Part shown: positions 1-64,000 of the stretch, in pieces | Layout: every line of letters begins with the position of its first letter | Position numbering within the stretch: the stretch's first letter is position 1 | Assembly: GCA_947565305.1 (NCBI GenBank) | Contig: CANOFO010000002.1 | Coordinates: forward strand, 3,039 to 67,038 | Length of the DNA: 64,000 nucleotides | DNA from: an uncultured Lachnospiraceae bacterium | GTDB lineage: Bacteria; Bacillota; Clostridia; Lachnospirales; Lachnospiraceae | Reading direction: 5' to 3' | Program-made: the position numbers and the translations under genes | The notes under the pieces: generated by a model | What the model was told of the DNA's origin: nothing | Database searches by the model: none | What the model saw: the letters and a program-made list of their open reading frames with translations, nothing else

Positions 1-507
1 CGGAAGGTAATTGAGGCGGTCATACAGATTATTCTCATAAAGACTCCCCACAAAGGAAACATCGTGACATTTTTTCTCTTCTCCTGCTTTTTCCAACTGA
101 TGGCTAAGCCGTGTGGTATTTACTGCCAACGGAAAGTGATGACAGTGCTGTACGCCCAGAGCCTGAAGCTGCTGATACTGTAACATATCAAATGCAAAAA
201 TATAATTGTACGCACTCTTTACCGCTGGCGAGAACAATGTCCAGTGCGGACAGTCATAAATCCAGGATATGTATTTTATCCTGCACTTCTCGGCAGTTTT
301 CGCAATAATGGGAAAAAAATTAAATGAAAAAATGCAGTCCATTGTCTGCTCTCCTACCACTTTTTCCAGACAGGCTGACAATGCTTTATCCTGCTCATAG
401 TCCTGGCATGGGGTATCGCAAACTACAATTTCATGACCCAGGCCTCTCAATGTCTGCAGCATATCCTCCTGCGAATTCTCATTCCAGGTATAATATAATA
501 TCTTCAT
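1..507 (-). CDS. DUF3880/CgeB-family glycosyltransferase, 5' part (runs off the window edge; missing from the ORF track)
   Basis: Translated by hand from ATG at 507 (ATGA overlap with the upstream stop): MKILYYTWNENSQEDMLQTL...FSFNFFPIIA...YISWIYDCP...HFPLAVN...DVSFVGSLYENNLYDRLNYLP. No stop before position 1. Confidence 0.8.
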   Translation of the reverse strand, partial: MKILYYTWNENSQEDMLQTLRGLGHEIVVCDTPCQDYEQDKALSACLEKVVGEQTMDCIFSFNFFPIIAKTAEKCRIKYISWIYDCPHWTLFSPAVKSAYNYIFAFDMLQYQQLQALGVQHCHHFPLAVNTTRLSHQLEKAGEEKKCHDVSFVGSLYENNLYDRLNYLP

Positions 508-1559
508 AACAACCTTCCTAACATCGTATGCTGCCGGATAATCTGTTCTGCCACAGCGGATACATGCGGGCAAAGTCCCACATCATCCGCTGCATATTTT
601 AACCGGCGCAGGTAGAATTTAGTCTGCAGATATTTACGCTGTGCCTGTTCAAATGAACCACAGTCATGCAGGAAACGTTCTTCCAGAGGAACTTCCCCCT
701 GCTCTTCCGTCTGCAGGATTTCCAGGATATTTTTGATTATTGCCATCTCCGTATCGACAAACCGCTCGTCCCAAACCTGCTCCAAGACTTTGCGTACCTC
801 GCTCACCTTATCCAGAAAGAGCAGGGATTTCCACTGTTCTTTCAGTTCCATCATCAGCGCAAACTGTTCCCTGTAATTTTCCGCATAGACTTTGGGCTGT
901 CCGCCATAATCCGGCAAACTATCCTGATATATTTTCAGAAATGCTTCCTGGGCTCCATCATAACCTGTAAGGTTGAGATAGCCGCAGTCATGGATACACC
1001 ATGGCTGCTTCCCGGCATGCACCCACAACTCATAACCCTGACGTGCAAATTCCAATGACTGCGAAATATCATAAAAATCCCAGCCTGAGAGCACATCTTC
1101 CCTCCAGGGAATGTCTTTCGCCGTCATCAGAAACATGCCATCCAATGCCGCTGCCCGGGCAGGGTTTTCCGACAGGAAATTGCGGAACGCTTTCTTTTCG
1201 CTGCAGCCTATCACATTTCCCAGATTCCAGCTGCGGTAAAACCTCCTATCTGCGGAAAGGCTGTCCGCGCCTAACACGCCGGCAAGACCTGCCTGAGGAT
1301 GCTGCGCAAACAGTTCCAGAAATCTCATCAGGATATCCGCTTCTATCAGAAATACATCCTGATGCAGATAAACTTTATATTCTGCTGCAGACTGCTGCAT
1401 TGCCAGGTTGTATCCCTGATAAATGCTTCCTGCCTGCCGCACCGGATAAACATCCGCCACATAGCCATCCGGCAGATGCAGACGATTAATGTAAAAGAGG
1501 CATTCCTCCAAATATGTATCATCGTTGGCACAGATGATAAATGCAATTGATTTTGACAT
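504..1559 (-). CDS. Glycosyltransferase, StrF-like GT2 (Glyco_tranf_2_5) domain plus helical C-terminal domain
   Basis: Motifs IAFIICAND, SIYQGYN, YKVYLHQDV, LDGMFLMT, WREDVLSGWDFYDISQS; RBS GGAGG. Confidence 0.8.
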   Translation of the reverse strand: MSKSIAFIICANDDTYLEECLFYINRLHLPDGYVADVYPVRQAGSIYQGYNLAMQQSAAEYKVYLHQDVFLIEADILMRFLELFAQHPQAGLAGVLGADSLSADRRFYRSWNLGNVIGCSEKKAFRNFLSENPARAAALDGMFLMTAKDIPWREDVLSGWDFYDISQSLEFARQGYELWVHAGKQPWCIHDCGYLNLTGYDGAQEAFLKIYQDSLPDYGGQPKVYAENYREQFALMMELKEQWKSLLFLDKVSEVRKVLEQVWDERFVDTEMAIIKNILEILQTEEQGEVPLEERFLHDCGSFEQAQRKYLQTKFYLRRLKYAADDVGLCPHVSAVAEQIIRQHTMLGRLL

Positions 1560-1614
1560 AGACTTCCTCCCGCAAACAGAGATACTCGTTATCTATTGCT
1601 TTGGCACGATTTTG

Positions 1615-2718
1615 TCAGAGCTGATAGTCCATAAGCCTCTCATACCGCTGCAGACGCTCTGGATATTGCTCATTCGTCCGCTTATAGACAGGTCCCAGTT
1701 CCCGCATAACTTGCTGGCATTTTTGAAGCATATCCTTATCTTTCTGCCCGATTGCCTGTTCTGCCACTAACGATGCCCGATAACCCTGAAACCTCTGGAG
1801 CCATGGAATCATCTGTATCTCAATTTGCTCTTCCCTCAGGTAGTCAACCATCCGCTGGTACGCTGTAACGATGTCAAAAGCGACCTGCAGATTCTTGGTA
1901 TGGGCGGTAGAATTTGCCCGCTGGTAATAATGGTAAAACGCCGTTTCCAGATAACAGATCCGCCTCGCGTTTACGGCAGCCTTTATAAAAAATACCAGGT
2001 CCGCGCCAAACCGCAGGTTCTCATCGAATGCCAGCAGCTTCCCATCCTCATATAAAATATTTCGATGAAACAGCTTGCACCAAATCCAGGAAGTCACTCC
2101 GCGGTAACGGTCCCTGATATATACATATTCAAACAATTCTTTTCTTCCAAAAACCCCTTTCGACACTGGATAACTGTTTCCTATCGGCTGGCCGCCCTCC
2201 TCTGTCTCCCAGAAATAGCCGCACGCTGCCATGTCCAGCCGATTCCGCTTCATGGCAGATATCATTACCTCATACATGTTTGCCTCCAGCCAGTCATCGC
2301 AGTCCACAAACGCCACATATTCGCCTGTGCTGTGCTGCAGCCCCACATTTCTCGCGCTGCTCTCCCCTCCATTGGCTTTATGGATTACCTGCACCCGCGG
2401 ATCTTTCTCGGCATAATGTTCAGCGATATCACCAGAGCCGTCCGTGGAACCGTCATCCACGCATATAATCTCAAGATTCTTATACGTCTGCCCACATACG
2501 CTGTCCAGACATTTGGGCAGATATTCTGCCGTATTGTAAACTGGAATAATGACTGATATTTTTTCCACCATTTCAAATTTAATAAGCTGTCCATTTTCTG
2601 CCTGTTTTACAGACTCTTTCAGCCATTCATAATTTGCCTTACTATCCCTGAGATAGAGATTCTCCATCATATTATCATAATTATTATTCCTTACATTAGA
2701 AAAATTGGGGGCAATCAT
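1615..2718 (-). CDS. GT2 family glycosyltransferase
   Basis: ISVIIPVYNTAEYLPKCLDSV, VDDGSTD, NGGESSARN, FVDCDD; ~50-aa N-terminal extension. Confidence 0.92.
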   Translation of the reverse strand: MIAPNFSNVRNNNYDNMMENLYLRDSKANYEWLKESVKQAENGQLIKFEMVEKISVIIPVYNTAEYLPKCLDSVCGQTYKNLEIICVDDGSTDGSGDIAEHYAEKDPRVQVIHKANGGESSARNVGLQHSTGEYVAFVDCDDWLEANMYEVMISAMKRNRLDMAACGYFWETEEGGQPIGNSYPVSKGVFGRKELFEYVYIRDRYRGVTSWIWCKLFHRNILYEDGKLLAFDENLRFGADLVFFIKAAVNARRICYLETAFYHYYQRANSTAHTKNLQVAFDIVTAYQRMVDYLREEQIEIQMIPWLQRFQGYRASLVAEQAIGQKDKDMLQKCQQVMRELGPVYKRTNEQYPERLQRYERLMDYQL

Positions 2719-2736
2719 AAAAGCACACTCCTTATA

Positions 2737-2982
2737 TTACTTGTGACCGTTCTCTCCATAGTTATCCCTGTAAATCCGGTATGCCTCCTCCTTCTGAGCA
2801 ATCCTATATTTAATTTTCGCTTCTTTTCCTGCAATATATACAGATTCTACGATAGTTTGCAGCTCCTGATTATTATTCCGTTTGTCATTGCAGGCATAAT
2901 ACAACATTTCCCCCTGAACATCAAACAACGGAATCAGCGTATTTTCAATGCCTGTTCTTGCAAACAACTCCTTAAAATCCAT
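2737..2982 (-). CDS. Small hypothetical protein, possibly a remnant of a larger multidomain protein
   Basis: 81-aa ORF filling the gap between operon genes; LIPLFDVQGEMLYY loosely resembles LLPILNTEFEIISF in the 7715-10021 protein. Confidence 0.4.
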   Translation of the reverse strand: MDFKELFARTGIENTLIPLFDVQGEMLYYACNDKRNNNQELQTIVESVYIAGKEAKIKYRIAQKEEAYRIYRDNYGENGHK

Positions 2983-4063
2983 TGATACTTTCCACCACAT
3001 ATTCCTGTTCTTCCTCGGTCATGCCATTGTAAAACGGCAAGGACAAAACTTCCCGCGCATACTGACCTGCCAATGGATATCTCGTCTCTGGAATATTTAA
3101 ATATCGCATAGATTCTGCCAGATAGGGTGGAATCGGATAGTGAATCATGGTGTCAATATTCCTGGATTTTAATTTCTGCTGAACCTCATCCCTAGACTTT
3201 ACCCTTACCACATACTGATGCCAAACTGTTTCTGCGCCCTCCCGGACCTTGGGAAGCAGAAATGCTGGATTCTTAATGTTCGCTTCATAAAATGCCGCTA
3301 ATTGTCTACGCTCTTCCAGAAACTCGCTGTAATGGCGGAGCTTTACCCTCAGCAAAGCCGCCTGCAGTTCATCCAGTCGGGAATTGACGCCCATAATCTC
3401 ATTATGGTATTTCTTTTTGCTGCCATAATTGCGGAAAATCCTTGCCTGTTCCGCCAAATCTGCATCATCTGTTACCAATGCGCCGCCATCGCCAAATGCG
3501 CCAAGATTTTTCGTGGGGTAAAAAGAAAAACAGCCAACATCCCCAAACGTTCCGGTCTGCTGCCCATTAAAAGCAGCGCCATGGGATTGAGCACAGTCTT
3601 CCACCACTTTCAGATTATATTTTCCAGCTATCTCCATAATTTTCTCCATATTGGCCGCCTGTCCATATAAATGTACCGCCAGTATGGCTTTCGTTTTATC
3701 TGTAATCGCTTCCTCAATCAAGTCGGCATCGATATTATAATACGCATCCGGTTCCACAAAAACCGGCACCGCACCGTTCAGCGTCACGCCCAGTACGCTG
3801 GCAATATATGTATTGGCAGGAACAATCACTTCATCTCCTTTCCCAATTCCTAATAGATAAACTGCCATATTAAGCGCCGACAGTCCATTTCCCACACCTA
3901 CACAGTGGCGCGCTCCCAGAAACTGGGCAAACTCCTGCTCAAATGACTGTAATTCTTTCCCTAACACATAAAAGCCACTGCGAAGCACCTCCACTGCTTT
4001 CTCTTCAAACTCCTGCTGGTATGCCACAAAAGCCCTGTCTAACCGATTACATAAAACATGCAT
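2972..4063 (-). CDS. fdtB: DegT/DnrJ/EryC1/StrS aminotransferase, FdtB/QdtB-like sugar C3 transaminase
   Basis: VEDCAQSHGA, FSFYPTKNLGAFGDGG (PLP Lys), RNYGS, NSRLDELQAA, IHYPIPP; clustered with an FdtA-like cupin. Confidence 0.82.
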   Translation of the reverse strand: MHVLCNRLDRAFVAYQQEFEEKAVEVLRSGFYVLGKELQSFEQEFAQFLGARHCVGVGNGLSALNMAVYLLGIGKGDEVIVPANTYIASVLGVTLNGAVPVFVEPDAYYNIDADLIEEAITDKTKAILAVHLYGQAANMEKIMEIAGKYNLKVVEDCAQSHGAAFNGQQTGTFGDVGCFSFYPTKNLGAFGDGGALVTDDADLAEQARIFRNYGSKKKYHNEIMGVNSRLDELQAALLRVKLRHYSEFLEERRQLAAFYEANIKNPAFLLPKVREGAETVWHQYVVRVKSRDEVQQKLKSRNIDTMIHYPIPPYLAESMRYLNIPETRYPLAGQYAREVLSLPFYNGMTEEEQEYVVESINGF

Positions 4064-4153
4064 GTCCTATCCTTCCCTATTCTCTGCTGTATCTTAATGA
4101 CCTTATCTTAATCTATATCCGTTCCTTGTGTGCTTATCCCCTTTTCCAACTAT

Positions 4154-4207
4154 CTGCATATTCCCTGCAGTAATCCCATTTGTAAATCACCTGCATATTC
4201 CCTGCAG
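4154..4207. repeat. 17-bp direct repeat CTGCATATTCCCTGCAG duplicating the 3' end of the SDR gene
   Basis: Copies at 4154-4170 and 4191-4207; on the minus strand both read LQGICR followed by a stop. Confidence 0.85.
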
Positions 4208-5125
4208 CAATTCCACCGTATCCTTTACGCCGCGCTCCAAAGAACCGCCAGGGACAAACCCCAACGCTTTTATTTTCTCACAGGAAACATCATAAGACAA
4301 GTTATTCATAATTTTGGATTTTACAAATTCTACCTGCACATCTGCCAGATTTTTTTCTATTTCTTCCACAATATCTTTGACTGCGGCATTGACCGTGACA
4401 ATGTTATATATCTCATTATAAAAATGGTTATTTTTAATGATAAAACATATGGCTGCCACTGCATCCTCAATGTCCAGATAGGGACGTCTCTGCTCCCAGG
4501 CTGTCTCCCACACGCTTAGCGGCTGTCCTGTGCATGCCTGCCAGGTAAATTTATTGACTGCCGTATGAAAACGCATCCCCGGCGATATGCCGAAAATAGT
4601 GCCAAACCGACATACTGTGAAACGGAAATTACTTTCCCTGCCTAGTTTGCTCAGATATTCTTCCGACTTTACCTTCGTCTTTGCATAAGGACTCTGCGCC
4701 GCCTCCACGCTTACGGCTGTAGTTTCATCCACATTAGCTGCCGCCGCCCCATAAACGCTGGTGCTGGAGGGAAAAAACATCGGCACATCCCACTTCGCAC
4801 AGCAGTCTGCAACTTTCATAGTACCCACAAAGTTAACTTCTTCTACTTCCTGCTCTTTTTCCACACTCATCTCAGGTTCCGTATTGGCTGCAAGGTTCAC
4901 GACTGCATCCGCACCCTGGATAACGCGCGTAAGCAAGCCGTCATCCAAAATATCCCCCTGCACAAATTTATAATTTCCCTCTTTCGGAAGGTGAAACAGG
5001 GAACAATACCTCTGTACTTTAAGGTTATCCAAAATAATAATTTCTGCTCCCGGAATTGCTTCCGGCAGCTTACGGATTAATCTGGAACCAATATGCCCAA
5101 GACCGCCTGTGACAACTATTCTCAT
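4187..5125 (-). CDS. Extended SDR NDP-sugar oxidoreductase, resembling Cj1427-type C4 dehydrogenases
   Basis: TGGLGHIGS, PSSTSVYG, YAKTK, RFGTIFGISPGMRF; start placed at ATG 5125, overlapping the upstream stop. Confidence 0.8.
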   Translation of the reverse strand: MRIVVTGGLGHIGSRLIRKLPEAIPGAEIIILDNLKVQRYCSLFHLPKEGNYKFVQGDILDDGLLTRVIQGADAVVNLAANTEPEMSVEKEQEVEEVNFVGTMKVADCCAKWDVPMFFPSSTSVYGAAAANVDETTAVSVEAAQSPYAKTKVKSEEYLSKLGRESNFRFTVCRFGTIFGISPGMRFHTAVNKFTWQACTGQPLSVWETAWEQRRPYLDIEDAVAAICFIIKNNHFYNEIYNIVTVNAAVKDIVEEIEKNLADVQVEFVKSKIMNNLSYDVSCEKIKALGFVPGGSLERGVKDTVELLQGICR

Positions 5126-6021
5126 AATTTCCCTTCTTTCCTCATCCACTCTACAGCCATCTTTACGCCGCTTTGCAATGAATGCCCACACACAAATCCC
5201 AACTTTTCTAACTTCGCATTATCCCCCACAATCAAGGGAAACTCTTCATTCTTCCCGCAACGCGCAAATGCAACCAAATCTGCCTTACCTAATTCCTCTG
5301 CGACCTGTAAAATTATCTGACCAATGCTTACCGGCTTGCCGGACGAAATATTGTAAACGCCCGCTGCCTTTTTGTCAATCAGCATTTGGATAGCATTTAC
5401 CGCATCTTCAATATAAATGTAATCACGCACCAATTCCCCACATCCATTGACAATCTTCTCATTGCGAGACAGCCTCCATGCGGTCAGGGGAACCAAGCGT
5501 TCCAGCTTCTCATATCTGCCATAAATGGCGAACAGCCTCGCCTCGCAATAATGGGCATGATATTCCGCTGCCAGTTTTGCCAATACCTGGGAAGTGTACA
5601 GCTTACTGATGCCATACATGGAGGAGGGATGTTCATATTCCGGCAGTTCTTTGAGCCAGCCTTTCCCATAGTCATAGCTTGCTGATGTGCCGGCAAACAG
5701 AATCTGCCGCCCTCCGTTCTCCAAAAAAGCTTTGGCGGTCTGAATGCAGACAGAAGCCCACATGCAGTTGTCCAAAGATTCCCAATAACTCTGCGTACTG
5801 ACGTCCCATGCAAACAACACCAGAATATCGGGGCGTATTCTGTCCATATACTCAGACGTTCCTGAATATTCCTTTAAATCATAGGCAAAAAAATGCTCCG
5901 CATCCAGAAACTCTGGAAAATTCCTGCCCACCGCAAACACCTCATATTTACTTTTATCCAGGCGCTCCATAAAATTCCTGCCCAGAAAACCGCTCACCCC
6001 GGTAAGAAGCATCCTCTCCAT
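5122..6021 (-). CDS. Extended SDR, probable NDP-4-keto-sugar reductase
   Basis: TGVSGFLG, GTSASY, YGISK, RLFAIYG, RDYIYIED. Confidence 0.8.
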   Translation of the reverse strand: MERMLLTGVSGFLGRNFMERLDKSKYEVFAVGRNFPEFLDAEHFFAYDLKEYSGTSEYMDRIRPDILVLFAWDVSTQSYWESLDNCMWASVCIQTAKAFLENGGRQILFAGTSASYDYGKGWLKELPEYEHPSSMYGISKLYTSQVLAKLAAEYHAHYCEARLFAIYGRYEKLERLVPLTAWRLSRNEKIVNGCGELVRDYIYIEDAVNAIQMLIDKKAAGVYNISSGKPVSIGQIILQVAEELGKADLVAFARCGKNEEFPLIVGDNAKLEKLGFVCGHSLQSGVKMAVEWMRKEGKL

Positions 6022-6030
6022 AGCATTCTC

Positions 6031-7248
6031 CTATTCGTCTACCCTCACCTGGTCCACATAGAGGATAAATTTACCCCCCGCATCCTTAAACGCTGTCTCA
6101 TTGGCAATAATCTCCTCCCCATGATTCCAGGCAAACAACAATGCATACTCTGGATAATCAGAGACAAACGCCTCATAGGGCTTCACAGGGATATGCATAC
6201 CAGGTGTATATTTACCCTGTTTAATCGGCGTGGTATCGCTGATAAACTCAATATACTCCGGTCCGATGCCGCAATAATTGAGCACAGTGGTACTCTTAGA
6301 GGTAGCCCCATATCCGACAATCCGTTTGCCCTCCGCCTTCAGCCTCTTTAACAAGGTCAACAAATCTTCCTTGTTCTGGGCAACATTAGCTGCAAAAGCC
6401 TGGTATGTGGATAATTGCTTCAATCCTTGCTTCTCCTCATTTGCCATGATTTCCCTGACTCGGTCTGACACGTCCCTGGCGCCTTTCCTTGCCAGTATGT
6501 AGCGCATAGAACCGCCATGCACATTCTGGGGCAAAGCGTCAATAACCTCCAAACCGTGCATGCCTGCCAGATAAGATACAGAAGAAACAGAAAAATAAAA
6601 TGCATGTTCATCATATATCTGGTCATAAGAAGTCCTTCTGACTATGTCCCCAACATAAGGGTCTTCAAATATTAACACTCCCTGCGGTTTTAATAAACTT
6701 GTCACGCCATCAAAGACTGAACGGATATAGGGCAGGTGGCACATGACATTCGTGCCAGCAATTACATCTGCTTCCCCATATTCTGCTTTGATTTTCTGCG
6801 CATTTTCTTTATCGAAAAAACAGGACAAGGTATTGATGCCTTTCTCCCTTGCTGCCTGCGCAACATTCTCGGAAGGCTCAACGCCCACATGCTTAATATT
6901 CTCTTTGGCATAATTCTGCAGCATAATGCCATCGTTGCTGCCTATTTCTACGACAAATGGGTCTTCAGACAAATAGGTCTCCATCACCCAATAGGCAAAC
7001 TTCTTAAAATGCTCCACCATCCTCCGGGAGGTTGAGGCGAAGTATGCATAATTCTCATTGAACATATCCTCTTTATCAACCAGTTTTGTCAGCTGAACCA
7101 TACTGCAGGTCGGGCAGAATCCCACATCCAGCGGATAAAACTTCTCCTTCTCAAACATGTCCTCCGGCAAAAAGCCGTTGGCAATCGGCATGTCGCCAAA
7201 AGATATGACATGTTCTACCTTATTTCCACACACTAAACAATTACACAT
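6031..7248 (-). CDS. SAM-dependent NDP-hexose C3-methyltransferase (TcaB9/EvaC-like)
   Basis: Zn ligands CLVC and CPTC, EIGSNDG, NVMCH, YDQIYDEH, HGGSMR, VGYGATSKSTT, LLFAWNH. Confidence 0.9.
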   Translation of the reverse strand: MCNCLVCGNKVEHVISFGDMPIANGFLPEDMFEKEKFYPLDVGFCPTCSMVQLTKLVDKEDMFNENYAYFASTSRRMVEHFKKFAYWVMETYLSEDPFVVEIGSNDGIMLQNYAKENIKHVGVEPSENVAQAAREKGINTLSCFFDKENAQKIKAEYGEADVIAGTNVMCHLPYIRSVFDGVTSLLKPQGVLIFEDPYVGDIVRRTSYDQIYDEHAFYFSVSSVSYLAGMHGLEVIDALPQNVHGGSMRYILARKGARDVSDRVREIMANEEKQGLKQLSTYQAFAANVAQNKEDLLTLLKRLKAEGKRIVGYGATSKSTTVLNYCGIGPEYIEFISDTTPIKQGKYTPGMHIPVKPYEAFVSDYPEYALLFAWNHGEEIIANETAFKDAGGKFILYVDQVRVDE

Positions 7249-7272
7249 AAGCTGTTCTCCTTTATCTCTTCC

Positions 7273-7710
7273 CTAATTTGCTTTTTCTTCGCATCCCTTG
7301 CGCATGATTGCCTGATACTGCTCAAAATCACTGATATACTCTTCTGCGCGGTAATGCTCGGATGACACTACCAAAAGCACGGCATCGCTTGAGAATTCAT
7401 ACATCTCCTTCCAGCACATGGGCGCTATATATAACCCTTTCCTGGAATCATGCAGTTCCACAATTTCTTCTTCAAATCCATCCGAGACCTTTACTTTACA
7501 TCTTCCGCTGGCACATACCAGTACCAGTTCGCTGTCCCTGTTTGCATGTTTGCCCCTCACCTCAGTCACGTCATTGACATAGATAAAGAATACACGCTTG
7601 ATTTCAAAGGGTATGTCCATATGGTCTCCTTCCAGGACCACCAGGCTTCCCCGCTCATCCCCATATTTCGGAAACTGTATGATTCGGTACATCTCATCTA
7701 AAGATTTCAA
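7273..7710 (-). CDS. fdtA: FdtA/QdtA cupin, dTDP-4-keto-6-deoxyhexose 3,4-isomerase
   Basis: DERGSLVVLE, IPFEIKRVFFIY, RGKHAN, LYIAPMCWKEMYEFS. Confidence 0.85.
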   Translation of the reverse strand: MKSLDEMYRIIQFPKYGDERGSLVVLEGDHMDIPFEIKRVFFIYVNDVTEVRGKHANRDSELVLVCASGRCKVKVSDGFEEEIVELHDSRKGLYIAPMCWKEMYEFSSDAVLLVVSSEHYRAEEYISDFEQYQAIMRKGCEEKAN

Positions 7711-7714
7711 ACAT

Positions 7715-10021
7715 TCATTCCCTCCTTTGCTGCAGAATATGTTCTATATGACGGTATATTTGGTCAGCGATAATGTTGTTTCCCTCTTCATCCACATGCA
7801 TAAGGTCAAAAAATACTTCTGGAAAACCATCTAACATATCCGTCATATTGATAAACCAGTCTTCCTTAATTTCTCTCGCTTTTTTTCTGAATTCTATAGC
7901 GCTTTCTCTGTCCTCCATTCTCTCAAATTCCCACCTTCCCTTCTGAGAAAGCTTTTCCTGGGAATATATAATCGGCTGGGCTATACATAAAAACTCAAAA
8001 CCAAATATCATGGATACAGAATGCATAATCTGTTCCATTTTATACCAAAAGTCAAAACCTCTTAGTTCTTCCTCTTCCGGCAATTGTTTTAACGAACCAC
8101 CCCAGTGTCTGACTGGCAGTTTCTCCCAAACACTTCCTAAAAAGTACGGCAAAAAAGGGTTGTTGTTCTCTCTTACCATCAAATCATTGACACCCGAAAA
8201 GCTAATTACAAGGTCTGGTCTTAATGCACATACATCCCGCAATAATTTCAATAGTTCCTGACTGGAACTGTAACCATCCACAGCAGCATTATAGATTACT
8301 GCCCTGTCACTCTCTATCCTGTCGTACAGGCAGAAGGGCCATGACTTCATCCTGTATACTGCTTCTGCCGTTGTGCTGCCTCCTATAGTTACAATTTTAA
8401 ATTTATCCTTCCCCTCGGTTCCAATCACATGAAATCCTAAATACTGTTCAAGCTCCTCTCCTTCATATAGCATAACATGTCCCAGCTGAATGTCCACACT
8501 TGCATCCAAAACAAGATCTGGAAATTCATGGACACCCAACACATTTCTATGTGAAAATCCCATTAATTGCAAATTTTCACAAATACGACTCCACTTATGC
8601 ACATCAAACCCCAGGACTAACAGTACATGTTCAATATCTTCATACATCAAATCATAGATATTTTTAATATTATGTCCTTCCTCAGGTTCATCATCTGTCA
8701 CACCTATAAAATCAATGTTCAGATAACGGAACAATTTTTTCCAAACCGCACTATATGTCTCGTTGGTACCATAAAAGAAGAACTTTCTGCCCTGCTTTAG
8801 CGAATTAGAAATCTTTGAAAATGGACATATCGTCTGCAGTGCCCCCAAATCACGATGCATATAAGGCATTGGGCGAAAAATTTTCCTTCTCAGCTTTCTT
8901 GACAATACGCTGCAGTACCTATCTGTTTTAAACCAGCCAAAGGGCAAAAGTGAAAACACTAAGTTTGCCTCTGTATTTCTCAGCTTTCCTGAAACTTCTT
9001 CTGTTAGGTCATGTACAGAAACCTCCGCCGCAATTTCCCCTCCATGAAATTCAATTTTCTTTTTCACTTCACTTAACGCATGAACAGAGTCATATAATAA
9101 CACATATTTCTTCTCATTCAATGATTTATCCCATTCAAAGATATTTTCATAAGCTATTACCAGACAAACGTTTTGCAGCATCTGATTTATCTCTGTCCGC
9201 CTCCAGCCCTCGCATACCACAATTATATCCGACTGACCAATAACATCTTTGCTTTTGACAATCGGCCAAATCAAAAAACTGTTTTCTTCCTCACACTCAT
9301 CATCTATAATGCCGTGCACATGCACGCCCATGAATTCCAGATTTGCTAATATCATCTGCCCATTTAAGTTTGCGCCATACACAAATATTCTCTTTGATTT
9401 AAATTCCTCCTTGAGTGTATACGTGGTAACATAAGATTCAGCTGTATGCAGATCTATGTCCCCACCAGATTTAATCAAAAGAGCATCCTTTTTCTCCGGC
9501 AGCTGTTCTACGATTTGATAATTTCCTGATAGCTTAAATTGAGAAACCACAATCTCCCAGCCTTCCCCACATAGAAATATTTGCTTTTCTTTATAGCTTT
9601 GGGCAGCATCTAATTGCTGCAGAATACGGATGTTTACCTCATCACATCCTGAGATAAAAATATTTCTTACACCGTCACAATCCTGCATACGGAAAGTTGC
9701 CCTTTCAATCTGTGCATTCCAACGAAAAAAACTAATAATTTCAAACTCTGTATTTAATATCGGCAATAATAATTCCCGGTTATCTAACACATCATAAAAC
9801 CGATTTGCCTTATCAAACATATCACTTCCACAAACTACATAGGAACGCATATCCTTTCCCTGAAGCAGCCCCTCATATGTAATCAATTCATGAAATTTTC
9901 CGGCTGCATTTACTGCCAACAGAGCTGCCCTGTTATCGGGCAGAAAAAAATTAAACAATTTGGAACGATTTAAGTCTTCCTTTTCTATGACCCATATTTC
10001 CTTCTGTATAAATTCCAGCAT
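7715..10021 (-). CDS. Multidomain protein with Rossmann-like modules and a C-terminal SGNH/GDSL hydrolase or acyltransferase domain
   Basis: TIGGSTT (block I), GYSSSQELL, SFSGVND (block III), FFDLMH (DxxH); start placed at ATG 10021 after AAGGAG. Confidence 0.7.
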   Translation of the reverse strand: MLEFIQKEIWVIEKEDLNRSKLFNFFLPDNRAALLAVNAAGKFHELITYEGLLQGKDMRSYVVCGSDMFDKANRFYDVLDNRELLLPILNTEFEIISFFRWNAQIERATFRMQDCDGVRNIFISGCDEVNIRILQQLDAAQSYKEKQIFLCGEGWEIVVSQFKLSGNYQIVEQLPEKKDALLIKSGGDIDLHTAESYVTTYTLKEEFKSKRIFVYGANLNGQMILANLEFMGVHVHGIIDDECEEENSFLIWPIVKSKDVIGQSDIIVVCEGWRRTEINQMLQNVCLVIAYENIFEWDKSLNEKKYVLLYDSVHALSEVKKKIEFHGGEIAAEVSVHDLTEEVSGKLRNTEANLVFSLLPFGWFKTDRYCSVLSRKLRRKIFRPMPYMHRDLGALQTICPFSKISNSLKQGRKFFFYGTNETYSAVWKKLFRYLNIDFIGVTDDEPEEGHNIKNIYDLMYEDIEHVLLVLGFDVHKWSRICENLQLMGFSHRNVLGVHEFPDLVLDASVDIQLGHVMLYEGEELEQYLGFHVIGTEGKDKFKIVTIGGSTTAEAVYRMKSWPFCLYDRIESDRAVIYNAAVDGYSSSQELLKLLRDVCALRPDLVISFSGVNDLMVRENNNPFLPYFLGSVWEKLPVRHWGGSLKQLPEEEELRGFDFWYKMEQIMHSVSMIFGFEFLCIAQPIIYSQEKLSQKGRWEFERMEDRESAIEFRKKAREIKEDWFINMTDMLDGFPEVFFDLMHVDEEGNNIIADQIYRHIEHILQQRRE

Positions 10022-10118
10022 AATCCCATTTCTCCTTTCCTGCAATTGCATCAATTCCTCATATACGTCTGCTTTTCATAATTGCCTCATTGAACCTAAC
10101 TAAATTGGCAATTATTCT

Positions 10119-12342
10119 CTAAAATATATACACATAGTCTGGAATTTCTATCTCTTGCTGCCTTATGCTGTCATCCTTTACAAAAAGTAATTCTTCCTGC
10201 TGTTCTTTTGGCTTCGCTTTCATCAGCGATACCATAGAAACGGTAACCATCTCCTGCATAACGTCCTGAGTCTTCCAAAGTTCTTCCAATTGTTCTTTTA
10301 TCTGCATGGGCACTTCAAAACCATATCCACAAATCTCCTGACCCGCCTGGCGTTCTTCCCAATACGAATCCATATCTTTATCTATTTTCGTCAGAATCTG
10401 CTGCTCACTCGTTAACGTATAGTTGCTCTCTGCCCATTTTAAAATCCGTTCCCCATCACTGGTAAGGTGGTAATTCTGTTCAAAAGAATCATATTCTGAT
10501 CCCTTATTCTCTGAAAATTTTTCCCGCCAATCTTCTTCCTCTGCAAATTCAGGCTGTTCCTCTTTATATAATATCATATCTTCCAAAACTAATACATCCA
10601 TCTCCGTGCGCATGAAACATGCATACGCTTCCTGAGGGGTGCATACAATAGGTTCCCCCCGGACATTAAATGAGGTATTGACAATCACCGGACAGCCTGT
10701 CAGCTTATCAAACTCTTTAATTACCTCATAATAATAAGGGTTCCTTTCTCCGCTTACGCTCTGGATTCTGGCACTGTAATCCACATGTGTAACTGCCGGG
10801 ATATGGGAACGAGGTGTGTTGACAATGGGAATCATGTCTATACCCCCCCCCGGGGTATTTTTCCATGTAGAAGGGCAGTTGTTTCTCTTTTTTCACCTTA
10901 TCCACCAGCAGCATATAGGGGCTTTCCTGAACCAGCTCAAACTCCTGGCATTGTTTTTCTGCCAGTACAGACGGCGCAAATGGGCGGAATGACTCACGGT
11001 ACTTTATTTTTAAATTTAACTTGGACTGCATGTCAGGCAATCTGGGGTCCGCGATAATGCTGCGGTTGCCAAGCGCCCTCGGACCATACTCCATGCGCCC
11101 ATGATAAAGCCCAATTACCTTTCCATCTGCAAGCTCTTTGGCAACTTGTTTATAAATATCCTCCCCCATATCATGATAAGAATAGCCGTTCTCATCCAGA
11201 TACTGCCTGATATACGGAGAAGAAAATCCCGGTCCGAGATAGCTTCCCTTCATACTGTCCTGAGGATTGGGCTTACGCTCCTGCCCACAGAGATTATAAT
11301 AGGCATAAAGCGCCGCGCCCAGCGCGCCGCCAGCATCTCCGGCAGCTGGCTGTATCCATATGTTTTTAAATATACCGGAATTTAATAATTTTCCATTGGC
11401 AACACAATTTAATGCCACGCCGCCTGCCAGAACCAGAGAATCAATATCTTGTCCAAACGTGTCTTTTGCATAGCGTGCCATCATCATAATATGCTCTTCC
11501 ACAATCTTCTGTACGGAGGCTGCAATGTCCATCTCCCGCTTGGTAATCCGGCTTTCCGGCAGTCTGCGCCCGAAGCCAAAAACTTCGGAAAAACGAGCCT
11601 CATTTATCATGGTCCTGCCATTTTGGAAATCAAAATAAGCGAGATTTAAGCGGAATGAGCCGTCTTCCTTGATATCTATCATTTTTTCTTTGATAACATC
11701 ATAATAAACTGGTTCTCCATAAGGAGCCAAACCCATAAATTTATAATCGCCTGAATTGACCTTGAAGCCACAGAAATAAGTGAATGCACTGTAAAGAAGA
11801 CCAATGGAATGCGGATAGGAAATCTGTCTCTTTAACTGCAAATGATTTCCCTCACCTATGCCTACGGTGGTAGTCGCCCATTCCCCTACCCCATCAATTG
11901 TCATAATAACAGCTTTTTCAAACGGTGAAGGATAAAATGCAGAGGCTGCATGGGAAATATGATGCTCCGTCACAAACAGCTTCCCCTGTCTGCCAAGCCC
12001 CCCAACGGCACGTTCCAACAGTTTATGTATCCACATTCTTCGCTCATAAAGCGGCGAAAAACCTCTTTCTATCATAAGCCGCGAATCTTTTCCTAATGCC
12101 AGAACGTTATGCAAATAACGGTCCAAAGTCAGTTTTGGGTTATCATAATAGACAACACATTCCAATTCCTCCGCCGTGATTCCCGCTTCTTCCATACAGT
12201 AACGTATGGCATTAACCGGAATCCTCATATCATGTTTATTTCTGGTAAACCGTTCCTCCTGTGCTGCTGCTATAACCTCACCATCTTGGATTAAGGCTGC
12301 TGCTGAATCATGGTATAATCCTGATATTCCTAAAATGTACAT
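10119..12342 (-). pseudogene. NodU/CmcH-family carbamoyltransferase split by a frameshift at a G9 tract (currently out of frame)
   Basis: The first ORF has ILGISGLYHDSAA, EHHISHAAS, DGVGE, GGVALNC, GPRALGNRS, RESFRPFAP. The second frame continues IPAVTHVDYSARIQ...NTSFNVRGEPIV. Removing one G joins them. Confidence 0.88.
10843..10851 (-). repeat. G9 homopolymer (C9 on +) at the frameshift junction
   Basis: + strand reads TA-CCCCCCCCC-GGGG; G8 or G11 restores KYPGGGIDMIPIVNTPRS. Confidence 0.9.
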
Positions 12343-12362
12343 TTGCCCTCCTTTTTCCTATC

Positions 12363-12578
12363 CTATATTTCATGTATTGTTAATCTTGCATACTTCCACC
12401 ATATTTCGTAATTTCTGCTGCTTTCTCTCTTTAAACAAGGCTTATCTCCTGCTTCAAAATGATAAATTGCTGAATTGTCTGGAAAAAAAACAGCAAAATG
12501 CAATTCCGCCAAAGATTTTTCCACTATCAAATCCACGTCAAGATATAATACGCGTTTCAAGCTTTCCGGCAATATCAA
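12363..12578 (-). pseudogene. GT8 glycosyltransferase remnant with internal deletion
   Basis: The DxD motif RVLYLDVDLIV is joined almost directly to the C-terminal IYHFEAGDKPC (HxxGxxKPW-like) in only 71 aa. Confidence 0.7.
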
Positions 12579-12610
12579 TATTTTCCCCTAATCATCCATC
12601 TGCTTTTCAT

Positions 12611-13846
12611 TTATAATTCTTTTATCCAATTCCAAATCTCTCTGCCAAAACTACCGGTATTTGTTGCAGGTTCCAAGGAGCGGTTATTTTCCCTCTCCGA
12701 AATATTATCATTTTGCACTATCTCATCTACAAAATCCGCTAGTGTTCCCTGTCCATTCGGCCAAATATTCCGATACCTAAACAGTGCCTTGGTATTTTCC
12801 AGAAGAAGCTTATCCGGAATAAGGCTATCTATTACATGAACAAACTTCCTGGCTCTCATATCTATCAGACAATGATAATTACCGCCAAATGCCAGCAACT
12901 TCAAACAGTGCCCATCCACAAACCCAGTCTCCACCTTGGGATGATCAACCAGAAAAGGCTCACCCTCCATAACCTCAGGTAACTTTAATATCTCAAAGAT
13001 TCCCATATCCATATCCAATATCAGAATCTCATTTGCCATCCAGGGAATAAACCAAATGGTACGTTCATAATAATAGCTAAAGGTAAAAGTTCGGGATATA
13101 GGGCACTCAAATGTATCAGGAATGGAATATCGTTTCTCTATCCCATTTTTAAATGTAAACGAAAGTATATCTCCTCTTTTGCCAGGAATAATCCAGAACT
13201 TACCCTGATGGTATTCTAATCTTTCGTAATTACCACCCTGTAATAGCAAGTCATATACTGCCGTTTCCATAGTTTTCATATCGGTGCATACCATTTTATC
13301 CGTTCCATATAACAACAGACACAATTTGTCTTCTGCCAACGTGCACTGAAGAGAAATCACTCCTTTCGTTTGCATTGCAATCTCCTGCAGCTGTTCTTTC
13401 CAACCATGGCATTCCTCCACTGTATATCCGTCAAATTTCAATAATGGGTACTGCAAATATCCTGGCACCAGATAGAAGATTCCCTCATATTCTATTACAT
13501 CTTGCGGAGCGTACGGTTCGGTTGCATCGTGCTTATCCTTAAGGTTAAAATATTTCTGCTTACCAGTTTTCCTGTCAATGCCAATAATTCCATCCGCCAA
13601 CAAAGGAAACAAATAGATAAAATCTCCTTTTCTTTTAATAAACGCATATACCTCCCCATATTTCTGTACGGTTACAGAGTATTCCAACCTGATATCCTGT
13701 AACCCCATATTCATGGAAAAAACCGCATTGTCCTGCCCATACGAAGAGACAACCCAAACCCTGTTATCTATCACCGTATAGCTGCAGCTTCTCAATCTTT
13801 CTTTATTCTTTGAATCATCCTCTTCCTCAAATCTGTCCATACTCAT
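12611..13846 (-). CDS. Hypothetical protein, probable beta-propeller
   Basis: Repeating blade-like segments IYLFP, FYLVP, LCLLL, FWIIP, IWFIP spaced ~45 aa apart. Confidence 0.6.
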   Translation of the reverse strand: MSMDRFEEEDDSKNKERLRSCSYTVIDNRVWVVSSYGQDNAVFSMNMGLQDIRLEYSVTVQKYGEVYAFIKRKGDFIYLFPLLADGIIGIDRKTGKQKYFNLKDKHDATEPYAPQDVIEYEGIFYLVPGYLQYPLLKFDGYTVEECHGWKEQLQEIAMQTKGVISLQCTLAEDKLCLLLYGTDKMVCTDMKTMETAVYDLLLQGGNYERLEYHQGKFWIIPGKRGDILSFTFKNGIEKRYSIPDTFECPISRTFTFSYYYERTIWFIPWMANEILILDMDMGIFEILKLPEVMEGEPFLVDHPKVETGFVDGHCLKLLAFGGNYHCLIDMRARKFVHVIDSLIPDKLLLENTKALFRYRNIWPNGQGTLADFVDEIVQNDNISERENNRSLEPATNTGSFGREIWNWIKEL

Positions 13847-13870
13847 GGCCCCCTTTGCCTGCCAAACAGT

Positions 13871-16192
13871 TCAATTTCCCTCTGCCCTGCTGCTCACATT
13901 AAGATTTCTGATTATCGTTTCAATATCCTGCTGATCGTTCTGGCATATGAACTCAAATACCCTCTCTGTCCTTTCTGTCTCCTTTGTCAACGCAAGCCCT
14001 GCCTCCATCAAGGCTTGGCTTCTGTCTGTCTCTGCCAAATTACCCCACTCTGCAAATTTTTTCCACGTATCTGTATTGAAATAGATACTGTCATCTTCCG
14101 GCCAAAAGCATTGTATTGTTACATTCGTAAAAATGGCTATAAAATTTAATAACCCGGTCCTTATGCCAACAACATGCCCACACATTTCAATAAATGCAGG
14201 AAGCTCCGCAAGTTCCAAAAAAACATATGGCACACCGGGTACCACCGCTTCTTCAGAATTAAATACAACATCATATCCTTCCTTAGACAAAGCTTCACAT
14301 AACTGAGTCCAAAACGCCATACTTTTCAATTCTCTGCCTATGGGACCAAACCAATTCGCATATGGCACGATAAATACGGTCTTTCCTCTTTTTAACCCAA
14401 ATGAGGCAAACAAACGCGCAATCTTATCTCTGCCCGGTGAACTTTTGAGTGTAAATCTGTCAAATACTGTCTCCTCCGGCAGTTGGAAAAATTTCTTGAC
14501 AGACTTCAATGCATCTAATTTATCTGGGTTTTCAAACAGAAGCCTCAGGTCAAAAATCCTACTTTTTTCTGCGGCAAAAATATCCTCCGCATATTCCAGG
14601 CAATCGGATGGAACGACCTCCACACGATCTATATACGGACATAATTCCAACGCCGCTTTGCCGCGTTCGCCGGTAATATAGAAAATCAATGATTTATGGA
14701 TTCTCTCCTTATACCCCTTCAGATATCCCATGACGGAACACATGTCGCCAATAGGCCACCCCGGCGCTACAACCACCTGGCCGTCCTCTCTGTTTAAATC
14801 ACAAAGAATTTTCTCTTTCAAGACCTGCGCCTGAAAATCACATAATTCTTTATACCCGATAAAATCGCTGCCATACTGCAAATCCTTTGCTGATAATATC
14901 CGAAATATCTCATTCCGGTATATTCTGGGAATTACAATCACATAATAATCTTTCCATACCTCAATGTCTTCCGGCAGGACTACTTTAACTCCAGAAATGC
15001 TCTGCTTATTTTTATCCTTGTCTACAATGCATTCCACTGTAAAATTGAGTAATCCATTTCTCAAAATCCGCTCGGTCCTTTTTCCTGCCCCCCAGATTGC
15101 AATAGGTTTATCCTGAGGATTAAAAATAATATTTTCCATGGATATCTCTTTCTTATCCTGCATATATTTATCGTCTCCAACCGAGTTCTCTACCATCCCC
15201 TCATTTATATCCCCTGACATTTTATATATCATATTATTTGTTATTCCGTATACATTTTTACTGTAATACTTAAAATCCGCATCCTGATAATGATGGTAAT
15301 AATAAAAAACTGCGGACAGCGGCGGACAAATGTCAGAACTCTTCATAATCCAAAACTTTTCACATTCCAGGCAAAAACCTTCCTCCCCTGGCTGAATCCG
15401 CAATAAATCAGAAAATGATTTGATGAAAAACTCTTCCTCCAGATTCTCCATAACCTCAAGCAGAATATATATTTTTTCTACCTCATCCCGCTTTATTGTT
15501 TCAGGCGTAGGTGCACTGAAATTAGCATTATCCCCTTCCCAATGCACTCTATACCTTGCAAGTTTTTCTGGATATATATAAAATTCCGTCACCTGCAAAA
15601 AACGAAGCCAATAATCATAATCATGAATCTGCTTATACGAGAAACGGAACTCTCCAACCTTATCATATATTTCTTTTCTAATGCACAACGTGGATGAACA
15701 CAGATAATTGCCTTCCATATAGATTTTTCGGAACCATTTTTCCTTCTCCATATTCTGCAAGTTCTCATTAGAAAAAACAGAACATAAAGAATGTTCCATT
15801 AACACGCAGCCCTTCCCATCAATAATTGTCGGTCTGCACAGACATGCCCCATACTCTTCATGTTCCTGAAAAAAAGCCATATATTTTTCTAATATAGTAT
15901 CTTCCCACATATCATCAGAATCCAGCCAACAGATAAACTCCCCCTGTGCCTGCTGAAACATATACTCTGCCGCCCCAAAACCTGTATTTTCTTCCATAAC
16001 CGTCAGGCGTATCCTGGAATCGCCAAAGCTTTTTATCACCTCCACGGAATTATCCGCGGAAACATCATCTACGATAATCAATTCAAAATTAGAATAGGTC
16101 TGCTTCAAAACACTTTGGATTGCCTGTCCAACAAATTCCTCGTGATTATAACTTGGCATACATACCGATACCAATGGCTCTTTTTTCAACAT
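13871..16192 (-). CDS. GT2 glycosyltransferase fused to a Rossmann-like module and a probable second GT-B-like domain
   Basis: VSVCMPSYNH, IVDDVSAD, WLDSDD, HDYDYW; IWGAGKR; C-terminal PIGDM...FIVPYA...VVGIRTGL. Confidence 0.82.
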   Translation of the reverse strand: MLKKEPLVSVCMPSYNHEEFVGQAIQSVLKQTYSNFELIIVDDVSADNSVEVIKSFGDSRIRLTVMEENTGFGAAEYMFQQAQGEFICWLDSDDMWEDTILEKYMAFFQEHEEYGACLCRPTIIDGKGCVLMEHSLCSVFSNENLQNMEKEKWFRKIYMEGNYLCSSTLCIRKEIYDKVGEFRFSYKQIHDYDYWLRFLQVTEFYIYPEKLARYRVHWEGDNANFSAPTPETIKRDEVEKIYILLEVMENLEEEFFIKSFSDLLRIQPGEEGFCLECEKFWIMKSSDICPPLSAVFYYYHHYQDADFKYYSKNVYGITNNMIYKMSGDINEGMVENSVGDDKYMQDKKEISMENIIFNPQDKPIAIWGAGKRTERILRNGLLNFTVECIVDKDKNKQSISGVKVVLPEDIEVWKDYYVIVIPRIYRNEIFRILSAKDLQYGSDFIGYKELCDFQAQVLKEKILCDLNREDGQVVVAPGWPIGDMCSVMGYLKGYKERIHKSLIFYITGERGKAALELCPYIDRVEVVPSDCLEYAEDIFAAEKSRIFDLRLLFENPDKLDALKSVKKFFQLPEETVFDRFTLKSSPGRDKIARLFASFGLKRGKTVFIVPYANWFGPIGRELKSMAFWTQLCEALSKEGYDVVFNSEEAVVPGVPYVFLELAELPAFIEMCGHVVGIRTGLLNFIAIFTNVTIQCFWPEDDSIYFNTDTWKKFAEWGNLAETDRSQALMEAGLALTKETERTERVFEFICQNDQQDIETIIRNLNVSSRAEGN

Positions 16193-16273
16193 ATCGCCTC
16201 TCCCTTTACAATGCTATCATACGTTCTCTTGTACAAAAATTGCAAATCTTTCTTCCATTACCTTTTATTAGAC

Positions 16274-16302
16274 ATATTATCATTTTCCCCTGATATTTTC
16301 AA
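16274..16302 (-). promoter_or_regulatory. Putative sigmaA promoter TTGAAA-17-TAATAT with extended TG
   Basis: Consensus spacing; lies between a terminator and the 16192 start. Confidence 0.5.
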
Positions 16303-16365
16303 TATGGGATACCTGCTTCCGTCCGCCGCCAATACCACGAAAAGCTGGCTATCACGACACCATCT

Positions 16366-16403
16366 TAAAAATAATGCAAGCAGGGTAAACCTACTTGCAT
16401 TAT
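16366..16403 (-). terminator. Intrinsic terminator
   Basis: ATAATGCAAGTAGG-TTTAC-CCTGCTTGCATTAT followed by TTTT on the minus strand. Confidence 0.7.
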
Positions 16404-16447
16404 ATACTACTACCCCAAAAATATCAAATAACTTTCATATAATCCGC

Positions 16448-17191
16448 TCACTCAAGCACATAGATATTGGTTCTCGTAATTGCAAACAGGCTTTTCACCT
16501 GATAGGCAAATTTAAACATATGATTCTCAACTACCTGCCTATGGAATCTTGGAGCCATATATATCAGTATAATTTTCCTGTGTTTCCGTCTATAACTGTC
16601 CTCAATATTTGTTATCACATGTTCCAGGCATTCTCCTTCAAATGGGTCAAACATATAGAAATAATTATAGGAATCTATATCTGTATAATTGGCCGCATCT
16701 CCACATACTACAGAATAATGATGCCCTGTCTCACGCTCCAGTATGCCTGAATTTTCTGCTGCCAGTTTATATAACTGCCGGTCAAACTCTATACCCCCTC
16801 CTCTTTTCATTCCAGCCTTCTCAAAGATGAAGAAGCTTGTCCCTTTGCCGCAGCCAAAATCGAAAACCGCATCATCCTCATGAAACTTAAAGTTATTTAA
16901 CACCGACTCCAGCACAATGCCTTTTCCAGGCCAGTAATCGTGAAATTCTGTAACGTTACAATTAGGTTCTCCATGTTCCGCTTCCGCAATCGTTTATTCA
17001 TCACATATCTCCTCTATTTCCTCTGTATCTTTATATGCAGTTACTAATATCGTTGTTGTCTCAGGCTGGTAGTAATCTAACACATGATGGGATTTTATGC
17101 CAATAATATCCAGCCCCATAAGATAACATTTTTCATACTCTATTTCAGATTGATAAAATCCTTTTTTTCCTATAACGGCAAAAATCCCCAT
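16448..17191 (-). pseudogene. Class I SAM methyltransferase with an in-frame TAA (16994-16996) cutting off its N-terminal part
   Basis: ORFs 16994-17230 and 16448-16915 share a frame and are open between them except for one stop; motifs FDFGCGKG, GIEFD, YFYMFDPF. Confidence 0.65.
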
Positions 17192-17201
17192 TTTCTTTTT
17201 T

Positions 17202-17230
17202 ATTATATATCGATGCAGTGTACGATTCAA
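17202..17230 (-). promoter_or_regulatory. SigmaA promoter TTGAAT-17-TATAAT
   Basis: Near-consensus boxes with exact 17-bp spacing, immediately after the terminator. Confidence 0.7.
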
Positions 17231-17234
17231 GCAG

Positions 17235-17289
17235 AAAAAATACGCCTTTATATACGCAAAGCCATTGATATGCGTATATAAAGGCGTAT
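17235..17289 (-). terminator. Intrinsic terminator after manA (19-bp perfect inverted repeat)
   Basis: ATACGCCTTTATATACGCA / TGCGTATATAAAGGCGTAT with a 12-nt loop and a T-run on the minus strand. Confidence 0.85.
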
Positions 17290-17315
17290 CTTACATAATA
17301 TGAAATTTGCATTCT

Positions 17316-18335
17316 CTAACAGCTAATTTTCAGCAATGTCGTCTGTCCATGAATCCTGATATCCGCAGAATTTGCCGGAACAAATACACAGTCCCCATGA
17401 AAGAAATTTATCATCTCCCCCCTATTCCAGTTCAAGACCCCGCAGCCCTCTACACACAAAAGAATCTGAAACGAATTCTCCGCCTGGGAAATTTCCACTA
17501 CCTCTCCCCGATGCCTTGTGCTTATCATCATGCGCTCCACCTGAAAATAGCGGCAGCGGCATAAGAATTCTGTGGCATACCCCCTCTTAAATTTCAGCAC
17601 ACGCATCGGCTGCCGCAAATCCCGGCTTGATTTCAGGCAAGCCACCTCCAATGCTTTCTCAATGTGGAGTTCCCGCTGTTTTCCCATTTTATCGGTCCTG
17701 CCATAGTCATACAGACGGTAAGTGATATTGGAATTTTCCTGAATTTCTGCCACCAGGCTTCCCGCCCCCAGGGAATGCACCTGCCCGGGCGGGATAAAGA
17801 ACACATCATCCTTCTGGATACGGACTTTCTGCAGATATTTTTCAATATCTCCTGCCATAATGCTGTTCCTTACCTGTTCTTTTTCCATATCATGGCAGAA
17901 ACCATATACCAGCTTGGCATCTTTCGCCGCATCCAGTACATACCACATCTCCGTTTTTCCCAATGAACCATTTTCATGCACTCTGGCATAGTCATCACTC
18001 GGGTGGACCTGCACAGAAAGATCTTGTCTGGCATCAATAAACTTAATCAGGCAAGGCAATTCTCCACGCGGATTTGCATACTTTCCCATATATTCCGGAT
18101 GCTCGATTAAGACCTGCGCTAAATTCTGTCCGGCATATTCGCCGGAAGCCACCATACTGATTCCGTCAGGATGCGTGGAACATTCCCAGGTTTCAGCCAA
18201 CGGCTGCATGGCAAGGTCTTTGCATAATTCAAGGTTCAGCCTGCTGCCTCCCCAGAGATAGTCTTTGCCCACAGGCTTCAAGAGAAATGGAGCTGCCTCT
18301 TTATTCCCATTCAAATTTCTGTTTGTCATGGACAC
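17316..18335 (-). CDS. manA: Class I mannose-6-phosphate isomerase
   Basis: DYLWGG, ETWECSTHPDG, KFIDARQDLSVQVHP, GKTEMWY, EIQENSNITYRLYDYGR. Confidence 0.92.
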   Translation of the reverse strand: MSMTNRNLNGNKEAAPFLLKPVGKDYLWGGSRLNLELCKDLAMQPLAETWECSTHPDGISMVASGEYAGQNLAQVLIEHPEYMGKYANPRGELPCLIKFIDARQDLSVQVHPSDDYARVHENGSLGKTEMWYVLDAAKDAKLVYGFCHDMEKEQVRNSIMAGDIEKYLQKVRIQKDDVFFIPPGQVHSLGAGSLVAEIQENSNITYRLYDYGRTDKMGKQRELHIEKALEVACLKSSRDLRQPMRVLKFKRGYATEFLCRCRYFQVERMMISTRHRGEVVEISQAENSFQILLCVEGCGVLNWNRGEMINFFHGDCVFVPANSADIRIHGQTTLLKISC

Positions 18336-19614
18336 TGATCTCCTTACCCAACTGCACCTCCAAAATCTTTAGAACCGTACTGGCTATCACAGTATGGCGG
18401 CAGCCAGCCTGCATGGTAATGACATCCCCGGCAGTTACTATCTGTTCCATACCATCTACAATCACCTTGCCCTCGCCGGAAATAATGCTCCACACCTCAT
18501 CCCGCCGCTCATGGCTATGGTAATTCATCTTCTCGCCTGCATTCAGCGTCACCTTAATCGTCAGGCTGTTCTCTTCTATATCGAGAATGCGAAAACTTCC
18601 CCAGGATTTCTCTGCATAGCGGATGGGCCTGTCTAACTTTTCCACATAAGGCTTCATAAAACTGGACTGCGCTTTATCCGAGACCAGGATGCCATCTGGA
18701 CCGGCGGAAACTACGATGTCTTTGAGCCCCATGCACAGCACCGGAATATCCAGTTCATTGATGACATGGACATTTTCACAAGATTCATCCAGCATTGCAT
18801 CACCAACGGTAAACTTGCTCATAGTATCCGTCAGCGTATTCCAGGTGCCCAAATCCTTCCACGCCCCACCGTAACGCACTACCTGAATATTAGGCTCATG
18901 TTCTGCCACCGCATAATCAAAACTGATTTTATCCAGACTTTCATATTTGGCATATAAATCTGCATAATCCTCAAATTCAATCAATTCATGCGCTTTATCC
19001 AGGACATATTTTAATTTATAGGCAAACACGCCGCCGTTCCATAACGCGCCCTCTGCAATGTATCTTTTTGCCGTCTCCATATCCGGCTTTTCCTTAAAGG
19101 TCTTAACCGAGGAAATTTCCCCCTTATCCTGTGGGATAATATAGCCATATTTCTCACTGGGGTAGGTGGGTTCAATTCCCATCAGCACCAAATTAGCCTC
19201 CCCCTTTGCCGCCTGCTGCGCCAACCGCCCTAATGTCTCAAAATAACTGTCCTCCACATAGGGGTCTATCGGGCATACAATTACGGCTTCCTCCTCCTGC
19301 ACCTTCCTCACGTCATGGAGATATGAGGTCGCTAAAGCAATAGCCGGAAACGTGTCTCTGCGGCATGATTCTAAGCTAATCCCCACCTGTTCCCCCAATT
19401 GGCTGCGGATTATTGAGGACTGCGACTTGGATGTCGCTACCGTCACTGTGGAATTGGGCGCCGCCTTTTGAATCTGTCTGTACACCCGCTGCAACATGGA
19501 TTCCGCTTCCCCCTCTTCCCCCTCGAAAAATTTGATAAACTGTTTGGAGCGGACGTCATTGGACAGGGGCCACAAACGTTTCCCCGAACCGCCTGACAGC
19601 AATATGATATTCAT
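18301..19614 (-). CDS. manC: Mannose-1-phosphate guanylyltransferase with C-terminal cupin
   Basis: ILLSGGSGKRLWPLS, KQF, YGYI, FKEKPD, SFDYAV, WKDLGTW, EKSWG. Confidence 0.92.
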   Translation of the reverse strand: MNIILLSGGSGKRLWPLSNDVRSKQFIKFFEGEEGEAESMLQRVYRQIQKAAPNSTVTVATSKSQSSIIRSQLGEQVGISLESCRRDTFPAIALATSYLHDVRKVQEEEAVIVCPIDPYVEDSYFETLGRLAQQAAKGEANLVLMGIEPTYPSEKYGYIIPQDKGEISSVKTFKEKPDMETAKRYIAEGALWNGGVFAYKLKYVLDKAHELIEFEDYADLYAKYESLDKISFDYAVAEHEPNIQVVRYGGAWKDLGTWNTLTDTMSKFTVGDAMLDESCENVHVINELDIPVLCMGLKDIVVSAGPDGILVSDKAQSSFMKPYVEKLDRPIRYAEKSWGSFRILDIEENSLTIKVTLNAGEKMNYHSHERRDEVWSIISGEGKVIVDGMEQIVTAGDVITMQAGCRHTVIASTVLKILEVQLGKEISVHDKQKFEWE

Positions 19615-19672
19615 CTCTTAACCACTCTTTCCTTTCTGTGCTTTCCCATTCTTTTTACCCGGGAAACACTGA

Positions 19673-20605
19673 TTAAAGCATTTCCCTGGAACTCCACCAC
19701 TGATATGTATTTCGCACTGCCTCTTGAAAAGTAGTCCTGGCATACCATCCCAGGTCATGGATGCGCTGTGAATCCAGGCACATATGCTGCCTACCTTCCG
19801 GCTTGCCCGAATCAAACACCACTTCTCCTGGATAGTTTACCACTTCTTTGATTGTCATTGCCGCTTCGCGTATCGTAATCTCTCCACCACTGCCGACATT
19901 ATACAGAAACTCGTCTTTGGCATGGTTCATGACAAAGATGCATGCCTCCGCCAAATCCTGAGAGTACAGAAATTCGCGACAAGCATTACCTGTTCCCCAC
20001 ACAACTACCTGAGATTCATGATTTTCTTTTGCCAAATGAAAGCGCTCTATCAGCGCCGGAATCACCCCGGCTTTGTTGCTTCCCATGGGCGCATGTTCCC
20101 CAAAAAAATTACAGGGTATCACAGTTATCGCCGGAAAAGCATATTGCCGCCTGTAATATTCACATAATTTTGCACCCGCCAGCTTCGCCAGCGTATAGGG
20201 AGCATCGATACCCTGCAAATCGATTCTGCCGATATCCTCCTCGCGAAAAACCTCACAATCGCTTTGAGGATAAAGCAGAATGCTGCCTATGTTCAGAAAT
20301 CCCTTAACCTGGCAACGGCAGGCTGCCTCCAAAACATTCATAGCCATCCTCAGGTTGCAGTTAAGCATATCCAAAGGATATTCACGCTTAAACTCTATAC
20401 CTCCAACCAGACCGGCTGCAAAAAATACATACTCTGGCTGCTCACGTTCAAAAAAAGACATGGTATCCGCCCAATTTTCCAAGTCCAGTTCCGAATGGGA
20501 ACGGACAATAATATTATCATACCCTTGCTCTTTTAACTTTTTTAAAATGGCAGAGCCAGCCATCCCGCTGTGCCCAGCCACATATATTCTCGCATGTTTC
20601 TCCAT
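19673..20605 (-). CDS. GDP-L-fucose synthase/ColC-family SDR lacking the epimerase Cys/His pair (probably reductase only)
   Basis: YVAGHSGMAGSA, AAGLVGGI, PYTLAK, VIPALI, VVWGTG..REFL, KPEG; GSSCIYP appears as GSILLYP and SHVIP as AGVIP. Confidence 0.85.
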   Translation of the reverse strand: MEKHARIYVAGHSGMAGSAILKKLKEQGYDNIIVRSHSELDLENWADTMSFFEREQPEYVFFAAGLVGGIEFKREYPLDMLNCNLRMAMNVLEAACRCQVKGFLNIGSILLYPQSDCEVFREEDIGRIDLQGIDAPYTLAKLAGAKLCEYYRRQYAFPAITVIPCNFFGEHAPMGSNKAGVIPALIERFHLAKENHESQVVVWGTGNACREFLYSQDLAEACIFVMNHAKDEFLYNVGSGGEITIREAAMTIKEVVNYPGEVVFDSGKPEGRQHMCLDSQRIHDLGWYARTTFQEAVRNTYQWWSSREML

Positions 20606-20608
20606 CGG

Positions 20609-21781
20609 CTAAACAAGCCCTTTCATAATCGTTTCCATAGTCTCTATAAAATAATCTATCTTGTCGTTGATGATTGTCGGATGGTTGCCTATGTAAAACC
20701 CGCTGTCATGTATCACGTCCGCATTCGTCAACGGCTGCGGTATGCTGTAATCCATAAATGCAATCGCCTTATTCCTCATGAAATTGCCAGCAAGAATCGG
20801 CCTGGTCTCGATACCTGCCTTTTCCAGTTCCCCGACCACCTGATTGCGCTTTGCGGCAAATCCATCTTCCAGTATCATGCCAAAGCCATACCATGAAGAT
20901 TTCCCTACTTCTGACTGCAGTCGAATCCCCGGGATTCCTTTTATTTTTTCAGACAGATAGGCAGCGTTTTCTCTCCTGTTTTTTATAATCTGGTCAAGTT
21001 TTTTTATCTGACGGCAGCCAATTGCCCCCTCCATATCTAAGGGACGTACATTAAATCCGGGCACGATAAAGTTAAATTTCTCATAAAATGGATTTTCACT
21101 GGCTTCGTTAATCACGCTGTCCTGGGGAAGATTCCGTGTCCAGCCGTGCGCCCTAATGCAAAGCATATACTCATACAATTCACGGTCATCTGTCACTGCT
21201 ATACCGCCTTCCATTGTACACAGATGATGGGCAAAAAAAGTAGAAAACGTTCCCAGCATCCCTATCGTCCCCAACTGCCTGCCCTCATACTCCGCACCCA
21301 TAGCCTCGCAATTGTCTTCCATGAGGATAATATGTTCCCTCTCACAGATTTGGGTCAACTCAGCAAATTTATTGGCATTCCCCAAGAGATTCACAGCAAC
21401 AATTAACTTCGTATTGTTCGTGACTGCCTCCTGGACTTTGGAAACATCCATGTTAAAGGTATCCGCCTCAACGTCCACAAACACCAATTTCAGCCCAAAC
21501 TGCACCAATGGAAAATAGGTGGTGCTCCAGGAGACAGCCGGGACGATTACCTCATCCCCTGCATGAAGCTTTCCTGAATAGACAAGGGCTGCAACTGCAA
21601 CCAGATTTGCACTGGAACCCGAATTAACCATCACCGCATATTTGCTGCCAAACTTTAAGGCAAACTCTTTTTCATATTCCGCAACATGCTTGCCCATCGT
21701 ATACATGTCGCTTTTTATCACCTCATTGATTGCTTCCAATTCTTCTTCATCCCAGGATGACTGGCAAAGTCCGTACTTCAC
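20609..21781 (-). CDS. colD: GDP-4-keto-6-deoxy-D-mannose 3-dehydratase (PLP-dependent)
   Basis: SSWD, YAVMVNSGSSANL, VPAVSWSTTY, EDNCEAMGA, STFFAHHLCTMEGG (His replaces the PLP Lys), IRAHGWTRNLP, PGFNVRP; closely follows E. coli ColD as I recall it. Confidence 0.88.
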   Translation of the reverse strand: MKYGLCQSSWDEEELEAINEVIKSDMYTMGKHVAEYEKEFALKFGSKYAVMVNSGSSANLVAVAALVYSGKLHAGDEVIVPAVSWSTTYFPLVQFGLKLVFVDVEADTFNMDVSKVQEAVTNNTKLIVAVNLLGNANKFAELTQICEREHIILMEDNCEAMGAEYEGRQLGTIGMLGTFSTFFAHHLCTMEGGIAVTDDRELYEYMLCIRAHGWTRNLPQDSVINEASENPFYEKFNFIVPGFNVRPLDMEGAIGCRQIKKLDQIIKNRRENAAYLSEKIKGIPGIRLQSEVGKSSWYGFGMILEDGFAAKRNQVVGELEKAGIETRPILAGNFMRNKAIAFMDYSIPQPLTNADVIHDSGFYIGNHPTIINDKIDYFIETMETIMKGLV

Positions 21782-22782
21782 TGTTCTCCCTCCATTTCTT
21801 TATATGTTTTCATGTACCATTCATAAATTTCCGGCAAACCCTGGTCCAGGGAAATTTCCGCCTGATACCCTGTCAGTTGATAGAGTTTATCTGTGCAGGG
21901 GCAGCGGCGGAGCACACAGCCTTCCGGGGCTGGTTCCACCTTTACCTGTGGATTACTGCCAGCAATGGTTAGCAGCTTTTTCAACAAATCAATAATCTTG
22001 ATTTCCTCATCACTCTTGCCGATATGCACAATCTCGCCCTGACAGCGGTCCGACAGCATCACCGCCTCCGTTGCGCGGACGCCGTCTTTCACATCACAGA
22101 ATGCCCGCGTCTCCTCCCCTCCATAAATCGTAAAAGGATTTTCACCGTCAAAAATTCGTTTTATAAATTCCGGCAGTACATGGTCAAATCCCATCCTCGG
22201 TCCATAGATGTTATGATAGCGGATAATTTTTACAGGCACATGGTTCACTCTCCCATAGTTGGCGGCAATAATCTCACCAATCAACTTGCTTCCGCCATAA
22301 GACCAACGCGGATTAAGCACGTTATCTATTGTCAGCGGAATATCCTCTTTGGTCGGGATATACTCTGCATGTTCGTCCAGATAGCAATTGATTGTGCCCG
22401 CATACGTTTCTGATGAGGAAGAATACAGGAAACTCCCGCAATTCTCTGATGTACACCACTCCAACATATTCATCAAAGTCAGGATATTTGCCCTGAGCAC
22501 GTCATAGGGCCTTTGATAAAAGTTTTTCGTCCCATTGATAGCAGCCAGATGATACACATAATCATATTTCCCAGACAACTGGCGATAAAATTTTTTCTCC
22601 GTCATGTCTGCCTGAATAAAAATTACATTTGCTTTCTCAATCAAGGACTGGAACATTCCATCGGAAGAACCACGTGCAAAATTATCAATCACGGTGACTT
22701 CCATTCCTTCCTGCCCTGACAGGTAATCTGCCAGATGGTAACCTATAAAGCCGCTTCCTCCTGTAACTATCGCTCTCTTCAT
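21778..22782 (-). CDS. Extended SDR, UDP-uronate decarboxylase/epimerase-like
   Basis: TGGSGFIG, HLAAINGT, SSSSETY, PRWSYGGSK, RYHNIYGPRM, ETRAFC. Confidence 0.75.
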   Translation of the reverse strand: MKRAIVTGGSGFIGYHLADYLSGQEGMEVTVIDNFARGSSDGMFQSLIEKANVIFIQADMTEKKFYRQLSGKYDYVYHLAAINGTKNFYQRPYDVLRANILTLMNMLEWCTSENCGSFLYSSSSETYAGTINCYLDEHAEYIPTKEDIPLTIDNVLNPRWSYGGSKLIGEIIAANYGRVNHVPVKIIRYHNIYGPRMGFDHVLPEFIKRIFDGENPFTIYGGEETRAFCDVKDGVRATEAVMLSDRCQGEIVHIGKSDEEIKIIDLLKKLLTIAGSNPQVKVEPAPEGCVLRRCPCTDKLYQLTGYQAEISLDQGLPEIYEWYMKTYKEMEGEQ

Positions 22783-24074
22783 ATCTTCTCCTCTATCAGC
22801 ATATTGCCAATTGTGTCTCTCTCTTCTCTTTCCTTTAATTCATCACAGCAGTCCCAGATGTCCAATATCCTGACCCCCTCCATTCCCTGTGTAAAATGAA
22901 AGGTATGGTACCTGCTGCAGTTATTCAGTGCCAGCATCCCGGCAATTCCCTCACAGGCTTCGTTTAGGTCATCATACACTTCCCCCAAATTCAATTCCTG
23001 CAGTTCCTCACGCCTGGCAACAAAATCATGTAATCTCAATTTATAGCCTTTGTCCTTCAGCTTCCTTGCGATATATACGGAACTGGACCCCCTCAAATCA
23101 GAAGTCTCCGGCACGCCTTTGAATGCCATCCCAGTAAGGAGCAGCTCTTTCTCCTGAGCCGGCGCGCCGATTTTGCGCTCCACCCAGCAGACAACATCGT
23201 CTTCCAGCGATTCGTTAAAGCGCCTTGCCGCATATATGAAATCTTTGCTCTTTCCCTCTTGCATATTGTTCATCAGGATATAGGCATCTTTCTCCAGACA
23301 TGGTCCAGCCACAAATCCAGGGCTGGCAATGTTGCTCCTTGCGTAACCTTCGTTGGCATTTCTGATGACGCTGATGCCATCGAGCCCAAATGTCTGTGCT
23401 GCCACATTAAGCACGTTGCCTAGGGCAAAATTCATATCCCGGTAGATATTGCAGTATAACTTAATGAGTTCTGCTTCCTCCAGACTCTCCGCTTCTATCA
23501 CCTTGGAAGTAATCTGCTTAAAAAGCTTATGTGACATTTTGACTGCCTGTGGGGAATTGCCGCTGACAACCTGCGGAAGGCTTGTCAGTTCCACAAGCGC
23601 TTTTCCCTCAACCGTACGTTCCGGGCACATGGCAATCATCGGGGCACACCCCGAATCTTCTGCCATCTCCTGCAGCCTTGGCAATACCACGTTCCTGCTG
23701 GTGCCAACAGATACCGTGCTGCGCAGGATAACCAGTTCACGTCCGCTATATACGTTCCTGAACGCCTTCAAAGAGGACACGATATAATCAAAATTCGGCT
23801 CTTTTGTCTGCCCAATGAGAGGCGTCCCTACTGTAATCATAAAGGCGTCAAATTGTACATCCCGTGGAAACTCTTCCACACAGAAAAATTTCCGCCCCAT
23901 ACATTCCTTGATTTTATCGTCTAAGCCAGGTTCAAAAAAATGTGCTTGACCACCTGCCAAAGACTGTTTTATCCGCTTCTCCTTTTCTACGCCATACACG
24001 GTAATGCCTTTATCCGCTGCGGCAATGGCAAAGGTCAGGCCCACATAGCCAAGCCCAATTATTCCTATCGTCAT
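22779..24074 (-). CDS. Nucleotide-sugar 6-dehydrogenase (UDP-Glc/ManNAc dehydrogenase family)
   Basis: IGLGYVG, ITVGTP, RSTV, CPER, AELIKL, GPCLEKD, GMAFK, DLRGS. Confidence 0.9.
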   Translation of the reverse strand: MTIGIIGLGYVGLTFAIAAADKGITVYGVEKEKRIKQSLAGGQAHFFEPGLDDKIKECMGRKFFCVEEFPRDVQFDAFMITVGTPLIGQTKEPNFDYIVSSLKAFRNVYSGRELVILRSTVSVGTSRNVVLPRLQEMAEDSGCAPMIAMCPERTVEGKALVELTSLPQVVSGNSPQAVKMSHKLFKQITSKVIEAESLEEAELIKLYCNIYRDMNFALGNVLNVAAQTFGLDGISVIRNANEGYARSNIASPGFVAGPCLEKDAYILMNNMQEGKSKDFIYAARRFNESLEDDVVCWVERKIGAPAQEKELLLTGMAFKGVPETSDLRGSSSVYIARKLKDKGYKLRLHDFVARREELQELNLGEVYDDLNEACEGIAGMLALNNCSRYHTFHFTQGMEGVRILDIWDCCDELKEREERDTIGNMLIEEKI

Positions 24075-24098
24075 TTCCTACGCCTCTTTTCTTCGGTT

Positions 24099-25295
24099 TT
24101 ATCTTTGTGATAAGAGTTTCTTCGATAATGAAATCACACGGTTCACCACGGTATCTGAGTTGAAATGCTCCCACTCGCCCCAGCGTCCAACGCCAAATAT
24201 ATGATGCTTTTCCATCTCCTGTAAGATAGCGCTTATCATCACTTTCTTCTTTACGGTATTGCATGGGTATGCGTATTGGTTCACATATTTCCAGCCCCCT
24301 GCCGGCACAACCCTTTCCATATTCGTCTCATAGAATCCGCCATGTCCGCCCTCGATAAAGTTATTGCGGTAAAACCTTCTGTGATAGGGCAGCTCATGGT
24401 TCGGATAAAATACCCAATGGGCATTGTCCTCCCTGTCCTCTTCAAAGTACCTGACTTCCAGCGAGGTGTATGGCAGCTCTTTACAGTAATCCGTAACCTG
24501 GGAATCACAGCCTGTAATCTCGTCAAACTCCGTCCAGGGAATCGTATTGATGATATATTCTGCTGAATATGTATCGTTAACGGTTTTCGTCTTACAGTCT
24601 AATTTATTGGCTTGCACATGGTACTCAATCTTATCTTTCACACGTTCTGCCATGCGATTCCAGACCTCGCCGTAACCAGCCGTCTTGGGATAATAAAATG
24701 CGCCGTGGGACGGATATTTGCCATGCATTTTCTTTTCCAGACAGCTCAGGAGCGTATCTTCAAAATTGACCGTTGGCAATTTATCCAGCCAATAAGTGCC
24801 AAGTTCGTCAAAATATTTGCCAAACATCTTTTTGTTGTAGGGAACCAAATACTCCCCAGCAATTTTATCTCCTAGTTTCCAGTGCGCCCATTCTTCAAAA
24901 TTCTCCGGCATAGGCGTATTCAAGTTGGCTCCGGCATAGGCAATTGATTTCAGATATTCCACCTGGTCTTCCAACGGCAGCTGGTATATCTGGGCTTCCA
25001 TCGGATAATCTATTACTGCCCTGCCCAAATCAATCTTTCGGATACAGGGATAATAATTCCATTCCTCCAGGGGCATAAACGATAATATGTATTCCTGACC
25101 TTCGCTCTTTCTGGCATCTAAGAAATGACCTCCGCCAAAATCAAGCGGAAAACCCCCTACTTCCTCACTGCGGCATAATCCCCCGGCGTTTTCTTCCTTC
25201 TCCAACACCAGAAAATTTTCTTCTCCTCCGTCTTTCAGGCAGTTTGCCATCGTTACACCGGCTGGTCCGGCTCCTAAAATCAAATACTTCAGCAT
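24099..25295 (-). CDS. FAD-dependent oxidoreductase, UDP-galactopyranose mutase-like
   Basis: ILGAGPAG, GGLCRS, DFGGGHF, PYNKKM, FYYPKTAG, YAYP, GRWGEWEHFNSD. Confidence 0.7.
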   Translation of the reverse strand: MLKYLILGAGPAGVTMANCLKDGGEENFLVLEKEENAGGLCRSEEVGGFPLDFGGGHFLDARKSEGQEYILSFMPLEEWNYYPCIRKIDLGRAVIDYPMEAQIYQLPLEDQVEYLKSIAYAGANLNTPMPENFEEWAHWKLGDKIAGEYLVPYNKKMFGKYFDELGTYWLDKLPTVNFEDTLLSCLEKKMHGKYPSHGAFYYPKTAGYGEVWNRMAERVKDKIEYHVQANKLDCKTKTVNDTYSAEYIINTIPWTEFDEITGCDSQVTDYCKELPYTSLEVRYFEEDREDNAHWVFYPNHELPYHRRFYRNNFIEGGHGGFYETNMERVVPAGGWKYVNQYAYPCNTVKKKVMISAILQEMEKHHIFGVGRWGEWEHFNSDTVVNRVISLSKKLLSQR

Positions 25296-25325
25296 TTTTT
25301 TCTCCTTTGAACAATATTTAATATA

Positions 25326-26948
25326 TTAGATTTTTCGACAAAAAATAATTGTATTACTAACATCTTCCATTAAAAAATTCAATTTATCCTTTGCTTCTTT
25401 TTCACTCCCGCATTTTACCCCAGCATAACATTTTATCTTCGGCTCTGTCCCGGAAGGACGGATACAGCACCACGCATCAGCCTCCAGTTCAAAGTACAAT
25501 ACATTGGAACGCGGCAGACCTGTGACCGCGGCTTTACCTGTCAGGCAATTTACAATCTTATCCTCACGGTAATCACGAAACTGCATAACTTTAAATCCTC
25601 CTATCTGCTCGGGAAGATTGGTGCGTATATGTTCCATCATTGCTGCAATTTTTTCTTTTCCCTCCTGCCCCTTTAGGGTGACAGCAGTAAGCCCCTCTTT
25701 AAAGTAGCCGTATCGTTGACAAAGATGTTCCATCTGTTCACAAAGCGTCATGTTCCGGCTCCTGCACCACGCAGCGACTTCACACAATGCCATCGCTGCA
25801 GCCACGGCGTCTTTATCTCTGGCGTACGTCCCCGGCAGACAGCCATAACTCTCCTCAGAGCCAAACAGATATTCATAACTGTGCTCCTGCTCAAACTGCT
25901 TAATCTGCTCCCCGATATATTTAAAACCAGTGAGCGTCTCTATCAATTCCACATGATACTCTTTTGTAATTTTCCTTGCCATTTTCCCGGAAACAATGGT
26001 AGTTATAACCGCACCATTCTCCGGCAAGATACCTAAGGCTTTTTTTTGGGAAAGGATGTATTCTAAAATCAGCATCCCGGACATATTGCCAGTAAAACTT
26101 TTGTAACTTCCAGTCTTTGTATCCTTAGCATATATCCCCAGACGGTCCGCATCGGGGTCCGTAGCAAGCACAATGTCTGCCTCCACTTCTTCTGCCAGCT
26201 TTAATGCAAGGTCAAAGGCATGTTTATCCTCAGGATTCGGATAAGAAACCGTAGGGAAGTTTCCGTCCGGCAATTCCTGCTCCTTTACCACGTAAACCTG
26301 TGCAAAACCTAATTCCTGCAAAATCCTCCTCACTGGAAGATTCCCTGTCCCATGCAATGGCGTATAGACAATCTTCAGCTTTGATGCCTGTTCCCTGATT
26401 ATCTGAGGACGGAGCGCTAATTTTTTTATAGCTTCAAAATACCGGTCTTCTGTCTCAGGTGGAATAACCTGATATAATCCTCTTTCTTCTGCTTCTTCCC
26501 GGGATATGGACTTAATCTGAGCAAAATCTGTAACATCATTTACCCTGGCAATAATTTCTTTATCCCTGGGCGCCGTAATCTGTCCACCATCCTCCCAATA
26601 AACTTTATATCCGTTATACTCGGGAGGATTATGGCTTGCTGTCACTACAATGCCAGCCATACATCCAAGTTCTCGAATTGCAAAAGATAGCATCGGGGTC
26701 GGGTGCGGCTGGGAAAATATATAGACTTTAATCTTGTTTGCCGCCAGACAGCAAGCTGCCGTTTCCGCAAACTCAGAAGACCTATTCCTTGTATCATAAG
26801 CAATGGCGACCCCCTTCTCTCCGCCTTTCTGTTCTATAATATAATTGGCAAGCCCCTGCGTTGCTTTTTGGACTGTGCCGCTGTTCATCTGGTCTTCTCC
26901 TTCGCCCATAATACCACGGAGTCCGCCAGTGCCAAATTCCAATCCCAT
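25326..26948 (-). CDS. pgm: Phosphoglucomutase/phosphomannomutase
   Basis: FGTGGLRG, TASHNP (phospho-Ser), DPDADR, GFKYIG, EESYG, RPSGTEPKIK. Confidence 0.93.
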   Translation of the reverse strand: MGLEFGTGGLRGIMGEGEDQMNSGTVQKATQGLANYIIEQKGGEKGVAIAYDTRNRSSEFAETAACCLAANKIKVYIFSQPHPTPMLSFAIRELGCMAGIVVTASHNPPEYNGYKVYWEDGGQITAPRDKEIIARVNDVTDFAQIKSISREEAEERGLYQVIPPETEDRYFEAIKKLALRPQIIREQASKLKIVYTPLHGTGNLPVRRILQELGFAQVYVVKEQELPDGNFPTVSYPNPEDKHAFDLALKLAEEVEADIVLATDPDADRLGIYAKDTKTGSYKSFTGNMSGMLILEYILSQKKALGILPENGAVITTIVSGKMARKITKEYHVELIETLTGFKYIGEQIKQFEQEHSYEYLFGSEESYGCLPGTYARDKDAVAAAMALCEVAAWCRSRNMTLCEQMEHLCQRYGYFKEGLTAVTLKGQEGKEKIAAMMEHIRTNLPEQIGGFKVMQFRDYREDKIVNCLTGKAAVTGLPRSNVLYFELEADAWCCIRPSGTEPKIKCYAGVKCGSEKEAKDKLNFLMEDVSNTIIFCRKI

Positions 26949-27027
26949 TCGGATTCCTCCTTACTGTTTATATATTCCAATAAACATTTCTAAGACGCTA
27001 AAATCACGTTTTAGAAACTAGGAACAC

Positions 27028-28299
27028 TTATTCCACAAACGAATTTATGGTCATATAATCAGTTATACCCATTTTTTCTAATAAATCGACAATTTCTCCT
27101 TCATATCTTTCTCCAACCGCCACTACTACCCCGGAATTGTCACCAAACTCTACTTCACTAAGTTCGTACACTGGCAAGCCAAAAAACTCCGTCTTCCCAT
27201 GTTCCCTCTTACTGACAAGGAATCCGTCTGGTCTTCGATTTTCCCCACCTGCAATCCGAAAGCATTTCTCTCCATAATAACCTGCTCCATAAAAATAGAC
27301 CTTTTGAAATCTTTCCATAAATGGTACTAAATTCTTTTTTAGGTACACTTGCTGGGCTAGATCCCTGAAAGAATTAATTCCCAAATCTTTTAAATTGGCA
27401 TATGTCGTTCGCAATGTATTTTTTATTTGTAATATATATCTTTGTGCAAACATATCCGACATTACATAACCTGTTTCAAAACCCGCATCCTGTGCCACAT
27501 AACCTAAAACACGCTCTATTGCATGACTAATAGTTCCATCCCATGGCAACGGTTCTTCTTGAAAATGCTCATACTTCCAATCCTTTGCCAGCAATTTCTC
27601 CAGTGCAGCAAACTTGCACCAAAACACCGTTCCCAAAGTAACAGAAGGATACTTTGGGGAAATATTGCAATTTAGTTTTAACATTTCTGCTAAATTTACG
27701 GTATTTTCATAATTCGCCCCCCATGTATCGACATAAGCATGATTCAATCTCCTTCCTGCCATTTCCGGCGGCACTAACAAACCAACCGTTTTATTTTTCA
27801 CTAATAAATCTAATACATTATATATGTACTCTTCTGAAATCAAAGTGTTATCCCACATATTTCTAATCCATAATTGCGTATCAGCAGAAAGTTTTTCATT
27901 TTTTTCTTTTTTATCGTGTACAAAACATACATACCTGTATTGACAAACCTTTTCCCGGAAAGCTACCAGTAATGCACTAAGGTCTCTTCCCCTGTTTTCC
28001 TTCATAATAATATTACAGTGTTGTAAATTCCATTGCTGCAGATAATTTTCCAATTTCTGTTTCATCTCCCCTGAAGACACAGAAATAAATACATTTATAC
28101 CAACTGGTATATTTTTTATATATGCAAGATAATCCTCCACGCTGTCTTCATAATACAAATGAATAAAAATGCCTACTTCATTTAATTGGAAAGACTGGGG
28201 AATATCTTCTCTAATCTTTGAGGATAAAACAAAATTCAGTTCTTTCTCTTTCACTATTTCAAAAACATTTTCTAAAAAACTATCCTTTGATACAATCAT
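27028..28299 (-). CDS. Rhamnan synthesis F (RgpF)-family protein with C-terminal Rossmann-like module
   Basis: IFIHLYY, ENRGRDLSAL, CFVHDKK, GTVFWC, DGTISHAIER; FYGAGYYG. Confidence 0.82.
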   Translation of the reverse strand: MIVSKDSFLENVFEIVKEKELNFVLSSKIREDIPQSFQLNEVGIFIHLYYEDSVEDYLAYIKNIPVGINVFISVSSGEMKQKLENYLQQWNLQHCNIIMKENRGRDLSALLVAFREKVCQYRYVCFVHDKKEKNEKLSADTQLWIRNMWDNTLISEEYIYNVLDLLVKNKTVGLLVPPEMAGRRLNHAYVDTWGANYENTVNLAEMLKLNCNISPKYPSVTLGTVFWCKFAALEKLLAKDWKYEHFQEEPLPWDGTISHAIERVLGYVAQDAGFETGYVMSDMFAQRYILQIKNTLRTTYANLKDLGINSFRDLAQQVYLKKNLVPFMERFQKVYFYGAGYYGEKCFRIAGGENRRPDGFLVSKREHGKTEFFGLPVYELSEVEFGDNSGVVVAVGERYEGEIVDLLEKMGITDYMTINSFVE

Positions 28300-29501
28300 A
28301 TATTTGACTCCAAAAGCTCTTGTATAATTTCCTCAAATAAATAAACTTTAATATCTTTAAATTTCATTTCCAATGTTTGTCTGATTTCCTGACTCCCAAA
28401 AGCTGCCGTTACTACAACAGCTTCTGTTTGCTGCAAGTATTCTTGCGCTATTTTATCATCTAATTTCACAATCGGCAAATCCTTAACAATCATCCTATCT
28501 GCCCTCTGGTCAATACCGCATATGACATTTATCCCTACACTACCAAGTTCGCGAAAAACTCTCTCACCAATACATCCAAATCCATAAATTACAAGCTGTT
28601 CCATACCCCGGCTTTGGAAAAATTCCACGAATGATATTCCTCTGCTTTCCAGATATGCCCAACGATCCAATAACTCATGAATATACTTTTCCTTGGCAGA
28701 TTTCTCCTTTTCTCTCTCCTCTTTTCTCTTCCTCCACAACTCCACTTCTTCCAACTGCGTTATCTGTATACCAAAAAGCTGCGCATACTCTTTCATGATA
28801 CTAACCGCCTCTTTGATAGATTTATCTATTATTGCAGACTGGTTTGACACATTCCCCTCATGTCCCACATGAACATACAAATGTTCCATATTAATTGTAA
28901 ACTTTTTTCCCTCAAACAGCATAAGCATCCACAGCAAAAAGTCATCCGCCCCATTGCTTTTCATCGTCCTGGTCAGCCAAATCTCTGGAATAGCACTTTT
29001 GTTCAACAACACCTGTCCCGGAGAAACAATCTGATTTTCCTGAGACAAATAGTTCTCTAAATCCGTTACTTTTTCCAGTTCTTCCAAAGACTTATATATA
29101 TGTGACTTTACATCCTTATCACGCTTTGTTAAATATCCATTGCACACTACTGCCTCGCAATTACCAATCTTTCTTCTCTGGCTCACAAAATAATCTTCTG
29201 ATATCTTGTCATCCTGATCCAAAAAAATAAGATAACTCCCTCTTGCCAGCTTAGCCCCTGACTGCCTTGCGCCATGAATCCCCTGATTTTCTTCCAAGTT
29301 GCATACAATAACTTCTCCCCAAGTTCTAACGCCTCCCTTGACAGGCAATTTATTTCCAGGCTCATCATTAACGAAAATAAGTTCGCAATCCACCCCCATC
29401 TGCTTCTTCATGTTTATAAAATTGACTTCTGCTATCTGCAATAAATATGGCAAATATCGATTTCCTTGATATAAAGTTACAATTAGCGATGTATCTATCA
29501 T
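28296..29501 (-). CDS. GT2 glycosyltransferase with C-terminal Rossmann-like module
   Basis: IFVNDEP, NQGIHGAR, FLDQDD, SPGQVL, GADDFLLW; IYGFGCIG; start moved to ATG 29501 after GAGG. Confidence 0.85.
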   Translation of the reverse strand: MIDTSLIVTLYQGNRYLPYLLQIAEVNFINMKKQMGVDCELIFVNDEPGNKLPVKGGVRTWGEVIVCNLEENQGIHGARQSGAKLARGSYLIFLDQDDKISEDYFVSQRRKIGNCEAVVCNGYLTKRDKDVKSHIYKSLEELEKVTDLENYLSQENQIVSPGQVLLNKSAIPEIWLTRTMKSNGADDFLLWMLMLFEGKKFTINMEHLYVHVGHEGNVSNQSAIIDKSIKEAVSIMKEYAQLFGIQITQLEEVELWRKRKEEREKEKSAKEKYIHELLDRWAYLESRGISFVEFFQSRGMEQLVIYGFGCIGERVFRELGSVGINVICGIDQRADRMIVKDLPIVKLDDKIAQEYLQQTEAVVVTAAFGSQEIRQTLEMKFKDIKVYLFEEIIQELLESNI

Positions 29502-29520
29502 GCTCTTCCTCTCTTGTCGT

Positions 29521-30456
29521 TCATCCGACATCCGATTTCCCTGAAAAACCAGTTCCGTTCCAGCTTCCAAGCATTCGGGATATTCCCTCAGCCATAGTAA
29601 TTCCACATTCCCAGCCTATCCGTTCCTTTATCTTACTACAGTCCAGCACATTATTCTTTACCTGCACACCATAAGCCGGCTTCAATGTCTGATGCAATTC
29701 AATTCCCAACATTGCAGATATAATCTCACATATTTCAAGAATGCTCGTTCCCTCACTGCTTCCTACATTATAGACCCCCTCCTCTATATCCAGAAGCAAA
29801 CATCGGTAAATGCACTCACAAAGGTCGTCAATATAAAGATAGTCCCTAAGGCAATTTCCATCCCCCCAAATTTCAACGTTTTTTCCCAACAGACCACTTG
29901 CCAAAAAAGTAGCTATAATTCCCTGCCCATTGAACGGCTGCTGATAAGGACCATATGGATTTGCTATCCTCAGGCAAACCGTAGGTATTTTGCTCGTCCT
30001 GGAGATAAAACTCAGATAATTTTCTATCATCAGCTTTTGTATCCCATATTCAGAAATAGGCTGTGCCTCCTCCAACTCACTGATGGGAAAAATATTTTTA
30101 TTCCCATATACCGCCCCGCCAGAAGAAGCGAAAAAAATTTTCTTTACCTTACATTCCACACATATGTCAATAAGCAACATCATATCTACAATATTACTTT
30201 GGAAAAGTTCTCGCTGATTTCTTATCGCAGAAACCGGCACACCCTTCCACTTTAGCAAAATTATATAATCATCCTCTTGTACTATACCTCTATAGAGCTC
30301 TGAATCTTCTCCTACATCCTGATAGTAAACAACACCCTTAATTTCTTGCTTTGGCTTCCTGTTATCACATGCAACAACCTGCACTTGTCTACTGTTCAAA
30401 TACTGCAGTAAATTTGTGCCGATGAAACCATTACTTCCAATCACTACAACCCGCAT
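29521..30456 (-). CDS. NAD-dependent epimerase/dehydratase
   Basis: GSNGFIG, SSGGAVYG, YGIQK, RIANPYGP, RDYLYIDD. Confidence 0.88.
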   Translation of the reverse strand: MRVVVIGSNGFIGTNLLQYLNSRQVQVVACDNRKPKQEIKGVVYYQDVGEDSELYRGIVQEDDYIILLKWKGVPVSAIRNQRELFQSNIVDMMLLIDICVECKVKKIFFASSGGAVYGNKNIFPISELEEAQPISEYGIQKLMIENYLSFISRTSKIPTVCLRIANPYGPYQQPFNGQGIIATFLASGLLGKNVEIWGDGNCLRDYLYIDDLCECIYRCLLLDIEEGVYNVGSSEGTSILEICEIISAMLGIELHQTLKPAYGVQVKNNVLDCSKIKERIGWECGITMAEGISRMLGSWNGTGFSGKSDVG

Positions 30457-30468
30457 TATTTTTATCCT

Positions 30469-31854
30469 CTATTTGCATTTCTCCTGCCACAGTCCTTCCA
30501 GGCGTTCTTCCATAATCTCTTCACTGAAATTTTGCTCATAAATCGCTCTCGCACACCTTCCTATACTATTTAGCTTATCCTTGTGTTTAACAATCCACTT
30601 TATTTGTTCTGAAAGTTCCATTTCATCCCCAAAAACAAAACCATTTTGCCCTGATTTAACAAATTCCACTTGTCCAACATTTTCGGACAAAATGCAAACC
30701 TTACCATACATCATCGCCTGAGTAACAACTACAGGCATGGGATCGTCTCTGGACGGACAGACTAAAACATCAATTTCCTTATATTTCGCCGCCAGTTCTT
30801 CCTGAGATACTTCACCTTCAACCCTTACATATTTCACTTGCTTTATCAGCGGCTTTAGTCCCTCCCAATATTCCTTTTCTGCCTCTATTGCTGTCCCAAT
30901 TATCAATATTTCTATTTTTTCCTGATACTCCAAAGGCAGTTTTAAAATCACCTTTAATAAGGTATCCTGTGCTTTTCTATTACTAATAGCGCCTATCATG
31001 CCAAACGTCACTCTTTCACGCACTGACATCTGGCTTTCATCCGCAAGCAAATCCTCTTCCGGAATACAATATTGCAGCACCTGTGCATTTTTCTCTTTAC
31101 AATGTGCCAGAAATGCTCTTCTGGCATATTCACCTCCACAGAATACAGATACGTTTTTCCCACAATCCAAAACTTCTGCCTCCTGATATCCGCAATCTGC
31201 CTCATGAATCCACCAAATGACAGGCGTTTTCAAATCCTTGTAGCTTTCAAGCAATCCTTTCAGCCCGAAAGTACACATTATAACTAAATCAAATTGCCTG
31301 ATATATTCCTTTTGTATATCACCTTCCACAAATATCCAGTTAGGCACATAGTCTATATGGTTTATCTCCAATTCTTTTCTCAGAGGACCATCACTCATTC
31401 CGGCATATAACACTGAAATTCCCATCTTCTTCATTACCTTCGCCATGTTCATCAATGCTATCGGAGCCCCCGTATAAGATAATTCATGAGAAATCAATAA
31501 CGCCCTTTTATTATCATCTTTGAGCCAATCGCTAAACATACACTTATTGCCGTCACTGTATATCCAAACTGGTTTCTTAGTTATATTTCCAAGCTGCAGA
31601 TAATTAAGAATCATATTTTCTGGAATGCCCAATCCTGTCAGCTGATGTTTCATCTCATCATAAAATTTACTCAGCACCAATATCACATCAACATCCGTAG
31701 CCTTTAACTGACTTGGCAATATAATCTTAATTCCATCAATAGTTGTTCCAGCTTTCTTGACATTATTATCTAAAAAGTATACTACCTGTTTTTTGTCTAT
31801 ATATTTCCAATAACGGTAAAATATTCTCCCCGTTCCAAAAATAGCAACCCTCAT
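30469..31854 (-). CDS. GT4 glycosyltransferase with N-terminal Rossmann-like module
   Basis: IFGTG; SHELSYTGAP, WWIHE, RKAQD, CPSRDDPMPVVVTQAM. Confidence 0.87.
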   Translation of the reverse strand: MRVAIFGTGRIFYRYWKYIDKKQVVYFLDNNVKKAGTTIDGIKIILPSQLKATDVDVILVLSKFYDEMKHQLTGLGIPENMILNYLQLGNITKKPVWIYSDGNKCMFSDWLKDDNKRALLISHELSYTGAPIALMNMAKVMKKMGISVLYAGMSDGPLRKELEINHIDYVPNWIFVEGDIQKEYIRQFDLVIMCTFGLKGLLESYKDLKTPVIWWIHEADCGYQEAEVLDCGKNVSVFCGGEYARRAFLAHCKEKNAQVLQYCIPEEDLLADESQMSVRERVTFGMIGAISNRKAQDTLLKVILKLPLEYQEKIEILIIGTAIEAEKEYWEGLKPLIKQVKYVRVEGEVSQEELAAKYKEIDVLVCPSRDDPMPVVVTQAMMYGKVCILSENVGQVEFVKSGQNGFVFGDEMELSEQIKWIVKHKDKLNSIGRCARAIYEQNFSEEIMEERLEGLWQEKCK

Positions 31855-31875
31855 CCATAAACCTCCAAATTCATT

Positions 31876-33033
31876 TTAATAATTTCCGTCTAATATATAA
31901 TCCTCCAGTGCCGCATGGTTCCCGGCTGTCGCCCAAGGAAAATCTTCCATTTGCGCCATATTGCAATACCGACATGCCGGTATCGGTTTTGCCAGCAATT
32001 CCATGGCATTCCATACGTTGAAATCCGCTTTATGGATATCGAAGTAATCCTTTCCTTCCTGCAGCTGATACCCGGTATGGAACTGATGATTCATTTTATC
32101 AAATGCAATCACGCCGGAACACATCGCCAACTTTCCCCGATACAATTCATGGCAAGAGGAAGTGAAGCAATGCTGGAAATTATATGCCCCATCATTGCTG
32201 TCTGAGAGGGAATAAAATTTAGAGAAATCGCTGCGCTCTAAAAAGCAATAGGGGATCTCTTCCCGGCGCAGGACAGATTCTATCTCCTGCTGCATCCGAT
32301 ACACCGGCTCATAACCCGAAATATGGATGACAACCCGCAAATCCCGAAACAGCTGATACATCTCCTGTGCTAATCTGGGCAGGAGCAAGCCATTGGTGCA
32401 TACATCGATTTCGGAATCCTCAAACAGTTCCCTTGCAGCTCTTAATATCTCTGCCAGTTCCTGATGCAGCAGAGGTTCCCCGCCCAAAATCCGAATCCAG
32501 GGGATGTCCTCAAACAGTTCTCTCATACGCGCCAAATCCCTGATAACCGTTTTCGCTGGAATCTCTGTACGGTCACCGGCAGGATTGCACAAAAACAGAC
32601 AGCCCTTACAGTTGAGGTTGCAGTCATTGGTGATGGGCAATTCCACATAAGGTAATGTAGGTTTGCTGTCTGAAAACCGGATTTTGCGAATCCGCTGCGG
32701 CAAAAATTCACCTTTATCCAGCAATGGCATATGTTTCTTACCCGGAACATCATGGAGCATATATATATTGGAAATGTGATGTCTTTGCAGAAATTCCACC
32801 ATCTCACAGACAGCTTTCTGCCTTCCCGCCGCAATCACAACCATATCGGTCTGCTCTTTATATTTCTCCATATATTCCTCAGGACGATATACCGGAATAT
32901 TTCTAATCTGCCTTTGCTGTGCATTTGCATCCAGAAATCCTTGCACGATTACATCAGGCTTCTTCTGCAGCAATTCCTCCAACAGCCATTCCCCGGCTTT
33001 CCCCGCCCCATATATCGCTAATTTTTTTGCCAT
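31876..33033 (-). CDS. Radical SAM protein with N-terminal Rossmann-like module and C-terminal auxiliary Cys cluster
   Basis: IYGAGKAG; CNLNCKGC; LGGEPLLH; TNG; C....C...GKLAMC...CRYC. Confidence 0.88.
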   Translation of the reverse strand: MAKKLAIYGAGKAGEWLLEELLQKKPDVIVQGFLDANAQQRQIRNIPVYRPEEYMEKYKEQTDMVVIAAGRQKAVCEMVEFLQRHHISNIYMLHDVPGKKHMPLLDKGEFLPQRIRKIRFSDSKPTLPYVELPITNDCNLNCKGCLFLCNPAGDRTEIPAKTVIRDLARMRELFEDIPWIRILGGEPLLHQELAEILRAARELFEDSEIDVCTNGLLLPRLAQEMYQLFRDLRVVIHISGYEPVYRMQQEIESVLRREEIPYCFLERSDFSKFYSLSDSNDGAYNFQHCFTSSCHELYRGKLAMCSGVIAFDKMNHQFHTGYQLQEGKDYFDIHKADFNVWNAMELLAKPIPACRYCNMAQMEDFPWATAGNHAALEDYILDGNY

Positions 33034-33072
33034 CGCCAAACTCCTTTATCCTAAAATCACTTCCTGTACCCA

Positions 33073-34227
33073 TCAGCGCTTCTCCTGGGCTGCCGGTTTT
33101 CCTGTTACCGGGTTGTCCATATAAAACCCACGGCAGTGCCTACACAGATTGGTGTAACCCTTGTCATTATATCCCAGACGGAACTCTACCAGTTCTTTCT
33201 TACGCTCGGGTGCAAAACTCCTGAGGTCAAAGACCTCCTCTTTCTGCTGCTCATTGATTCCAGCCACCGTCGCATAACCGTCATAATTGCAGCTATATAA
33301 TTTACCGTCCCTCAACTCCTGCCAGGTCTGGGCACAATTATCAAAGTGTGTGGTCAGCTGCTCCTCCGTCCACATGCTGTGGTCTGTCACTGTAGGCGCC
33401 AGGTCAATCCACGCCTCTGCTTTATTTATCTCATACTTAATATGATACTTTTCTAACTTTTTAATCAGCCGCGCAAAATCCTCTTTGGAATCTGGCACCG
33501 CCTCACGGTAATCATCCACCGTTATCTCAAAATCAATCCCTGACAGACGCTGCAGCAATTCATCCTTAGGCACAACCGTGCCGTTAGTCACTGTGCGCAA
33601 GGTCAATATCTGATGTCGGTATTTTGTACCGAGATACTCTATCACCTCAGCAAAATGCGGATACAAAAACGGTTCGCCTCCGCTGACATGGAAAAGCATC
33701 ACATAATCCACACAGTTGAAAAACAAATCAATATCTGCCTTGACCTGCTCTATACTTCTGACATCCGGCTTTGCAGCATAAGGGTTAAAGTTCAGGCACA
33801 GTTCACAATTGAGGTTACAGGCTGTACTGGGCAGCATGGAAATATTGGTAAAATATACTTTATCGTATTTATAGACGTACCATGCAGACATGAATGGTTC
33901 AATCTTAAAGTAATCTTCTTCCTCCACATAACCTGCTTCCTGCAGCTGTTTCACCACTGCGCTCCTGGAAAACTGGGAAACTGCCAAAATAATGCCGATA
34001 TTCCTGTCCCATTTTATATCCTGAAGTTTATAAATCATCTGATTGTAGAGTTCCTGCCCTTGCTTGCGAGAATTATTGTCAATAAATCCGGCTACCGAAA
34101 TCTCATCTTTCATTATCTGATACAGCTGCCTCCCATAATCCCCCGCACCAAAAATATAAAACAGGTCTTTCTCCTGCATTTTACGGTAGACATGGTCCAG
34201 TTCATGCCCCTTTTTCATCCACTTCAT
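33073..34227 (-). CDS. Radical SAM protein with N-terminal Rossmann-like module and C-terminal auxiliary Cys cluster
   Basis: IFGAGDYG; CNLNCELC; SGGEPF; VTNG; GKLYSC...CRHC. Confidence 0.88.
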   Translation of the reverse strand: MKWMKKGHELDHVYRKMQEKDLFYIFGAGDYGRQLYQIMKDEISVAGFIDNNSRKQGQELYNQMIYKLQDIKWDRNIGIILAVSQFSRSAVVKQLQEAGYVEEEDYFKIEPFMSAWYVYKYDKVYFTNISMLPSTACNLNCELCLNFNPYAAKPDVRSIEQVKADIDLFFNCVDYVMLFHVSGGEPFLYPHFAEVIEYLGTKYRHQILTLRTVTNGTVVPKDELLQRLSGIDFEITVDDYREAVPDSKEDFARLIKKLEKYHIKYEINKAEAWIDLAPTVTDHSMWTEEQLTTHFDNCAQTWQELRDGKLYSCNYDGYATVAGINEQQKEEVFDLRSFAPERKKELVEFRLGYNDKGYTNLCRHCRGFYMDNPVTGKPAAQEKR

Positions 34228-34283
34228 CTATCTGCTCCGTTCTTTACCATAATCTCTACCAATTTACAGTAACATTCAATAAG

Positions 34284-34326
34284 AAAAAATAGTCCATGGC
34301 AGAAATAAACCTTCCCTACCATGAAC
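34284..34326 (-). terminator. Intrinsic terminator closing the short sigma28 transcript
   Basis: GTTCATGGTAGGG...TTCTGCCATGGAC stem (with G-U pairs) followed by TATTTTTT. Confidence 0.72.
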
Positions 34327-34401
34327 AATTCCCATAAGCTATTTGTTATACATATTCTCCTACATCCTTGTATTTCATTTATCATCCATGATATTATTTT
34401 C
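34284..34401 (-). ncRNA. Candidate CsrA-binding small RNA or regulatory leader (~120 nt)
   Basis: Lies between a sigma28 promoter and a terminator; hairpins TATCA-TGGA-TGATA and TACA-AGGA-TGTA; six GGA motifs; only a 4-codon ORF (MYNK). Confidence 0.5.
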
Positions 34402-34408
34402 TCTTATT

Positions 34409-34435
34409 ATATCGGTATTTTTTTCAGATTCCTTA
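34409..34435 (-). promoter_or_regulatory. Sigma28 (SigD/FliA)-type promoter TAAG-15-ACCGATAT
   Basis: Close to the consensus TAAA-N15-GCCGATAT. Confidence 0.72.
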
Positions 34436-34486
34436 CCTTTTTATCCATTGCCCTGTGAAACGGCGGAACATTTGTCATAGAAACAC

Positions 34487-34520
34487 AAAACACCCCAGAA
34501 CTGCCACTCTGGGGTGTTTT
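34487..34520. terminator. Bidirectional intrinsic terminator
   Basis: Perfect 13-bp inverted repeat AAAACACCCCAGA / TCTGGGGTGTTTT with an 8-nt loop. Confidence 0.85.
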
Positions 34521-34536
34521 ATTCCAATTACGGCTA

Positions 34537-34665
34537 TCACTGCTCAAACCCATTAAAATCAATCCACATATCCTCATAAATACCAGCCTTGACCTTATCC
34601 TGAAACGTGCATTGTCCAAACTGGAATTTTTCCTGTTCCAGATGATATACAAGAAAATTCTCATT
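34537..34665 (-). pseudogene. C-terminal remnant resembling a Uma2-family endonuclease
   Basis: Translated by hand: NENFLVYHLEQEKFQFGQCTFQDKVKAGIYEDMWIDFNGFEQ*; no start or RBS. Confidence 0.55.
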
Positions 34666-34666
34666 C

Positions 34667-34995
34667 CTACCCTACGCCCTGCCAAGTCGCATTGAAAAGC
34701 TGCCTGATAAACCCTGCCATTAAATCCCAGAAACCATTTACAGAGGCTTCCTGCATGGGTGTGTCATATTCATCAAGCAGAATAATTACTTTCTTGTTAT
34801 GATAACGGCTTAAGAACTCAGAGAGCATGTGTAGTGCAAAGGCGGTATCTGCTTCATCCATGTTCTTCGAAATCCGGTCAAAATACTCCTTCGCCTGACA
34901 GCTCAGTATATCGCCATCTTCCACCATTCCTTGATAAATTTTGTTTTATCTACATAAAAATAATTATTTGCTATAACCGTCCCAAAGTCCTGTTT
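34667..34995 (-). pseudogene. Remnant of an AAA-ATPase-like/PD-(D/E)XK (PDDEXK_9-associated) gene
   Basis: QDF...NNYFYVDKTKFIKEWW, then in another frame KKVIILLDEYDTPMQEA..NGFW; internally deleted and truncated. Confidence 0.75.
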
Positions 34996-36328
34996 ATCCC
35001 CGGGCATTCTGCCAGGCTTCCATAATCCCCGCCAATGCAACAGACTCATCCGCCCGCAGCTTATGCTCCTTTTTGTCATTGCCATTGATGGCAGCCACAA
35101 AATCACTGATTTCATAGCGCAGCCCATCCCCAAGGAATTTGTAGAAGAATTTCTCATTCTGCTCTGGATTCTCAAAACGGACTTCGATTTCCCGGGTTTT
35201 CCACCAGGGAGCCGGCACAAAAATATAACCCTTAGTCCCTGAGATAATAAGCTCTCCCTCTGATTTCACGCCAAGCCCTGCCTTGGCTGTCGCCAGGCTG
35301 TTCTTATATCGGAAATACGCCTTGGTATATAAATCAATCCCACTCTCGTCCCGAATGGATTCAAACCGCAAATCCGTGTAATCCGTTCCCAGCAGTTTCA
35401 CAATTGCCAGCAGCGGATAACTTGCAAGCTCCAGGAAGCTGCCGCCAAATTCCCTGTCCGTCAATTCCCGGCTGTCCGGTGATTCAAGCTTCGTAAACGC
35501 TGCCTCCACATCACGGATTGCGCCAATCACACCGCTTCTGGCAATTCCCAGAAGCTGGTAAAACCCCGGGCAGTAGGCTGTCTTAATCGCTTCCATCAGA
35601 ACAAGCCCCTTCGCCGCTGCCATTGTATGCAATTCCTCCGCTTCCTGTTCTGTTAATGCCATAGGCTTCTCACAAAGCACATGTTTCCCGCATTCCAGTG
35701 CCTGCCGGATATACGAAACGTGCGTCTCATGCGGCGATGCGATATAGACAGCGTCAACCTGCCCTAAGAACTCCTCTGTCTGGTCTGTGCCGAATTTCAA
35801 TCCAAACCGTTCCTTATAATTTATCGCGCTGTCCAGATGTGGGTTATAGACACCCTCCACATTGACGCCGCTGACATATTTCGCCTCGGGGTAAAACCGC
35901 TGTGCTATCCGTCCCGTTCCAATCACCCCAAGACGGAGGATATTAAATTTCCTGGCACGCAACATAGTGCTGGACACATTTTTCGTACGTTCCAGATAAA
36001 CAACCTCACAGTAATCTTTCAGCCAGTCAAAAGAACCGACCCAGTCAGAACCGACAGTAAATACATCTACCTGGTATTTCTGAATATCCTCCAGTTTTTG
36101 CCCTATATGGTCCTCTATGACAATTTCATCTGCAAACCCAGTCTCCTTGACATTCCTTATGCGCTCCATCAGGGAATCCATGACGTTCAGCTTCCCACGG
36201 TACTCATCGTACTGCTCTGTGGTGACCCCCACAATCAGATAGTCACCGAGTTCTCGCGCCCGCTTAAGGAGCTGGTAATGTCCCTCATGGAACAAGTCAA
36301 AGGAACCATACGTTATCACTTTTCTCAT
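34994..36328 (-). CDS. TagD-like cytidylyltransferase fused to a Gfo/Idh/MocA oxidoreductase
   Basis: TYGSFDLFHEGH, VGSDW, RTKNVSST; then IGTGRIA, YIASPHETH, HVLCEKP. Confidence 0.88.
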   Translation of the reverse strand: MRKVITYGSFDLFHEGHYQLLKRARELGDYLIVGVTTEQYDEYRGKLNVMDSLMERIRNVKETGFADEIVIEDHIGQKLEDIQKYQVDVFTVGSDWVGSFDWLKDYCEVVYLERTKNVSSTMLRARKFNILRLGVIGTGRIAQRFYPEAKYVSGVNVEGVYNPHLDSAINYKERFGLKFGTDQTEEFLGQVDAVYIASPHETHVSYIRQALECGKHVLCEKPMALTEQEAEELHTMAAAKGLVLMEAIKTAYCPGFYQLLGIARSGVIGAIRDVEAAFTKLESPDSRELTDREFGGSFLELASYPLLAIVKLLGTDYTDLRFESIRDESGIDLYTKAYFRYKNSLATAKAGLGVKSEGELIISGTKGYIFVPAPWWKTREIEVRFENPEQNEKFFYKFLGDGLRYEISDFVAAINGNDKKEHKLRADESVALAGIMEAWQNARG

Positions 36329-36380
36329 ACTATTATCCTCTGCATACTAATATTCTGTATCTACGCTAACACTGATTAAA

Positions 36381-37202
36381 TCAGAGTTTCCCTAGTTTCA
36401 GCTGCGATACCGGATGGACCTTGCGCTGGCTCTCCGGCGGCAGCTCCTTATAATTTCCAAATTTAAAGCTGAGGTACGAATCGTAGTCGCGGATTCCCTC
36501 AAACACAACGCCCTCAAATTCCACCGGGCTGCTGGTCTCATACCAACAGCGGTAATAGCCGTATTCACTGTTGGGCGTGGGAAACATCAGTATCCTGACC
36601 ATCCTTCCCCCTATACGGCTGCTCCTGCGTATGAGTTTATGGTAATAGGAAAAAACCTTCTTTTCCGGTATCTTATCCAACAGCGCATACCAGCCGCGCA
36701 GCAGCGGATTCCTGTCTGCAATTTTTCCGACCCGCGCCCACAGGATTTTCCGCAGACAGAAGCACTCAAAATTATGCATACTCCTCAGGAGGTAATTATC
36801 AGGGACGCCATCCAAAGGAAAAATGTCGATAAACACGCCCTGCTCATAAGGCATATGCTCCTGATTTTTGCGCAGGAAAACCGTGCCTTTCCGGCGCAGC
36901 TTTCCATACCCCCAACGGTAGCCTTTGGTGGCACGGTGGTCCTGAAAATAAAACTTCTCATGGTTAAGTTCCGTCTTACATGCCTTACGGAATTTCTCAT
37001 ACTCGGACCGAAGAAGCGCCACATCCGCATCATCGTCCCAGGGGATATATCCCCCATGGCGCACAGCGCCTAAGAGCGTCCCTGCAATAATATTATAGCG
37101 AATCCCACACTTTTTGCAAATTCGGTCTGTTTCCTGCAGCAGCTCCAGCTGTATCATCTGAACTCGTCTCAATTCCTCTTTCGATAGCTCATAATTTTCC
37201 AT
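36381..37202 (-). CDS. licD: LicD-family phosphotransferase
   Basis: AGTLLGAVRHGGYIPWDDDAD, IDIFPLD, YLSFKFGNY..LPP. Confidence 0.9.
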   Translation of the reverse strand: MENYELSKEELRRVQMIQLELLQETDRICKKCGIRYNIIAGTLLGAVRHGGYIPWDDDADVALLRSEYEKFRKACKTELNHEKFYFQDHRATKGYRWGYGKLRRKGTVFLRKNQEHMPYEQGVFIDIFPLDGVPDNYLLRSMHNFECFCLRKILWARVGKIADRNPLLRGWYALLDKIPEKKVFSYYHKLIRRSSRIGGRMVRILMFPTPNSEYGYYRCWYETSSPVEFEGVVFEGIRDYDSYLSFKFGNYKELPPESQRKVHPVSQLKLGKL

Positions 37203-37336
37203 AATCTCCTCCTGCCATACATAACATTAAGCACAGATTGATGTACAATTCTTTTCCTACTGATATTAAAAATGCTCCAGAATTACTTTCCTTTCTGGAA
37301 AAGCAATCCTGAAACATCTCATTCTGTCGCCAGTCC

Positions 37337-37702
37337 TTATGCCAGAGCTTTCTCAATATATCCGTCTAATTTCTCAACAAACGGCAGCAGCAGTTCTTCC
37401 ATAAGCTTCGCCAGTTTGCTGTCATCTTTCGATGTATAAGCTTCATTAATCTGCACAACAATTTCATTTAAGGAGTCTTTCGATACCTGCTCTTCTTTCT
37501 CATTCAGGAGTTCCATTGTGCCGTTTATAACCTGAAGTTCCCAGTTAATGCCCTTAAAAATATAATCAAGGTACTCCTGCGTATCCTCTTTCCTCTCTCC
37601 TGTTATCTCTGGAATAACTTCCTTTAATGCTTTCAGAACTTTGGGATTATAGTCCTTTAACGCCTCCAAAGCCTCCACTTGCTCTTTACGATTATCTTCC
37701 AT
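37337..37702 (-). CDS. Small acidic helical protein of the type seen near clostridial flagellin glycosylation genes
   Basis: 121 aa, helical character, own sigma28-like promoter and RBS; the family association is from memory. Confidence 0.7.
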   Translation of the reverse strand: MEDNRKEQVEALEALKDYNPKVLKALKEVIPEITGERKEDTQEYLDYIFKGINWELQVINGTMELLNEKEEQVSKDSLNEIVVQINEAYTSKDDSKLAKLMEELLLPFVEKLDGYIEKALA

Positions 37703-37746
37703 GATATCCTCGTCCTTTCTTGTATAATAAAAACACTCTAATATAT

Positions 37747-37774
37747 ATATCGTTAAACAACCTGTTTTTCCTTA
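37747..37774 (-). promoter_or_regulatory. Sigma28-type promoter TAAG-16-AACGATAT
   Basis: Similar boxes to 34409-34435; 45 nt upstream of the 37702 start. Confidence 0.6.
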
Positions 37775-37900
37775 GATAATTTTATAAATTCCCCAATGCT
37801 TTTTCAAATATTCCGCAGGAATATGTCAAATTTGAGTTTTCTCATTTTGTATAATAACTGATATTTAGTACCAACAGGTCTTGCTGCGAATTACAAAATA

Positions 37901-40348
37901 TCAAATTCTAGCTTTCACTAAATACTGGACCGCCTGATACATATGCCTATTAACATTTGTCGAAAGTTCCAGGAGTTTCTGCACCAGCTGCTCATCCTCC
38001 TCTGTCAGAGGATTCTCTATCGTCCTCACATCTTCCACTGTATAACCTTCCTCCTCAAACATCTGCAAAATCTGGTAATATGTGAAAAAATGTATATGGC
38101 TACGGTCAAGCAAACCGGTATCCTCATATTGAAATCTGCCGCTTAAGAGCTGTTTCATCACAGAAATATTCATGAGATTGGGTACGCTCGCCAAGATACA
38201 GCCATGTTCACTCAGCCTCTCCCTGCAAAATCTGACAACTTCCTGAGGATTGTGCAGATGCTCTAACACATCGCCAAATAAAATATAATCAAACGTTCCC
38301 GGGAAGGGCAATTCCTTCTCCTCAATATTGCCGACTTCTACCTCTGCAAGATGCCTTGCAATTGCAGCCGCCGACTCGTTGATTTCAAGGCCATACAGCT
38401 CGCTATTCGGATACCTGTTTCTGATTTCCAGCAAAGTCACGCCCAAATCACATCCTATTTCCAGAACACGGATATGCGCCTCCCGCTCCTCAGTAATCAT
38501 ATCTGCAAGATTACTGTTTGGCAGTAAGTTCAGGTAATTCATGCCCCATTTATCCCTTAGCGCTTCTTTATCTCCTTTTCCAAGAAATACCTTAAAATAC
38601 GGCTCAAGAGTCCCGCAGGAAATATGGTAAGCGAATGCCTGACGGCAGATGGCAAGCTGACGGCCCTTCTGTACCAGCCGAAATTTATAGTCCATCAATA
38701 CATTGCGCGGTTCCAGCAGCTTTTCCTCAAACTCCCCATTTTCTGCCCATGCTTCTTTGGAAAGCGCCCAAATCCCAGGTTCGATACCCAGGTTCTGGAA
38801 AGTCGTATCCTCATTCGCTGTATGTTCCAGACGTTCCAGATGATCAATACTGTCAATCCTGACGTTCTGATAAAATCTGCAGCCATTGCTCATCGGGGCA
38901 GCAATACCACATTTCTCCCCCTCCAATGATGCAGACAATTTTAAAATGCATTCTTTTCCCGGCAGATACTGAGGTTCCATAAATACAATTACCTCTTGCA
39001 CCTCAAAGTTGGCAATGGCAGCATTCCATGCTTTGCCATATCCTTGTATCCCCTCATCAAAAAATATATATTCGTACCCAAGTTCTGCCATTAATTCACA
39101 TGTCCCATCCGTGGAACCATTATCCACAATGACAATATTGGCAACCGCTGAAACCTGCCCCATCCACTCCAGACAGCGCAAAAGGCTTTCCTTCTGGTTA
39201 TAAGTTACAATGACCACAGTGGCTTTCTTCCCGGCGGACTGATGTATTTCCTCCAGAATCTCCAATGCCTGCGAGGGATTGGCAATTGTTCCCGGCGCTG
39301 CATTTAAAAGCATGACTTTACCCATCACCCAGGACACATGCTTCTGCAGGACGTAATCAACATCTTCCGGCATTTTCTTTCCTTCTGAAAAGTGGGACAG
39401 GCAAACCAAAACTTTGCGGTAATGGGCAATCCATTCATTCAAATCATTGGACATCTGCAAAAGCCCCGCCAAATCCCGCTGCTGTTCTTCCTGTGCAATA
39501 TATAGCAATTGTTCAATTATGGGAATCTCACCCCGGATATCTGACAGCTCCAGGCGTACATCCGGGCGCAGCTTTAGATATTCATAAAACATCTGCCTTG
39601 CCTGTTCAATCTGCTTCATCTTCACAAGCTGCGCCATCGCCAGCTTTAATTCCACCGTCTCCGCTTTCTCTGCGGTAATCCCCACGGTGCCCTCGTATAT
39701 TTTCAGTTGGTTTTTCTCCGCCCAGATTTTCACCATCTGTTCCGAGAGGAATCCAAATACACGCTGGTTATACAAATCATAAGACTGCACATCTATCCGC
39801 TGTTCCACCTCGAAGAGGATGTCAAACAGCCACTCGGCATAAGAATTGAACAATTTCCGCGAAGTTACCATCAGATTCCCATAATAATATGTATTCCCTT
39901 TCATTACCGACTGAAAATAAGGCGCATATTCCGGATACTTCTCCTCAATGACTTCCCCTACTGTCAGCAGGTCTTTCGCATTGTGCGCCTCCCCAAAATA
40001 GTCCAGGTAGTTGGTATCCGCCTGGACCTCATTAGAAACAATGATATCGTAATCCTGTAAAATCTTTTCATATTCCTGCTGATTCAGCGGTTGTCGTTGT
40101 TCATTGAGAAAGAAACGGCGGTAATGGCAGATGCCTATCACGTCCGCCTGCATCTCATTTTTCCAAACCCAATAGACCCCGGTAAGCTCACCATAGTATT
40201 TGTTCCATCGGGAAATGGAATCGCCAGTATCATCTCCCTGATAACCGAGGTCGTCCGCCAATGCCCTGCCCACATGGAGGGGCACATAGATGCTGTCCTC
40301 AGGTTCGGGAAATTTCTTGTGGGTCATCGTGAAAATCTTTATCTGCAT
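37901..40348 (-). CDS. Fusion of DUF4422 (furanosyltransferase-like), helical linker, GT2-like and class I methyltransferase domains
   Basis: IFTMTHK, YQGDDTGDSIS, YGELTG, GICHYRR, RVFGFLSE; IVTYN, VDNGSTD; LEIGCDLG, FGDVLEH, GLLDRSHIHFF. Confidence 0.85.
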   Translation of the reverse strand: MQIKIFTMTHKKFPEPEDSIYVPLHVGRALADDLGYQGDDTGDSISRWNKYYGELTGVYWVWKNEMQADVIGICHYRRFFLNEQRQPLNQQEYEKILQDYDIIVSNEVQADTNYLDYFGEAHNAKDLLTVGEVIEEKYPEYAPYFQSVMKGNTYYYGNLMVTSRKLFNSYAEWLFDILFEVEQRIDVQSYDLYNQRVFGFLSEQMVKIWAEKNQLKIYEGTVGITAEKAETVELKLAMAQLVKMKQIEQARQMFYEYLKLRPDVRLELSDIRGEIPIIEQLLYIAQEEQQRDLAGLLQMSNDLNEWIAHYRKVLVCLSHFSEGKKMPEDVDYVLQKHVSWVMGKVMLLNAAPGTIANPSQALEILEEIHQSAGKKATVVIVTYNQKESLLRCLEWMGQVSAVANIVIVDNGSTDGTCELMAELGYEYIFFDEGIQGYGKAWNAAIANFEVQEVIVFMEPQYLPGKECILKLSASLEGEKCGIAAPMSNGCRFYQNVRIDSIDHLERLEHTANEDTTFQNLGIEPGIWALSKEAWAENGEFEEKLLEPRNVLMDYKFRLVQKGRQLAICRQAFAYHISCGTLEPYFKVFLGKGDKEALRDKWGMNYLNLLPNSNLADMITEEREAHIRVLEIGCDLGVTLLEIRNRYPNSELYGLEINESAAAIARHLAEVEVGNIEEKELPFPGTFDYILFGDVLEHLHNPQEVVRFCRERLSEHGCILASVPNLMNISVMKQLLSGRFQYEDTGLLDRSHIHFFTYYQILQMFEEEGYTVEDVRTIENPLTEEDEQLVQKLLELSTNVNRHMYQAVQYLVKARI

Positions 40349-40384
40349 AATTTACCCCCTGTATCTATCTTCTCCTGCTTTTCT

Positions 40385-41482
40385 TCAATAATCCTTTTCT
40401 CCAGCTTCTCCTCCCAGCAGTTTTACTGCCTGTGCGAATTGCTCCCGGGAAATATCCTGGTCAATCAGGGCAACCTGCAGCTGCTGCATATCATCCAGCA
40501 CTTGCGTAAGGTATGGATTCGCCTTATACTCAGGTATCATCTGTCTGACAACCTTACACATTTCCTGATATTCCTGATATTTTAAATCAGTATAACGCAA
40601 TGCCAGCACTTTCATGCCTCCCAGATAATAGTATATTAAAAAATTTAACTCCATCTCCTTAGCAAAACGCTCCAATGCACCCCTACTCTTGCATTCCTCC
40701 CACATCAACATGGTCGTGTAAAAAATATCCATATGATATGCCTGATCCTTTTTCAGCACTATTGAGTCAGGATTGACACAATAATGATACAGCTTTTCGT
40801 TAAAAAAATAAACATTTTTCACACAGAGCTGTACCAGCACGCCCCAATAGATGTCCTCATAAGTACACCCCTCCGGGAAACGAAGCTGATTTCTGACAAT
40901 AAACTCTCTTGTATATATCTTGTCTATACAGCCATTATCTAAAATTGCTGTCACAAGTACTTTCTTTCGCTCCTCATCCTCTGATAAATCCAGATAAAAA
41001 TCTTCCCTGTCCCGGCGTTTCTGATGTTTCCACACATCCTCTTTTCCATTGTCACGGATAAATTGAAACGCTACCACCTCACATCGGTACTGTCGGATAA
41101 GCTGATATAATCTCTCATAGGAATCCGGCTCCATCCAATCGTCTGCATCAAGAAATGCGATATAGCTCCCGGCAGCATGTTCCAGACCAATATTCCGTGC
41201 GCGTCCCAGCTGACCATTCTGCTCGCAGTTGACCAACAGGATATTTTGGGGATACTTCCTCTCCCATAATAATAATTTCTCCCACGTCCCATCGGTGGAC
41301 GCATCATTGACACAGATAATTTCCAGTTTTTCCAGACCAATTGTCTGATTTACCAACGAGGTAAGACAACGGTCGATATACGCTTGCACATTATAGCAAG
41401 GAATGATAATACTGATTCTCTCTTCCAATTCTCTCCCTCCTTCGCTGCCATTCATAGCTTCCATTCGCTGCACTGCCCTCAT
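40385..41482 (-). CDS. GT2 glycosyltransferase
   Basis: ISIIIPCYN, VNDASTD, GRARNIG, FLDADD, YEDIYW; alternative TTG start at 41428. Confidence 0.92.
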   Translation of the reverse strand: MRAVQRMEAMNGSEGGRELEERISIIIPCYNVQAYIDRCLTSLVNQTIGLEKLEIICVNDASTDGTWEKLLLWERKYPQNILLVNCEQNGQLGRARNIGLEHAAGSYIAFLDADDWMEPDSYERLYQLIRQYRCEVVAFQFIRDNGKEDVWKHQKRRDREDFYLDLSEDEERKKVLVTAILDNGCIDKIYTREFIVRNQLRFPEGCTYEDIYWGVLVQLCVKNVYFFNEKLYHYCVNPDSIVLKKDQAYHMDIFYTTMLMWEECKSRGALERFAKEMELNFLIYYYLGGMKVLALRYTDLKYQEYQEMCKVVRQMIPEYKANPYLTQVLDDMQQLQVALIDQDISREQFAQAVKLLGGEAGEKDY

Positions 41483-42636
41483 TGCCCATCCATGATTTTC
41501 ATTAGCTGCACTGCCCGGTACTGCCAGGTCTGCGTCTCCTTGGCATAATCATTGCCTCTTTGTGCAATCCTCTTTAATTCCCTGGGCTGCTGCAGATAAT
41601 GTTTTACCTTGCCTGGAAGTTCCTCCAGAGATTCCAACGAGTAAAGCAGTGCCTCCCTGCCATCCGCAATTACCCCTTGCAGGTATTCGCTGCTGTCTGT
41701 CAGAGCCACGCTTTCATTGAGCATCGCGGAATATACCCGGTCATGGACGCCGCACTTAAACCAGGGCATGACATTAAGAACAATCCTGGCATCTGCAATG
41801 AGTGGAATGGTCTCATCGAAAGGAATCCTGTCATGCAGAATTAAATTGTCCTGCCTACAGTCCAAAAACTGCCAGCCTTCCCCATAGATATGTACCCTCA
41901 CGCCTGCATTGGCAAGCGTACGGATTACCTCCGCACGGGCACGGCTCCTCAACATGCCGTCCATGTCCTGAAACAGGCGTATCATGTCACGCAAATCCTC
42001 TTCCGGCAGCACAAGTCCCCTGTTTCTGAGACAGCGTTCCAGCCCATGTTCCAGGGTCAGATGTGTCCGGCTGCACAGCAATTGATAGCACTCCAGCCAA
42101 ATCTGCTTTAACCCTTCGCCCAGGCCTTGAATATGGTATTCAATATTGTCATCTATCAGGTATGCACCGGTAAATAGAATGTCCATGGAGCGTTCCTCGA
42201 AAGGTATCGCAGGTTCTGTGCAGCGGATGCCTGCCAAAGGCAGGAAAAAACTGCGCACCTTCCCCGGATAAAAACGTTCAATAAATTGCCTGTGGTAATC
42301 ATCCACGCACAAAAAGGTCAGCCTACGGATGGGAAAAATAATCGCCGCATGGTAATACATAGGATGGTCCACAATATAATCATAGCAGTCCACGTCCAGC
42401 TCATTCCAAACAGAATCCCGCTCCTCAGTCAGCAGATTCAGCCCGGCATGGTTGAAAAACAAGGCGGCTGTGTCTCCACGTCCGGCAAAGCCGTACACTG
42501 CCGCCCTTGTCTTAGCTTCATCCGCCATATCCGCCATCAGGACCTGAAACCCTATTTCACGAAACCCCTCTGCCATCAAATGGGCAAAAGCCCGCAGGGA
42601 ATCCGTTGCCGATTCAAAAATAATAATTTTCTCCAT
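41479..42636 (-). CDS. CgeB-like (Glyco_trans_1_2) glycosyltransferase
   Basis: YIVDHP, FLPLAG, DILFTG, IYGEGW, VLNVMPWFKCGVHDRVYSAM; start moved to ATG 42636. Confidence 0.82.
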   Translation of the reverse strand: MEKIIIFESATDSLRAFAHLMAEGFREIGFQVLMADMADEAKTRAAVYGFAGRGDTAALFFNHAGLNLLTEERDSVWNELDVDCYDYIVDHPMYYHAAIIFPIRRLTFLCVDDYHRQFIERFYPGKVRSFFLPLAGIRCTEPAIPFEERSMDILFTGAYLIDDNIEYHIQGLGEGLKQIWLECYQLLCSRTHLTLEHGLERCLRNRGLVLPEEDLRDMIRLFQDMDGMLRSRARAEVIRTLANAGVRVHIYGEGWQFLDCRQDNLILHDRIPFDETIPLIADARIVLNVMPWFKCGVHDRVYSAMLNESVALTDSSEYLQGVIADGREALLYSLESLEELPGKVKHYLQQPRELKRIAQRGNDYAKETQTWQYRAVQLMKIMDGQ

Positions 42637-42668
42637 ACCTTTGTCCTCTCGGCAGGTTACCCGCCCGC

Positions 42669-44375
42669 CTATGGCTGTAATCCCAATAATTTCTGAACAT
42701 TGCTCAGACATACCTTCCTGTCCTGACCGCGGTATACCTGGCTCTCCGCCAAATGCGCCCTATCCAATACCATATCAGAAAACATGTTTTCCAATAAGTC
42801 AAATTCATTCCATGCTGCAATCAAATCATATTTCTGTGCAATTTCTTCCACAGGAATTACCTTATTTATCCAGAAAAATGTCTGATATAACGCAATTACC
42901 ATGCGGAAGAAAACAAACTTTGCCGGTACGCATTCTAAAATCCACTCCTGGTCAAACCAATGAATCTCGCCATCAATATAAAATGCATTGCGCAATATCA
43001 TATCAATATACCCAGTCCGCAGTATGGGACCATATTTCTCCGCGTCGACTTGCTCGTCAATCTTCAGCGTGTAAAAAATATTGTCCTCTGCTTTTGCATG
43101 TTCCGAAGAGGTGAGGATTTCCTGATATACTTTATCAAAAATCCGGTATACCTCGAACTTATTCTTTCTTTTAAAAGCCATCAGCATCCTGTCTTCCAAT
43201 AATTCCTCATGCATAAATTCAGACACTAATTTCCCATTCAGAAGCTGAAGCGGCAGTACCTTCTTTCCAGCCTTCTCCAAAGCATTCCTGTTTTTGACAT
43301 TCTGCCAGATGTGGGCTGCCCCTTCCTTCTCATGTATAGGAAATTTCTCTACCTCGCCCTTGCTGGTAAACACAGTGGCAATCTGGTATTTGTCCTTCCG
43401 TTCCGTGCCGAGACAGCTAAATGTAACCCTGCCCAAATTATCATCGTCAGAGCATTCCACAAGAAATGAATTGGCAAAAAACTCAAAGACATTATTGTCA
43501 ATAACGTCTTTATAGATCTCCATCTCGTCTGCCACCAGAGTGCTCTTATCCGGAATATAATAGGGCTGCAGGTTGTGCATATTCTCATTATGGGGCAGCG
43601 TCTTCTGCGAATAAACCACGGTCGGCAGCTTATAATCCGGCATGGGATAATAGAAAAAAGAATGCTTAAATCCGCTGTCTTTTACCAGTTCCTCCAGTTC
43701 TTTGCGCGAGAAAGTCCTCACCTTCTTGTTGGTAATAACATACTGATTCATGCCCTCAAAAGGAAAGCCCGTATGGTCTTCCCTTGCCCCGCACCAATAT
43801 TTCAAGCCATATTTATTCTCAATCCCCACCAGCAGCTTTCCATTTGGCTTCAGAAACTTCTTTATCTCCATCAGAAAGTCCATATATGGATTGTCTGTAT
43901 TGGTGTAAGTTCCCTGATATTCCAATACCCCAATCAAGGTGATATAGTCAAATTTCTTTTCAAATTGAATATCATTCAGATTACCTACAATAATTTCCAG
44001 ATTATCTCTTTCGCGGCAGCGCAGCAGCGTTGCCGTTGCCCTTCTCTTAGACAGTTCCACCGCCGTCACATCATGGCATTTTTCACAAAGCATATTCGTG
44101 ATGGCTCCCATGCCGCAGCCAATTTCCAAAACACTGCTCTCCTTTTCAAAGGGATACCAATTCAGGATATTTTTGCGCAGATGCGTCAGATGATAGTAGG
44201 TGGGCCAGCACATATTCTCCAAAATAACCTGTGCATATTTCTCCGGCTCATGCTCTGCAATCAGTTTGATAATGAGATCCTCAATGTCCCCATCGGAATA
44301 CAAATCCTCATCCTTATACCACTTGAGATTAAACGATGGCTTAGGCGCCAACTTCTTTATCAATTCACTGTACAT
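42669..44375 (-). CDS. Class I SAM methyltransferase with C-terminal kinase-like domain
   Basis: LEIGCGMGAIT, IGVLEY, ENKYGLKYWCGAREDH, YYPMPDYK; C-terminal VEK, IDMILRN, WFDQEW. Confidence 0.8.
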   Translation of the reverse strand: MYSELIKKLAPKPSFNLKWYKDEDLYSDGDIEDLIIKLIAEHEPEKYAQVILENMCWPTYYHLTHLRKNILNWYPFEKESSVLEIGCGMGAITNMLCEKCHDVTAVELSKRRATATLLRCRERDNLEIIVGNLNDIQFEKKFDYITLIGVLEYQGTYTNTDNPYMDFLMEIKKFLKPNGKLLVGIENKYGLKYWCGAREDHTGFPFEGMNQYVITNKKVRTFSRKELEELVKDSGFKHSFFYYPMPDYKLPTVVYSQKTLPHNENMHNLQPYYIPDKSTLVADEMEIYKDVIDNNVFEFFANSFLVECSDDDNLGRVTFSCLGTERKDKYQIATVFTSKGEVEKFPIHEKEGAAHIWQNVKNRNALEKAGKKVLPLQLLNGKLVSEFMHEELLEDRMLMAFKRKNKFEVYRIFDKVYQEILTSSEHAKAEDNIFYTLKIDEQVDAEKYGPILRTGYIDMILRNAFYIDGEIHWFDQEWILECVPAKFVFFRMVIALYQTFFWINKVIPVEEIAQKYDLIAAWNEFDLLENMFSDMVLDRAHLAESQVYRGQDRKVCLSNVQKLLGLQP

Positions 44376-46117
44376 ACGTTTCCTCCTGGTTCCTGTTTCT
44401 TTTTTGCCATTACCAGATATTCAAATACCTGCAATAACTCCATATTGTTTGCTGCCAGTATGCCCAACGCTTCCTTCATATCTTCTGGCAGACTGCACAT
44501 TGTACCCTCTTCCATTGTCCCCTGTATATTTTCTATTATTAATTCGCACTGCTCCAGCATACTCTCTATATCATGAATTGCAAAATGGCATATATGGGAT
44601 TTATCCAAAGCTTTTGTGCCAGCATACGAAAATTTCCCGCCCAGCAGGGACATTATCACGGAAACATGCATAATATTATAAATACTGAACAACATCCTGC
44701 CCGTATCTTTCAGATATGGCTTTAAGCGCCTGATAACATTTTCCGGTGAATGATAAGTCTCTAAGGCATTGCTGAATATAATGTAATCAAAATAATTTGT
44801 CTCAAAGGGAACATCCATTGTCTCCGCGTTTCCCGATTCCACACCCAGGTAATCTTTCCCCAGCTGTGCTACCTTTTCCTTCGATTCTATCCCCCTGATA
44901 ACGGAATTACGCCACTGATATTTGATCCTCGATAATACCATTCCCATACCGCAGCCAATCTCCAATACCCTGATTGGCGCGTCCTTTTCCTCTTTGATGA
45001 AATTCAGAATACCAAGACGCGGATAGGTATAATTCTCAACATTAAATCCCCATTTCTCCTGAAAGACCAGACTATTCTCTGCCATCTTCTTATTGGTCTC
45101 CGCACCATCCCCAAAACTCTGGCTTCCATAATGAAAGATAAAACTGTTCCTGCACAAGAGCAGGTGATAGCCCGCATAACGCAGGCGCACCCCAATATCA
45201 TTGTCCTCAAAATAGCCCTTACCATAACGCAAATCAAACAAGCCAACCTCATCGAGTGCACACCGTTTCATCATCAGCGCAAACCCAGATAACCAGGCTT
45301 TACGCTCATACGGATTCTTATCCGGCACATTATTCTTCTCCCCATAAGCCAGAAATTCGGGCACAGAATGACAAATTTCTGTTATCTGCTGCCCATTTCC
45401 CACGTAATTCGACACGCTTCCGACTGCACCTACCTGTTCATCCTCGTACAGTCCCATGCGCAGCCAGAAAATAGCATTGGCCGGAACCAATGTATCATTA
45501 TTGAGGAAGAAAATATCATTATCCGGCATGGCCGCCTTTACTCCCTGGTTACAGCCGCCCCCAAACCCCCTATTCTCCACATTGCGAATGAGGCGAATAT
45601 CGCTCTGCTGCTCCAGCCATTCTGCAACGCCGTCACTGGAATCATTGTCCACAACAACCAGTTCATACGCAGATACCGGAGCTGTATCGCGGATAGACTG
45701 AATACAGTTTTGCATCATCTGGCAGTTATTGTACGATACAAGTACAATCGAAACAGGCATCACCGTGCTCCCCTGATTTCTTACTTCCTTTAAGCATTGC
45801 CTGATGTGCTCTCTGTCTTCTCCCACTTCACAGTAAAACTCAGCATTCTCATAACAGAGATATGCCTGGTTGATATTTTTCTCTAAATAGTAGTTGCCTA
45901 GCATCACGTAAAGTTCATAATTGCGGCAATTATACTTTAATCCTTCTGCAATGCAGTCATATGCCCCTTCCTCATCATTCTCATGTAGGCAGATGGACGC
46001 CTCTGCAATTGCAGCTGTATCATCCCATGCTATCTTCCCTTTTAGGCTGTCAATCTCCCGCCTGGCCTGCTCCCAATTCCCATCATTAATCAATGCAATG
46101 ATATCTGTCCAATCCAT
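44360..46117 (-). CDS. TPR-GT2-methyltransferase fusion
   Basis: TPR-like NYELYVMLGNYY; IVLVSYN, VVDNDS, NRGFGGGCNQG, FLNND, FEDND; LEIGCGMG. Confidence 0.87.
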   Translation of the reverse strand: MDWTDIIALINDGNWEQARREIDSLKGKIAWDDTAAIAEASICLHENDEEGAYDCIAEGLKYNCRNYELYVMLGNYYLEKNINQAYLCYENAEFYCEVGEDREHIRQCLKEVRNQGSTVMPVSIVLVSYNNCQMMQNCIQSIRDTAPVSAYELVVVDNDSSDGVAEWLEQQSDIRLIRNVENRGFGGGCNQGVKAAMPDNDIFFLNNDTLVPANAIFWLRMGLYEDEQVGAVGSVSNYVGNGQQITEICHSVPEFLAYGEKNNVPDKNPYERKAWLSGFALMMKRCALDEVGLFDLRYGKGYFEDNDIGVRLRYAGYHLLLCRNSFIFHYGSQSFGDGAETNKKMAENSLVFQEKWGFNVENYTYPRLGILNFIKEEKDAPIRVLEIGCGMGMVLSRIKYQWRNSVIRGIESKEKVAQLGKDYLGVESGNAETMDVPFETNYFDYIIFSNALETYHSPENVIRRLKPYLKDTGRMLFSIYNIMHVSVIMSLLGGKFSYAGTKALDKSHICHFAIHDIESMLEQCELIIENIQGTMEEGTMCSLPEDMKEALGILAANNMELLQVFEYLVMAKKKQEPGGNVCTVN

Positions 46118-46166
46118 AGTACATTCCCTTCTAAGAATATTCTTACCCCTTTTCCTCCCCAGATAA

Positions 46167-47960
46167 TTATGACCACATATTTGCCGGCATATAGCGGGCA
46201 GACATTTTCCATTTCATAAACTCCGTGGAACCGCTTCCTGTCGTGAAATACTCAATCGCATCCAGAATATCCCTGTTAACATGTTTCTTATTTACAAAAA
46301 ATCCTTCCGCGTTCTGGACAACATCCGCATTTTCCGGTCCGATAGCAAGCAGCTTCTCTACCATCTCTCTCAGTTCCACCTTCTTGCATTTATAGACATT
46401 GCCAAAGGGAATATCTGCGAACCGGCTTGGTTTCACATCAGGTATCAGCCAGTCCTTAACTGCAATGCTTGGTTTGCCGAACAGCAGCCCTTCCACCATA
46501 ACGCTGGATTCATCCGAAACGATAATATCACACATCATCAATGCCACCATAATGCTCTCTTCTGACTCAATATAATGCAGATTATCATAATGCCCCTCAT
46601 GAAGCTTACGCATATCCGCAATGTTCTTAACAATATCCTCGTACCCTTTGGGCGGCCATGCAGACTGTTTGACGATAAGATTGACTGGCAGCGATGACAA
46701 TGCACGTACGAAATCATCTTCTTTCTCATCACATTCCCAGGACGGAGCATACAGTACGGTAATCTTATGCTGCAGGTCCATGCTTTTTCTCAGTTCCTCT
46801 ACCCGCTTATGCAGTTCTTCCGAAAATATCTCAACGCTTTTGGGATAGCCTAGCATATATGCTCCACAGCGGGGATTTACATAATATTGAAATGCACATC
46901 GCTCCCATTTATCTTTCCAATCCTCCCCTGGAACAATGCCAATGTCATAGGCATTCCAACGTTCCATCTCCCATATGTTGGGCCATCTGAGATGCCCTTG
47001 TGCCATATCATGCAGCAAGACCAGGGAAAACCTGGAATTCTGCGGTTTGCCAACATGCTGGCAATAAACCCCGATTTCCGCCTTTTCATCCAGATTATCA
47101 GTGTGCCTTACTTTATATCCTCTTGTCTTGGCGTATTCCGCAATCGGCAGCATATTATAATATTCACCTTTCTCCGTGGCAAAAAAAGTAATCTCTTTCT
47201 TCAGCTTCCTATCTTCGACAGGTAAATCCTGCAGCAAATATCTGTGCTCTGCGGAAAGGCCGTTGGGAGTATTTTTAAACTGCTGCCAGCCATGATTCCT
47301 GACAAACACCTCCATTTGGCTTTGAAACAGCTCTGTCTGCTTCTTTAGCTTTGCCTCGTCAAACCGCTCGACAAAAGTTCCCACCAGCGCTACTTCCAGC
47401 AGTGCCATGACCCTTCCCTGCAGAATCTCAAACAGCAGAAAAGCTTTCTGCATTGCCGGATTTTGCTCTGTCTGATATTGCTGCAGATTGTCCATGCACA
47501 ATTTTACTTTTTCCCGATGGAACATGGTAGTGGTCAGGCTGCCCAACAGATTATGCCCTTTTTCCAGACAGACGCGCAATACCTGATTTCCCTCAAAAAT
47601 CGTGTCCCGAAAAACTCCTAAATATCCGCCATCCTGATACGCAACTATTGTGCCATCTCCCTCAAGATATACCCTGTTACAGAAGATAACTGCCGTCCCG
47701 CCTACTCCTTCTGCCAACTGTTCGATTTTCTCCGCATATTCCACCATACGCTGGATTTTATTGGCCGCCAATATCTGGTCTGCCTCCAGAAAACAGATAT
47801 AATCACTGTCTGTCGTCTCACAATAATCTACAATATCCTGATAAAACTCTTTGCCCGTTACGGCCTCAACAACCTCTAAATTCTCATAAGTCTGCTTTAT
47901 CAGCACATTGTCAATATAATCCGAGGTACAATCTATACATATCACTGAAACCTTCTTCAT
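46167..47960 (-). CDS. GT2-like domain plus TagF/CDP-glycerol phosphotransferase-like domain; paralog of 61263-63152
   Basis: GYPKS, VLYAPSW, DIIVSDESSV..E.LLFGKP; start moved to ATG 47960 after AGGAGG. Confidence 0.65.
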   Translation of the reverse strand: MKKVSVICIDCTSDYIDNVLIKQTYENLEVVEAVTGKEFYQDIVDYCETTDSDYICFLEADQILAANKIQRMVEYAEKIEQLAEGVGGTAVIFCNRVYLEGDGTIVAYQDGGYLGVFRDTIFEGNQVLRVCLEKGHNLLGSLTTTMFHREKVKLCMDNLQQYQTEQNPAMQKAFLLFEILQGRVMALLEVALVGTFVERFDEAKLKKQTELFQSQMEVFVRNHGWQQFKNTPNGLSAEHRYLLQDLPVEDRKLKKEITFFATEKGEYYNMLPIAEYAKTRGYKVRHTDNLDEKAEIGVYCQHVGKPQNSRFSLVLLHDMAQGHLRWPNIWEMERWNAYDIGIVPGEDWKDKWERCAFQYYVNPRCGAYMLGYPKSVEIFSEELHKRVEELRKSMDLQHKITVLYAPSWECDEKEDDFVRALSSLPVNLIVKQSAWPPKGYEDIVKNIADMRKLHEGHYDNLHYIESEESIMVALMMCDIIVSDESSVMVEGLLFGKPSIAVKDWLIPDVKPSRFADIPFGNVYKCKKVELREMVEKLLAIGPENADVVQNAEGFFVNKKHVNRDILDAIEYFTTGSGSTEFMKWKMSARYMPANMWS

Positions 47961-48122
47961 AAATCTTATCCTCCTGATTGTTGTCTGCAGGTCTCCTTCT
48001 TCATATTCTACCATAGGAACTATGAAAAATCAGCAAATTCCAATTATTTTCTTGTGAATTAGTTTCAATTCAAGGCACATTTTACGTCACACGAAAAAAC
48101 CAAAATATCTACATTCCCAACA

Positions 48123-49205
48123 TTAAGCAAACCAGTCAAATCTTGAAAAATCTGTACAGGCCACATTTTCCAGTGGCAGCTCCACCGGAGCTCCAATGCT
48201 TGCGGACTGATAAACTGCTAACACCATCTCCAGCGCGTTACGGCCCGCTACGGCATCCACATACGGCGCACGGTCTTGTCGGATTGCGTCAATTACATCC
48301 GCATAGAGTGCCGTATGCCCATTGCCGTAGACATTGCTGGCGTACTCCTGAAGTCCCTTGTTTTTCTCATCGTTCTCGCGCTGATCCGCAAAATCCCACA
48401 CATCGATGTGGTTGGTGGACTTGCCTCCCAGCTTCACGGTTCCGTTTTCCCCAAACAGGTACAGCGTCTCTTCCAGATTTTGCGGGTAGACATTGGTGGT
48501 GCCCTCTATAGTTCCAATGGCCCCATTTTTAAACTTCACCACAGCCATGCCCACATCCTCGCATTCCAGATAGTCATGGAACTGCCGCCGGGTGACGCCG
48601 TAGACCTCCTTCACTTCGTCCCCCATCATCCACCGCAGCAGGTCGATGCCGTGAATGCATTGGTTCATCAGGCATCCTCCATCTTGGACCCAGGTTCCCC
48701 GCCAGGGAGCCTGGGTATAATAATCCCGATTCCGGTTCCAGCGGATATGAACAGAACCATGGGACAGCTTCCCGAACCGCCCCTGCTCCAACGCCTTCCG
48801 GGCCTCCTGCACCGCCGCGTTAAATCGGTTTTGGTGGCTGACACATACTTTGACGCCCTTGGCATTGCTGCGGCGGATGATTTCCTCTGCGTCCTTCATG
48901 GACATAGCCATGGGTTTTTCGATAATGACATGCACCCCAGCATCAATGCATTCCAGAGCAATCTGAGCGTGGAAACCGCTCTCAGTGGCGATGGCAGCCA
49001 ACTGAATATCGTTCTCCTCCAGCATCCGTCGGTAGTCGATGCAGCGCTTAATAGAGAGGTCCTGCTCCATCCTGTGCTTGGCAAGCAGGTTTTCCATGGC
49101 CCCCGGCTTCACATCACACACTGCAGAGATATGCAGACCATTGCTCACCGCGGCCTTGATGTGGTTTGTCGCAATACGGCCGCAGCCGATTAAAGCATAA
49201 TTCAT
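48123..49205 (-). CDS. wbpB: Gfo/Idh/MocA oxidoreductase, UDP-GlcNAcA 3-dehydrogenase (WbpB/WlbA-like)
   Basis: IGCGRIA, IIEKPMA, HQNRFN, WRGTW, GGCLMNQCIH; gene context. Confidence 0.8.
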   Translation of the reverse strand: MNYALIGCGRIATNHIKAAVSNGLHISAVCDVKPGAMENLLAKHRMEQDLSIKRCIDYRRMLEENDIQLAAIATESGFHAQIALECIDAGVHVIIEKPMAMSMKDAEEIIRRSNAKGVKVCVSHQNRFNAAVQEARKALEQGRFGKLSHGSVHIRWNRNRDYYTQAPWRGTWVQDGGCLMNQCIHGIDLLRWMMGDEVKEVYGVTRRQFHDYLECEDVGMAVVKFKNGAIGTIEGTTNVYPQNLEETLYLFGENGTVKLGGKSTNHIDVWDFADQRENDEKNKGLQEYASNVYGNGHTALYADVIDAIRQDRAPYVDAVAGRNALEMVLAVYQSASIGAPVELPLENVACTDFSRFDWFA

Positions 49206-50302
49206 AACGTTTCCCTCCGATTCCAATAGGTTCGAATCTGCTCCACAATCTTTTCCGCGGAATGTCCATCCCCAAAAGGCTGATAAGATAAATCAAATTG
49301 AACCGGTGCATCCAGTTTGGCAAGGATATCCTCTTTTTGCGGCTTTGCCAGCCGGTTACAGCCATTTACCATCGTTTCCGGCCATACTGCCCAATCGAAT
49401 ACGGTGACACAAGGCTTCTGGGCAAAGAATGCCTCGCGCTGCAGCCCGCCGGAGTCAGTTACAATTTTTTTTGCACGGTTTACCAGCGAAATGGATGTTT
49501 TATAGCCCACAGGCAAGGTCAGGATTATGTTTTCATACCCACCAGTTTCCCGCAAATGGGCTGCCCGTCCCTGATTGCGGGGATGGACAGGATAAATCAC
49601 CCGAGCATCCAGACTGTTCATCGCCTTGAAAATCTGATCCAGCTTCTCATCGGTATCCGTGTTCTCCTGCCGATGGCAGGTCATGTAGTAAAAATCCTCC
49701 GGCAGGGAAACAGGGCTGCCGTCAAATCCCTTTAATTCCCCGAGCTCGCTCCCATCCAGCCGCGCACTGCAATAGCGGAACGCATCATACATGGGATCAC
49801 CCACCAAATGGATGCTGGATGAAAAGCCTTCTCGCTTCAAAAAATTCACACCGGAGACCGTGCACACCAAGTGGAGGGAAGATACATGATCCGTAAGGAT
49901 ACGGTTAATCTCTTCTGGGTTTTCGCGGATACCACCCCCCCGGTTTCCGGCCTCTACATGGCAGACTGGGATATGCAGCTTCACCGCCGCCAGCGCACCT
50001 GCCAGGGTAGAATTGGTATCACCAAACACCAGCAACATATCTGGGCGCTCCTGAAGCAGCACTTTCTCAATCTCTATCAGCATCTGACCAGTCATCTGAC
50101 CGTGAGTGCCGCCGGAGATGCCCAGATTATAATCCGGCTTGGGGATATCCATTTCTTCAAAAAATATGCCAGACATATTATGGTCATAATGCTGTCCGGT
50201 ATGTATCAGCACCTCCTGGAACTCTCGGCGCAGTACCCGGGACACCATCGCAAGTTTAATGAACTGGGGCCGCGCACCCACCAGAGTACAGATTTTTTTC
50301 AT
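49202..50302 (-). CDS. wbpI: Non-hydrolysing UDP-sugar 2-epimerase (WecB/WbpI-like)
   Basis: VGARPQFIK, HTGQHYD, FGDTNSTL, HVEAG, PEEINR, TDSGGLQREA. Confidence 0.85.
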   Translation of the reverse strand: MKKICTLVGARPQFIKLAMVSRVLRREFQEVLIHTGQHYDHNMSGIFFEEMDIPKPDYNLGISGGTHGQMTGQMLIEIEKVLLQERPDMLLVFGDTNSTLAGALAAVKLHIPVCHVEAGNRGGGIRENPEEINRILTDHVSSLHLVCTVSGVNFLKREGFSSSIHLVGDPMYDAFRYCSARLDGSELGELKGFDGSPVSLPEDFYYMTCHRQENTDTDEKLDQIFKAMNSLDARVIYPVHPRNQGRAAHLRETGGYENIILTLPVGYKTSISLVNRAKKIVTDSGGLQREAFFAQKPCVTVFDWAVWPETMVNGCNRLAKPQKEDILAKLDAPVQFDLSYQPFGDGHSAEKIVEQIRTYWNRRETL

Positions 50303-51622
50303 TTACAACACCTCAATATATTCCCGGTTCTGAACCGCTTTCATTACGTTTTTGCAGTCAAACACTGGCACTCCCACACCGGCTACCAGTTCATAGTCTA
50401 CCTTGCTGTGGGCAGTGGTGACAACCACCAGGTCATATCTGCGGAGCGTCTCTTCATCGAGTTTCTCCACTCCCTGATACTGCCGTCCCTTATACCGGCA
50501 GGCAGGGACAAAGGGATCATGGTAGTCCACCAGCGAGCCGTTACGCTGAAACTCCTCCATTACCCGCAAGGCGGGGCTCTCCCGGCAGTCGTTAATATCC
50601 TGCTTGTAAGCCACCCCCAGCAGCAGCACCTTGGAACCGTTCAGCGCCTTTTTCTCTCGATTGAGAATCTTCCCTGCCCGCTCCACGGCGTATTCCGGCA
50701 TACGGTCATTAATCATCATGGAACTTTCAATCATAGAGGTGTGGAAACCGTACTCCCGGGCCTTCCAGCTCAGATAATAGGGATCCAGCGGGATACAGTG
50801 CCCGCCCAGACCAGGACCTGGATAGAAAGGCTGAAAGCCATAGGGTTTCGTTTTGGCTGCATCGATGACTTCCCAAATATCAATTCCCATCGTGTGGCAC
50901 AGCATGGCCAGTTCGTTCACCAGGCCAATATTCACGTTGCGGTATGTATTTTCCAGAATCTTCTCCATCTCCGCCACAGCGGGAGAAGATACCTTATGAA
51001 CCTCTCCGTCCAAAATGGTGGAATATACCATAGCAATCACCTCAGCGGCATCAGCGCCCACAGCCCCCACGACTTTAGGGGTGTTGCTGGTCTTGTAAAT
51101 CAAGTTGCCCGGATCCACACGCTCCGGTGAAAAACCCAAATAAAAATCTGTTCCGCATTTCAAACCGGAACCTTCCTCCAAAATGGGTTTGAGCAGTTCC
51201 TCTGTAGTACCGGGATAGGTGGTGGACTCCAATACCACCACGCTTCCCCATGTCAGATAGTTCGCAATGGCCTTTGCCGATTCCAAAACATAGCTGATAT
51301 CCGGCTGCTGGTGGGCATCCAACGGTGTGGGAACGCAGATTGCAATAAAGTCCACATCTTTCACAAAGGAAAAGTCCGAAGTGGCCCGAAGCATCCCGGA
51401 GGACACCAGCTCCTGCAGGTCAGCGTCCACCACATCGCCGATATAATTCTCTCCGGCGTTAACCATATCTACCTTTTTCTGCTGGACGTCGAAGCCAATA
51501 GTGCGAAAGCCATGCTTGGCCTTGTCCACCGCCAGGGGCAGACCGACATAACCCAGACCGCAGACGCCCATGGAAAGCGTTTTATTTTTAATTTTTTCAA
51601 GTAAAGTTTCCTTAATATTCAT
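50303..51622 (-). CDS. wbpA: UDP-GlcNAc 6-dehydrogenase (WbpA-like)
   Basis: GLGYVGLP, ICVPTP, ESTTYPGTT, SPERVDPGN, GPGLGGHCIPLDP, RESP. Confidence 0.88.
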   Translation of the reverse strand: MNIKETLLEKIKNKTLSMGVCGLGYVGLPLAVDKAKHGFRTIGFDVQQKKVDMVNAGENYIGDVVDADLQELVSSGMLRATSDFSFVKDVDFIAICVPTPLDAHQQPDISYVLESAKAIANYLTWGSVVVLESTTYPGTTEELLKPILEEGSGLKCGTDFYLGFSPERVDPGNLIYKTSNTPKVVGAVGADAAEVIAMVYSTILDGEVHKVSSPAVAEMEKILENTYRNVNIGLVNELAMLCHTMGIDIWEVIDAAKTKPYGFQPFYPGPGLGGHCIPLDPYYLSWKAREYGFHTSMIESSMMINDRMPEYAVERAGKILNREKKALNGSKVLLLGVAYKQDINDCRESPALRVMEEFQRNGSLVDYHDPFVPACRYKGRQYQGVEKLDEETLRRYDLVVVTTAHSKVDYELVAGVGVPVFDCKNVMKAVQNREYIEVL

Positions 51623-51654
51623 GTCAAATCATTTCCTCAATATTGTTATAAATG

Positions 51655-54342
51655 CTACTTTTTAAATAAGCTGACCAGCAGGTTACTGAATTTTTCCGCA
51701 CCATTTTGGGACAAATGGTCCGTATCTACAAAGTCAGAAGGCTCAAAACAGGTAAACTGGTTAAAATCTACAAAACAGAATTCCTCAGATACTGCCGCAA
51801 TCAATTCGTTGATACTCTCTTTCATCTCTTTCGAGATATATTGCCTATATTCAGGGGTAAACGGTGCGATTATAACGATAGGCATAATCCCATTGAGGTG
51901 AAGAAAATGGACATATTCATTTAATATCTTTTTGTTCTCCGCTATTGTCAGCTTATTCTGAAATATTTTGTTGTGGCCCTCCGCGCGGGTTTTTCCAAAC
52001 GCCTGACGCTCATCAGCTGATAAATCCCACCAATCACGCTCCAATCTAAAAATCGTACCGCCGCGCTGCTTCCCTTCTGAAAAAAACGTACCGCGTTTCA
52101 GCATTTTTTCTATTGCAAGCTGTTCGCATTGACGCTTGTCCTCGTCTGAAAAGACATTCAATCCTGCCCATAAATCATTCTGCTGCACATCTTCCCAGCT
52201 ATGTCCATCTTTAAAAACAGGGTAATACACATTGGAAACCATTACTTCACGCTCCTTCCGTCCACGAGAGAGATCATGGCCGGCAAGGTAATAACCGCCA
52301 ACGATAAAACATTTGGAAAAACGGCCCGGCTGACCACCTGAGATTGCTCTGCGGGCACATTGAAAGTCATAGTACAAATCTTGAGACGATGAGGAGCAAT
52401 TGACCGCTTGCTCCCAGGACGATTCAATAATTCCATTCAATGCATAAGACGACCCTGTAATGAGTGTAGCATTGGGACCCGACACCTCCGTCGCTTTGCC
52501 AAGCATCGCTTTCAGCCATACATAATAATAGTTTTTTTGCAAAAACAGTTCAGAAACTTGATTTAAGTCGGTCTGTCGGGCATCCCCGGCCATAAAGTTT
52601 GTGAGATTCCAGCTTGCCAAATCTCCCTGCCTGGCACCACAACTGCTGACAACCGCAGATAACACTCCCGACAGCTGCTCCGTCAGCGCCCTACGCTCAA
52701 ACCGCTCAATTGCCGGGGAATGGAGCAGTTCAGAAACCTCGCCCTGCTCCCATTTCCGATACTCTCGGAGAATCATTGCTTTAATTTCGGATAATTGCGT
52801 ACTGAGATATGCTTCCCCATGGCCGCTCTCTCGGAGCGTCTCGCCCACTGCGCTGCCTTCAGGGGCCAAAGCCAGGATAGGCCGGCCGCTCCGCAGGTAT
52901 TCAAAAAACTTCCCTGTATAAACGGATTTGAATTTTGGCTCGTCACCCACCAGCAGCAGAAGCAGGTTGGCATCCAGATTCGCCTGGAGCGCTTCCTGAT
53001 GGGATAAGTAACCCTTAAAGTCGATAATTGACTCCAGCCCATATTTTCCTGCTTCCTCAATCTTTCCTGTCTCAGCCTCACCGATGACCCGAAACCGAAC
53101 CTTGGATAAATCTATTTCTTTTTCCTCCCGCAACTGCCGGATTGCCTTCAGAATCGGCGTAATGTGTCTCTGTTGGGTGTAAAGAAGCCCGCTGTAGTTA
53201 ATGGTAAACTTGTCCGTCCGAGTTTGGGGAATATGCAGCATGGCGAAATCATCTTCGTCATATCCGTTTGTAATGCTGACAATCTTTTCTTGCGGAAGCT
53301 GGAACTGCTCTACATAAGATGGAATGAAACTATCTCCAATCGTCAGATTACAGTCCGCCTGATGCAGCAATACCTTCTCCAGCTCATACAGCAGCCTGTT
53401 TCCCGCGTCAGATGGGTCGTAGTCTTTCTTATAGGCATTAAAGGTCCATGGATCGCGGTAATCCGCCACCCATGGGATTCCATATTTCTGCTGTAAATAG
53501 AAACCAATCAGATGGGCGCTGTAAGGACCTGAGGTGGTATAGACCACCTGAAATTCGTCCGGGTCCATGTTCTTCTCAATATATTGGATTACATCATAGG
53601 CCCAGGACAGCGCCGTACAAGGAAAATTAAGCAGCCGCCTAATTCCCTTCTCGTTCTGAAACGCATGGGAATATATCCAGTCCGCCACCGGGCTGAAACG
53701 CAAAATGCTGTGTAGGAAATTCAGAATCCGCTGAATTCGTTCCATACTCATCAAGGTCTCCCGACCGGTGCTGACCCCATCGGGAATGCGTACCACCTGC
53801 ATCCCCGCGGGAATTTCCTTCAGCTGGCTGGCATCGGCAAAATTCCATCCGTTAGGCGGCTGATCGGTGGAAATCACCGTAGGCTCCCAGCCAAATTGAG
53901 TCAGGTATTTGGCAAACTTGATGGAGCGGAACACCCCAGAGCCGGACAGCGGAAGGAAAAAATAAGCAGCCATCAATACCCTCCCCCCTTTCTGCTCCCC
54001 CAGCTGCTGGCGCAGCCCGGCGATATAGCCATTTAATTCCCCATTGTCCGAATTTTGCTGGCAGCGTTCCAGCATTCCCAATGCCCGTCGGTTCATGCCA
54101 AGGACGGCATAGGTGTCGGCTAAATTATAGAGAACTTCCGGATTGTTCGGCTGCTGTGCCATTGCAGCCTCGAAAAAGGTACGCGCCTGTCTGGATTGGC
54201 CGCAATGAGCGCACATGATGCCCATCAGATTCTGAATCTGCCACTGCTGGCGCTCTTCCTTGGACAAAGCTTCAACGAAATCCAACGCTTCGGACAATTT
54301 GCCCCTTGAAATCAAATCTTCTAACGTTTGAATCGATTCCAT
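51655..54342 (-). CDS. TPR-GT4 glycosyltransferase fused to a C-terminal SGNH/DltD-like domain
   Basis: TPR N-terminus; AYFFLPLSGSGV, WVADYRDPW, NGYD, GKFFEYL; ITGSSY...SSSQDLYY...DTDHL. Confidence 0.8.
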   Translation of the reverse strand: MESIQTLEDLISRGKLSEALDFVEALSKEERQQWQIQNLMGIMCAHCGQSRQARTFFEAAMAQQPNNPEVLYNLADTYAVLGMNRRALGMLERCQQNSDNGELNGYIAGLRQQLGEQKGGRVLMAAYFFLPLSGSGVFRSIKFAKYLTQFGWEPTVISTDQPPNGWNFADASQLKEIPAGMQVVRIPDGVSTGRETLMSMERIQRILNFLHSILRFSPVADWIYSHAFQNEKGIRRLLNFPCTALSWAYDVIQYIEKNMDPDEFQVVYTTSGPYSAHLIGFYLQQKYGIPWVADYRDPWTFNAYKKDYDPSDAGNRLLYELEKVLLHQADCNLTIGDSFIPSYVEQFQLPQEKIVSITNGYDEDDFAMLHIPQTRTDKFTINYSGLLYTQQRHITPILKAIRQLREEKEIDLSKVRFRVIGEAETGKIEEAGKYGLESIIDFKGYLSHQEALQANLDANLLLLLVGDEPKFKSVYTGKFFEYLRSGRPILALAPEGSAVGETLRESGHGEAYLSTQLSEIKAMILREYRKWEQGEVSELLHSPAIERFERRALTEQLSGVLSAVVSSCGARQGDLASWNLTNFMAGDARQTDLNQVSELFLQKNYYYVWLKAMLGKATEVSGPNATLITGSSYALNGIIESSWEQAVNCSSSSQDLYYDFQCARRAISGGQPGRFSKCFIVGGYYLAGHDLSRGRKEREVMVSNVYYPVFKDGHSWEDVQQNDLWAGLNVFSDEDKRQCEQLAIEKMLKRGTFFSEGKQRGGTIFRLERDWWDLSADERQAFGKTRAEGHNKIFQNKLTIAENKKILNEYVHFLHLNGIMPIVIIAPFTPEYRQYISKEMKESINELIAAVSEEFCFVDFNQFTCFEPSDFVDTDHLSQNGAEKFSNLLVSLFKK

Positions 54343-54344
54343 AT

Positions 54345-55487
54345 CTATATCCTCGTTTCTGTTAAAATCTCATGAATATTATCTATCACCTCATCGCATT
54401 CTTCCTGCAGCATATATGGCGACAGCGGCAATGAAAGGACTGTCTCACACAACCTGACGGTATTTTGATTTCTGCCGCTTTGGCAGTTACCGCCGGCAAA
54501 TGCCTGCTGTTCATGCATTGGCTTCCAGTAATATATCATCACAGGTATCCCACGCCTACCAAGTTCCTCCTGCAGCTTTGCCCTTTCCTCCTGGCAGTCC
54601 AAGCGGATTGTATACTGCGCCCAGCTTGACTTATAGCCGGACAGTATATGGGGGACTCCCACCAAGCCTTTTAATCCCTGCGTATATATTTCGGCAAATT
54701 TATTTACCTGCTCTATCTCCTTATCCCGAAATGCTGCCAACTTAACCTTAAGGATTGCTGCCTGTATGCTGTCCAGCCTGGAATTCATGCCAATCTGAAT
54801 ATTATCATATTTGCCTTGGGATGATTTCCCATGGACACAGAGCGAGCGGATTTTCTGATTCCAGCTATCGTTATCGGTAAATACGGCTCCCCCATCGCCA
54901 TAGCAGCCCAATGGCTTTGCCGGAAAAAACGATGTGGTCGATATATCCCCAAAGCTGCAGGCGGACTTATCTCCAATACGCCCGCCAAACCCTTGTGCGC
55001 CATCCTCAATTAGGTACATTCCATATTCCTTTGTAACCTGGCATATCCTACCATACTCTGCCGGCTGTCCAAACAAATCCACGGCAATAACCGCCCCCGG
55101 TCTGTATTTCCCTTGTGCGGCTACCGCTGAGACAGCCGCCTTAAGCGCTGGCGCAGATATATTATAAGTATCCGGTTCCACATCCACAAAAACCGGCAGC
55201 GCCCCCACCGTGGAAACAACCTCCCCAGACGCAAAAAATGTGAAATCCGGCACAAACACGGCATCCCCCGGACCTATATCCAGCGCCCGCAACGCCAGTT
55301 CCAGCGCATCCGTTCCATTGCCACAGGAAATACAATGCCGGCAGCCCACATACTGCGCCAATGCTTCTTCCAATTCCCTGACAACACTGCCGGAAATAAA
55401 TCTGCCCGATTGCAGCACCTGGGAAATGGCTCCATCTATCTCCTCTTTTAAATATTGATACTGTCTCTGCAAATCCCGAAATTCCAT
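54345..55487 (-). CDS. wbpE: DegT-family aminotransferase (WbpE/WlbC-like)
   Basis: NGTDAL, IEDGAQGFG, TSFFPAKPLGCYGDGG, NSRLDSIQAA, SSWAQYT. Confidence 0.85.
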   Translation of the reverse strand: MEFRDLQRQYQYLKEEIDGAISQVLQSGRFISGSVVRELEEALAQYVGCRHCISCGNGTDALELALRALDIGPGDAVFVPDFTFFASGEVVSTVGALPVFVDVEPDTYNISAPALKAAVSAVAAQGKYRPGAVIAVDLFGQPAEYGRICQVTKEYGMYLIEDGAQGFGGRIGDKSACSFGDISTTSFFPAKPLGCYGDGGAVFTDNDSWNQKIRSLCVHGKSSQGKYDNIQIGMNSRLDSIQAAILKVKLAAFRDKEIEQVNKFAEIYTQGLKGLVGVPHILSGYKSSWAQYTIRLDCQEERAKLQEELGRRGIPVMIYYWKPMHEQQAFAGGNCQSGRNQNTVRLCETVLSLPLSPYMLQEECDEVIDNIHEILTETRI

Positions 55488-55500
55488 CTTACTGTCCCTC

Positions 55501-56061
55501 TTATACCAGACCTTTTCCCATTATGGTATTCTCATATTTGCTCTTGCATCTGTCACAGATGCCGTCTTCATCCAGCCGATTACCACATGCACACACCCAA
55601 CCGGCAATTTCCGCCGGTACGCCCAGGACCAACGCATTATCAGGGACATCTCTGGTGACAACCGCCCCCGCCCCGACCATGGCGTATTTGCCTATCGTTG
55701 CACCGCAGACAATGGTTGCGTTCGCGCCTATCGTTGCCCCCTCTTTGACCAACGTTTTTTTATAGTTTGCCCTGCCCTTCGGGTATCTTGCCCGCGGCGT
55801 CAAATCATTGGTGAATACACAGGACGGTCCGCAAAATACGCCATCTTCAAGGACAACGCCCTCATAGAGGGATACGTTGTTTTGGATTTTGACATCGCTG
55901 CCTACGGTCACATGATTCGCCACATTTACATTCTGTCCCAGGGAACAATTATTCCCAATATGGGCTCCCGACTGTATGTGGCAAAAATGCCAGATTTTCG
56001 TACCCTCTCCAATATAGACGTCTTCCTCTATATAACTGCTTTCATGCACAAAATATCCCAT
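55501..56061 (-). CDS. wbpD: Hexapeptide-repeat N-acetyltransferase (WbpD/WlbB-like)
   Basis: KIWHFCHI, SLGQNV, KIQNNVSLYEGV, FCGPSCVFTND..PR, GWVCACG. Confidence 0.9.
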   Translation of the reverse strand: MGYFVHESSYIEEDVYIGEGTKIWHFCHIQSGAHIGNNCSLGQNVNVANHVTVGSDVKIQNNVSLYEGVVLEDGVFCGPSCVFTNDLTPRARYPKGRANYKKTLVKEGATIGANATIVCGATIGKYAMVGAGAVVTRDVPDNALVLGVPAEIAGWVCACGNRLDEDGICDRCKSKYENTIMGKGLV

Positions 56062-56106
56062 AACAATTCTCCGTTCAGCTAATTTACAAACAAAAGACAG
56101 TAATTT

Positions 56107-56135
56107 ATCCTATCATAATTGGGGAAAGTTGTAAA
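56107..56135 (-). promoter_or_regulatory. SigmaA promoter TTTACA-17-TAGGAT with extended TG, for the wbp-like operon
   Basis: Exact spacing; sequence similar to the promoter at 61107-61135. Confidence 0.6.
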
Positions 56136-56144
56136 CAACACTCT

Positions 56145-57125
56145 TTACCTTTTTGGTTCATCAATAAGTTCCAGATATTCCCGGTACTCAAATGTTGGGC
56201 TTCCCAAATACTTATTGCTTCTGTATTCCGGTACTTCTTCCCTCACCGTCTGCTGCATTTCCTGAAGATGCCCCTCTTCCAGCTTTAATTCACAGCTTTC
56301 AGCAAAATACAGCGTCTCAATGAAATACGAAAAGACAAAATAATATTCGATTTCTTCCCGATACTTCTCCCACAATCCGGCACGACTTTTGATATCCCGA
56401 AACACGGATAGCTGCACCAGGGCATGGTCATAGAGTTTGCCCGGTTGGCGCACATACTGATGCATCGTGGAAGCCTCATGCATCCGATAATAATACAAAG
56501 GCTCCTTGGTGCAGTACACACGCTCAGCATAAAACAGCAGCGGATAGACAAAAGAGGGCTCTTCATAGGCATGTCCCTCGATAAACCTCACCTGGACCTG
56601 CTCTAAGAATTCCCTCTTATAAAACTTCGTCTGGCTGCCGCAGGTCAATGCCTGCCCGGCGAGGAACAGCTTGCGCATCTCTTCGTCCTCCAACACAATC
56701 AGCCCCTTAATCTGCGCCGGGTCCTCCACCTGTACGACGCCCTCGTAATATTTTGTCATGGGGTACTGAATCATCTCCGTATCGTACTGTTTGGCAATAT
56801 TATATAATTTTTCATAAATAGTTACATCCACCCAATCGTCTGCATCCAGAAATGCCACATATTCTCCCTGGGCATGTGCAAGCCCCACGTTCCTTGCACC
56901 GCCCTGTTTGCGGTTCTCAGGCAGGTGAAATACCCGGAGATTGTCCGGGTATTGCTCCGCCATGGCATCCAGAAGGCTGCCTGTACTGTCTGTGGAGGCA
57001 TCATTGACACAGATAACATCCAGGGTTTCAAATCCAATGCTCTGACAAATCAATGATTCCAGGCACTGGGACAGATATTCTTCCGCATTATAACAGGGAA
57101 TGATTACTGATACTTTTTTCATCAT
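56145..57125 (-). CDS. GT2 glycosyltransferase
   Basis: VSVIIPCYN, VNDASTD, QGGARNVG, FLDADD; similar to 40385-41482. Confidence 0.92.
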   Translation of the reverse strand: MMKKVSVIIPCYNAEEYLSQCLESLICQSIGFETLDVICVNDASTDSTGSLLDAMAEQYPDNLRVFHLPENRKQGGARNVGLAHAQGEYVAFLDADDWVDVTIYEKLYNIAKQYDTEMIQYPMTKYYEGVVQVEDPAQIKGLIVLEDEEMRKLFLAGQALTCGSQTKFYKREFLEQVQVRFIEGHAYEEPSFVYPLLFYAERVYCTKEPLYYYRMHEASTMHQYVRQPGKLYDHALVQLSVFRDIKSRAGLWEKYREEIEYYFVFSYFIETLYFAESCELKLEEGHLQEMQQTVREEVPEYRSNKYLGSPTFEYREYLELIDEPKR

Positions 57126-57193
57126 ACTTGGTCCTCGTTATCAACTTTATTCCTAACTGGCAAAAGCAGATACTACATTAAAAATACCGCTTA

Positions 57194-58240
57194 TTATAAG
57201 TTCATAATATTAAGAAATCTTTCCAGACTATATATGAGAAATCTTTGTTCTCCAGTAAGCCCATTAACACAATCTGGTTTGAACTCCGGTCTTTGGGGTC
57301 CGCACCAGTCCCTCATCCAATTGTCAACCGCCCGCACCATTGCTATCTTTTCCGGCACTTCAAATGCTGGAAATTTCTTTTTATACAGCTCTCTAAGCAA
57401 ATACTTACTCTCTCCTGCCCTCACACGGTTCAAGTCCAAATCATCCGCCATTTTCAAACGAGCATATGGGTCAAGATAGCTGATACCTATACAGTCAAAA
57501 GCATTTAAATATGCTCCAGATGAAGATGAGGCAAATATCTCATTTATAAATTTTATAAAATCGACCCCAGAGCTGCCCTTTTTATACCTCTCATAAACAT
57601 CTAAAACGCTGACTGCATTTTTCAAAACATCCTCAGGAGGCACAAATGTGTATCGTTCTACCCATTCCTCAAACGTCCAGTCTTTTGACAATAAGCGGTC
57701 CATCCCCCCAAATGCCATGTCAGCATTGTCACCTAAAACAATAACCTCATTCCCATCTTCTTTTATTCTCTTAGAAATGGTATAGACCTGAGGCTCATTG
57801 GCAAATACCGGACATCCGTCATGTATCATCAGCTTATCTATGCACTCTTCATAGTCGCTCCATGCCACCTCAACAACAATATGCTCTAATCCTGTTTCTT
57901 TGCAAATTTTTTCCGCACGCTTCACTTCTAAATCAGATGACGGATTGGGATTTACCACAGTATAGGCACGTACTCCTTTGGGCATATATGCCGCAAGGAT
58001 GCCAGAATCAATGCCTCCGCTTAAAAGAAGCGCCGTCTTTTCCGGCACAATGCCCTGAAGCTGCTCCTTAATAATCCTGTCTATATCATCGCTGGTTTTG
58101 CAGGCAATTTTATCTTCTTCCGGAATGAGCTGCATTGCGGCAGGTTCAATTCCTTCCCTCCATGTGAAATTATGATTTGCTATATACCGAAATGTCAAAA
58201 AGGAACTCATACAATAATTCTTATCAATCGTTTTTTCCAT
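57194..58240 (-). CDS. Asparagine-synthetase C-terminal (ATP-pyrophosphatase) domain protein without a glutaminase domain
   Basis: PP-loop LLLSGGIDSG, LGDNADMAFGG, ESKYLLRE, PEK; only 348 aa. Confidence 0.82.
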   Translation of the reverse strand: MEKTIDKNYCMSSFLTFRYIANHNFTWREGIEPAAMQLIPEEDKIACKTSDDIDRIIKEQLQGIVPEKTALLLSGGIDSGILAAYMPKGVRAYTVVNPNPSSDLEVKRAEKICKETGLEHIVVEVAWSDYEECIDKLMIHDGCPVFANEPQVYTISKRIKEDGNEVIVLGDNADMAFGGMDRLLSKDWTFEEWVERYTFVPPEDVLKNAVSVLDVYERYKKGSSGVDFIKFINEIFASSSSGAYLNAFDCIGISYLDPYARLKMADDLDLNRVRAGESKYLLRELYKKKFPAFEVPEKIAMVRAVDNWMRDWCGPQRPEFKPDCVNGLTGEQRFLIYSLERFLNIMNL

Positions 58241-58285
58241 TTACAGCCTCCTACTTTCTACAGTTGACTTGCGTATTCCCATTCT

Positions 58286-59020
58286 TTAAACATTTTTGTA
58301 CATGTACACATCAAACACAAATTGCTTATTCCAATATCCATCGAGCTTCGAGGTTGTTATTTTTATATCCATTCCATGTTCCGCTGCAAATTCCACAAAA
58401 AACTGCTTATCATAAAACAGCTTCTGCAGCCCTTCATACTTTATGTCATAATCCGGTATGATGGATCTTTTATTTTCTATATATGCATTCTCTTTTGACA
58501 AATCATGTACATCCAGCACCGTAACACAATAAGATGATTTTTCGTACATCTTATTTAAAACTTCATATGCATACTCATAATCTGAAAAGTATTCAAACAT
58601 ACTGTTTGTAAATACGCAATCATACTTTATATCTGTTTTCATGCAAATGGCTTCATCACAGTAAATTTCATCAGGATTGTCCAAAACCTCGCTCGCAGCT
58701 TCTATATGCGGCTGGGAATAATCCATTCCTCCTACCCTATATCCGTCTTTTTCCAGTAAAAATAAAAACGGACCGCTTCCACATCCCGCCTCAAAGACGC
58801 TTTTTATTTCATCCCTGTCTCCCTTAAAATTCCTCAGCATGAATTCGTATTGTTTCTTAAACGCCCCATAACCCATTCCATCGGCAAGCGTATCATTTCC
58901 ATCTACCCTTTTCAATTCCATAAACACAGATTCAATATCTCCTGATGTCAGAAGATTTTTATCCGCTTTTTTCTTGCTCCAGATTTCCTGCCACTTCTTC
59001 ATATTTACTTTTTCACTCAT
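58286..59020 (-). CDS. Class I SAM methyltransferase
   Basis: FEAGCGSG, GMDYS, NSMFEYF. Confidence 0.85.
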   Translation of the reverse strand: MSEKVNMKKWQEIWSKKKADKNLLTSGDIESVFMELKRVDGNDTLADGMGYGAFKKQYEFMLRNFKGDRDEIKSVFEAGCGSGPFLFLLEKDGYRVGGMDYSQPHIEAASEVLDNPDEIYCDEAICMKTDIKYDCVFTNSMFEYFSDYEYAYEVLNKMYEKSSYCVTVLDVHDLSKENAYIENKRSIIPDYDIKYEGLQKLFYDKQFFVEFAAEHGMDIKITTSKLDGYWNKQFVFDVYMYKNV

Positions 59021-59028
59021 ATTAACAC

Positions 59029-60279
59029 CTATTCCTTACTATGTATATTTTCTAAATAAACCAATTTAATGGCTACCGCAATTACGTGCATTGCCTTTTC
59101 CAAATCTGAAACGGAAGGATATGTGGGAGCCAGCCTGAGATATGCATCCTCAGGATCGTTGCCGTAAGGAAATGTCGATCCTGCTTTCGTAATCATCACC
59201 CCCGCATCCATACATTTCTCCCATACGCTCTTAGCCATATGAGGAGCCATTTTCAGATTAAAAAAATATCCCCCTTCGGGCTTGTTCCAATCCGCTATCT
59301 CCCATCCATCTAATTCTTCATGGAGAATCTGGTCTACCATGTCAAATTTAGGCCCTATAATCGCCCTATGCCTTGACATATGTTCCTCCAAACCATCTAT
59401 GTCCCGCAGAAACAGATAATGACGGTATTGATTAATCTTATCGCCGCTTTTCAGCTGGAGCAAAGAGTTCTCTGTCAGCCATTTAATATTTTCAGCACTC
59501 GATGCACAAACCCCTACTCCGCCTCCCGGAAATGTAATCTTAGATGTTGATGTAAACTCAAACACTCTGTCGGGATTGCCATATTCAGCAGCTTTACGGA
59601 TAATATTCAAAATTGTATGCTTCTTATCTGTAAGATGGTGTACGCAATAAGCATTATCCCAAAAAATCCTAAAATCAGCAGCTTTCGTCTCCATTGAGGC
59701 AAGCCTCAAGATAACTTCATCCGAATAAACCGCCCCCGTGGGATTGGAATAAAGCGGAACACACCATATTCCCTTTACCGTCCCATCTTCCTGAACAAGT
59801 TTCTCAACCAGGTCCATATCCGGTCCATTCTCATCCATGGGAATCGGTATCATGTTGATGCCAAACGTAGTGCAGATTTTAAAGTGTTTTTCATACCCTG
59901 GCGCTGGACAAAGAAAGCTGACTTTCTCGTAATCCTTCCACGGCTTGTTTCCATCTAAGCCAAAAAGTACTGCCTTATTCACAATGTCATACATTAAAGT
60001 AGTGCTCATGGTCCCCCCAATGTATATTTCCTCAGACGACACATCCAGCACCTTGGCAAATAAATTCTTTAACGGCTCAATACCTGCTGTTCCCGCATAA
60101 CTCCGATAATCCACTTCCTGTTCCAGACTCGTTGCAGACGTAACAAGATTCAACATCTCCATAGATAAATCAAGCTGTTCCCTGCATGGCCAGCCGCGTT
60201 CCATATTAAGCTGCAGACGCTGGTCACAAAATTTACGGTATCTATTTTCTAATTCCTCATATGTCTCCCTACTGTTCAT
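59029..60279 (-). CDS. PLP aminotransferase of the actinobacterial-type aspartate aminotransferase family (Rv3722c/AspT-like)
   Basis: LNMERGWP..EQLDLS, FLCPAPGYEKHF, WCVPLYSNPTG, WDNAY, STSKITFPG, DKINQYRH, RLAPT. Confidence 0.82.
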   Translation of the reverse strand: MNSRETYEELENRYRKFCDQRLQLNMERGWPCREQLDLSMEMLNLVTSATSLEQEVDYRSYAGTAGIEPLKNLFAKVLDVSSEEIYIGGTMSTTLMYDIVNKAVLFGLDGNKPWKDYEKVSFLCPAPGYEKHFKICTTFGINMIPIPMDENGPDMDLVEKLVQEDGTVKGIWCVPLYSNPTGAVYSDEVILRLASMETKAADFRIFWDNAYCVHHLTDKKHTILNIIRKAAEYGNPDRVFEFTSTSKITFPGGGVGVCASSAENIKWLTENSLLQLKSGDKINQYRHYLFLRDIDGLEEHMSRHRAIIGPKFDMVDQILHEELDGWEIADWNKPEGGYFFNLKMAPHMAKSVWEKCMDAGVMITKAGSTFPYGNDPEDAYLRLAPTYPSVSDLEKAMHVIAVAIKLVYLENIHSKE

Positions 60280-61034
60280 TCCGGCTCCTTCCCAAAAATT
60301 TCCTCCGCAATTTTCAAATCTGCCGCATCATCAATCTCAAACCATTTCATACCCGCAGAGCCCAGACCATAAACTGTCTGGGGAAAATCCCTTACAATCC
60401 CTTGCATTGCAGACTCTAACGGCGCCTTTCCATTTTCAATATCGCAGAATTTTTGGACATACATTTTTAATGTATGTGCTACAAACTCCCTGTCAAATTT
60501 ATGAATATTGATTGTTTTAAATTTATCCTCAATGGTAAAGTCACTTTCCCTCATGCTCTTATGAATCCAGTCAGTTACATATCCATTATCATCTATTTTC
60601 ACAAATGAACCATCCAGATTAGGTTGATACTTCTCCAACAAAGTCACATTAGCAGCTTTGCAATCGTCAATCCTCTTTAACAGCCCAGGGCTGAAAAACA
60701 CATCTCCCTCCAGGACAAACAGGCTGTCATATTCAGAAATATTCTTCAAACCGATATTTAAGGAACAGGATGTATTTGTTGCCGCATAATCATCGTTTTC
60801 AGCATAACGAATCTTCAATCCATGAAATTCATCTCCTATGTCATCTCTTATCTTATCTGCTAGATAACCAACCACAAGAAGCGCTTCCGATACGCCTACC
60901 ATCTTCAGGCATTCGAGCGCATTATGTAAAATCGGCTTATCATTTACTTTCGTTAAGCATTTATGGTTATTTAAGGTCAGCGGCTTAAGCCTTGTCCCCA
61001 TTCCCGCCACCAGAATAATAGCTTTCTTTCTCAA
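60276..61034 (-). CDS. LicC/PntC-like nucleotidyltransferase (probable phosphonate cytidylyltransferase)
   Basis: AIILVAGMGTRL, HKCL, VVGYL, NDDY..TN...SL, EGDV, WFEIDD..DL; TTG start 9 nt after GGAG. Confidence 0.8.
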   Translation of the reverse strand: MRKKAIILVAGMGTRLKPLTLNNHKCLTKVNDKPILHNALECLKMVGVSEALLVVGYLADKIRDDIGDEFHGLKIRYAENDDYAATNTSCSLNIGLKNISEYDSLFVLEGDVFFSPGLLKRIDDCKAANVTLLEKYQPNLDGSFVKIDDNGYVTDWIHKSMRESDFTIEDKFKTINIHKFDREFVAHTLKMYVQKFCDIENGKAPLESAMQGIVRDFPQTVYGLGSAGMKWFEIDDAADLKIAEEIFGKEPE

Positions 61035-61106
61035 AATTCATTACTCCAATCTATATCTAATTATATATGCGTCAATATACTAATTACAGACAAAATCTAA
61101 TAATTT

Positions 61107-61135
61107 ATATTACCATAAGTTCTTTTAGTTGTAAA
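61107..61135 (-). promoter_or_regulatory. SigmaA promoter TTTACA-17-TAATAT with extended TG, for the 61034 operon
   Basis: Exact spacing in the divergent intergenic region. Confidence 0.62.
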
Positions 61136-61168
61136 TAACTCCCCTCTTCTGAGATTCTCCATTTCTTA

Positions 61169-61197
61169 TTGAAAAACCAATATATATATATTATAAT
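61169..61197 (+). promoter_or_regulatory. SigmaA promoter TTGAAA-17-TATAAT with an (AT)6 tract in the spacer
   Basis: Near-consensus boxes; ATATATATATAT at 61180-61191. Confidence 0.72.
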
Positions 61198-61262
61198 TTT
61201 TAAATGGGTAAAAATGAAAAGGAGGAAACTGGTGTCACGAAAAAAACCAGTATATTAAAACA

Positions 61263-63152
61263 ATGAACTCAGACTCACCACAAAAAGAAATGCAGCAAAT
61301 AATCCGTGAATGCATGAACAGCCATTCCTACCAGACGGCAACTGAGTGTTTAAGTATCTATCAAAAAACATTTGGCCAAGATGCTTTCTACTTGGAATAT
61401 AAATTAACGCTTAACTGTGAAAACGGTCCTTCTATATCACTCATTTGTATGGAAAACGATGCCTCTTCTGTCAATAATTTCGTGGAACAACAACAATACA
61501 AGAATCTTGATGTATTTTATGTTCCGTCTGCTGACTGCGTAAACGATATCCTCGCTTACATTCAATCTGCCAACAGTAAATATGTCTGCTTTTTTGAACC
61601 CAACCATAAATACTCTGCTTTAAAATTAGCCACGATGGTAACTCTGATAGACCACCTGCCAGAAGTGGACGGCATTGTTTGTAGCCGCAACTTCATTGAC
61701 GCAGAAGATGCAATTATTGCGCACCCGGATATATGCCAGAAATCCTTAAATAACAAAGTATTTATGGGCAATCAGCTCTTATTTTTAAGCATAAAAAACA
61801 ATATAAATTTATATGGTAACCTTTCCACACTTTTATTGGAAACCCAATACATAAAACAGATTTCGATTGATTTTTCTGGAATCCCTTCTTCTATGTACAA
61901 ATTAGCGCTATTCCACCAATTAATTTTCCATGCTACGATTTATTTTACAAATATGCCATTAGTATCCACTGTCCTGAGACCTAACGACAATTCTTCTTAT
62001 CTGGTGGAAGACTATAAGAAATATCTGGAATCACTTGTATCCGATGATGAAGTTATGGCAGCAGCCATGGACAAATTGAATAAATGTAAACAAGGTGGCA
62101 GCAGCCCTGTTCAGAAGAACATTACTTTTTTCTATACGGACAAAGGGGAATATTATAATCTAAAACCGATTGCAGACGAAGCCGAAAGACGAGGCTATAA
62201 GATATCTTTTACCGAAGATATCAAACAGAAAGCTGAGATAGGTATTTACTGCCAGCATGTTTGCTATCCTGAAAATTCCAAATTTTCAGTTATCCTGCTG
62301 CATGACCTTGCCCAGGGCCACTATCGCTGGCCCAATATGTGGGAATTGGAACGCTGGGACAAATTTGACCTGGGAATCCTGCCCAGCAAATCCTGGGCAG
62401 ACCGCTGGTCTCAATGCGCCTGCCAATATTATGCAAATCCAAGTTGCGGCGTATTTGACTTCGGCTATCCCAAAAGCGACCTTATCCATTCTGAAGCGTT
62501 AAAAAGCCGAGCCGAGAAACTCCGGCAGGAACTGAATCTGAAACATGACATTTCTATCCTTTATGCACCTTCCTGGGAAAACGATGGAAAGGAACATGAT
62601 TTTGTAACATCGCTTTCCTGTTTAAATGTAAACCTGTTGATTAAGCAGGCCCACCTTCCGGCAGAAATGTCTGAAATCATTGAAAACATACGGCAAATGC
62701 GTGCTTTACACGAAGGCAAATACCCAAACGTATATTATATCGAACCAGAAGAAAGCATTCAGACTGCCCTTTCACTGTGTGATTATGTCGTATCAGACGA
62801 ATCAAGCGTCATGAGCGAGGCTGCTATGTTTGGCAAAATAAGTATTGCTGTTACAAACTGGCTTATCCCTGATACCGTACCCAGCAGACACGCATATTTT
62901 CCTATGGATTATGTTATAAAATGCCGCAGATCCAAACTTTACGAGACTGTGAATAATCTGCTCGCTGCCCCGGAAACATACAGCGATATCCTGGAACTGG
63001 GACGCCAGGACCTCTCCAGTCCTGGCCATGTCTGCAAAAACATCATGGATGCCATTGAATTTTATACAACACCAGAAGCTGACAGAGCTCCATCTTCGTT
63101 CTGCCATGAAAAGCTTACATCAAAGTATGCTCCTTGTTCCATGTGGAATTAA
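61263..63152 (+). CDS. Helical N-terminus, GT2-like and TagF-like phosphotransferase domains; only plus-strand gene; paralog of 46167-47960
   Basis: ITFFYTDKGEYYN, KAEIGIYCQH, LLHDLAQGH.RWPN.WE.ERW, GYPKS, ILYAPSW, VSDESSV. Confidence 0.75.
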   Translation: MNSDSPQKEMQQIIRECMNSHSYQTATECLSIYQKTFGQDAFYLEYKLTLNCENGPSISLICMENDASSVNNFVEQQQYKNLDVFYVPSADCVNDILAYIQSANSKYVCFFEPNHKYSALKLATMVTLIDHLPEVDGIVCSRNFIDAEDAIIAHPDICQKSLNNKVFMGNQLLFLSIKNNINLYGNLSTLLLETQYIKQISIDFSGIPSSMYKLALFHQLIFHATIYFTNMPLVSTVLRPNDNSSYLVEDYKKYLESLVSDDEVMAAAMDKLNKCKQGGSSPVQKNITFFYTDKGEYYNLKPIADEAERRGYKISFTEDIKQKAEIGIYCQHVCYPENSKFSVILLHDLAQGHYRWPNMWELERWDKFDLGILPSKSWADRWSQCACQYYANPSCGVFDFGYPKSDLIHSEALKSRAEKLRQELNLKHDISILYAPSWENDGKEHDFVTSLSCLNVNLLIKQAHLPAEMSEIIENIRQMRALHEGKYPNVYYIEPEESIQTALSLCDYVVSDESSVMSEAAMFGKISIAVTNWLIPDTVPSRHAYFPMDYVIKCRRSKLYETVNNLLAAPETYSDILELGRQDLSSPGHVCKNIMDAIEFYTTPEADRAPSSFCHEKLTSKYAPCSMWN

Positions 63153-64000
63153 CTATATTTCATCAATCAAAGTTATAATATCTTTGATTGGCATCAGTCT
63201 CTCGTCCACTTCTTTGGCCCTGTGGTAAGTAAGTATGTCCGTAGCCGTTTTCTGCATGGCAGGAAATGCGCTGCGGGTAAGCTGATTAGCATAAATTACA
63301 ATATTTACCCCATGTTGATAAAGTTCTTGTTCTGTAACAGAATTATAGGAAGTCGGAACAGCGACAATCGGCGTTTCCTTATCCGTTTTTCGGAACCTGT
63401 CACAAAATTCAAATACTTCGTCCGCTTCTTTTTTCCTGCTATGAATCATAATGCCATCTGCCCCTGCTTTTACATAAGCCTCTGCACGGCTTAATGCATC
63501 ATCCATGCCTTTCTCCAGGATTAAACTTTCTATTCTGGCAATAATCATAAAATCTTCTTCTCGCTGCGCTCTCTTGCCGGCACGGATTTTTTCACAGAAA
63601 TTTTCCACACTGTCCTGCGTCTGTTCTACTTCCATACCGAACAAAGAATTTTTCTTCAATCCCGTCTTATCCTCGATAATCACGGCAGATATTCCCATAC
63701 GTTCCATCGTCCTCACATTATAGGAAAAGTGTTCAATCAGACCGCCGGTATCTCCATCCAGAATAATCGGCTTTGTAGTCACTTCTAAAATATCATCCAC
63801 AGTCCTTAACCTTGATGACATATCTACCAATTCAATATCTGGCTTTCCTTTGGCAGTAGAATCACAGAGGCTTGACAGCCACATTGCGTCAAATTGGTCG
63901 ATTTCCCCATCATGAGAAACGACTGTCTTCTCAGCAATCAACCCGGTTAAGCCGCTATGTACTTCCAATGCCTTGACTATCGGACACAGTTTTAGCAATT
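63153..64000 (-). CDS. pepM: Phosphoenolpyruvate mutase (5' end outside the window, probably fused to a cytidylyltransferase)
   Basis: Diagnostic EDKxxxxxNS ([10 protein letters not shown]), [43 protein letters not shown]. Confidence 0.93.

Follow-up and report, generated by a model that had tools for sequence, protein, structure and literature searches.

The window analysed here, the whole 64,000-nucleotide stretch of DNA, comes from an assembly that is 83% complete (G000) and carries a run of sugar-nucleotide genes on its reverse strand. The first is a ManB-like phosphomannomutase/phosphoglucomutase (25326..26948; Pfam PGM_PMM I-III), assigned to GDP-mannose supply and present as an additional copy on contig C84, followed by an FAD-dependent NDP-pyranose/furanose mutase homologue (24099..25295; nearest solved structures UDP-galactopyranose mutases, E 5e-23), which is predicted to perform an optional last step. 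Next come an NDP-sugar 6-dehydrogenase (22779..24074; Pfam UDPG_MGDP_dh N, central and C domains; TIGR03026 above cut-off), predicted to convert GDP-mannose to GDP-mannuronate, and an NAD-type SDR with a uronate-decarboxylase signature (21778..22782), a predicted GDP-mannuronate oxidative decarboxylase yielding a GDP-4-keto-pentose. The run continues with a ColD-type PLP-dependent C3-dehydratase of 390 aa (20609..21781) and an Fcl-fold C4-reductase of 310 aa that lacks the epimerase dyad (19673..20605), and ends with a ManC-like mannose-1-phosphate guanylyltransferase (18301..19614; Pfam NTP_transferase and MannoseP_isomer; TIGR01479 match below cut-off) and a ManA mannose-6-phosphate isomerase (17316..18335; TIGR00218 above cut-off), the real start of which may lie a few codons later.

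The central genes are tightly packed: the dehydrogenase stop overlaps the decarboxylase-like start by 4 bp, the decarboxylase-like gene overlaps the colD start by another 4 bp, and 3 bp separate colD from the Fcl-type SDR gene. A promoter and terminator scan of the locus gave no clear boundary. The dehydrogenase and decarboxylase-like genes fill the slot upstream of colD that gmd occupies in loci L015, L069 and L071. In this locus, as in L011 and L012, the mutase homologue immediately precedes the dehydrogenase; it is absent from L010, and adjoins sister reductases in L016-L019 and L028. The enzyme families are all known; their order and their product would be new.

The 6-dehydrogenase and its SDR partner

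The dehydrogenase carries the motifs GLGYVG, CPER, KLYCN and GPCLEKD, and its nearest solved relatives are UDP-ManNAc dehydrogenase and CalS8. The GDP-mannose dehydrogenase AlgD (1MFZ) ranked sixth (E 5e-22), no closer than the UDP/TDP enzymes, and we infer GDP as the nucleotide solely from the neighbouring genes.

For the SDR, the top sequence match was human UXS1, the top family-profile match 8VR2 (titled oxidoreductase/decarboxylase) and the top Foldseek match the EvdS6 decarboxylase, with UDP-glucuronate 4-epimerase scoring about equally. The residues that distinguish decarboxylases from uronate epimerases, Ser119, Glu120 and Arg277 (PMC3438964), correspond to Ser124, Glu125 and Arg293 of the SDR, which, like Tyr162 and Lys166, are invariant in 59 of 59 members. 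The UXS/ArnA signature (Ser/Thr-Ser-Glu, YxxxK and the Arg equivalent to UXS Arg277 and ArnA Arg619) is present, and the scores fall far under the NCBIfam ArnA-type cut-offs (NF008872, 72.8 vs 294; NF005998, 73.5 vs 777). Judged from its sequence, the SDR likely works like an NDP-uronate decarboxylase, yet forms a subfamily of its own. Release of the 4-ketone is a further prediction, as UXS, an enzyme that holds on to its ketone and reduces it, shares the Glu-Arg pair; in the relevant passages of PMC10338323, structures do not explain why some decarboxylases release the keto-pentose and others reduce it.

Of 14 bacterial loci, 13 have a 6-dehydrogenase beside the SDR, and in 14 of 14 viral ones it lies within ~2 kb. 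The other neighbours of the SDR are consumers of 4-ketones, namely Lys-type aminotransferases (L005-L008, L048, L168), His-type PLP enzymes (L164-L167, L173) or Fcl.

The place of a uronate 4-epimerase near the top of the SDR matches could instead mean that C6 is retained, the SDR only oxidising or epimerising C4, ColD and the reductase forming a GDP-3-deoxy-D-hexose and the dehydrogenase turning it into a GDP-3-deoxyhexuronate; a C4-dehydrogenase and a C3-dehydratase do yield 3-deoxy-6-hydroxy heptoses in vitro (PMC10680097). We consider this quite improbable, with the epimerases having Ser and Thr at the positions of Glu125 and Arg293, and their carboxylate-binding Arg185 aligning with Gly198 of the SDR. 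Moreover, a 4-keto-uronate set free would, as a beta-keto acid, be expected to decarboxylate.

ColD and a reductase without the epimerase dyad

The nearest solved structure to the dehydratase is E. coli ColD/WbdK (2GMS, E 1e-131), and the protein is 51% identical to O111 ColD. Its motif STFFAHH (residue 180) places a His at the PLP-Lys position, as the sequence-only reading had claimed: His185, encoded at 21227-21229, aligns with ColD His188. The Cys-containing insertion of RfbH/E1 is missing; ColD enzymes as a class have the PLP lysine replaced by His and no Fe-S cysteine cluster (PMC8987622). Since Campylobacter ColD homologues take 6-deoxy and 6-hydroxy heptoses (PMC10440746, PMC10680097), the C5 substituent of the substrate is not fixed. 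The same reading had regarded a 3,6-dideoxysugar pathway as unusual in a Gram-positive gut anaerobe, which overstated the case: ColD is not exceptional in the present group (3 of 400 same-family genomes), and in L069 and L071 it belongs to a gmd-colD-fcl operon of the ordinary kind, with Cys/His kept. Tyr298 (SSWYGF) was found in all five decarboxylase-linked bacterial ColDs, in none of four Gmd-linked ones and in 8 of 117 readable top homologues, while the decarboxylase-linked phage ColD has Phe; as a mark of decarboxylase-linked ColDs, this residue is at present a lead only. Glu204 was rejected as a diagnostic residue, being the majority residue in the wider homologue set.

The motifs GSILLYP (residue 107), PYTLAK (136) and KAGVIP (178) are all present in the reductase as previously reported. 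When the protein is aligned with the GDP-fucose synthase of E. coli (1BSV, E 1e-67), Leu110 (20276-20278) falls at Cys109 and Gly180 (20066-20068) at His179, with Ser108, Tyr137 and Lys141 on the catalytic Ser107, Tyr136 and Lys140. E. coli O111 ColC retains the Cys/His pair (GSSCMYP, SSHMIP) where the query has Leu/Gly. As described in parts of PMC7949155 and PMC2279256, Cys109 and His179 form the epimerase dyad of Fcl, and the Leu110/Gly180 replacement upholds the earlier view that the enzyme is no ColC-type 5-epimerase/reductase and that its product is probably not colitose. The Ser-Tyr-Lys triad is invariant in the 33 members of the reductase clade, as are Val181 and Trp203 of the guanine site. 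The structural model (pLDDT 88.6) matched E. coli GDP-fucose synthase (GFS) with Foldseek TMq of 0.92-0.94 and also matched Campylobacter GDP-heptose C4-reductases; the NF047922 score was 303, under the cut-off of 500.

Leu/Gly occupies the dyad columns in 34 of 121 aligned rows (the query and 120 matches), and a contig from a separate study covers 18325-25348 without interruption, so the loss is not an assembly error. Nor does it by itself make a D-hexose reductase, since the C116A and H186A variants of human GFS show no activity towards the 6-deoxy substrate (PMC12362431). In quick trees with SH-aLRT support, a sister reductase clade has the same Leu/Gly and occurs with gmd in L015, L024 and L027, and otherwise in gmd-positive, decarboxylase-negative genomes. 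The loss of the dyad is therefore older than the cassette, and a pentose substrate was not its cause in this lineage.

Ordinary colitose could still arise if an RmlC-type cupin epimerised C5, as in Campylobacter 3,6-dideoxyheptose synthesis (PMC10440746), and G000 does have two RmlC-like genes. Both lie outside the cassette, one of them within a CDP-glucose cluster at a distance of ~43 kb, no cupin adjoins L010-L013 and no gmd was found, which makes this route highly improbable.

The source of the 4-keto sugar

In G000 (83% complete) no protein scored over the TIGR01472 cut-off for Gmd, and tblastn and motif scans were also negative. The same search found none over cut-off in the congeners G832 (99% complete) and G892/G402 (99%) or in the relative G236 (93%), and was positive in control genomes as well as in G022 and G375. 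Thus gmd went undetected in four of the five cassette-bearing genomes, the incomplete G000 among them. In the fifth colD-plus-decarboxylase genome, G403, gmd is on another contig; its cassette sits at a contig end with 120 bp of unclear sequence upstream, and no close dehydrogenase was found in the assembly. Four of these five bacterial cases are closely related. A heptose route was rejected, as a Gmd-like heptose dehydratase would match TIGR01472 and none did in G000.

These searches bear directly on the GDP-tyvelose product proposed from the sequence alone, which presupposes Gmd and is probably wrong for this locus: gmd was found neither in G000 nor in three near-complete cassette genomes, and the 6-dehydrogenase and decarboxylase-like SDR encoded directly upstream would strip C6. 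GDP-tyvelose or its C4 epimer would need GDP-4-keto-6-deoxymannose from an unassembled gmd, or from the upstream SDR if that served as a non-orthologous Gmd. The incompleteness of G000, the co-occurrence of cassette and gmd in G403, the sister reductase clade alongside gmd and ColD in L015, and the activity of Campylobacter Fcl-fold reductases on unepimerised 3,6-dideoxy substrates in vitro all favour it, as does the Ser/Thr-Ser-Glu motif of the SDR, which Gmd also has. Against this stand the negative searches in G832, G892 and G236 and the decarboxylase Arg of an SDR that travels with a 6-dehydrogenase, a partner of no use to a 4,6-dehydratase; we regard this product as unlikely here. It is a fair prediction for L015/L070 (G022), where a gmd-colD-dyadless-reductase layout exists. 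Older literature describes tyvelose in the polysaccharide of Eubacterium (Lachnoanaerobaculum) saburreum; no paper reporting it came up in the literature searched.

The two halves of the cassette might also be unlinked, with the dehydrogenase and SDR forming a pentose that is already reduced, either UDP-xylose-like or GDP-lyxose, and with ColD and the reductase idle or acting on CDP- or dTDP-4-keto-6-deoxyglucose. Most characterised decarboxylases give off the reduced sugar, according to the sections of PMC10338323 on them; rfbG occurs in G000, G892, G236 and G403, and rmlB in these and in G832. In G832, however, neither gmd nor rfbG was found, which weakens a CDP-fed ColD, and both ColD and its partner reductase remain intact, with conservation spanning 58-93% identity, their pairing recurring in three separate lineages. 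We hold this arrangement to be rather unlikely.

Using the decarboxylase as query, we found the same four genes in G236 in a different order, with a dehydrogenase 30% identical. The G236 reductase has Ser/Lys at the dyad, a conservative change and not a complete dyad loss, and does not group with the query reductase (AU p 0.0006), suggesting a second lineage in which the dyad degraded separately. Loci with dehydrogenase, decarboxylase and Fcl and no ColD keep Cys/His in G567, G803 (95% complete, no gmd found) and Azospirillum lipoferum 4B, which is what C3 epimerisation to GDP-D-arabinose would need. Among 80 viral ColD loci, 59 had gmd, two (a near-identical phage pair) had decarboxylase and dehydrogenase instead, and none had both; ColD was not found in GenBank phages at E 1e-60, and a single-protein viral scan gave 30-residue matches only. 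Wider samples added one case among 400 same-family genomes (>60% identity), one among 398 of the class, none among 300 of the order and two among 48 congeners.

A predicted GDP-3-deoxypentose route and known systems

The gene content and order, the residues, the co-occurrence of the genes and the failure to detect gmd are observed, and lead us to consider it probable that the dehydrogenase-decarboxylase-colD-reductase run makes a GDP-linked 3-deoxypentose, not a 3,6-dideoxyhexose. We infer all the reactions, together with the carrier nucleotide, the release of the ketone, the configuration at C4, the form of the ring and the acceptor. ManA, ManB and ManC would supply GDP-D-mannose, the 6-dehydrogenase would oxidise its C6 to give GDP-mannuronate, and the UXS/ArnA-like SDR would oxidise C4, expel CO2 and release GDP-4-keto-D-lyxose, serving as ketone source in place of Gmd. 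ColD would then remove the 3-OH using PLP and glutamate, and the reductase would reduce C4 with NADPH. Attack from the usual Fcl hydride face would give GDP-3-deoxy-D-threo-pentopyranose, that is, colitose minus its methyl; the alternative is the L-erythro C4 epimer. Since C3 and C5 of this product would both be CH2, a Cys/His dyad would have no target. The adjacent mutase may provide the furanose, for flagellin or a surface glycan.

On balance, we also lean towards a broader scheme in which, in bacteria and phages, a GDP-mannuronate decarboxylase substitutes for Gmd and a GDP-pentose branch mirrors the 6-deoxyhexose one: Cys/His-intact Fcl would lead to GDP-D-arabinopyranose (fucose minus methyl), and ColD with a dyad-less reductase to GDP-3-deoxy-D-threo-pentose, which at this locus might be a furanose carried on flagellin. 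If true, this would add one more sugar to the bacterial glycan alphabet, allow GDP-D-arabinopyranose to be made de novo, and mean that demethylated look-alikes can be the products of loci whose annotation reads colitose or fucose synthesis, with gut-commensal flagellin as a possible carrier. In excerpts from a survey of prokaryotic routes characterised up to 2020, glucose-1-phosphate is the source of four pentoses and GDP-mannose of none (PMC7725333). The full-text literature searched, a body that most subscription papers fall outside, yielded no GDP-mannuronate decarboxylase, no GDP-tyvelose and no 3-deoxypentose linked to a nucleotide.

The CDP-tyvelose pathway (RfbF, RfbG, RfbH/E1, E3, RfbS, RfbE) shares with this genome rfbF and rfbG, elsewhere on the G000 contig, but differs in nucleotide and mechanism, its RfbH/E1 carrying an Fe-S cluster; tblastn found no RfbH orthologue in G000, the best match being ColD itself (31%). 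The GDP-L-colitose systems of E. coli O55/O111 and Yersinia pseudotuberculosis (Gmd, ColD/WbdK, ColC) are alike in their His-type ColD, Fcl-fold reductase and nearby manABC, whereas the present locus lacks gmd, has the dehydrogenase and decarboxylase-like genes in its slot, and has a reductase without the Cys/His of O111 ColC. In the Campylobacter jejuni GDP-3,6-dideoxy- and 3-deoxy-heptose pathways, the Fcl-fold enzymes DdahC/MlghC have no Cys/His dyad and reduce only, as the pertinent part of PMC7949155 describes, and the ColD homologue tolerates the C5 substituent. These pathways differ in making heptoses with an upstream Gmd-like dehydratase or C4-dehydrogenase and a dedicated epimerase, none of which is in the cassette. 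Finally, ArnA/ArnB, CalS8/CalS9, AtmS9 and EvdS6 likewise combine a 6-dehydrogenase with an oxidative decarboxylase that frees a 4-keto-pentose for a PLP enzyme, in the account excerpted from PMC10338323; they use UDP- or TDP-glucose and transamination, whereas the PLP enzyme of the present cassette is of the C3-dehydratase type and has partners that suggest GDP-mannose.

A ColD paired with a dyad-less reductase

In the Lachnospiraceae genome G000 the gene for a 390-aa protein (20609..21781) and that for a 310-aa reductase (19673..20605), both on the minus strand and 3 bp apart, had been read from sequence as colD with an Fcl/ColC homologue that lost both epimerase residues, and the pairing was confirmed. 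The best solved match of the 390-aa protein is E. coli ColD/WbdK (E 1e-131), its His185 aligns with E. coli ColD His188 at the PLP-lysine position, and the RfbH-type cysteine insertion is absent from it. The reductase has an Fcl fold, as found by sequence search (1BSV, E 1e-67) and by Foldseek comparison of its predicted model with GDP-fucose synthase (GFS; TMq 0.92-0.94). Aligned to E. coli GFS it retains Ser108, Tyr137 and Lys141, with Leu110 at Cys109 and Gly180 at His179. This Cys/His dyad is described as the epimerase base and acid of Fcl enzymes (PMC7949155, PMC2279256), and E. coli O111 ColC, unlike the G000 reductase, retains it. Across 121 aligned rows the dyad columns read Leu/Gly in 34, Cys/His in 82 and otherwise in 5, and on this alignment the Leu/Gly substitutions mark a clade of reductases.

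A single contig from an independent source covers the stretch from manC to the mutase gene, near-identical DNA is present in gut metagenomes (rodent or unspecified) from three studies, and the closest relatives with a named source are Lachnospiraceae. The pair of ColD and dyad-less reductase is real and conserved.

Upstream genes and the search for gmd

Immediately upstream of colD lie an NDP-sugar 6-dehydrogenase gene (22779..24074) and then an SDR gene (21778..22782), both on the minus strand and each overlapping the next gene by 4 bp. The run manB, mutase, dehydrogenase, SDR, colD, reductase, manC, manA sits in a glycosylation island ending at a flagellin-like gene just beyond the window (C2:1454-2167). 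The SDR matches human UDP-xylose synthase best by sequence, 8VR2 (titled oxidoreductase/decarboxylase) by family profile and the EvdS6 decarboxylase by Foldseek; since UDP-glucuronate 4-epimerase scores level with these, overall similarity says uronate-type SDR and no more. Ser119, Glu120 and Arg277 are described as distinctive of decarboxylases and substituted in epimerases (PMC3438964), and the same Arg served to select decarboxylases (PMC10338323). Their equivalents here, Ser124, Glu125 and Arg293, are unchanged in 59/59 aligned homologues, with the signature motifs found in 120, 120 and 118 of 120 matches, and for this putative decarboxylase they decide more than overall similarity. ArnA, AtmS9 and CalS9 are described as releasing the ketone to a PLP enzyme, and ketone release as not predictable from structure (PMC10338323).

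Fourteen bacterial loci carry this SDR, and at 13 of them the 6-dehydrogenase adjoins it (G000, L005-L008, L010-L012, L048-L050, L073, L244), the fourteenth, L013, starting 120 bp upstream with unclear content there; in viral loci a short form (260-280 aa) lies within ~2 kb in 14/14. Third partners are 4-ketone consumers: a Lys-type aminotransferase (L005-L008, L048, L168), ColD (G000, L010-L013, phage L112/L120), another His-type PLP family (L164-L167, L173) or, at further loci, Fcl; none was seen as partner at L050, L163, L169, L172 and L174. A GDP-mannose 3,5-epimerase-like gene was read by eye in L165. The His-type family in the viral loci L164-L167 and L173 is a 423-aa DegT-family protein whose PLP-Lys position is occupied by His (VAHNMTTGEGG) and which matches RfbH at 35-36%; it adjoins the short dehydrogenase and decarboxylase, and is possibly a third C3-dehydratase lineage.

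Synthesis of tyvelose or colitose requires Gmd. In G000 the Gmd family model yields weak matches alone (RmlB, RfbG), tblastn with two clostridial Gmds and a scan for three longer Gmd motifs gave no match, and the one match to a five-letter motif, on contig C107, has no tblastn support. As the assembly is 83% complete, cassette-bearing relatives were checked: neither gmd nor rfbG was found in G832 (99% complete) and no gmd in G892 (99%) or G236 (93%), while G403 carries gmd on a separate 3.4-kb contig, so that it was not found in 4/5 cassette genomes. The sequence-only reading, tyvelose not colitose, probably holds in excluding colitose and falters on tyvelose, an improbable product at G000, where gmd was not found and a 6-dehydrogenase and SDR lie upstream; the idea does fit one locus elsewhere, L015, with Gmd, ColD and a dyad-less reductase.

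Other genes were noted nearby. A carbamoyltransferase is divided between two overlapping ORFs (10119-12342, minus strand), likely by a frameshift since its C-terminal Pfam domain splits at profile position 85-88. A second C-methyltransferase and two SDRs (4187-7248), with rfbF twice, rfbG, an RfbJ-like reductase, an RmlC-like cupin and a C-methyltransferase but no rfbH past the window's right end (L009 3578-9012), suggest branched-chain CDP sugars. The minus strand also carries WbpA/B/D/E/I-like diacetamido-uronate genes (48123-56061) and phosphonate genes (57194-63998), the PEP mutase having an N-terminal extension that runs past the window end. Two 615-629 aa proteins without a Pfam match at 1e-8 (46167-48014, minus; 61263-63152, plus, the sole long plus-strand gene within the window) have C-terminal halves that resemble each other by eye.

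Locus types and the state of the dyad

Gmd occurs with intact Fcl in L056-L058 and L060 (fucose), with ColD and intact Fcl in L069 and L071 (colitose), with ColD and a dyad-less reductase in L015, and with a dyad-less reductase and no ColD in L024 and L027. Dehydrogenase and decarboxylase accompany intact Fcl, with no ColD, in G567 (L049), G803 (L073) and Azospirillum lipoferum 4B plasmid AZO_p4 (L244), and no gmd was found in G567 or G803 (95% complete). The decarboxylase occurs with ColD and a degraded dyad in G000, L011, L012 and L013 (Leu/Gly) and in G236 (Ser/Lys). The dyad is thus intact in 3/3 decarboxylase-Fcl loci without ColD and degraded in 5/5 decarboxylase-ColD loci. Few of these arrangements arose independently: those with ColD come from a pair of bacterial lineages plus a single phage, those with intact Fcl from two lineages.

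The G236 reductase was recruited separately. A tree constrained to place the five reductases of the decarboxylase-ColD loci in one clade fails the AU test (p 0.0006; a quick tree with 26 rows picked from a 48-row set plus L244), and the G236 dehydrogenase is 30% identical to that of G000 and 64% to that of G567. Since the Leu/Gly clade also holds 14 sister rows working with Gmd or in gmd-positive genomes, dyad loss predates the cassette, which more likely recruited a pre-existing plain reductase.

Two loci of G022 (95% complete) contain colD. One is a standard gmd-colD-fcl operon next to flagellin (L069, C68). The other, L015 (= L070, C18), is ordered gmd-colD-GT2-dyadless reductase-manC and is the strongest candidate for genuine synthesis of GDP-tyvelose or its C4 epimer. 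In L016-L019 and L028 a homologue of pyranose/furanose mutases comes immediately after a sister dyad-less reductase; the genomes carry gmd and lack ColD, and flagellin genes adjoin in L016. This arrangement suggests a 6-deoxyhexofuranose route. L061 (508-2526, G797) holds Gmd and Fcl within one 673-codon open frame, a fusion or a lost stop codon.

Among 80 viral ColD loci (L083-L162), 59 carry gmd, 2 decarboxylase and dehydrogenase, none both and 19 neither. Within the flanks fetched, just 16 of the 80 have a recognisable Fcl (Cys retained in 16, His in 15).

A proposed GDP-3-deoxypentose route

The most likely reading of the G000 cassette, and one we hold to be fairly probable, is a GDP-3-deoxypentose route. 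Removal of C6 from GDP-mannose would give a D-lyxo pentose. With intact Fcl, C3 epimerisation and reduction, for which the dyad is required, would lead to D-arabinose, the fucose homomorph; with ColD, C3 and C5 would both be CH2, so that reduction would be the sole remaining step. ColD chemistry is described as confined to C3 and C4 (PMC8987622), and Campylobacter homologues as using 6-deoxy and 6-hydroxy heptoses (PMC10440746, PMC10680097). Human GFS lacking one or the other dyad residue is reported to be inactive on the 6-deoxyhexose (PMC12362431), and a pentose, we infer, could take the L-sugar's ring form cost-free. Fcl's hydride face would give 3-deoxy-D-threo-pentose, which we favour only modestly over the other C4 epimer because Campylobacter Fcl-fold enzymes yield either. 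The nucleotide is probably GDP, to judge from ColD, Fcl and manABC, the dehydrogenase giving no such basis. Counting against the route are the earlier loss of the dyad, the small number of independent cases, and G403, which carries gmd and whose assembly shows no close dehydrogenase.

A search of openly accessible full texts, which may have missed a known 3-deoxypentose glycan, returned nothing relevant for 3-deoxypentose names, GDP-mannuronate decarboxylation, GDP-pentose or GDP-tyvelose, and one survey (PMC7725333) has no pentose from GDP-mannose. The decarboxylase loci with intact Fcl (L049, L073, L244) are predicted to make GDP-D-arabinopyranose de novo, a sugar nucleotide that came up in this literature search mainly for trypanosomatids, where a salvage route is described.

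Follow-up and report, generated by a model that had tools for sequence, protein, structure and literature searches.

On the minus strand of the window, the 64-kb stretch of DNA analyzed here, we identified a compact unit that runs from a sigma28-type promoter through two GGA-loop hairpins to an intrinsic terminator ahead of a 14-gene glycan operon. Comparison with copies in related genomes indicates that the unit represents a real, conserved and uncatalogued family of regulatory RNAs. According to our model, to which we assign a probability slightly below 60%, the unit is a transcription attenuator of the downstream operon that is switched by CsrA. A CsrA-controlled attenuator for a radical SAM operon was one option of an earlier sequence-only reading of this DNA, and it is the option best supported here, with the operon extending to 14 glycan genes; the antiterminator helix and the switching mechanism are new relative to that reading.

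Anatomy and genomic setting

The features, in window coordinates, are:

34432..34435, minus strand: sigma28-type -35 element TAAG (a TAA-type -35 is retained in homologs)
34409..34416, minus strand: sigma28-type -10 element ACCGATAT, 15-nt spacer after TAAG
34380..34393, minus strand: hairpin 1, UAUCA-UGGA-UGAUA, predicted CsrA site 1 and anti-antiterminator
34361..34373, minus strand: hairpin 2, UACA-AGGA-UGUA, exact SELEX CsrA consensus
34339..34361, minus strand: AGGAG and mini-ORF MYNK, not conserved
34317..34329, minus strand: predicted antiterminator 3' strand, 13 bp with hairpin 1, overlapping the terminator 5' arm
34282..34326, minus strand: intrinsic terminator and T-run (14 pairs, 34326-34292; T6, 34289-34284)
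34485..34522, minus strand: upstream intrinsic terminator, 17 pairs
17316..34227, minus strand: predicted regulated operon, 14 genes, gaps of at most 79 nt

The promoter, both hairpins, the AGGAG, the mini-ORF and the T6 terminator claimed in the sequence-only reading were all found at their minus-strand positions, as was the second terminator upstream (34522-34485), which likely insulates the unit from the genes upstream. The promoter elements were judged against the sigma28-type consensus given in excerpts of PMC3720852, and transcription would start near 34403. Bases 34393-34381 of hairpin 1 double as the 5' strand of the predicted antiterminator. The claimed exact match to RUACARGGAUGU with GGA in the loop was recovered in hairpin 2 (ATACAAGGATGT at 34373-34362; TACA-AGGA-TGTA stem-loop at 34372-34361), whose site lies 20 nt beyond that of hairpin 1; this SELEX consensus, and a range of 10-63 nt that one CsrA dimer can bridge, are given in the excerpted parts of PMC7652899. 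The AGGAG (34361-34357) and the mini-ORF (34353-34339) are separated by merely 3 nt and are probably incidental.

The unit folds with z=-3.57 (0/200 shuffles). Taken individually, its motifs are weak evidence: the exact RUACARGGAUGU occurs twice genome-wide against about 1.5 expected, and the strict sigma28 pattern nine times against five with a reversed control. Their combination is not due to chance, because genome G016 contains a copy that matches it at 92% identity from the promoter exactly up to the terminator, beside different upstream DNA (BLAST, 61 genomes), and because a model of the promoter and two hairpins recovered copies ending in a terminator that had not been modelled. Directly before the real terminator arm, the window (34340-34330, minus strand) and the copies in G016, G012 and G070 contain a degenerate additional arm, which suggests that a short stretch was duplicated in tandem within this clade.

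The window is part of contig C2 of a genome assembly that is 83% complete. Long ORFs extend from 504 to 61034, nearly all on the minus strand, and 26 scanned proteins of the island included glycosyltransferases, sugar-nucleotide enzymes, LicD and radical SAM proteins. The predicted operon, of which 13 of the 14 genes were covered by the domain scan, encodes two radical SAM proteins, glycosyltransferases, epimerases, RgpF, phosphoglucomutase, UDP-sugar dehydrogenase, DegT aminotransferase and a nucleotidyltransferase, and ends in a hairpin and T-run near 17300, as judged by eye. Pattern scans found no second sigma28 match within the 17-kb operon, and sigmaA-like matches in the block are at chance level (52 vs 43+-6). 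A flagellin-like gene lies directly outside the window start. A lack of csrA had been named in advance as grounds for abandoning a CsrA-binding role; csrA and a fliW-like gene are both present, in a locus ordered flgK-flgL-fliW-csrA-flaG-fliD from translations, and so is fliA.

Two further observations concern the DNA upstream. A broken AAA-ATPase-like remnant (34667-35000, minus strand) lies between a cytidylyltransferase/oxidoreductase gene and the upstream terminator. A second sigma28-like promoter, TAAG-15-AACGATAT (37702-37775, minus strand), precedes a 121-aa ORF (37337-37702) without Pfam or NCBIfam match, and a CAUGGAAG hairpin, possibly a translational CsrA site, spans the start codon of this ORF. 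In G012 and G070, the unit is located directly behind the gene of the 121-aa ORF.

Copies of the family and their contexts

In the BLAST search of 61 genomes, weaker copies were identified in G012, G007 and G006, where the surrounding genes are different, and pattern scans gave further copies in Roseburia, Acetatifactor and Lachnospiraceae records. A covariance model of the promoter and two hairpins only, trained on eight sequences with the terminator unmodelled, matched 7/49 genomes of the own genus, 5/5 handles, and 19/81, 4/101 and 11/27 genomes of three other genera. The 56 model matches comprised 30 copies with an intrinsic terminator (22 genomes), one rewired copy (L094) and 25 without terminator. 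The terminated copies, 19 of which were called by script, four by eye and seven from a held-out genus searched after the antiterminator idea had formed, number up to three per genome and are co-oriented with the next gene in 30/30 cases. Among their next genes, the ones with Pfam matches are of sugar or glycan-island types (LicD, GmhB-like HAD, epimerases, PPDK_N, PIG-L, glycerophosphotransferase, methyltransferases, GDSL and radical SAM among the genes scanned); several have no family. The 25 unterminated matches lie ahead of flagellins (15, two assigned by Pfam and the others by N-terminal likeness), sugar enzymes (three), an unnamed ~200-aa family (two) and other genes (five). We identified csrA in 16/16 genomes tested, taken from outside the seven genomes of the held-out genus, and flagellin in 10/10; eight genomes carry a unit copy on the same contig as csrA, at a distance of 15-68 kb.

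The sequence-only reading had proposed to compare relatives for an intact CDS after the RBS and for covarying hairpins: an internal CDS was found in none of the 30 terminated copies, and covariation was found in the terminator, as described below. The mini-ORF has a counterpart in G016 alone among 23 copies compared; 11 of these 23 have no SD and start codon between hairpin 2 and the T-run, and the remainder encode unrelated peptides. Leader-peptide attenuation was rejected, as the mini-ORF is not conserved. The six GGA motifs reported earlier were all located in the unit (34387, 34367, 34360, 34332, 34315 and 34295), but only the two in the hairpins are conserved among copies, which contain 2-6 each (13 of the 23 copies counted). 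In 28/30 copies the two sites are 19-25 nt apart, inside the bridging range of a single CsrA dimer given in the PMC7652899 excerpts. A reading of the palindromes as DNA operators is disfavoured, since GGA is kept in the loop and the module overlaps the SDs in flagellin leaders.

A family-wide pattern occurred in 9/401 genomes, with one additional terminated copy, and the family is therefore patchy. A GTDB pattern scan gave 41 loci, mostly coding or repeat matches outside Lachnospiraceae, with five terminated Lachnospiraceae loci among the matches listed. Three loci, none of them a terminated copy, were obtained from a metagenome scan, and a plasmid search gave no match to the unit. No Rfam family reached its gathering score in the window, where the best match, CsrC, scored 8.4 bits against 61 and fell on the upstream terminator; in six homolog loci the unit was likewise unmatched, and the sole match was an unrelated L10 leader. 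The GGAM motif was considered for the element and dropped, as it belongs to a paper on a guanidine riboswitch. In the read data, three runs contained small shares. Two read contigs, X1 (192 nt, only guessed to be RNA) and X2 (154 nt), cover the unit at a depth of 2-4; both extend beyond the promoter or terminator and cannot show transcript ends or level, and the read data are uninformative on the unit.

Several related loci were observed. L010 (G007:C3:158992-159079) is a decayed copy in which the promoter and hairpin 1 are deleted, hairpin 2 and the terminator are retained, and the next gene is unrelated. In L094/L038 (G473:C89:17847-17939, minus strand), a sigma28 leader ahead of mreB/mbl-like and flgF-like genes, the GGAUG of hairpin 2 itself forms the terminator 5' arm; with this opposite wiring, CsrA could block termination. 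In L103 (G547:C1:99928-100025, plus strand), a third GGA-loop hairpin replaces the usual terminator 5' arm. Eight loci (L029, L043, L048, L056, L067, L078, L100 and L125) encode an unnamed family of ~195-200 aa starting with MKIGEAQ, preceded by a sigma28 promoter with one or two CsrA-type sites across the SD; the members scanned have no NCBIfam or Pfam match, and the family probably represents a late flagellar gene that has so far escaped description. In L039, a long hairpin is inserted after the CsrA-type sites. Divergent second csrA-like matches precede flagellin genes at a distance of about 200-330 bases (G007:C2:118935, G016:C59:9565, G472:C19/C30/C32 and G407:C45:1673). L075 (G272:C18:265-328, plus strand), with two GGA-loop hairpins of 10 and 13 pairs after CCGATA and no gene nearby, may be a CsrA decoy that is genuinely free-standing.

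Predicted pairing of hairpin 1 with the terminator, and alternative explanations

The terminator 5' arm, RUUCAUGR, is complementary to the UCAUGGAU / CAUGGA CsrA site of hairpin 1. When the transcript was folded as ending before the terminator 3' arm, an antiterminator helix of 13 bp was predicted for the unit with P=0.99. The helix reached P of at least 0.5 in 16/23 copies, compared with 2/119 other terminators of the same genome, and shuffled leaders gave mean values of 0.01-0.27; when both GGA hairpins were summed, this level was reached in 17/23 copies. All seven terminated copies of the held-out genus have the usual arm and hairpin 1, and P was at least 0.5 in four of them. The helix stayed below 0.5 in 6/23 and 3/7 copies, respectively. 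G006 shows no pairing. The terminators of three copies are unrelated to the usual one; in two of these copies, the arm pairs with a GGA-hairpin strand in a different register.

The two arms of the terminator differ in variability: the core UUCAUG of the 5' arm is fixed in 18/23 and then in 7/7 held-out copies, whereas 20 copies of the 3' arm include 11 haplotypes. Across 21 aligned copies, 7/11 terminator pairs were changed on both sides (0/500 shuffles), mostly outside the six pairs shared with the antiterminator. The antiterminator was 97% paired in the same alignment, with two-sided changes in 0/8 pairs and 500/500 shuffles as high. These pair counts are based on 25 sequences reduced to 21, four including the window being dropped because MAFFT misplaced the terminator arm, and the alignments exclude G011, G547 L122 and the three copies whose terminators are of another kind. 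Since the antiterminator strands are nearly invariant and show no two-sided change, support for the helix consists of conservation and prediction, and since the copies are kin, shared ancestry can look like selection. In hairpin 1, the first base of the loop, which must be U for the pairing, is U in 29/30 copies; that of hairpin 2 varies (A 11, G 10, U 8, C 1), even though A was present in 7/8 training sequences. Changing the hairpin-1 loop base in silico lowered P(antiterminator) to 0.06-0.19, and the matching change in the arm restored it to 0.97-0.99. In 19 copies the terminator state is more stable by 0.9-10.7 kcal/mol (7.2 here), and an antiterminator must therefore act kinetically and could be invaded.

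The placement of the copies favours an element acting in cis: terminated copies are repeated at the heads of gene blocks in glycan islands, the distance to the next start codon is at most 62 nt in 14/23 copies (at most 48 nt in 9/23), the terminator-to-gene gap contains no sigmaA-like match in 14/23 copies, including this unit, and the RNA is kept in G012 and G070, where the sigma28 promoter is lost. The gap showed no sigma28 match in any of the 23 copies. The nine gaps with weak sigmaA-like matches temper this argument, and because the island is wholly on one strand, the co-orientation of the copies carries less weight. The two-hairpin module also precedes flagellins and three sugar genes without a terminator, and translational CsrA control of sugar genes thus seems to occur as well.

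An unlikely but credible alternative is a leaky terminator of fixed strength, in which the sigma28 promoter would yield mostly a short CsrA-binding RNA with constant minor read-through at a ratio independent of CsrA. The greater stability of the terminator state and the lack of two-sided covariation in the antiterminator agree with this, and the complementarity of the arm could come from a duplicated hairpin-1 motif that gave rise to the terminator; the fixed 5' arm beside a drifting 3' arm, and the retention of U in hairpin 1 only, would nevertheless be left unexplained. We also consider it very unlikely that the unit is an attenuator of opposite sign, in which CsrA bound to a GGA in the terminator 5' arm would block termination and turn the operon on. 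Many arms do have a GGA near the loop, hairpin 2 is part of the terminator in L094 and the arm of L103 contains a GGA hairpin, but the arm GGA is absent in several copies (e.g., L122, L089 and G006), purine-rich arms are usual, and the conserved pairing involves hairpin 1.

The lead option of the sequence-only reading, a CsrA-sponge sRNA, comes second to the attenuator among the three options of that reading and is in our view rather unlikely. It would be a free-standing, trans-acting RNA made from the sigma28 promoter as a miniature CsrB/RsmZ analogue, with the downstream genes transcribed from promoters of their own. The unit has its own promoter and a strong terminator, conservation is limited to the promoter-to-terminator stretch while the flanks change, and two sites at 20 nt resemble the C. 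jejuni flaA leader, described as a CsrA titrator in excerpts of PMC4894983. Against this reading, the islands multiply copies rather than sites within one RNA, the gaps to the next gene are short and promoter-less, the RNA persists in G012 and G070 despite loss of the sigma28 promoter, the two conserved GGA motifs correspond to one CsrA dimer, and the conserved complementarity would hide site 1 during synthesis. That the unit is a functionless leader orphaned by the deletion of a flagellin-like gene, as had also been put forward, is the least probable explanation: the same architecture is found ahead of flagellins and the ~200-aa family, and the AAA-ATPase remnant lies upstream, yet the 30 copies occur in several genera with an internal CDS in none, and the terminator covaries beyond all 500 shuffles. 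Historically, a flagellin-leader origin is plausible, with the unit maintained since.

A putative CsrA-gated attenuator and its relation to known systems

In the CsrA-switched attenuator favoured here, nascent hairpin 1 would, without CsrA, pair with the terminator 5' arm before the 3' arm emerges, and the antiterminator so formed would allow polymerase to read through into the glycan operon. When free, one CsrA dimer would take both emerging GGA loops and keep hairpin 1 folded as an anti-antiterminator, whereby the terminator would form, an RNA of ~115 nt would be released and the 14-gene operon would be off. Removal of CsrA by FliW would return the leader to the antiterminator state and read-through. 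By analogy with the Hag-FliW-CsrA circuit of Bacillus, CsrA would be free while flagellin accumulates and binds FliW, and would be held by FliW once flagellin is exported; with such a cycle, the sugar genes would thus be transcribed only while flagellin is translated. From the location of the island, the glycan is presumably destined for flagellin. As a side effect, the RNA set free by termination may titrate CsrA, and a sponge role of the terminated RNA is possible in this sense. LoaP-type processive antitermination was rejected as an explanation, a single NusG match without paralog being found in the 83% complete assembly.

Excerpts of PMC4538822 (rplJL/L10(L12)4) and PMC7430163 (pyr/PyrR and trp/TRAP) describe protein-dependent attenuators of B. 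subtilis that are of the anti-antiterminator type. As in these, the unit has three overlapping structures, with a protein on the first predicted to block the antiterminator and permit the intrinsic terminator, and like pyr it recurs in several places within one gene cluster. A leader intrinsic terminator is present upstream of the genes presumed regulated; an antiterminator that overlaps the terminator 5' arm and excludes the CsrA-site hairpin is predicted. The unit differs in its predicted sensor (CsrA), its signal (a flagellin-export checkpoint), its sigma28 promoter and its unrelated sequence, and switching is here a prediction.

The unit is neither a hag-type translational operator nor a member of the CsrB/RsmZ family. 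The B. subtilis hag leader, part of the Hag-FliW-CsrA switch, is likewise a sigma28 leader with two GGA stem-loops, and csrA and fliW lie together in the flagellar locus (PMC7652899, PMC7430163 and PMC13443453, as excerpted). In contrast to the translational control of hag, the sites of the unit precede a terminator and no start codon, and no site covers the SD of a conserved CDS, the non-conserved 4-codon ORF being the one present. The E. coli pgaA leader, in which CsrA unmasks rut sites for Rho-dependent termination (PMC7652899, in part), resembles the model in that a CsrA-remodelled leader would end transcription of a polysaccharide operon, whereas the unit has an intrinsic terminator/antiterminator pair. 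With CsrB, CsrC, RsmY and RsmZ, as outlined in excerpts of the same review, the unit shares the form of a short terminated RNA with GGA-loop hairpins, and with the C. jejuni flaA leader (PMC4894983, in part) two sites about 20 nt apart; unlike the former, it has two conserved sites instead of many, a sigma28 promoter instead of BarA-UvrY control, no Rfam match, and a FliW-type genome. In full-text searches of the open-licence papers of PMC and bioRxiv, we found no description of the element or of a CsrA-gated intrinsic terminator, and the string 'attenuat' has zero occurrences in PMC7652899.

More generally, we suggest tentatively, and with less than even confidence, that a family of CsrA-switched intrinsic attenuators is spreading across the glycosylation islands of Lachnospiraceae, each assembled from flagellin-leader hairpins and a terminator with a 5' arm that is the reverse complement of the CsrA site, and that through them the FliW-CsrA checkpoint would switch flagellin glycan synthesis transcriptionally, each termination freeing a two-site CsrA decoy. 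If attenuator and decoy are read jointly in this way, FliW and an RNA antagonist would cooperate in one Firmicute. The portions of PMC7652899 consulted leave as a question whether FliW and sRNAs co-act in any species. Lachnospiraceae CsrAs function in B. subtilis (PMC13443453, in part), and as the switch is ~115 nt, a test would be cheap; the terminated RNA makes the question of co-action directly testable.

CsrA has been described as regulating translation and as assisting Rho-dependent termination. If true, the proposed switch would represent a new mode of action for this global RNA-binding protein. Flagellin glycosylation may shape how the host perceives Lachnospiraceae flagellins, and the switch, if true, would show how this glycosylation is timed in gut Lachnospiraceae.

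What the first reader, a model, noticed from the sequence alone, without database searches (positions are those of the whole stretch)
57194..64000. Phosphonate module with an Asp-aminotransferase instead of a decarboxylase: possible phosphonoalanine-based glycan decoration
Seen: PEP mutase ([10 protein letters not shown]) is followed, after one inserted plus-strand gene, by a LicC/PntC-like nucleotidyltransferase, an AspT/Rv3722c-family aminotransferase, a methyltransferase and a glutaminase-less Asn-synthetase-like ligase. No phosphonopyruvate decarboxylase or AEP transaminase lies in the window. Known: typical phosphonoglycans go PEP > phosphonopyruvate > (Ppd) > AEP/HEP. Phosphonopyruvate is an oxaloacetate analogue and its transamination gives phosphonoalanine, known mostly from small peptides. 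The aminotransferase differs from the family motifs I recall (RGKP to RGWP, YDRH to YEKH), consistent with a changed substrate. Inference: this makes phosphonoalanine (possibly methylated or amidated), CMP-activates it and attaches it to a flagellar or surface glycan, a modification I do not know to be described.
Basis: partly seen in the sequence, partly recalled or inferred. Interest (0 to 1): 0.88.

Follow-up and report, generated by a model that had tools for sequence, protein, structure and literature searches.

The report
Phosphonoalanine surface-glycan decoration module
Rodent and other gut bacteria carry a recurring gene set in which the enzyme that makes carbon-phosphorus bonds is paired with a dedicated, undescribed aminotransferase instead of its usual decarboxylase, and which likely makes the amino acid phosphonoalanine, activates it and attaches it to flagellar or cell-surface sugars, a decoration not found in the papers searched.

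Summary
Observation confirmed; interpretation supported by comparative genomics, chemistry untested. The aminotransferase is a second, separate type-Ic aspartate aminotransferase (the housekeeping copy lies elsewhere, 43% identical). It belongs to a discrete clade whose side-chain pocket is rebuilt (W30, E130, K131, K277 in 119-120 of 120) while catalytic residues are kept. In 14 of 15 distinct clade groups with context it is linked to pepM; no phosphonopyruvate decarboxylase (Ppd) was found in those loci. Among 66 independently sampled pepM genomes it occurs in 3 of 5 without ppd and 0 of 61 with ppd; a 99%-complete congener has the same genes and no ppd. The 'inserted' plus-strand gene is part of the system: a TagF-like transferase family found only in pepM genomes (5 of 400). 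A dedicated LicC/PntC-type cytidylyltransferase travels with it; methyl-, formyl-, acetyltransferase, amide ligase and racemase vary. Best model: PEP > phosphonopyruvate > phosphonoalanine > CMP-activated, tailored, transferred to a flagellin or polysaccharide glycan (about 0.65). The PnAla branch is known from peptides, using a different aminotransferase family; glycan-bound PnAla was not found in print. Two earlier scan notes raised a similar idea on other DNA. New variant of a known kind; interest 0.76.

The parts
63153..64000 (-). pepM, C-terminal part of a 434-aa cytidylyltransferase(PF01467)-PEP mutase fusion (gene continues to window-equivalent 64457)
   Evidence: TIGR02320 over cut-off; full ORF and PF01467+PF13714; [10 protein letters not shown]; only pepM in the assembly
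61263..63152 (+). TagF-like (PF04464) GT-B protein, 629 aa; likely CMP-phosphonate:glycan phosphonotransferase
   Evidence: PF04464 31.7 bits over cut-off 22.1; model of residues 280-629 pLDDT 81, top Foldseek hits TagF E 7e-10; relatives in 5 of 400 family genomes, all 5 pepM-positive
60276..61034 (-). LicC/PntC-type cytidylyltransferase of a module-specific subgroup
   Evidence: PF00483/PF12804; LicC 1jyk E 6e-16, PntC 6pd1 E 2.7e-5; 44-82% identity to copies in module loci versus at most 39% over part length to those of ppd loci
59029..60279 (-). Type-Ic (PF12897) aminotransferase of a dedicated clade; predicted phosphonopyruvate transaminase
   Evidence: NF053594 over cut-off; clade and residues; linkage to pepM and exclusion from ppd genomes
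58286..59020 (-). SAM methyltransferase (optional tailoring; acceptor likely the amine or the phosphonate oxygen)
   Evidence: Pfam; fused to the cytidylyltransferase in L136; also in 3 of 52 pepM genomes, all ppd-type
57194..58240 (-). Glutaminase-less asparagine-synthetase-type amide ligase (optional tailoring; predicted to amidate the carboxyl)
   Evidence: PF00733; model pLDDT 93, best fold match AsnB 1ct9; invariant PP-loop; outside this module always beside a TagD-like cytidylyltransferase
56145..57125 (-). GT2 glycosyltransferase following the module; same neighbour in congener G458 (91%)
46167..48014 (-). Second TagF-like paralogue (40% to the plus-strand gene); directly follows the GT2 gene in G458

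Best explanation
The locus likely makes phosphonoalanine (PnAla) from phosphoenolpyruvate with PEP mutase and a dedicated type-Ic aminotransferase, and is predicted to activate it as a CMP conjugate and attach it through its phosphonate to a sugar of a surface glycan. Steps: (1) PepM: PEP > phosphonopyruvate (family assignment shown; reaction from established knowledge). (2) The clade aminotransferase transaminates phosphonopyruvate, probably with Asp or Glu as donor, and so replaces Ppd as the reaction that pulls PepM (inferred from linkage, exclusion from ppd genomes and pocket residues). (3) The LicC/PntC-type enzyme, or the PF01467 domain fused to PepM, forms CMP-PnAla (inferred). (4) Optional tailoring: methylation here, formylation or acetylation elsewhere, amidation of the carboxyl by the AsnS-like ligase with ammonia or another amine, L-to-D racemisation in some loci (inferred; order unknown). 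(5) A TagF-like (here) or LicD-type (elsewhere) transferase releases CMP and links the phosphonate to a sugar hydroxyl (inferred). In this genome the carrier is probably a flagellin-island glycan, since the glycosyltransferase island ends in a flagellin-family gene (weak inference); other loci lie in Wzx/Wzy polysaccharide clusters. The logic parallels C. difficile FtaB/C/D (CDP-threonine, N-methylation, TagF-like transfer to flagellin GlcNAc), with a C-P amino acid in place of the phospho-amino acid.
For: Separate housekeeping paralogue at 43%. Discrete clade: at least 120 clusters at 59-81%, one 50%-identity representative at 762 bits against 507 for the next, branch support SH-aLRT 100. PLP and alpha-carboxylate residues invariant (Y61, N179, D208, K247, R382 in 120/120 and 98/98 housekeeping), side-chain pocket changed: W30 119/120 vs K 92/98; E130 and K131 120/120 vs D and R 98/98; K277 120/120 vs I 98/98. 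These are Lys38, Asp140, Arg141, Ile287* of Rv3722c (alignment); Arg141 salt-bridges the substrate side-chain carboxylate and Ile287* lines the pocket (PMC7181641); Arg39/Lys41/Arg144 do so in CgAspAT (PMC4927141). A dimer model puts 28, 30, 131 and 274-283 at the subunit interface (score 0.95, best control 0.00; mark reached by 20 of 30 solved homodimers and 1 of 23 monomers; runs agree 98%, pLDDT 94+; like dimers are solved, so it shows likeness only). Context: 15 groups at 90% identity; pepM linked in 14 (12 within 3 kb, G458 across the TagF and NTP genes, G302 by exact 106-nt contig overlap), cytidylyltransferase in 14, LicD/TagF within 5 kb in 11, no Ppd BLAST hit in any of 27 stretches. 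Unbiased samples: family, 52 of 400 pepM+, 49 ppd+, clade in 2 of 3 ppd-less and 0 of 49; genus, 14 of 40 pepM+, 12 ppd+, clade in 1 of 2 ppd-less and 0 of 12; pooled Fisher p 2e-4, overstated because kin are not independent. Module pepMs are scattered on the PepM tree (at least 3 forced changes, FastTree), so the pairing is not one inherited block. Accessories need an amino acid: AsnS-like ligase 11 of 15, Asp/Glu racemase 2, GNAT 4, formyltransferase 3. Precedent: PnaA makes PnAla from phosphonopyruvate and Asp and drives PepM (PMC11867202).
Against: No biochemistry. The pocket loses a Lys (K38>W) and an Arg (R141>K) and gains one Lys, which does not obviously favour a more anionic group. 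G000 is 83% complete, and its nearest pepM (G381, 80%) has the same pepM/TagF arrangement with ppd on another contig, so an unassembled ppd in G000 is not excluded. G301 holds both this module and a separate pepM-ppd locus. The TagF-like and methyltransferase families also serve ppd-type loci, and a racemase also lies in the AEP locus of G040, so those genes do not single out PnAla. The TagF call is weak by sequence, and UDP-GlcNAc 2-epimerases score almost as well by fold. In two module loci a class-V aminotransferase lies 2.6-4.2 kb away. The flagellin-family gene is about 58 kb from the module here.
Confidence: 0.65

Rival explanations
1. PnAla is only an intermediate: it is decarboxylated (by the clade enzyme itself or a class-V PLP enzyme) to 2-aminoethylphosphonate, so the surface carries ordinary (methyl-)AEP made by a Ppd-free route.
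For: The TagF-like transferase and the methyltransferase families are shared with ppd/AEP loci; a PF00266 enzyme lies near the module in the G430 group and L134; AEP is known on glycans, including C. difficile flagellin (PMC8861647).
Against: A carboxyl-activating ligase accompanies 11 of 15 groups and a racemase 2; the cytidylyltransferase forms its own subgroup apart from those of AEP loci; the PF00266 gene is absent from most loci, scores far below the AEP-transaminase cut-off (170 vs 361 bits in G430) and was not found in G344 or G301 at E 1e-20.
Confidence: 0.12
2. PnAla is made and CMP-activated but ends up on a lipid, a teichoic-acid-like polymer, directly on a protein hydroxyl, or as a free small molecule rather than on a sugar of a glycan.
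For: TagF and LicD families also act on teichoic acids (established knowledge). In G430 the stretch between two flagellin genes holds LicD-family genes but no glycosyltransferase that I recognised. In G344 no transferase was seen before the contig end.
Against: The loci sit in glycosyltransferase islands or wzx/wzy clusters; no ATP-grasp peptide ligase, exporter or CDP-alcohol phosphatidyltransferase was seen among the neighbours annotated, though not every neighbour was annotated.
Confidence: 0.13
3. The aminotransferase acts on something other than phosphonopyruvate (a later keto-phosphonate, a keto-sugar, or it supplies Asp/ammonia to the ligase), and PepM is pulled by an unlinked or unrecognised enzyme.
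For: Incomplete assembly; G381 shows that ppd can be unlinked; the pocket changes could fit another substrate; some pepM loci have no visible coupling enzyme (G224 second copy, G483).
Against: Three genomes of 97-99% completeness with the clade have no ppd, and their TPP-domain enzymes lie on other contigs and do not match TIGR03297; the clade was not found in 61 ppd genomes, nor away from pepM in 300 family, 52 pepM and 40 genus genomes.
Confidence: 0.1

Closest known systems
Phosphonoalamide pathway (PnaD PepM + PnaA transaminase + ATP-grasp ligases PnaB/C; Cui, Zhang, Ju 2024, PMC11867202) and the PalB-type branch of Li & Horsman 2022
   Same: PepM coupled to an AspAT-superfamily transaminase without Ppd, giving PnAla.
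   Different: That inventory defines the branch by PF00155; this enzyme is PF12897/type Ic (PF00155 only 42 bits over part). No ATP-grasp ligases seen; instead cytidylyltransferase plus TagF/LicD transferase in surface-glycan loci. Direct sequence comparison with PnaA was not done (no sequence from a tool).
Phosphonyl tailoring (Pnt) of cell surfaces: Ppm-Ppd-AEPT-PntC, CMP-AEP (Rice et al. 2019, PMC6697681)
   Same: PepM fused to PF01467, LicC-like cytidylyltransferase, LicD-like transferases and glycosyltransferases nearby.
   Different: No Ppd and no AEP transaminase; cytidylyltransferase is a separate subgroup; predicted cargo keeps carboxyl and stereocentre.
C. difficile type A flagellin modification, FtaABCD (CDP-Thr, N-methyltransferase FtaC, TagF-like FtaD; bioRxiv 10.64898/2026.02.12.704994)
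   Same: Nucleotide-activated amino acid, SAM methyltransferase and TagF-like transferase decorating a surface glycan.
   Different: Phosphodiester to threonine rather than a C-P bond; no PepM. Homology of the window's enzymes to FtaB/C/D was not tested.
Type-Ic aspartate aminotransferases Rv3722c and CgAspAT (PF12897, NF053594)
   Same: Fold, PLP lysine and alpha-carboxylate residues; passes NF053594 cut-off.
   Different: Arg141, Asp140, Lys38 and Ile287* replaced by Lys, Glu, Trp, Lys; extra copy beside pepM rather than the housekeeping gene.

Membership tests
PEP mutase | TIGR02320 over cut-off and EDKX5NS motif | tested here: met
   418 bits vs 320; [10 protein letters not shown]
Type-Ic aspartate aminotransferase (PF12897/NF053594) | Profile score over curated cut-off; PLP Lys and alpha-carboxylate Asn/Arg | tested here: met
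   560 vs 435 bits; K247, D208, N179, R382 invariant
Type-Ic aspartate aminotransferase (function: Asp/Glu side-chain recognition) | Arg141 (Rv3722c)/Arg144 and Lys41 (CgAspAT) at the side-chain carboxylate site | tested here: not met
   Lys131 and Trp30 in 120/120 and 119/120 clade members
PnAla branch of phosphonate biosynthesis (PalB/PnaA type) | pepM with an AspAT-superfamily transaminase and no ppd | tested here: met
PnAla branch of phosphonate biosynthesis (PalB/PnaA type) | Enzyme converts phosphonopyruvate to PnAla | not testable with these tools
   needs enzyme assay
Phosphonoalamide cluster | Two ATP-grasp ligases beside pepM and transaminase | tested here: not met
   none among the window's annotated neighbours
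AEP phosphonoglycan (Pnt) pathway | Ppd and AEP transaminase | tested here: not met
   none over cut-off in G000 (83% complete); no ppd in G458, G430, G344
PntC/LicC cytidylyltransferase | Sequence similarity to LicC/PntC | tested here: inconclusive
   best PDB hit LicC E 6e-16 over residues 2-115; PntC 6pd1 E 2.7e-5; sugar-phosphate nucleotidyltransferases also hit
TagF/FtaD-like phosphotransferase (PF04464) | PF04464 match and TagF-like GT-B fold | tested here: inconclusive
   31.7 bits over 127 residues; TagF ranks first by fold but 2-epimerases follow closely; catalytic histidines not mapped
Asparagine synthetase B | N-terminal glutaminase domain and full-length profile match | tested here: not met
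   348 aa, synthetase domain only, 52 bits vs cut-off 267 for TIGR01536
C. difficile Fta pathway | Homology to FtaA-D and CDP-threonine intermediate | not tested
   no Fta sequences were available from the tools

The most novel reading that the evidence does not exclude
A gut-bacterial family has independently evolved a phosphonopyruvate transaminase from the type-Ic AspAT scaffold and uses it to build CMP-phosphonoalanine, an undescribed nucleotide-activated C-P amino acid, which is diversified (N-methyl, N-formyl, N-acetyl, carboxamide, D-form) and transferred by TagF- or LicD-type enzymes onto flagellin glycans and capsular polysaccharides: a new, variable class of phosphono-amino-acid surface decoration in the mammalian gut.
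Probability: 0.55. Interest if true: 0.86.

Novelty: new variant of a known kind. Interest (0 to 1): 0.76.

Why it matters
Known phosphonoglycans carry AEP, HEP or relatives made through Ppd, and PnAla is known from small antibacterial peptides; Cui et al. 2024 note that PnAla has been isolated from macromolecules and human tissue while its role remains unclear. A glycan-bound form made by gut bacteria would give one concrete source and a testable pathway: two enzymes in a tube for step one, a third for the new CMP conjugate. It adds a PF12897 branch-point enzyme that PF00155-based inventories can miss or mislabel, gives a sequence signature (NMERGWP, YEKH, LQLKxGDK) that predicts the product, and names a transferase family (the plus-strand gene) for the still uncharacterised last step of phosphonate surface tailoring. 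A stable C-P zwitterion on flagellin or capsule could affect phage binding and immune recognition; that last point is speculation.

Tried and rejected
Ppd, AEP transaminase and other TPP enzymes in the own genome: only weak hits to other families. 300 family genomes searched with the window protein held no clade member. Plus-strand gene as a mobile or invertible insert: no flanking repeats beyond chance; rejected in favour of membership. Promoter/terminator scan: counts at chance level (27 vs 22.8). Expression: no RNA holder listed, no evidence either way. Matching longest-contig lengths between hit lists as a proxy for co-location (9 of 20 methyltransferase hits) is indirect and was not counted as evidence. 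Protein atlas did not answer. Literature: ten full-text searches; one search listed 38 of 41 papers containing 'phosphonoalanine', none by title or abstract start about a glycan; one search did not confirm my recollection of a CDP-glyceramide pathway with an AsnS-like enzyme, so that stays a recollection; Yu et al. 2013 was not held. Careful IQ-TREE run did not finish; the quick tree is unrooted and the groups were chosen by identity to the query. The idea that the methyltransferase makes a carboxyl ester was set aside because its relatives sit in ppd loci whose products have no carboxyl.

Full report
Observation. The window's last 6.8 kb hold, on the minus strand, pepM (63153 to the window end), a 252-aa nucleotidyltransferase (60276-61034), a 416-aa aminotransferase (59029-60279), a 244-aa methyltransferase (58286-59020) and a 348-aa Asn-synthetase-like protein (57194-58240); a 629-aa plus-strand gene (61263-63152) abuts the pepM stop. 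On the contig, pepM extends 457 nt further and is a PF01467 cytidylyltransferase fusion of 434 aa; upstream lie CDP-sugar, methyltransferase and glycosyltransferase genes, no decarboxylase. The rest of the window is a glycosylation island that ends just outside its left edge in a flagellin-family gene. The assembly (83% complete, 202 contigs) has one pepM, no Ppd and no AEP transaminase over cut-off, and two PF12897 genes, the second a 43%-identical housekeeping copy on another contig. Near-identical DNA occurs in mouse- and rat-gut runs of two studies, whose contigs bridge both ends of the plus-strand gene. Relatives that carry names are Lachnospiraceae or Clostridia, so the family is inferred, not told.

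The aminotransferase is a clade of its own. The 120 best protein clusters are 59-81% identical, whereas ordinary clostridial copies reach 52%. A profile of 108 of them finds a single 50%-identity representative at 762 bits and the next at 507 among 1.84 billion. On a quick tree of 40 clade and 50 housekeeping rows they are split by one branch with SH-aLRT 100 (unrooted). Against 98 housekeeping copies, catalytic and alpha-carboxylate residues are shared (Y61, N179, D208, K247, R382), while four positions are fixed differently: W30 (K in 92 of 98), E130 (D), K131 (R), K277 (I); none of the other 149 listed representatives has this combination. By the HMMER alignment to 6u78 these are Lys38, Asp140, Arg141 and Ile287 of Rv3722c. 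Arg141 binds the side-chain carboxylate, Asp140 pairs with Arg36, and Ile287 of the second subunit lines the pocket (PMC7181641, passages); in CgAspAT Arg39, Lys41 and Arg144 hold the distal carboxylate or citrate (PMC4927141, passages). A dimer model places 28, 30, 131 and 274-283 at the interface (0.95 vs best control 0.00; 20 of 30 solved homodimers and 1 of 23 monomers reach the mark; like dimers are solved, so likeness only). So this is an active PLP enzyme for an alpha-keto/amino acid with a changed side chain. That the new side chain is a phosphonate is inference; the net charge of the pocket does not rise.

Genomic company. A clade-specific DNA motif found 20 metagenome loci; pepM lies beside the aminotransferase in 18, the two misses being contigs of 1.1 and 2.7 kb. 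With genome-derived loci these fall into 15 groups at 90% identity (14, plus G458). pepM is linked in 14: within 3 kb in 12, across two genes in G458, and in G302 through an exact 106-nt overlap that joins the aminotransferase contig to two pepM-cytidylyltransferase contig ends. The cytidylyltransferase is present in 14, the ligase in 11, a LicD- or TagF-type gene within 5 kb in 11 (the four misses are short or end at a contig edge), the methyltransferase in 7 (fused to the cytidylyltransferase in L136), a GNAT in 4, a formyltransferase in 3, an Asp/Glu racemase in 2. Gene order differs among groups. A Ppd query that detects a 33%-identical Ppd elsewhere hits none of the 27 stretches. Settings include flagellar loci (G430 group, between two flagellin genes) and wzx/wzy polysaccharide clusters (G302, L145).

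Unbiased control. Of 400 family genomes at least 90% complete, 52 have pepM; 49 have ppd. The clade (over 700 bits, housekeeping at most 523) occurs in G344 and G430, both ppd-less, 97% and 99% complete, next to pepM, and in none of the 49. The third ppd-less genome has an Ldh_2 dehydrogenase beside pepM instead. In 40 congeners, 14 have pepM, 12 ppd; the clade is only in G458 (99% complete, one pepM, no ppd). G458 has the same neighbours, pepM, TagF-like, NTP, aminotransferase, methyltransferase, ligase, GT2, second TagF-like, at 82-93% identity, but with pepM on the other strand, co-directional with the TagF-like gene. Pooled, 3 of 5 versus 0 of 61, Fisher p 2e-4, which overstates because genomes are related. 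Against: G301 has both the module and a separate pepM-ppd locus, and the window's nearest pepM (G381) has ppd on a distant contig, so absence near pepM alone would not have sufficed. On a FastTree of 42 PepMs the 12 module copies need at least 3 changes at well-supported branches: the aminotransferase cassette is paired with several pepM lineages.

The plus-strand gene belongs. Its C-terminal domain has relatives in 5 of 400 family genomes, all among the 52 with pepM (hypergeometric 3e-5, kin caveat); in G381 it abuts pepM as here, in G040 it follows pepM, in G002 it is two genes away, in G008 and G131 it is on another contig. Those five have ppd, so the family serves phosphonates in general. 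Its model (10-row alignment, pLDDT 81) matches TagF best, with UDP-GlcNAc 2-epimerases close behind. TagF-like FtaD transfers N-methyl-phosphothreonine from CDP to flagellin GlcNAc in C. difficile (10.64898/2026.02.12.704994; abstract, introduction and passages), which is the chemistry needed here.

Tailoring enzymes. The ligase folds like the synthetase domain of AsnB and beta-lactam synthetases (pLDDT 93) with an invariant PP-loop. It also occurs in 8 of 400 genomes without the clade; in 9 of 9 such loci a TagD-like cytidylyltransferase (by BLAST to PF01467 domains) is fused or within two intervening genes, and a LicD, TagF or CDP-alcohol transferase is near. It thus seems to amidate small nucleotide-activated acids; here the carboxyl of PnAla (inference). 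The methyltransferase family is also in 3 of 52 pepM genomes, all ppd-type, once directly after ppd, so its acceptor is more likely the amine or phosphonate oxygen than the carboxyl. The cytidylyltransferases of module loci are 44-82% identical to the window's over nearly full length, those of ppd loci at most 39% over part, as expected for a different cargo.

Mechanism and rivals. Best reading (0.65): PEP > phosphonopyruvate > PnAla > CMP-PnAla, tailored, transferred to a glycan. I put about 0.85 on PnAla being formed and less on the final carrier. Rivals: decarboxylation to AEP (0.12), a non-glycan destination (0.13), another substrate with an unseen coupling enzyme (0.10). Shown here: genes, families, residue changes, linkage, exclusion from ppd genomes. 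Inferred: every reaction after PepM.

What is known. Transamination of phosphonopyruvate by PnaA is established and can drive PepM (PMC11867202, parts 1-2 of 6 read). Li & Horsman class 9.2% of pepM neighbourhoods as PalB-type by PF00155 and call the phosphonoalamides the only known products (preprint parts 1-4 of 5 read); their one held supplement has no PF12897, Lachnospiraceae or Roseburia, but their Dataverse files were not seen and might list such a cluster. CMP activation is common in phosphonate surface tailoring and shown for AEP (PMC6697681, part 1 and passages). AEP was found on C. difficile flagellin glycan (PMC8861647, passages). A 2026 review mentions PnAla only in peptides in the passages found (PMC13302981). 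Searches found no glycan-bound PnAla, CMP-PnAla or PF12897 phosphonate enzyme; most subscription papers are not in the library. Earlier scan notes e1-2660689 and e1-7241950 propose a similar ppd-free, nucleotide-activated PnAla conjugate on other DNA; a sequence look-up did not link them to this clade, and I did not check them.

Verdict. Real, conserved and well supported by comparative genomics; a new combination of two known logics, with an enzyme clade and a likely intermediate that appear undescribed. New variant of a known kind, interest 0.76.

Noticed in passing
L186:8052-11966 (G348:C11): ppd-less pepM in a polysaccharide cluster with LicD, an NTP transferase and an Ldh_2 (PF02615) dehydrogenase: likely a phosphonolactate decoration using a dehydrogenase family other than VlpB.
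   Followed up: no
L200-L208; window 57194-58240: The 345-aa glutaminase-less AsnS family sits beside a TagD-like cytidylyltransferase and LicD/TagF in 9 of 9 non-module loci, often with DUF362: an uncharacterised pathway to an amidated CDP-linked acid.
   Followed up: partly
L185:80-12805 and L184:14868-20000 (G430:C2): Between two flagellin genes lie six LicD-family genes, CTP_transf-GFO, GFO, class-V aminotransferase, GNAT, formyltransferase and the module, but no glycosyltransferase that I recognised; LicD proteins might modify flagellin directly or the glycosyltransferases lie elsewhere.
   Followed up: partly
window 34994-37202: CTP_transf_like-Gfo/Idh/MocA fusion next to LicD; the same pair recurs with a class-V aminotransferase near module loci (L127, L134): a second CDP-linked decoration pathway of unknown product.
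   Followed up: no
window 48123-56061: Wbp-like block (dehydrogenase, oxidase, aminotransferase, acetyltransferase, 2-epimerase) for a di-N-acetylated uronic acid, GC 50% against 36-44% for the module; in G458 related genes lie on the other side of pepM, so the island has been rearranged.
   Followed up: partly
window 56137-56147: Contigs of all four laid runs break here with an 11-nt overlap and inverted-repeat-like loose ends, as if an insertion element with an 11-bp target duplication sits at the end of the GT2 gene in those strains but not in this assembly.
   Followed up: partly
L187:9034-10338 (G224:C12) and L238 (G483:C164): pepM copies with no recognised coupling enzyme nearby (G224 second copy; G483 has two pepM and no ppd found, 94% complete).
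   Followed up: no
L123, L124, L012 (G302): The pepM-NTP-aminotransferase-GNAT cassette appears twice in one genome, in two different wzx-containing clusters, one with a TagF-like and one with a LicD gene upstream.
   Followed up: yes
window 10119-12342: Carbamoyltransferase whose C-terminal domain is split over two overlapping ORFs, possibly frameshifted.
   Followed up: no
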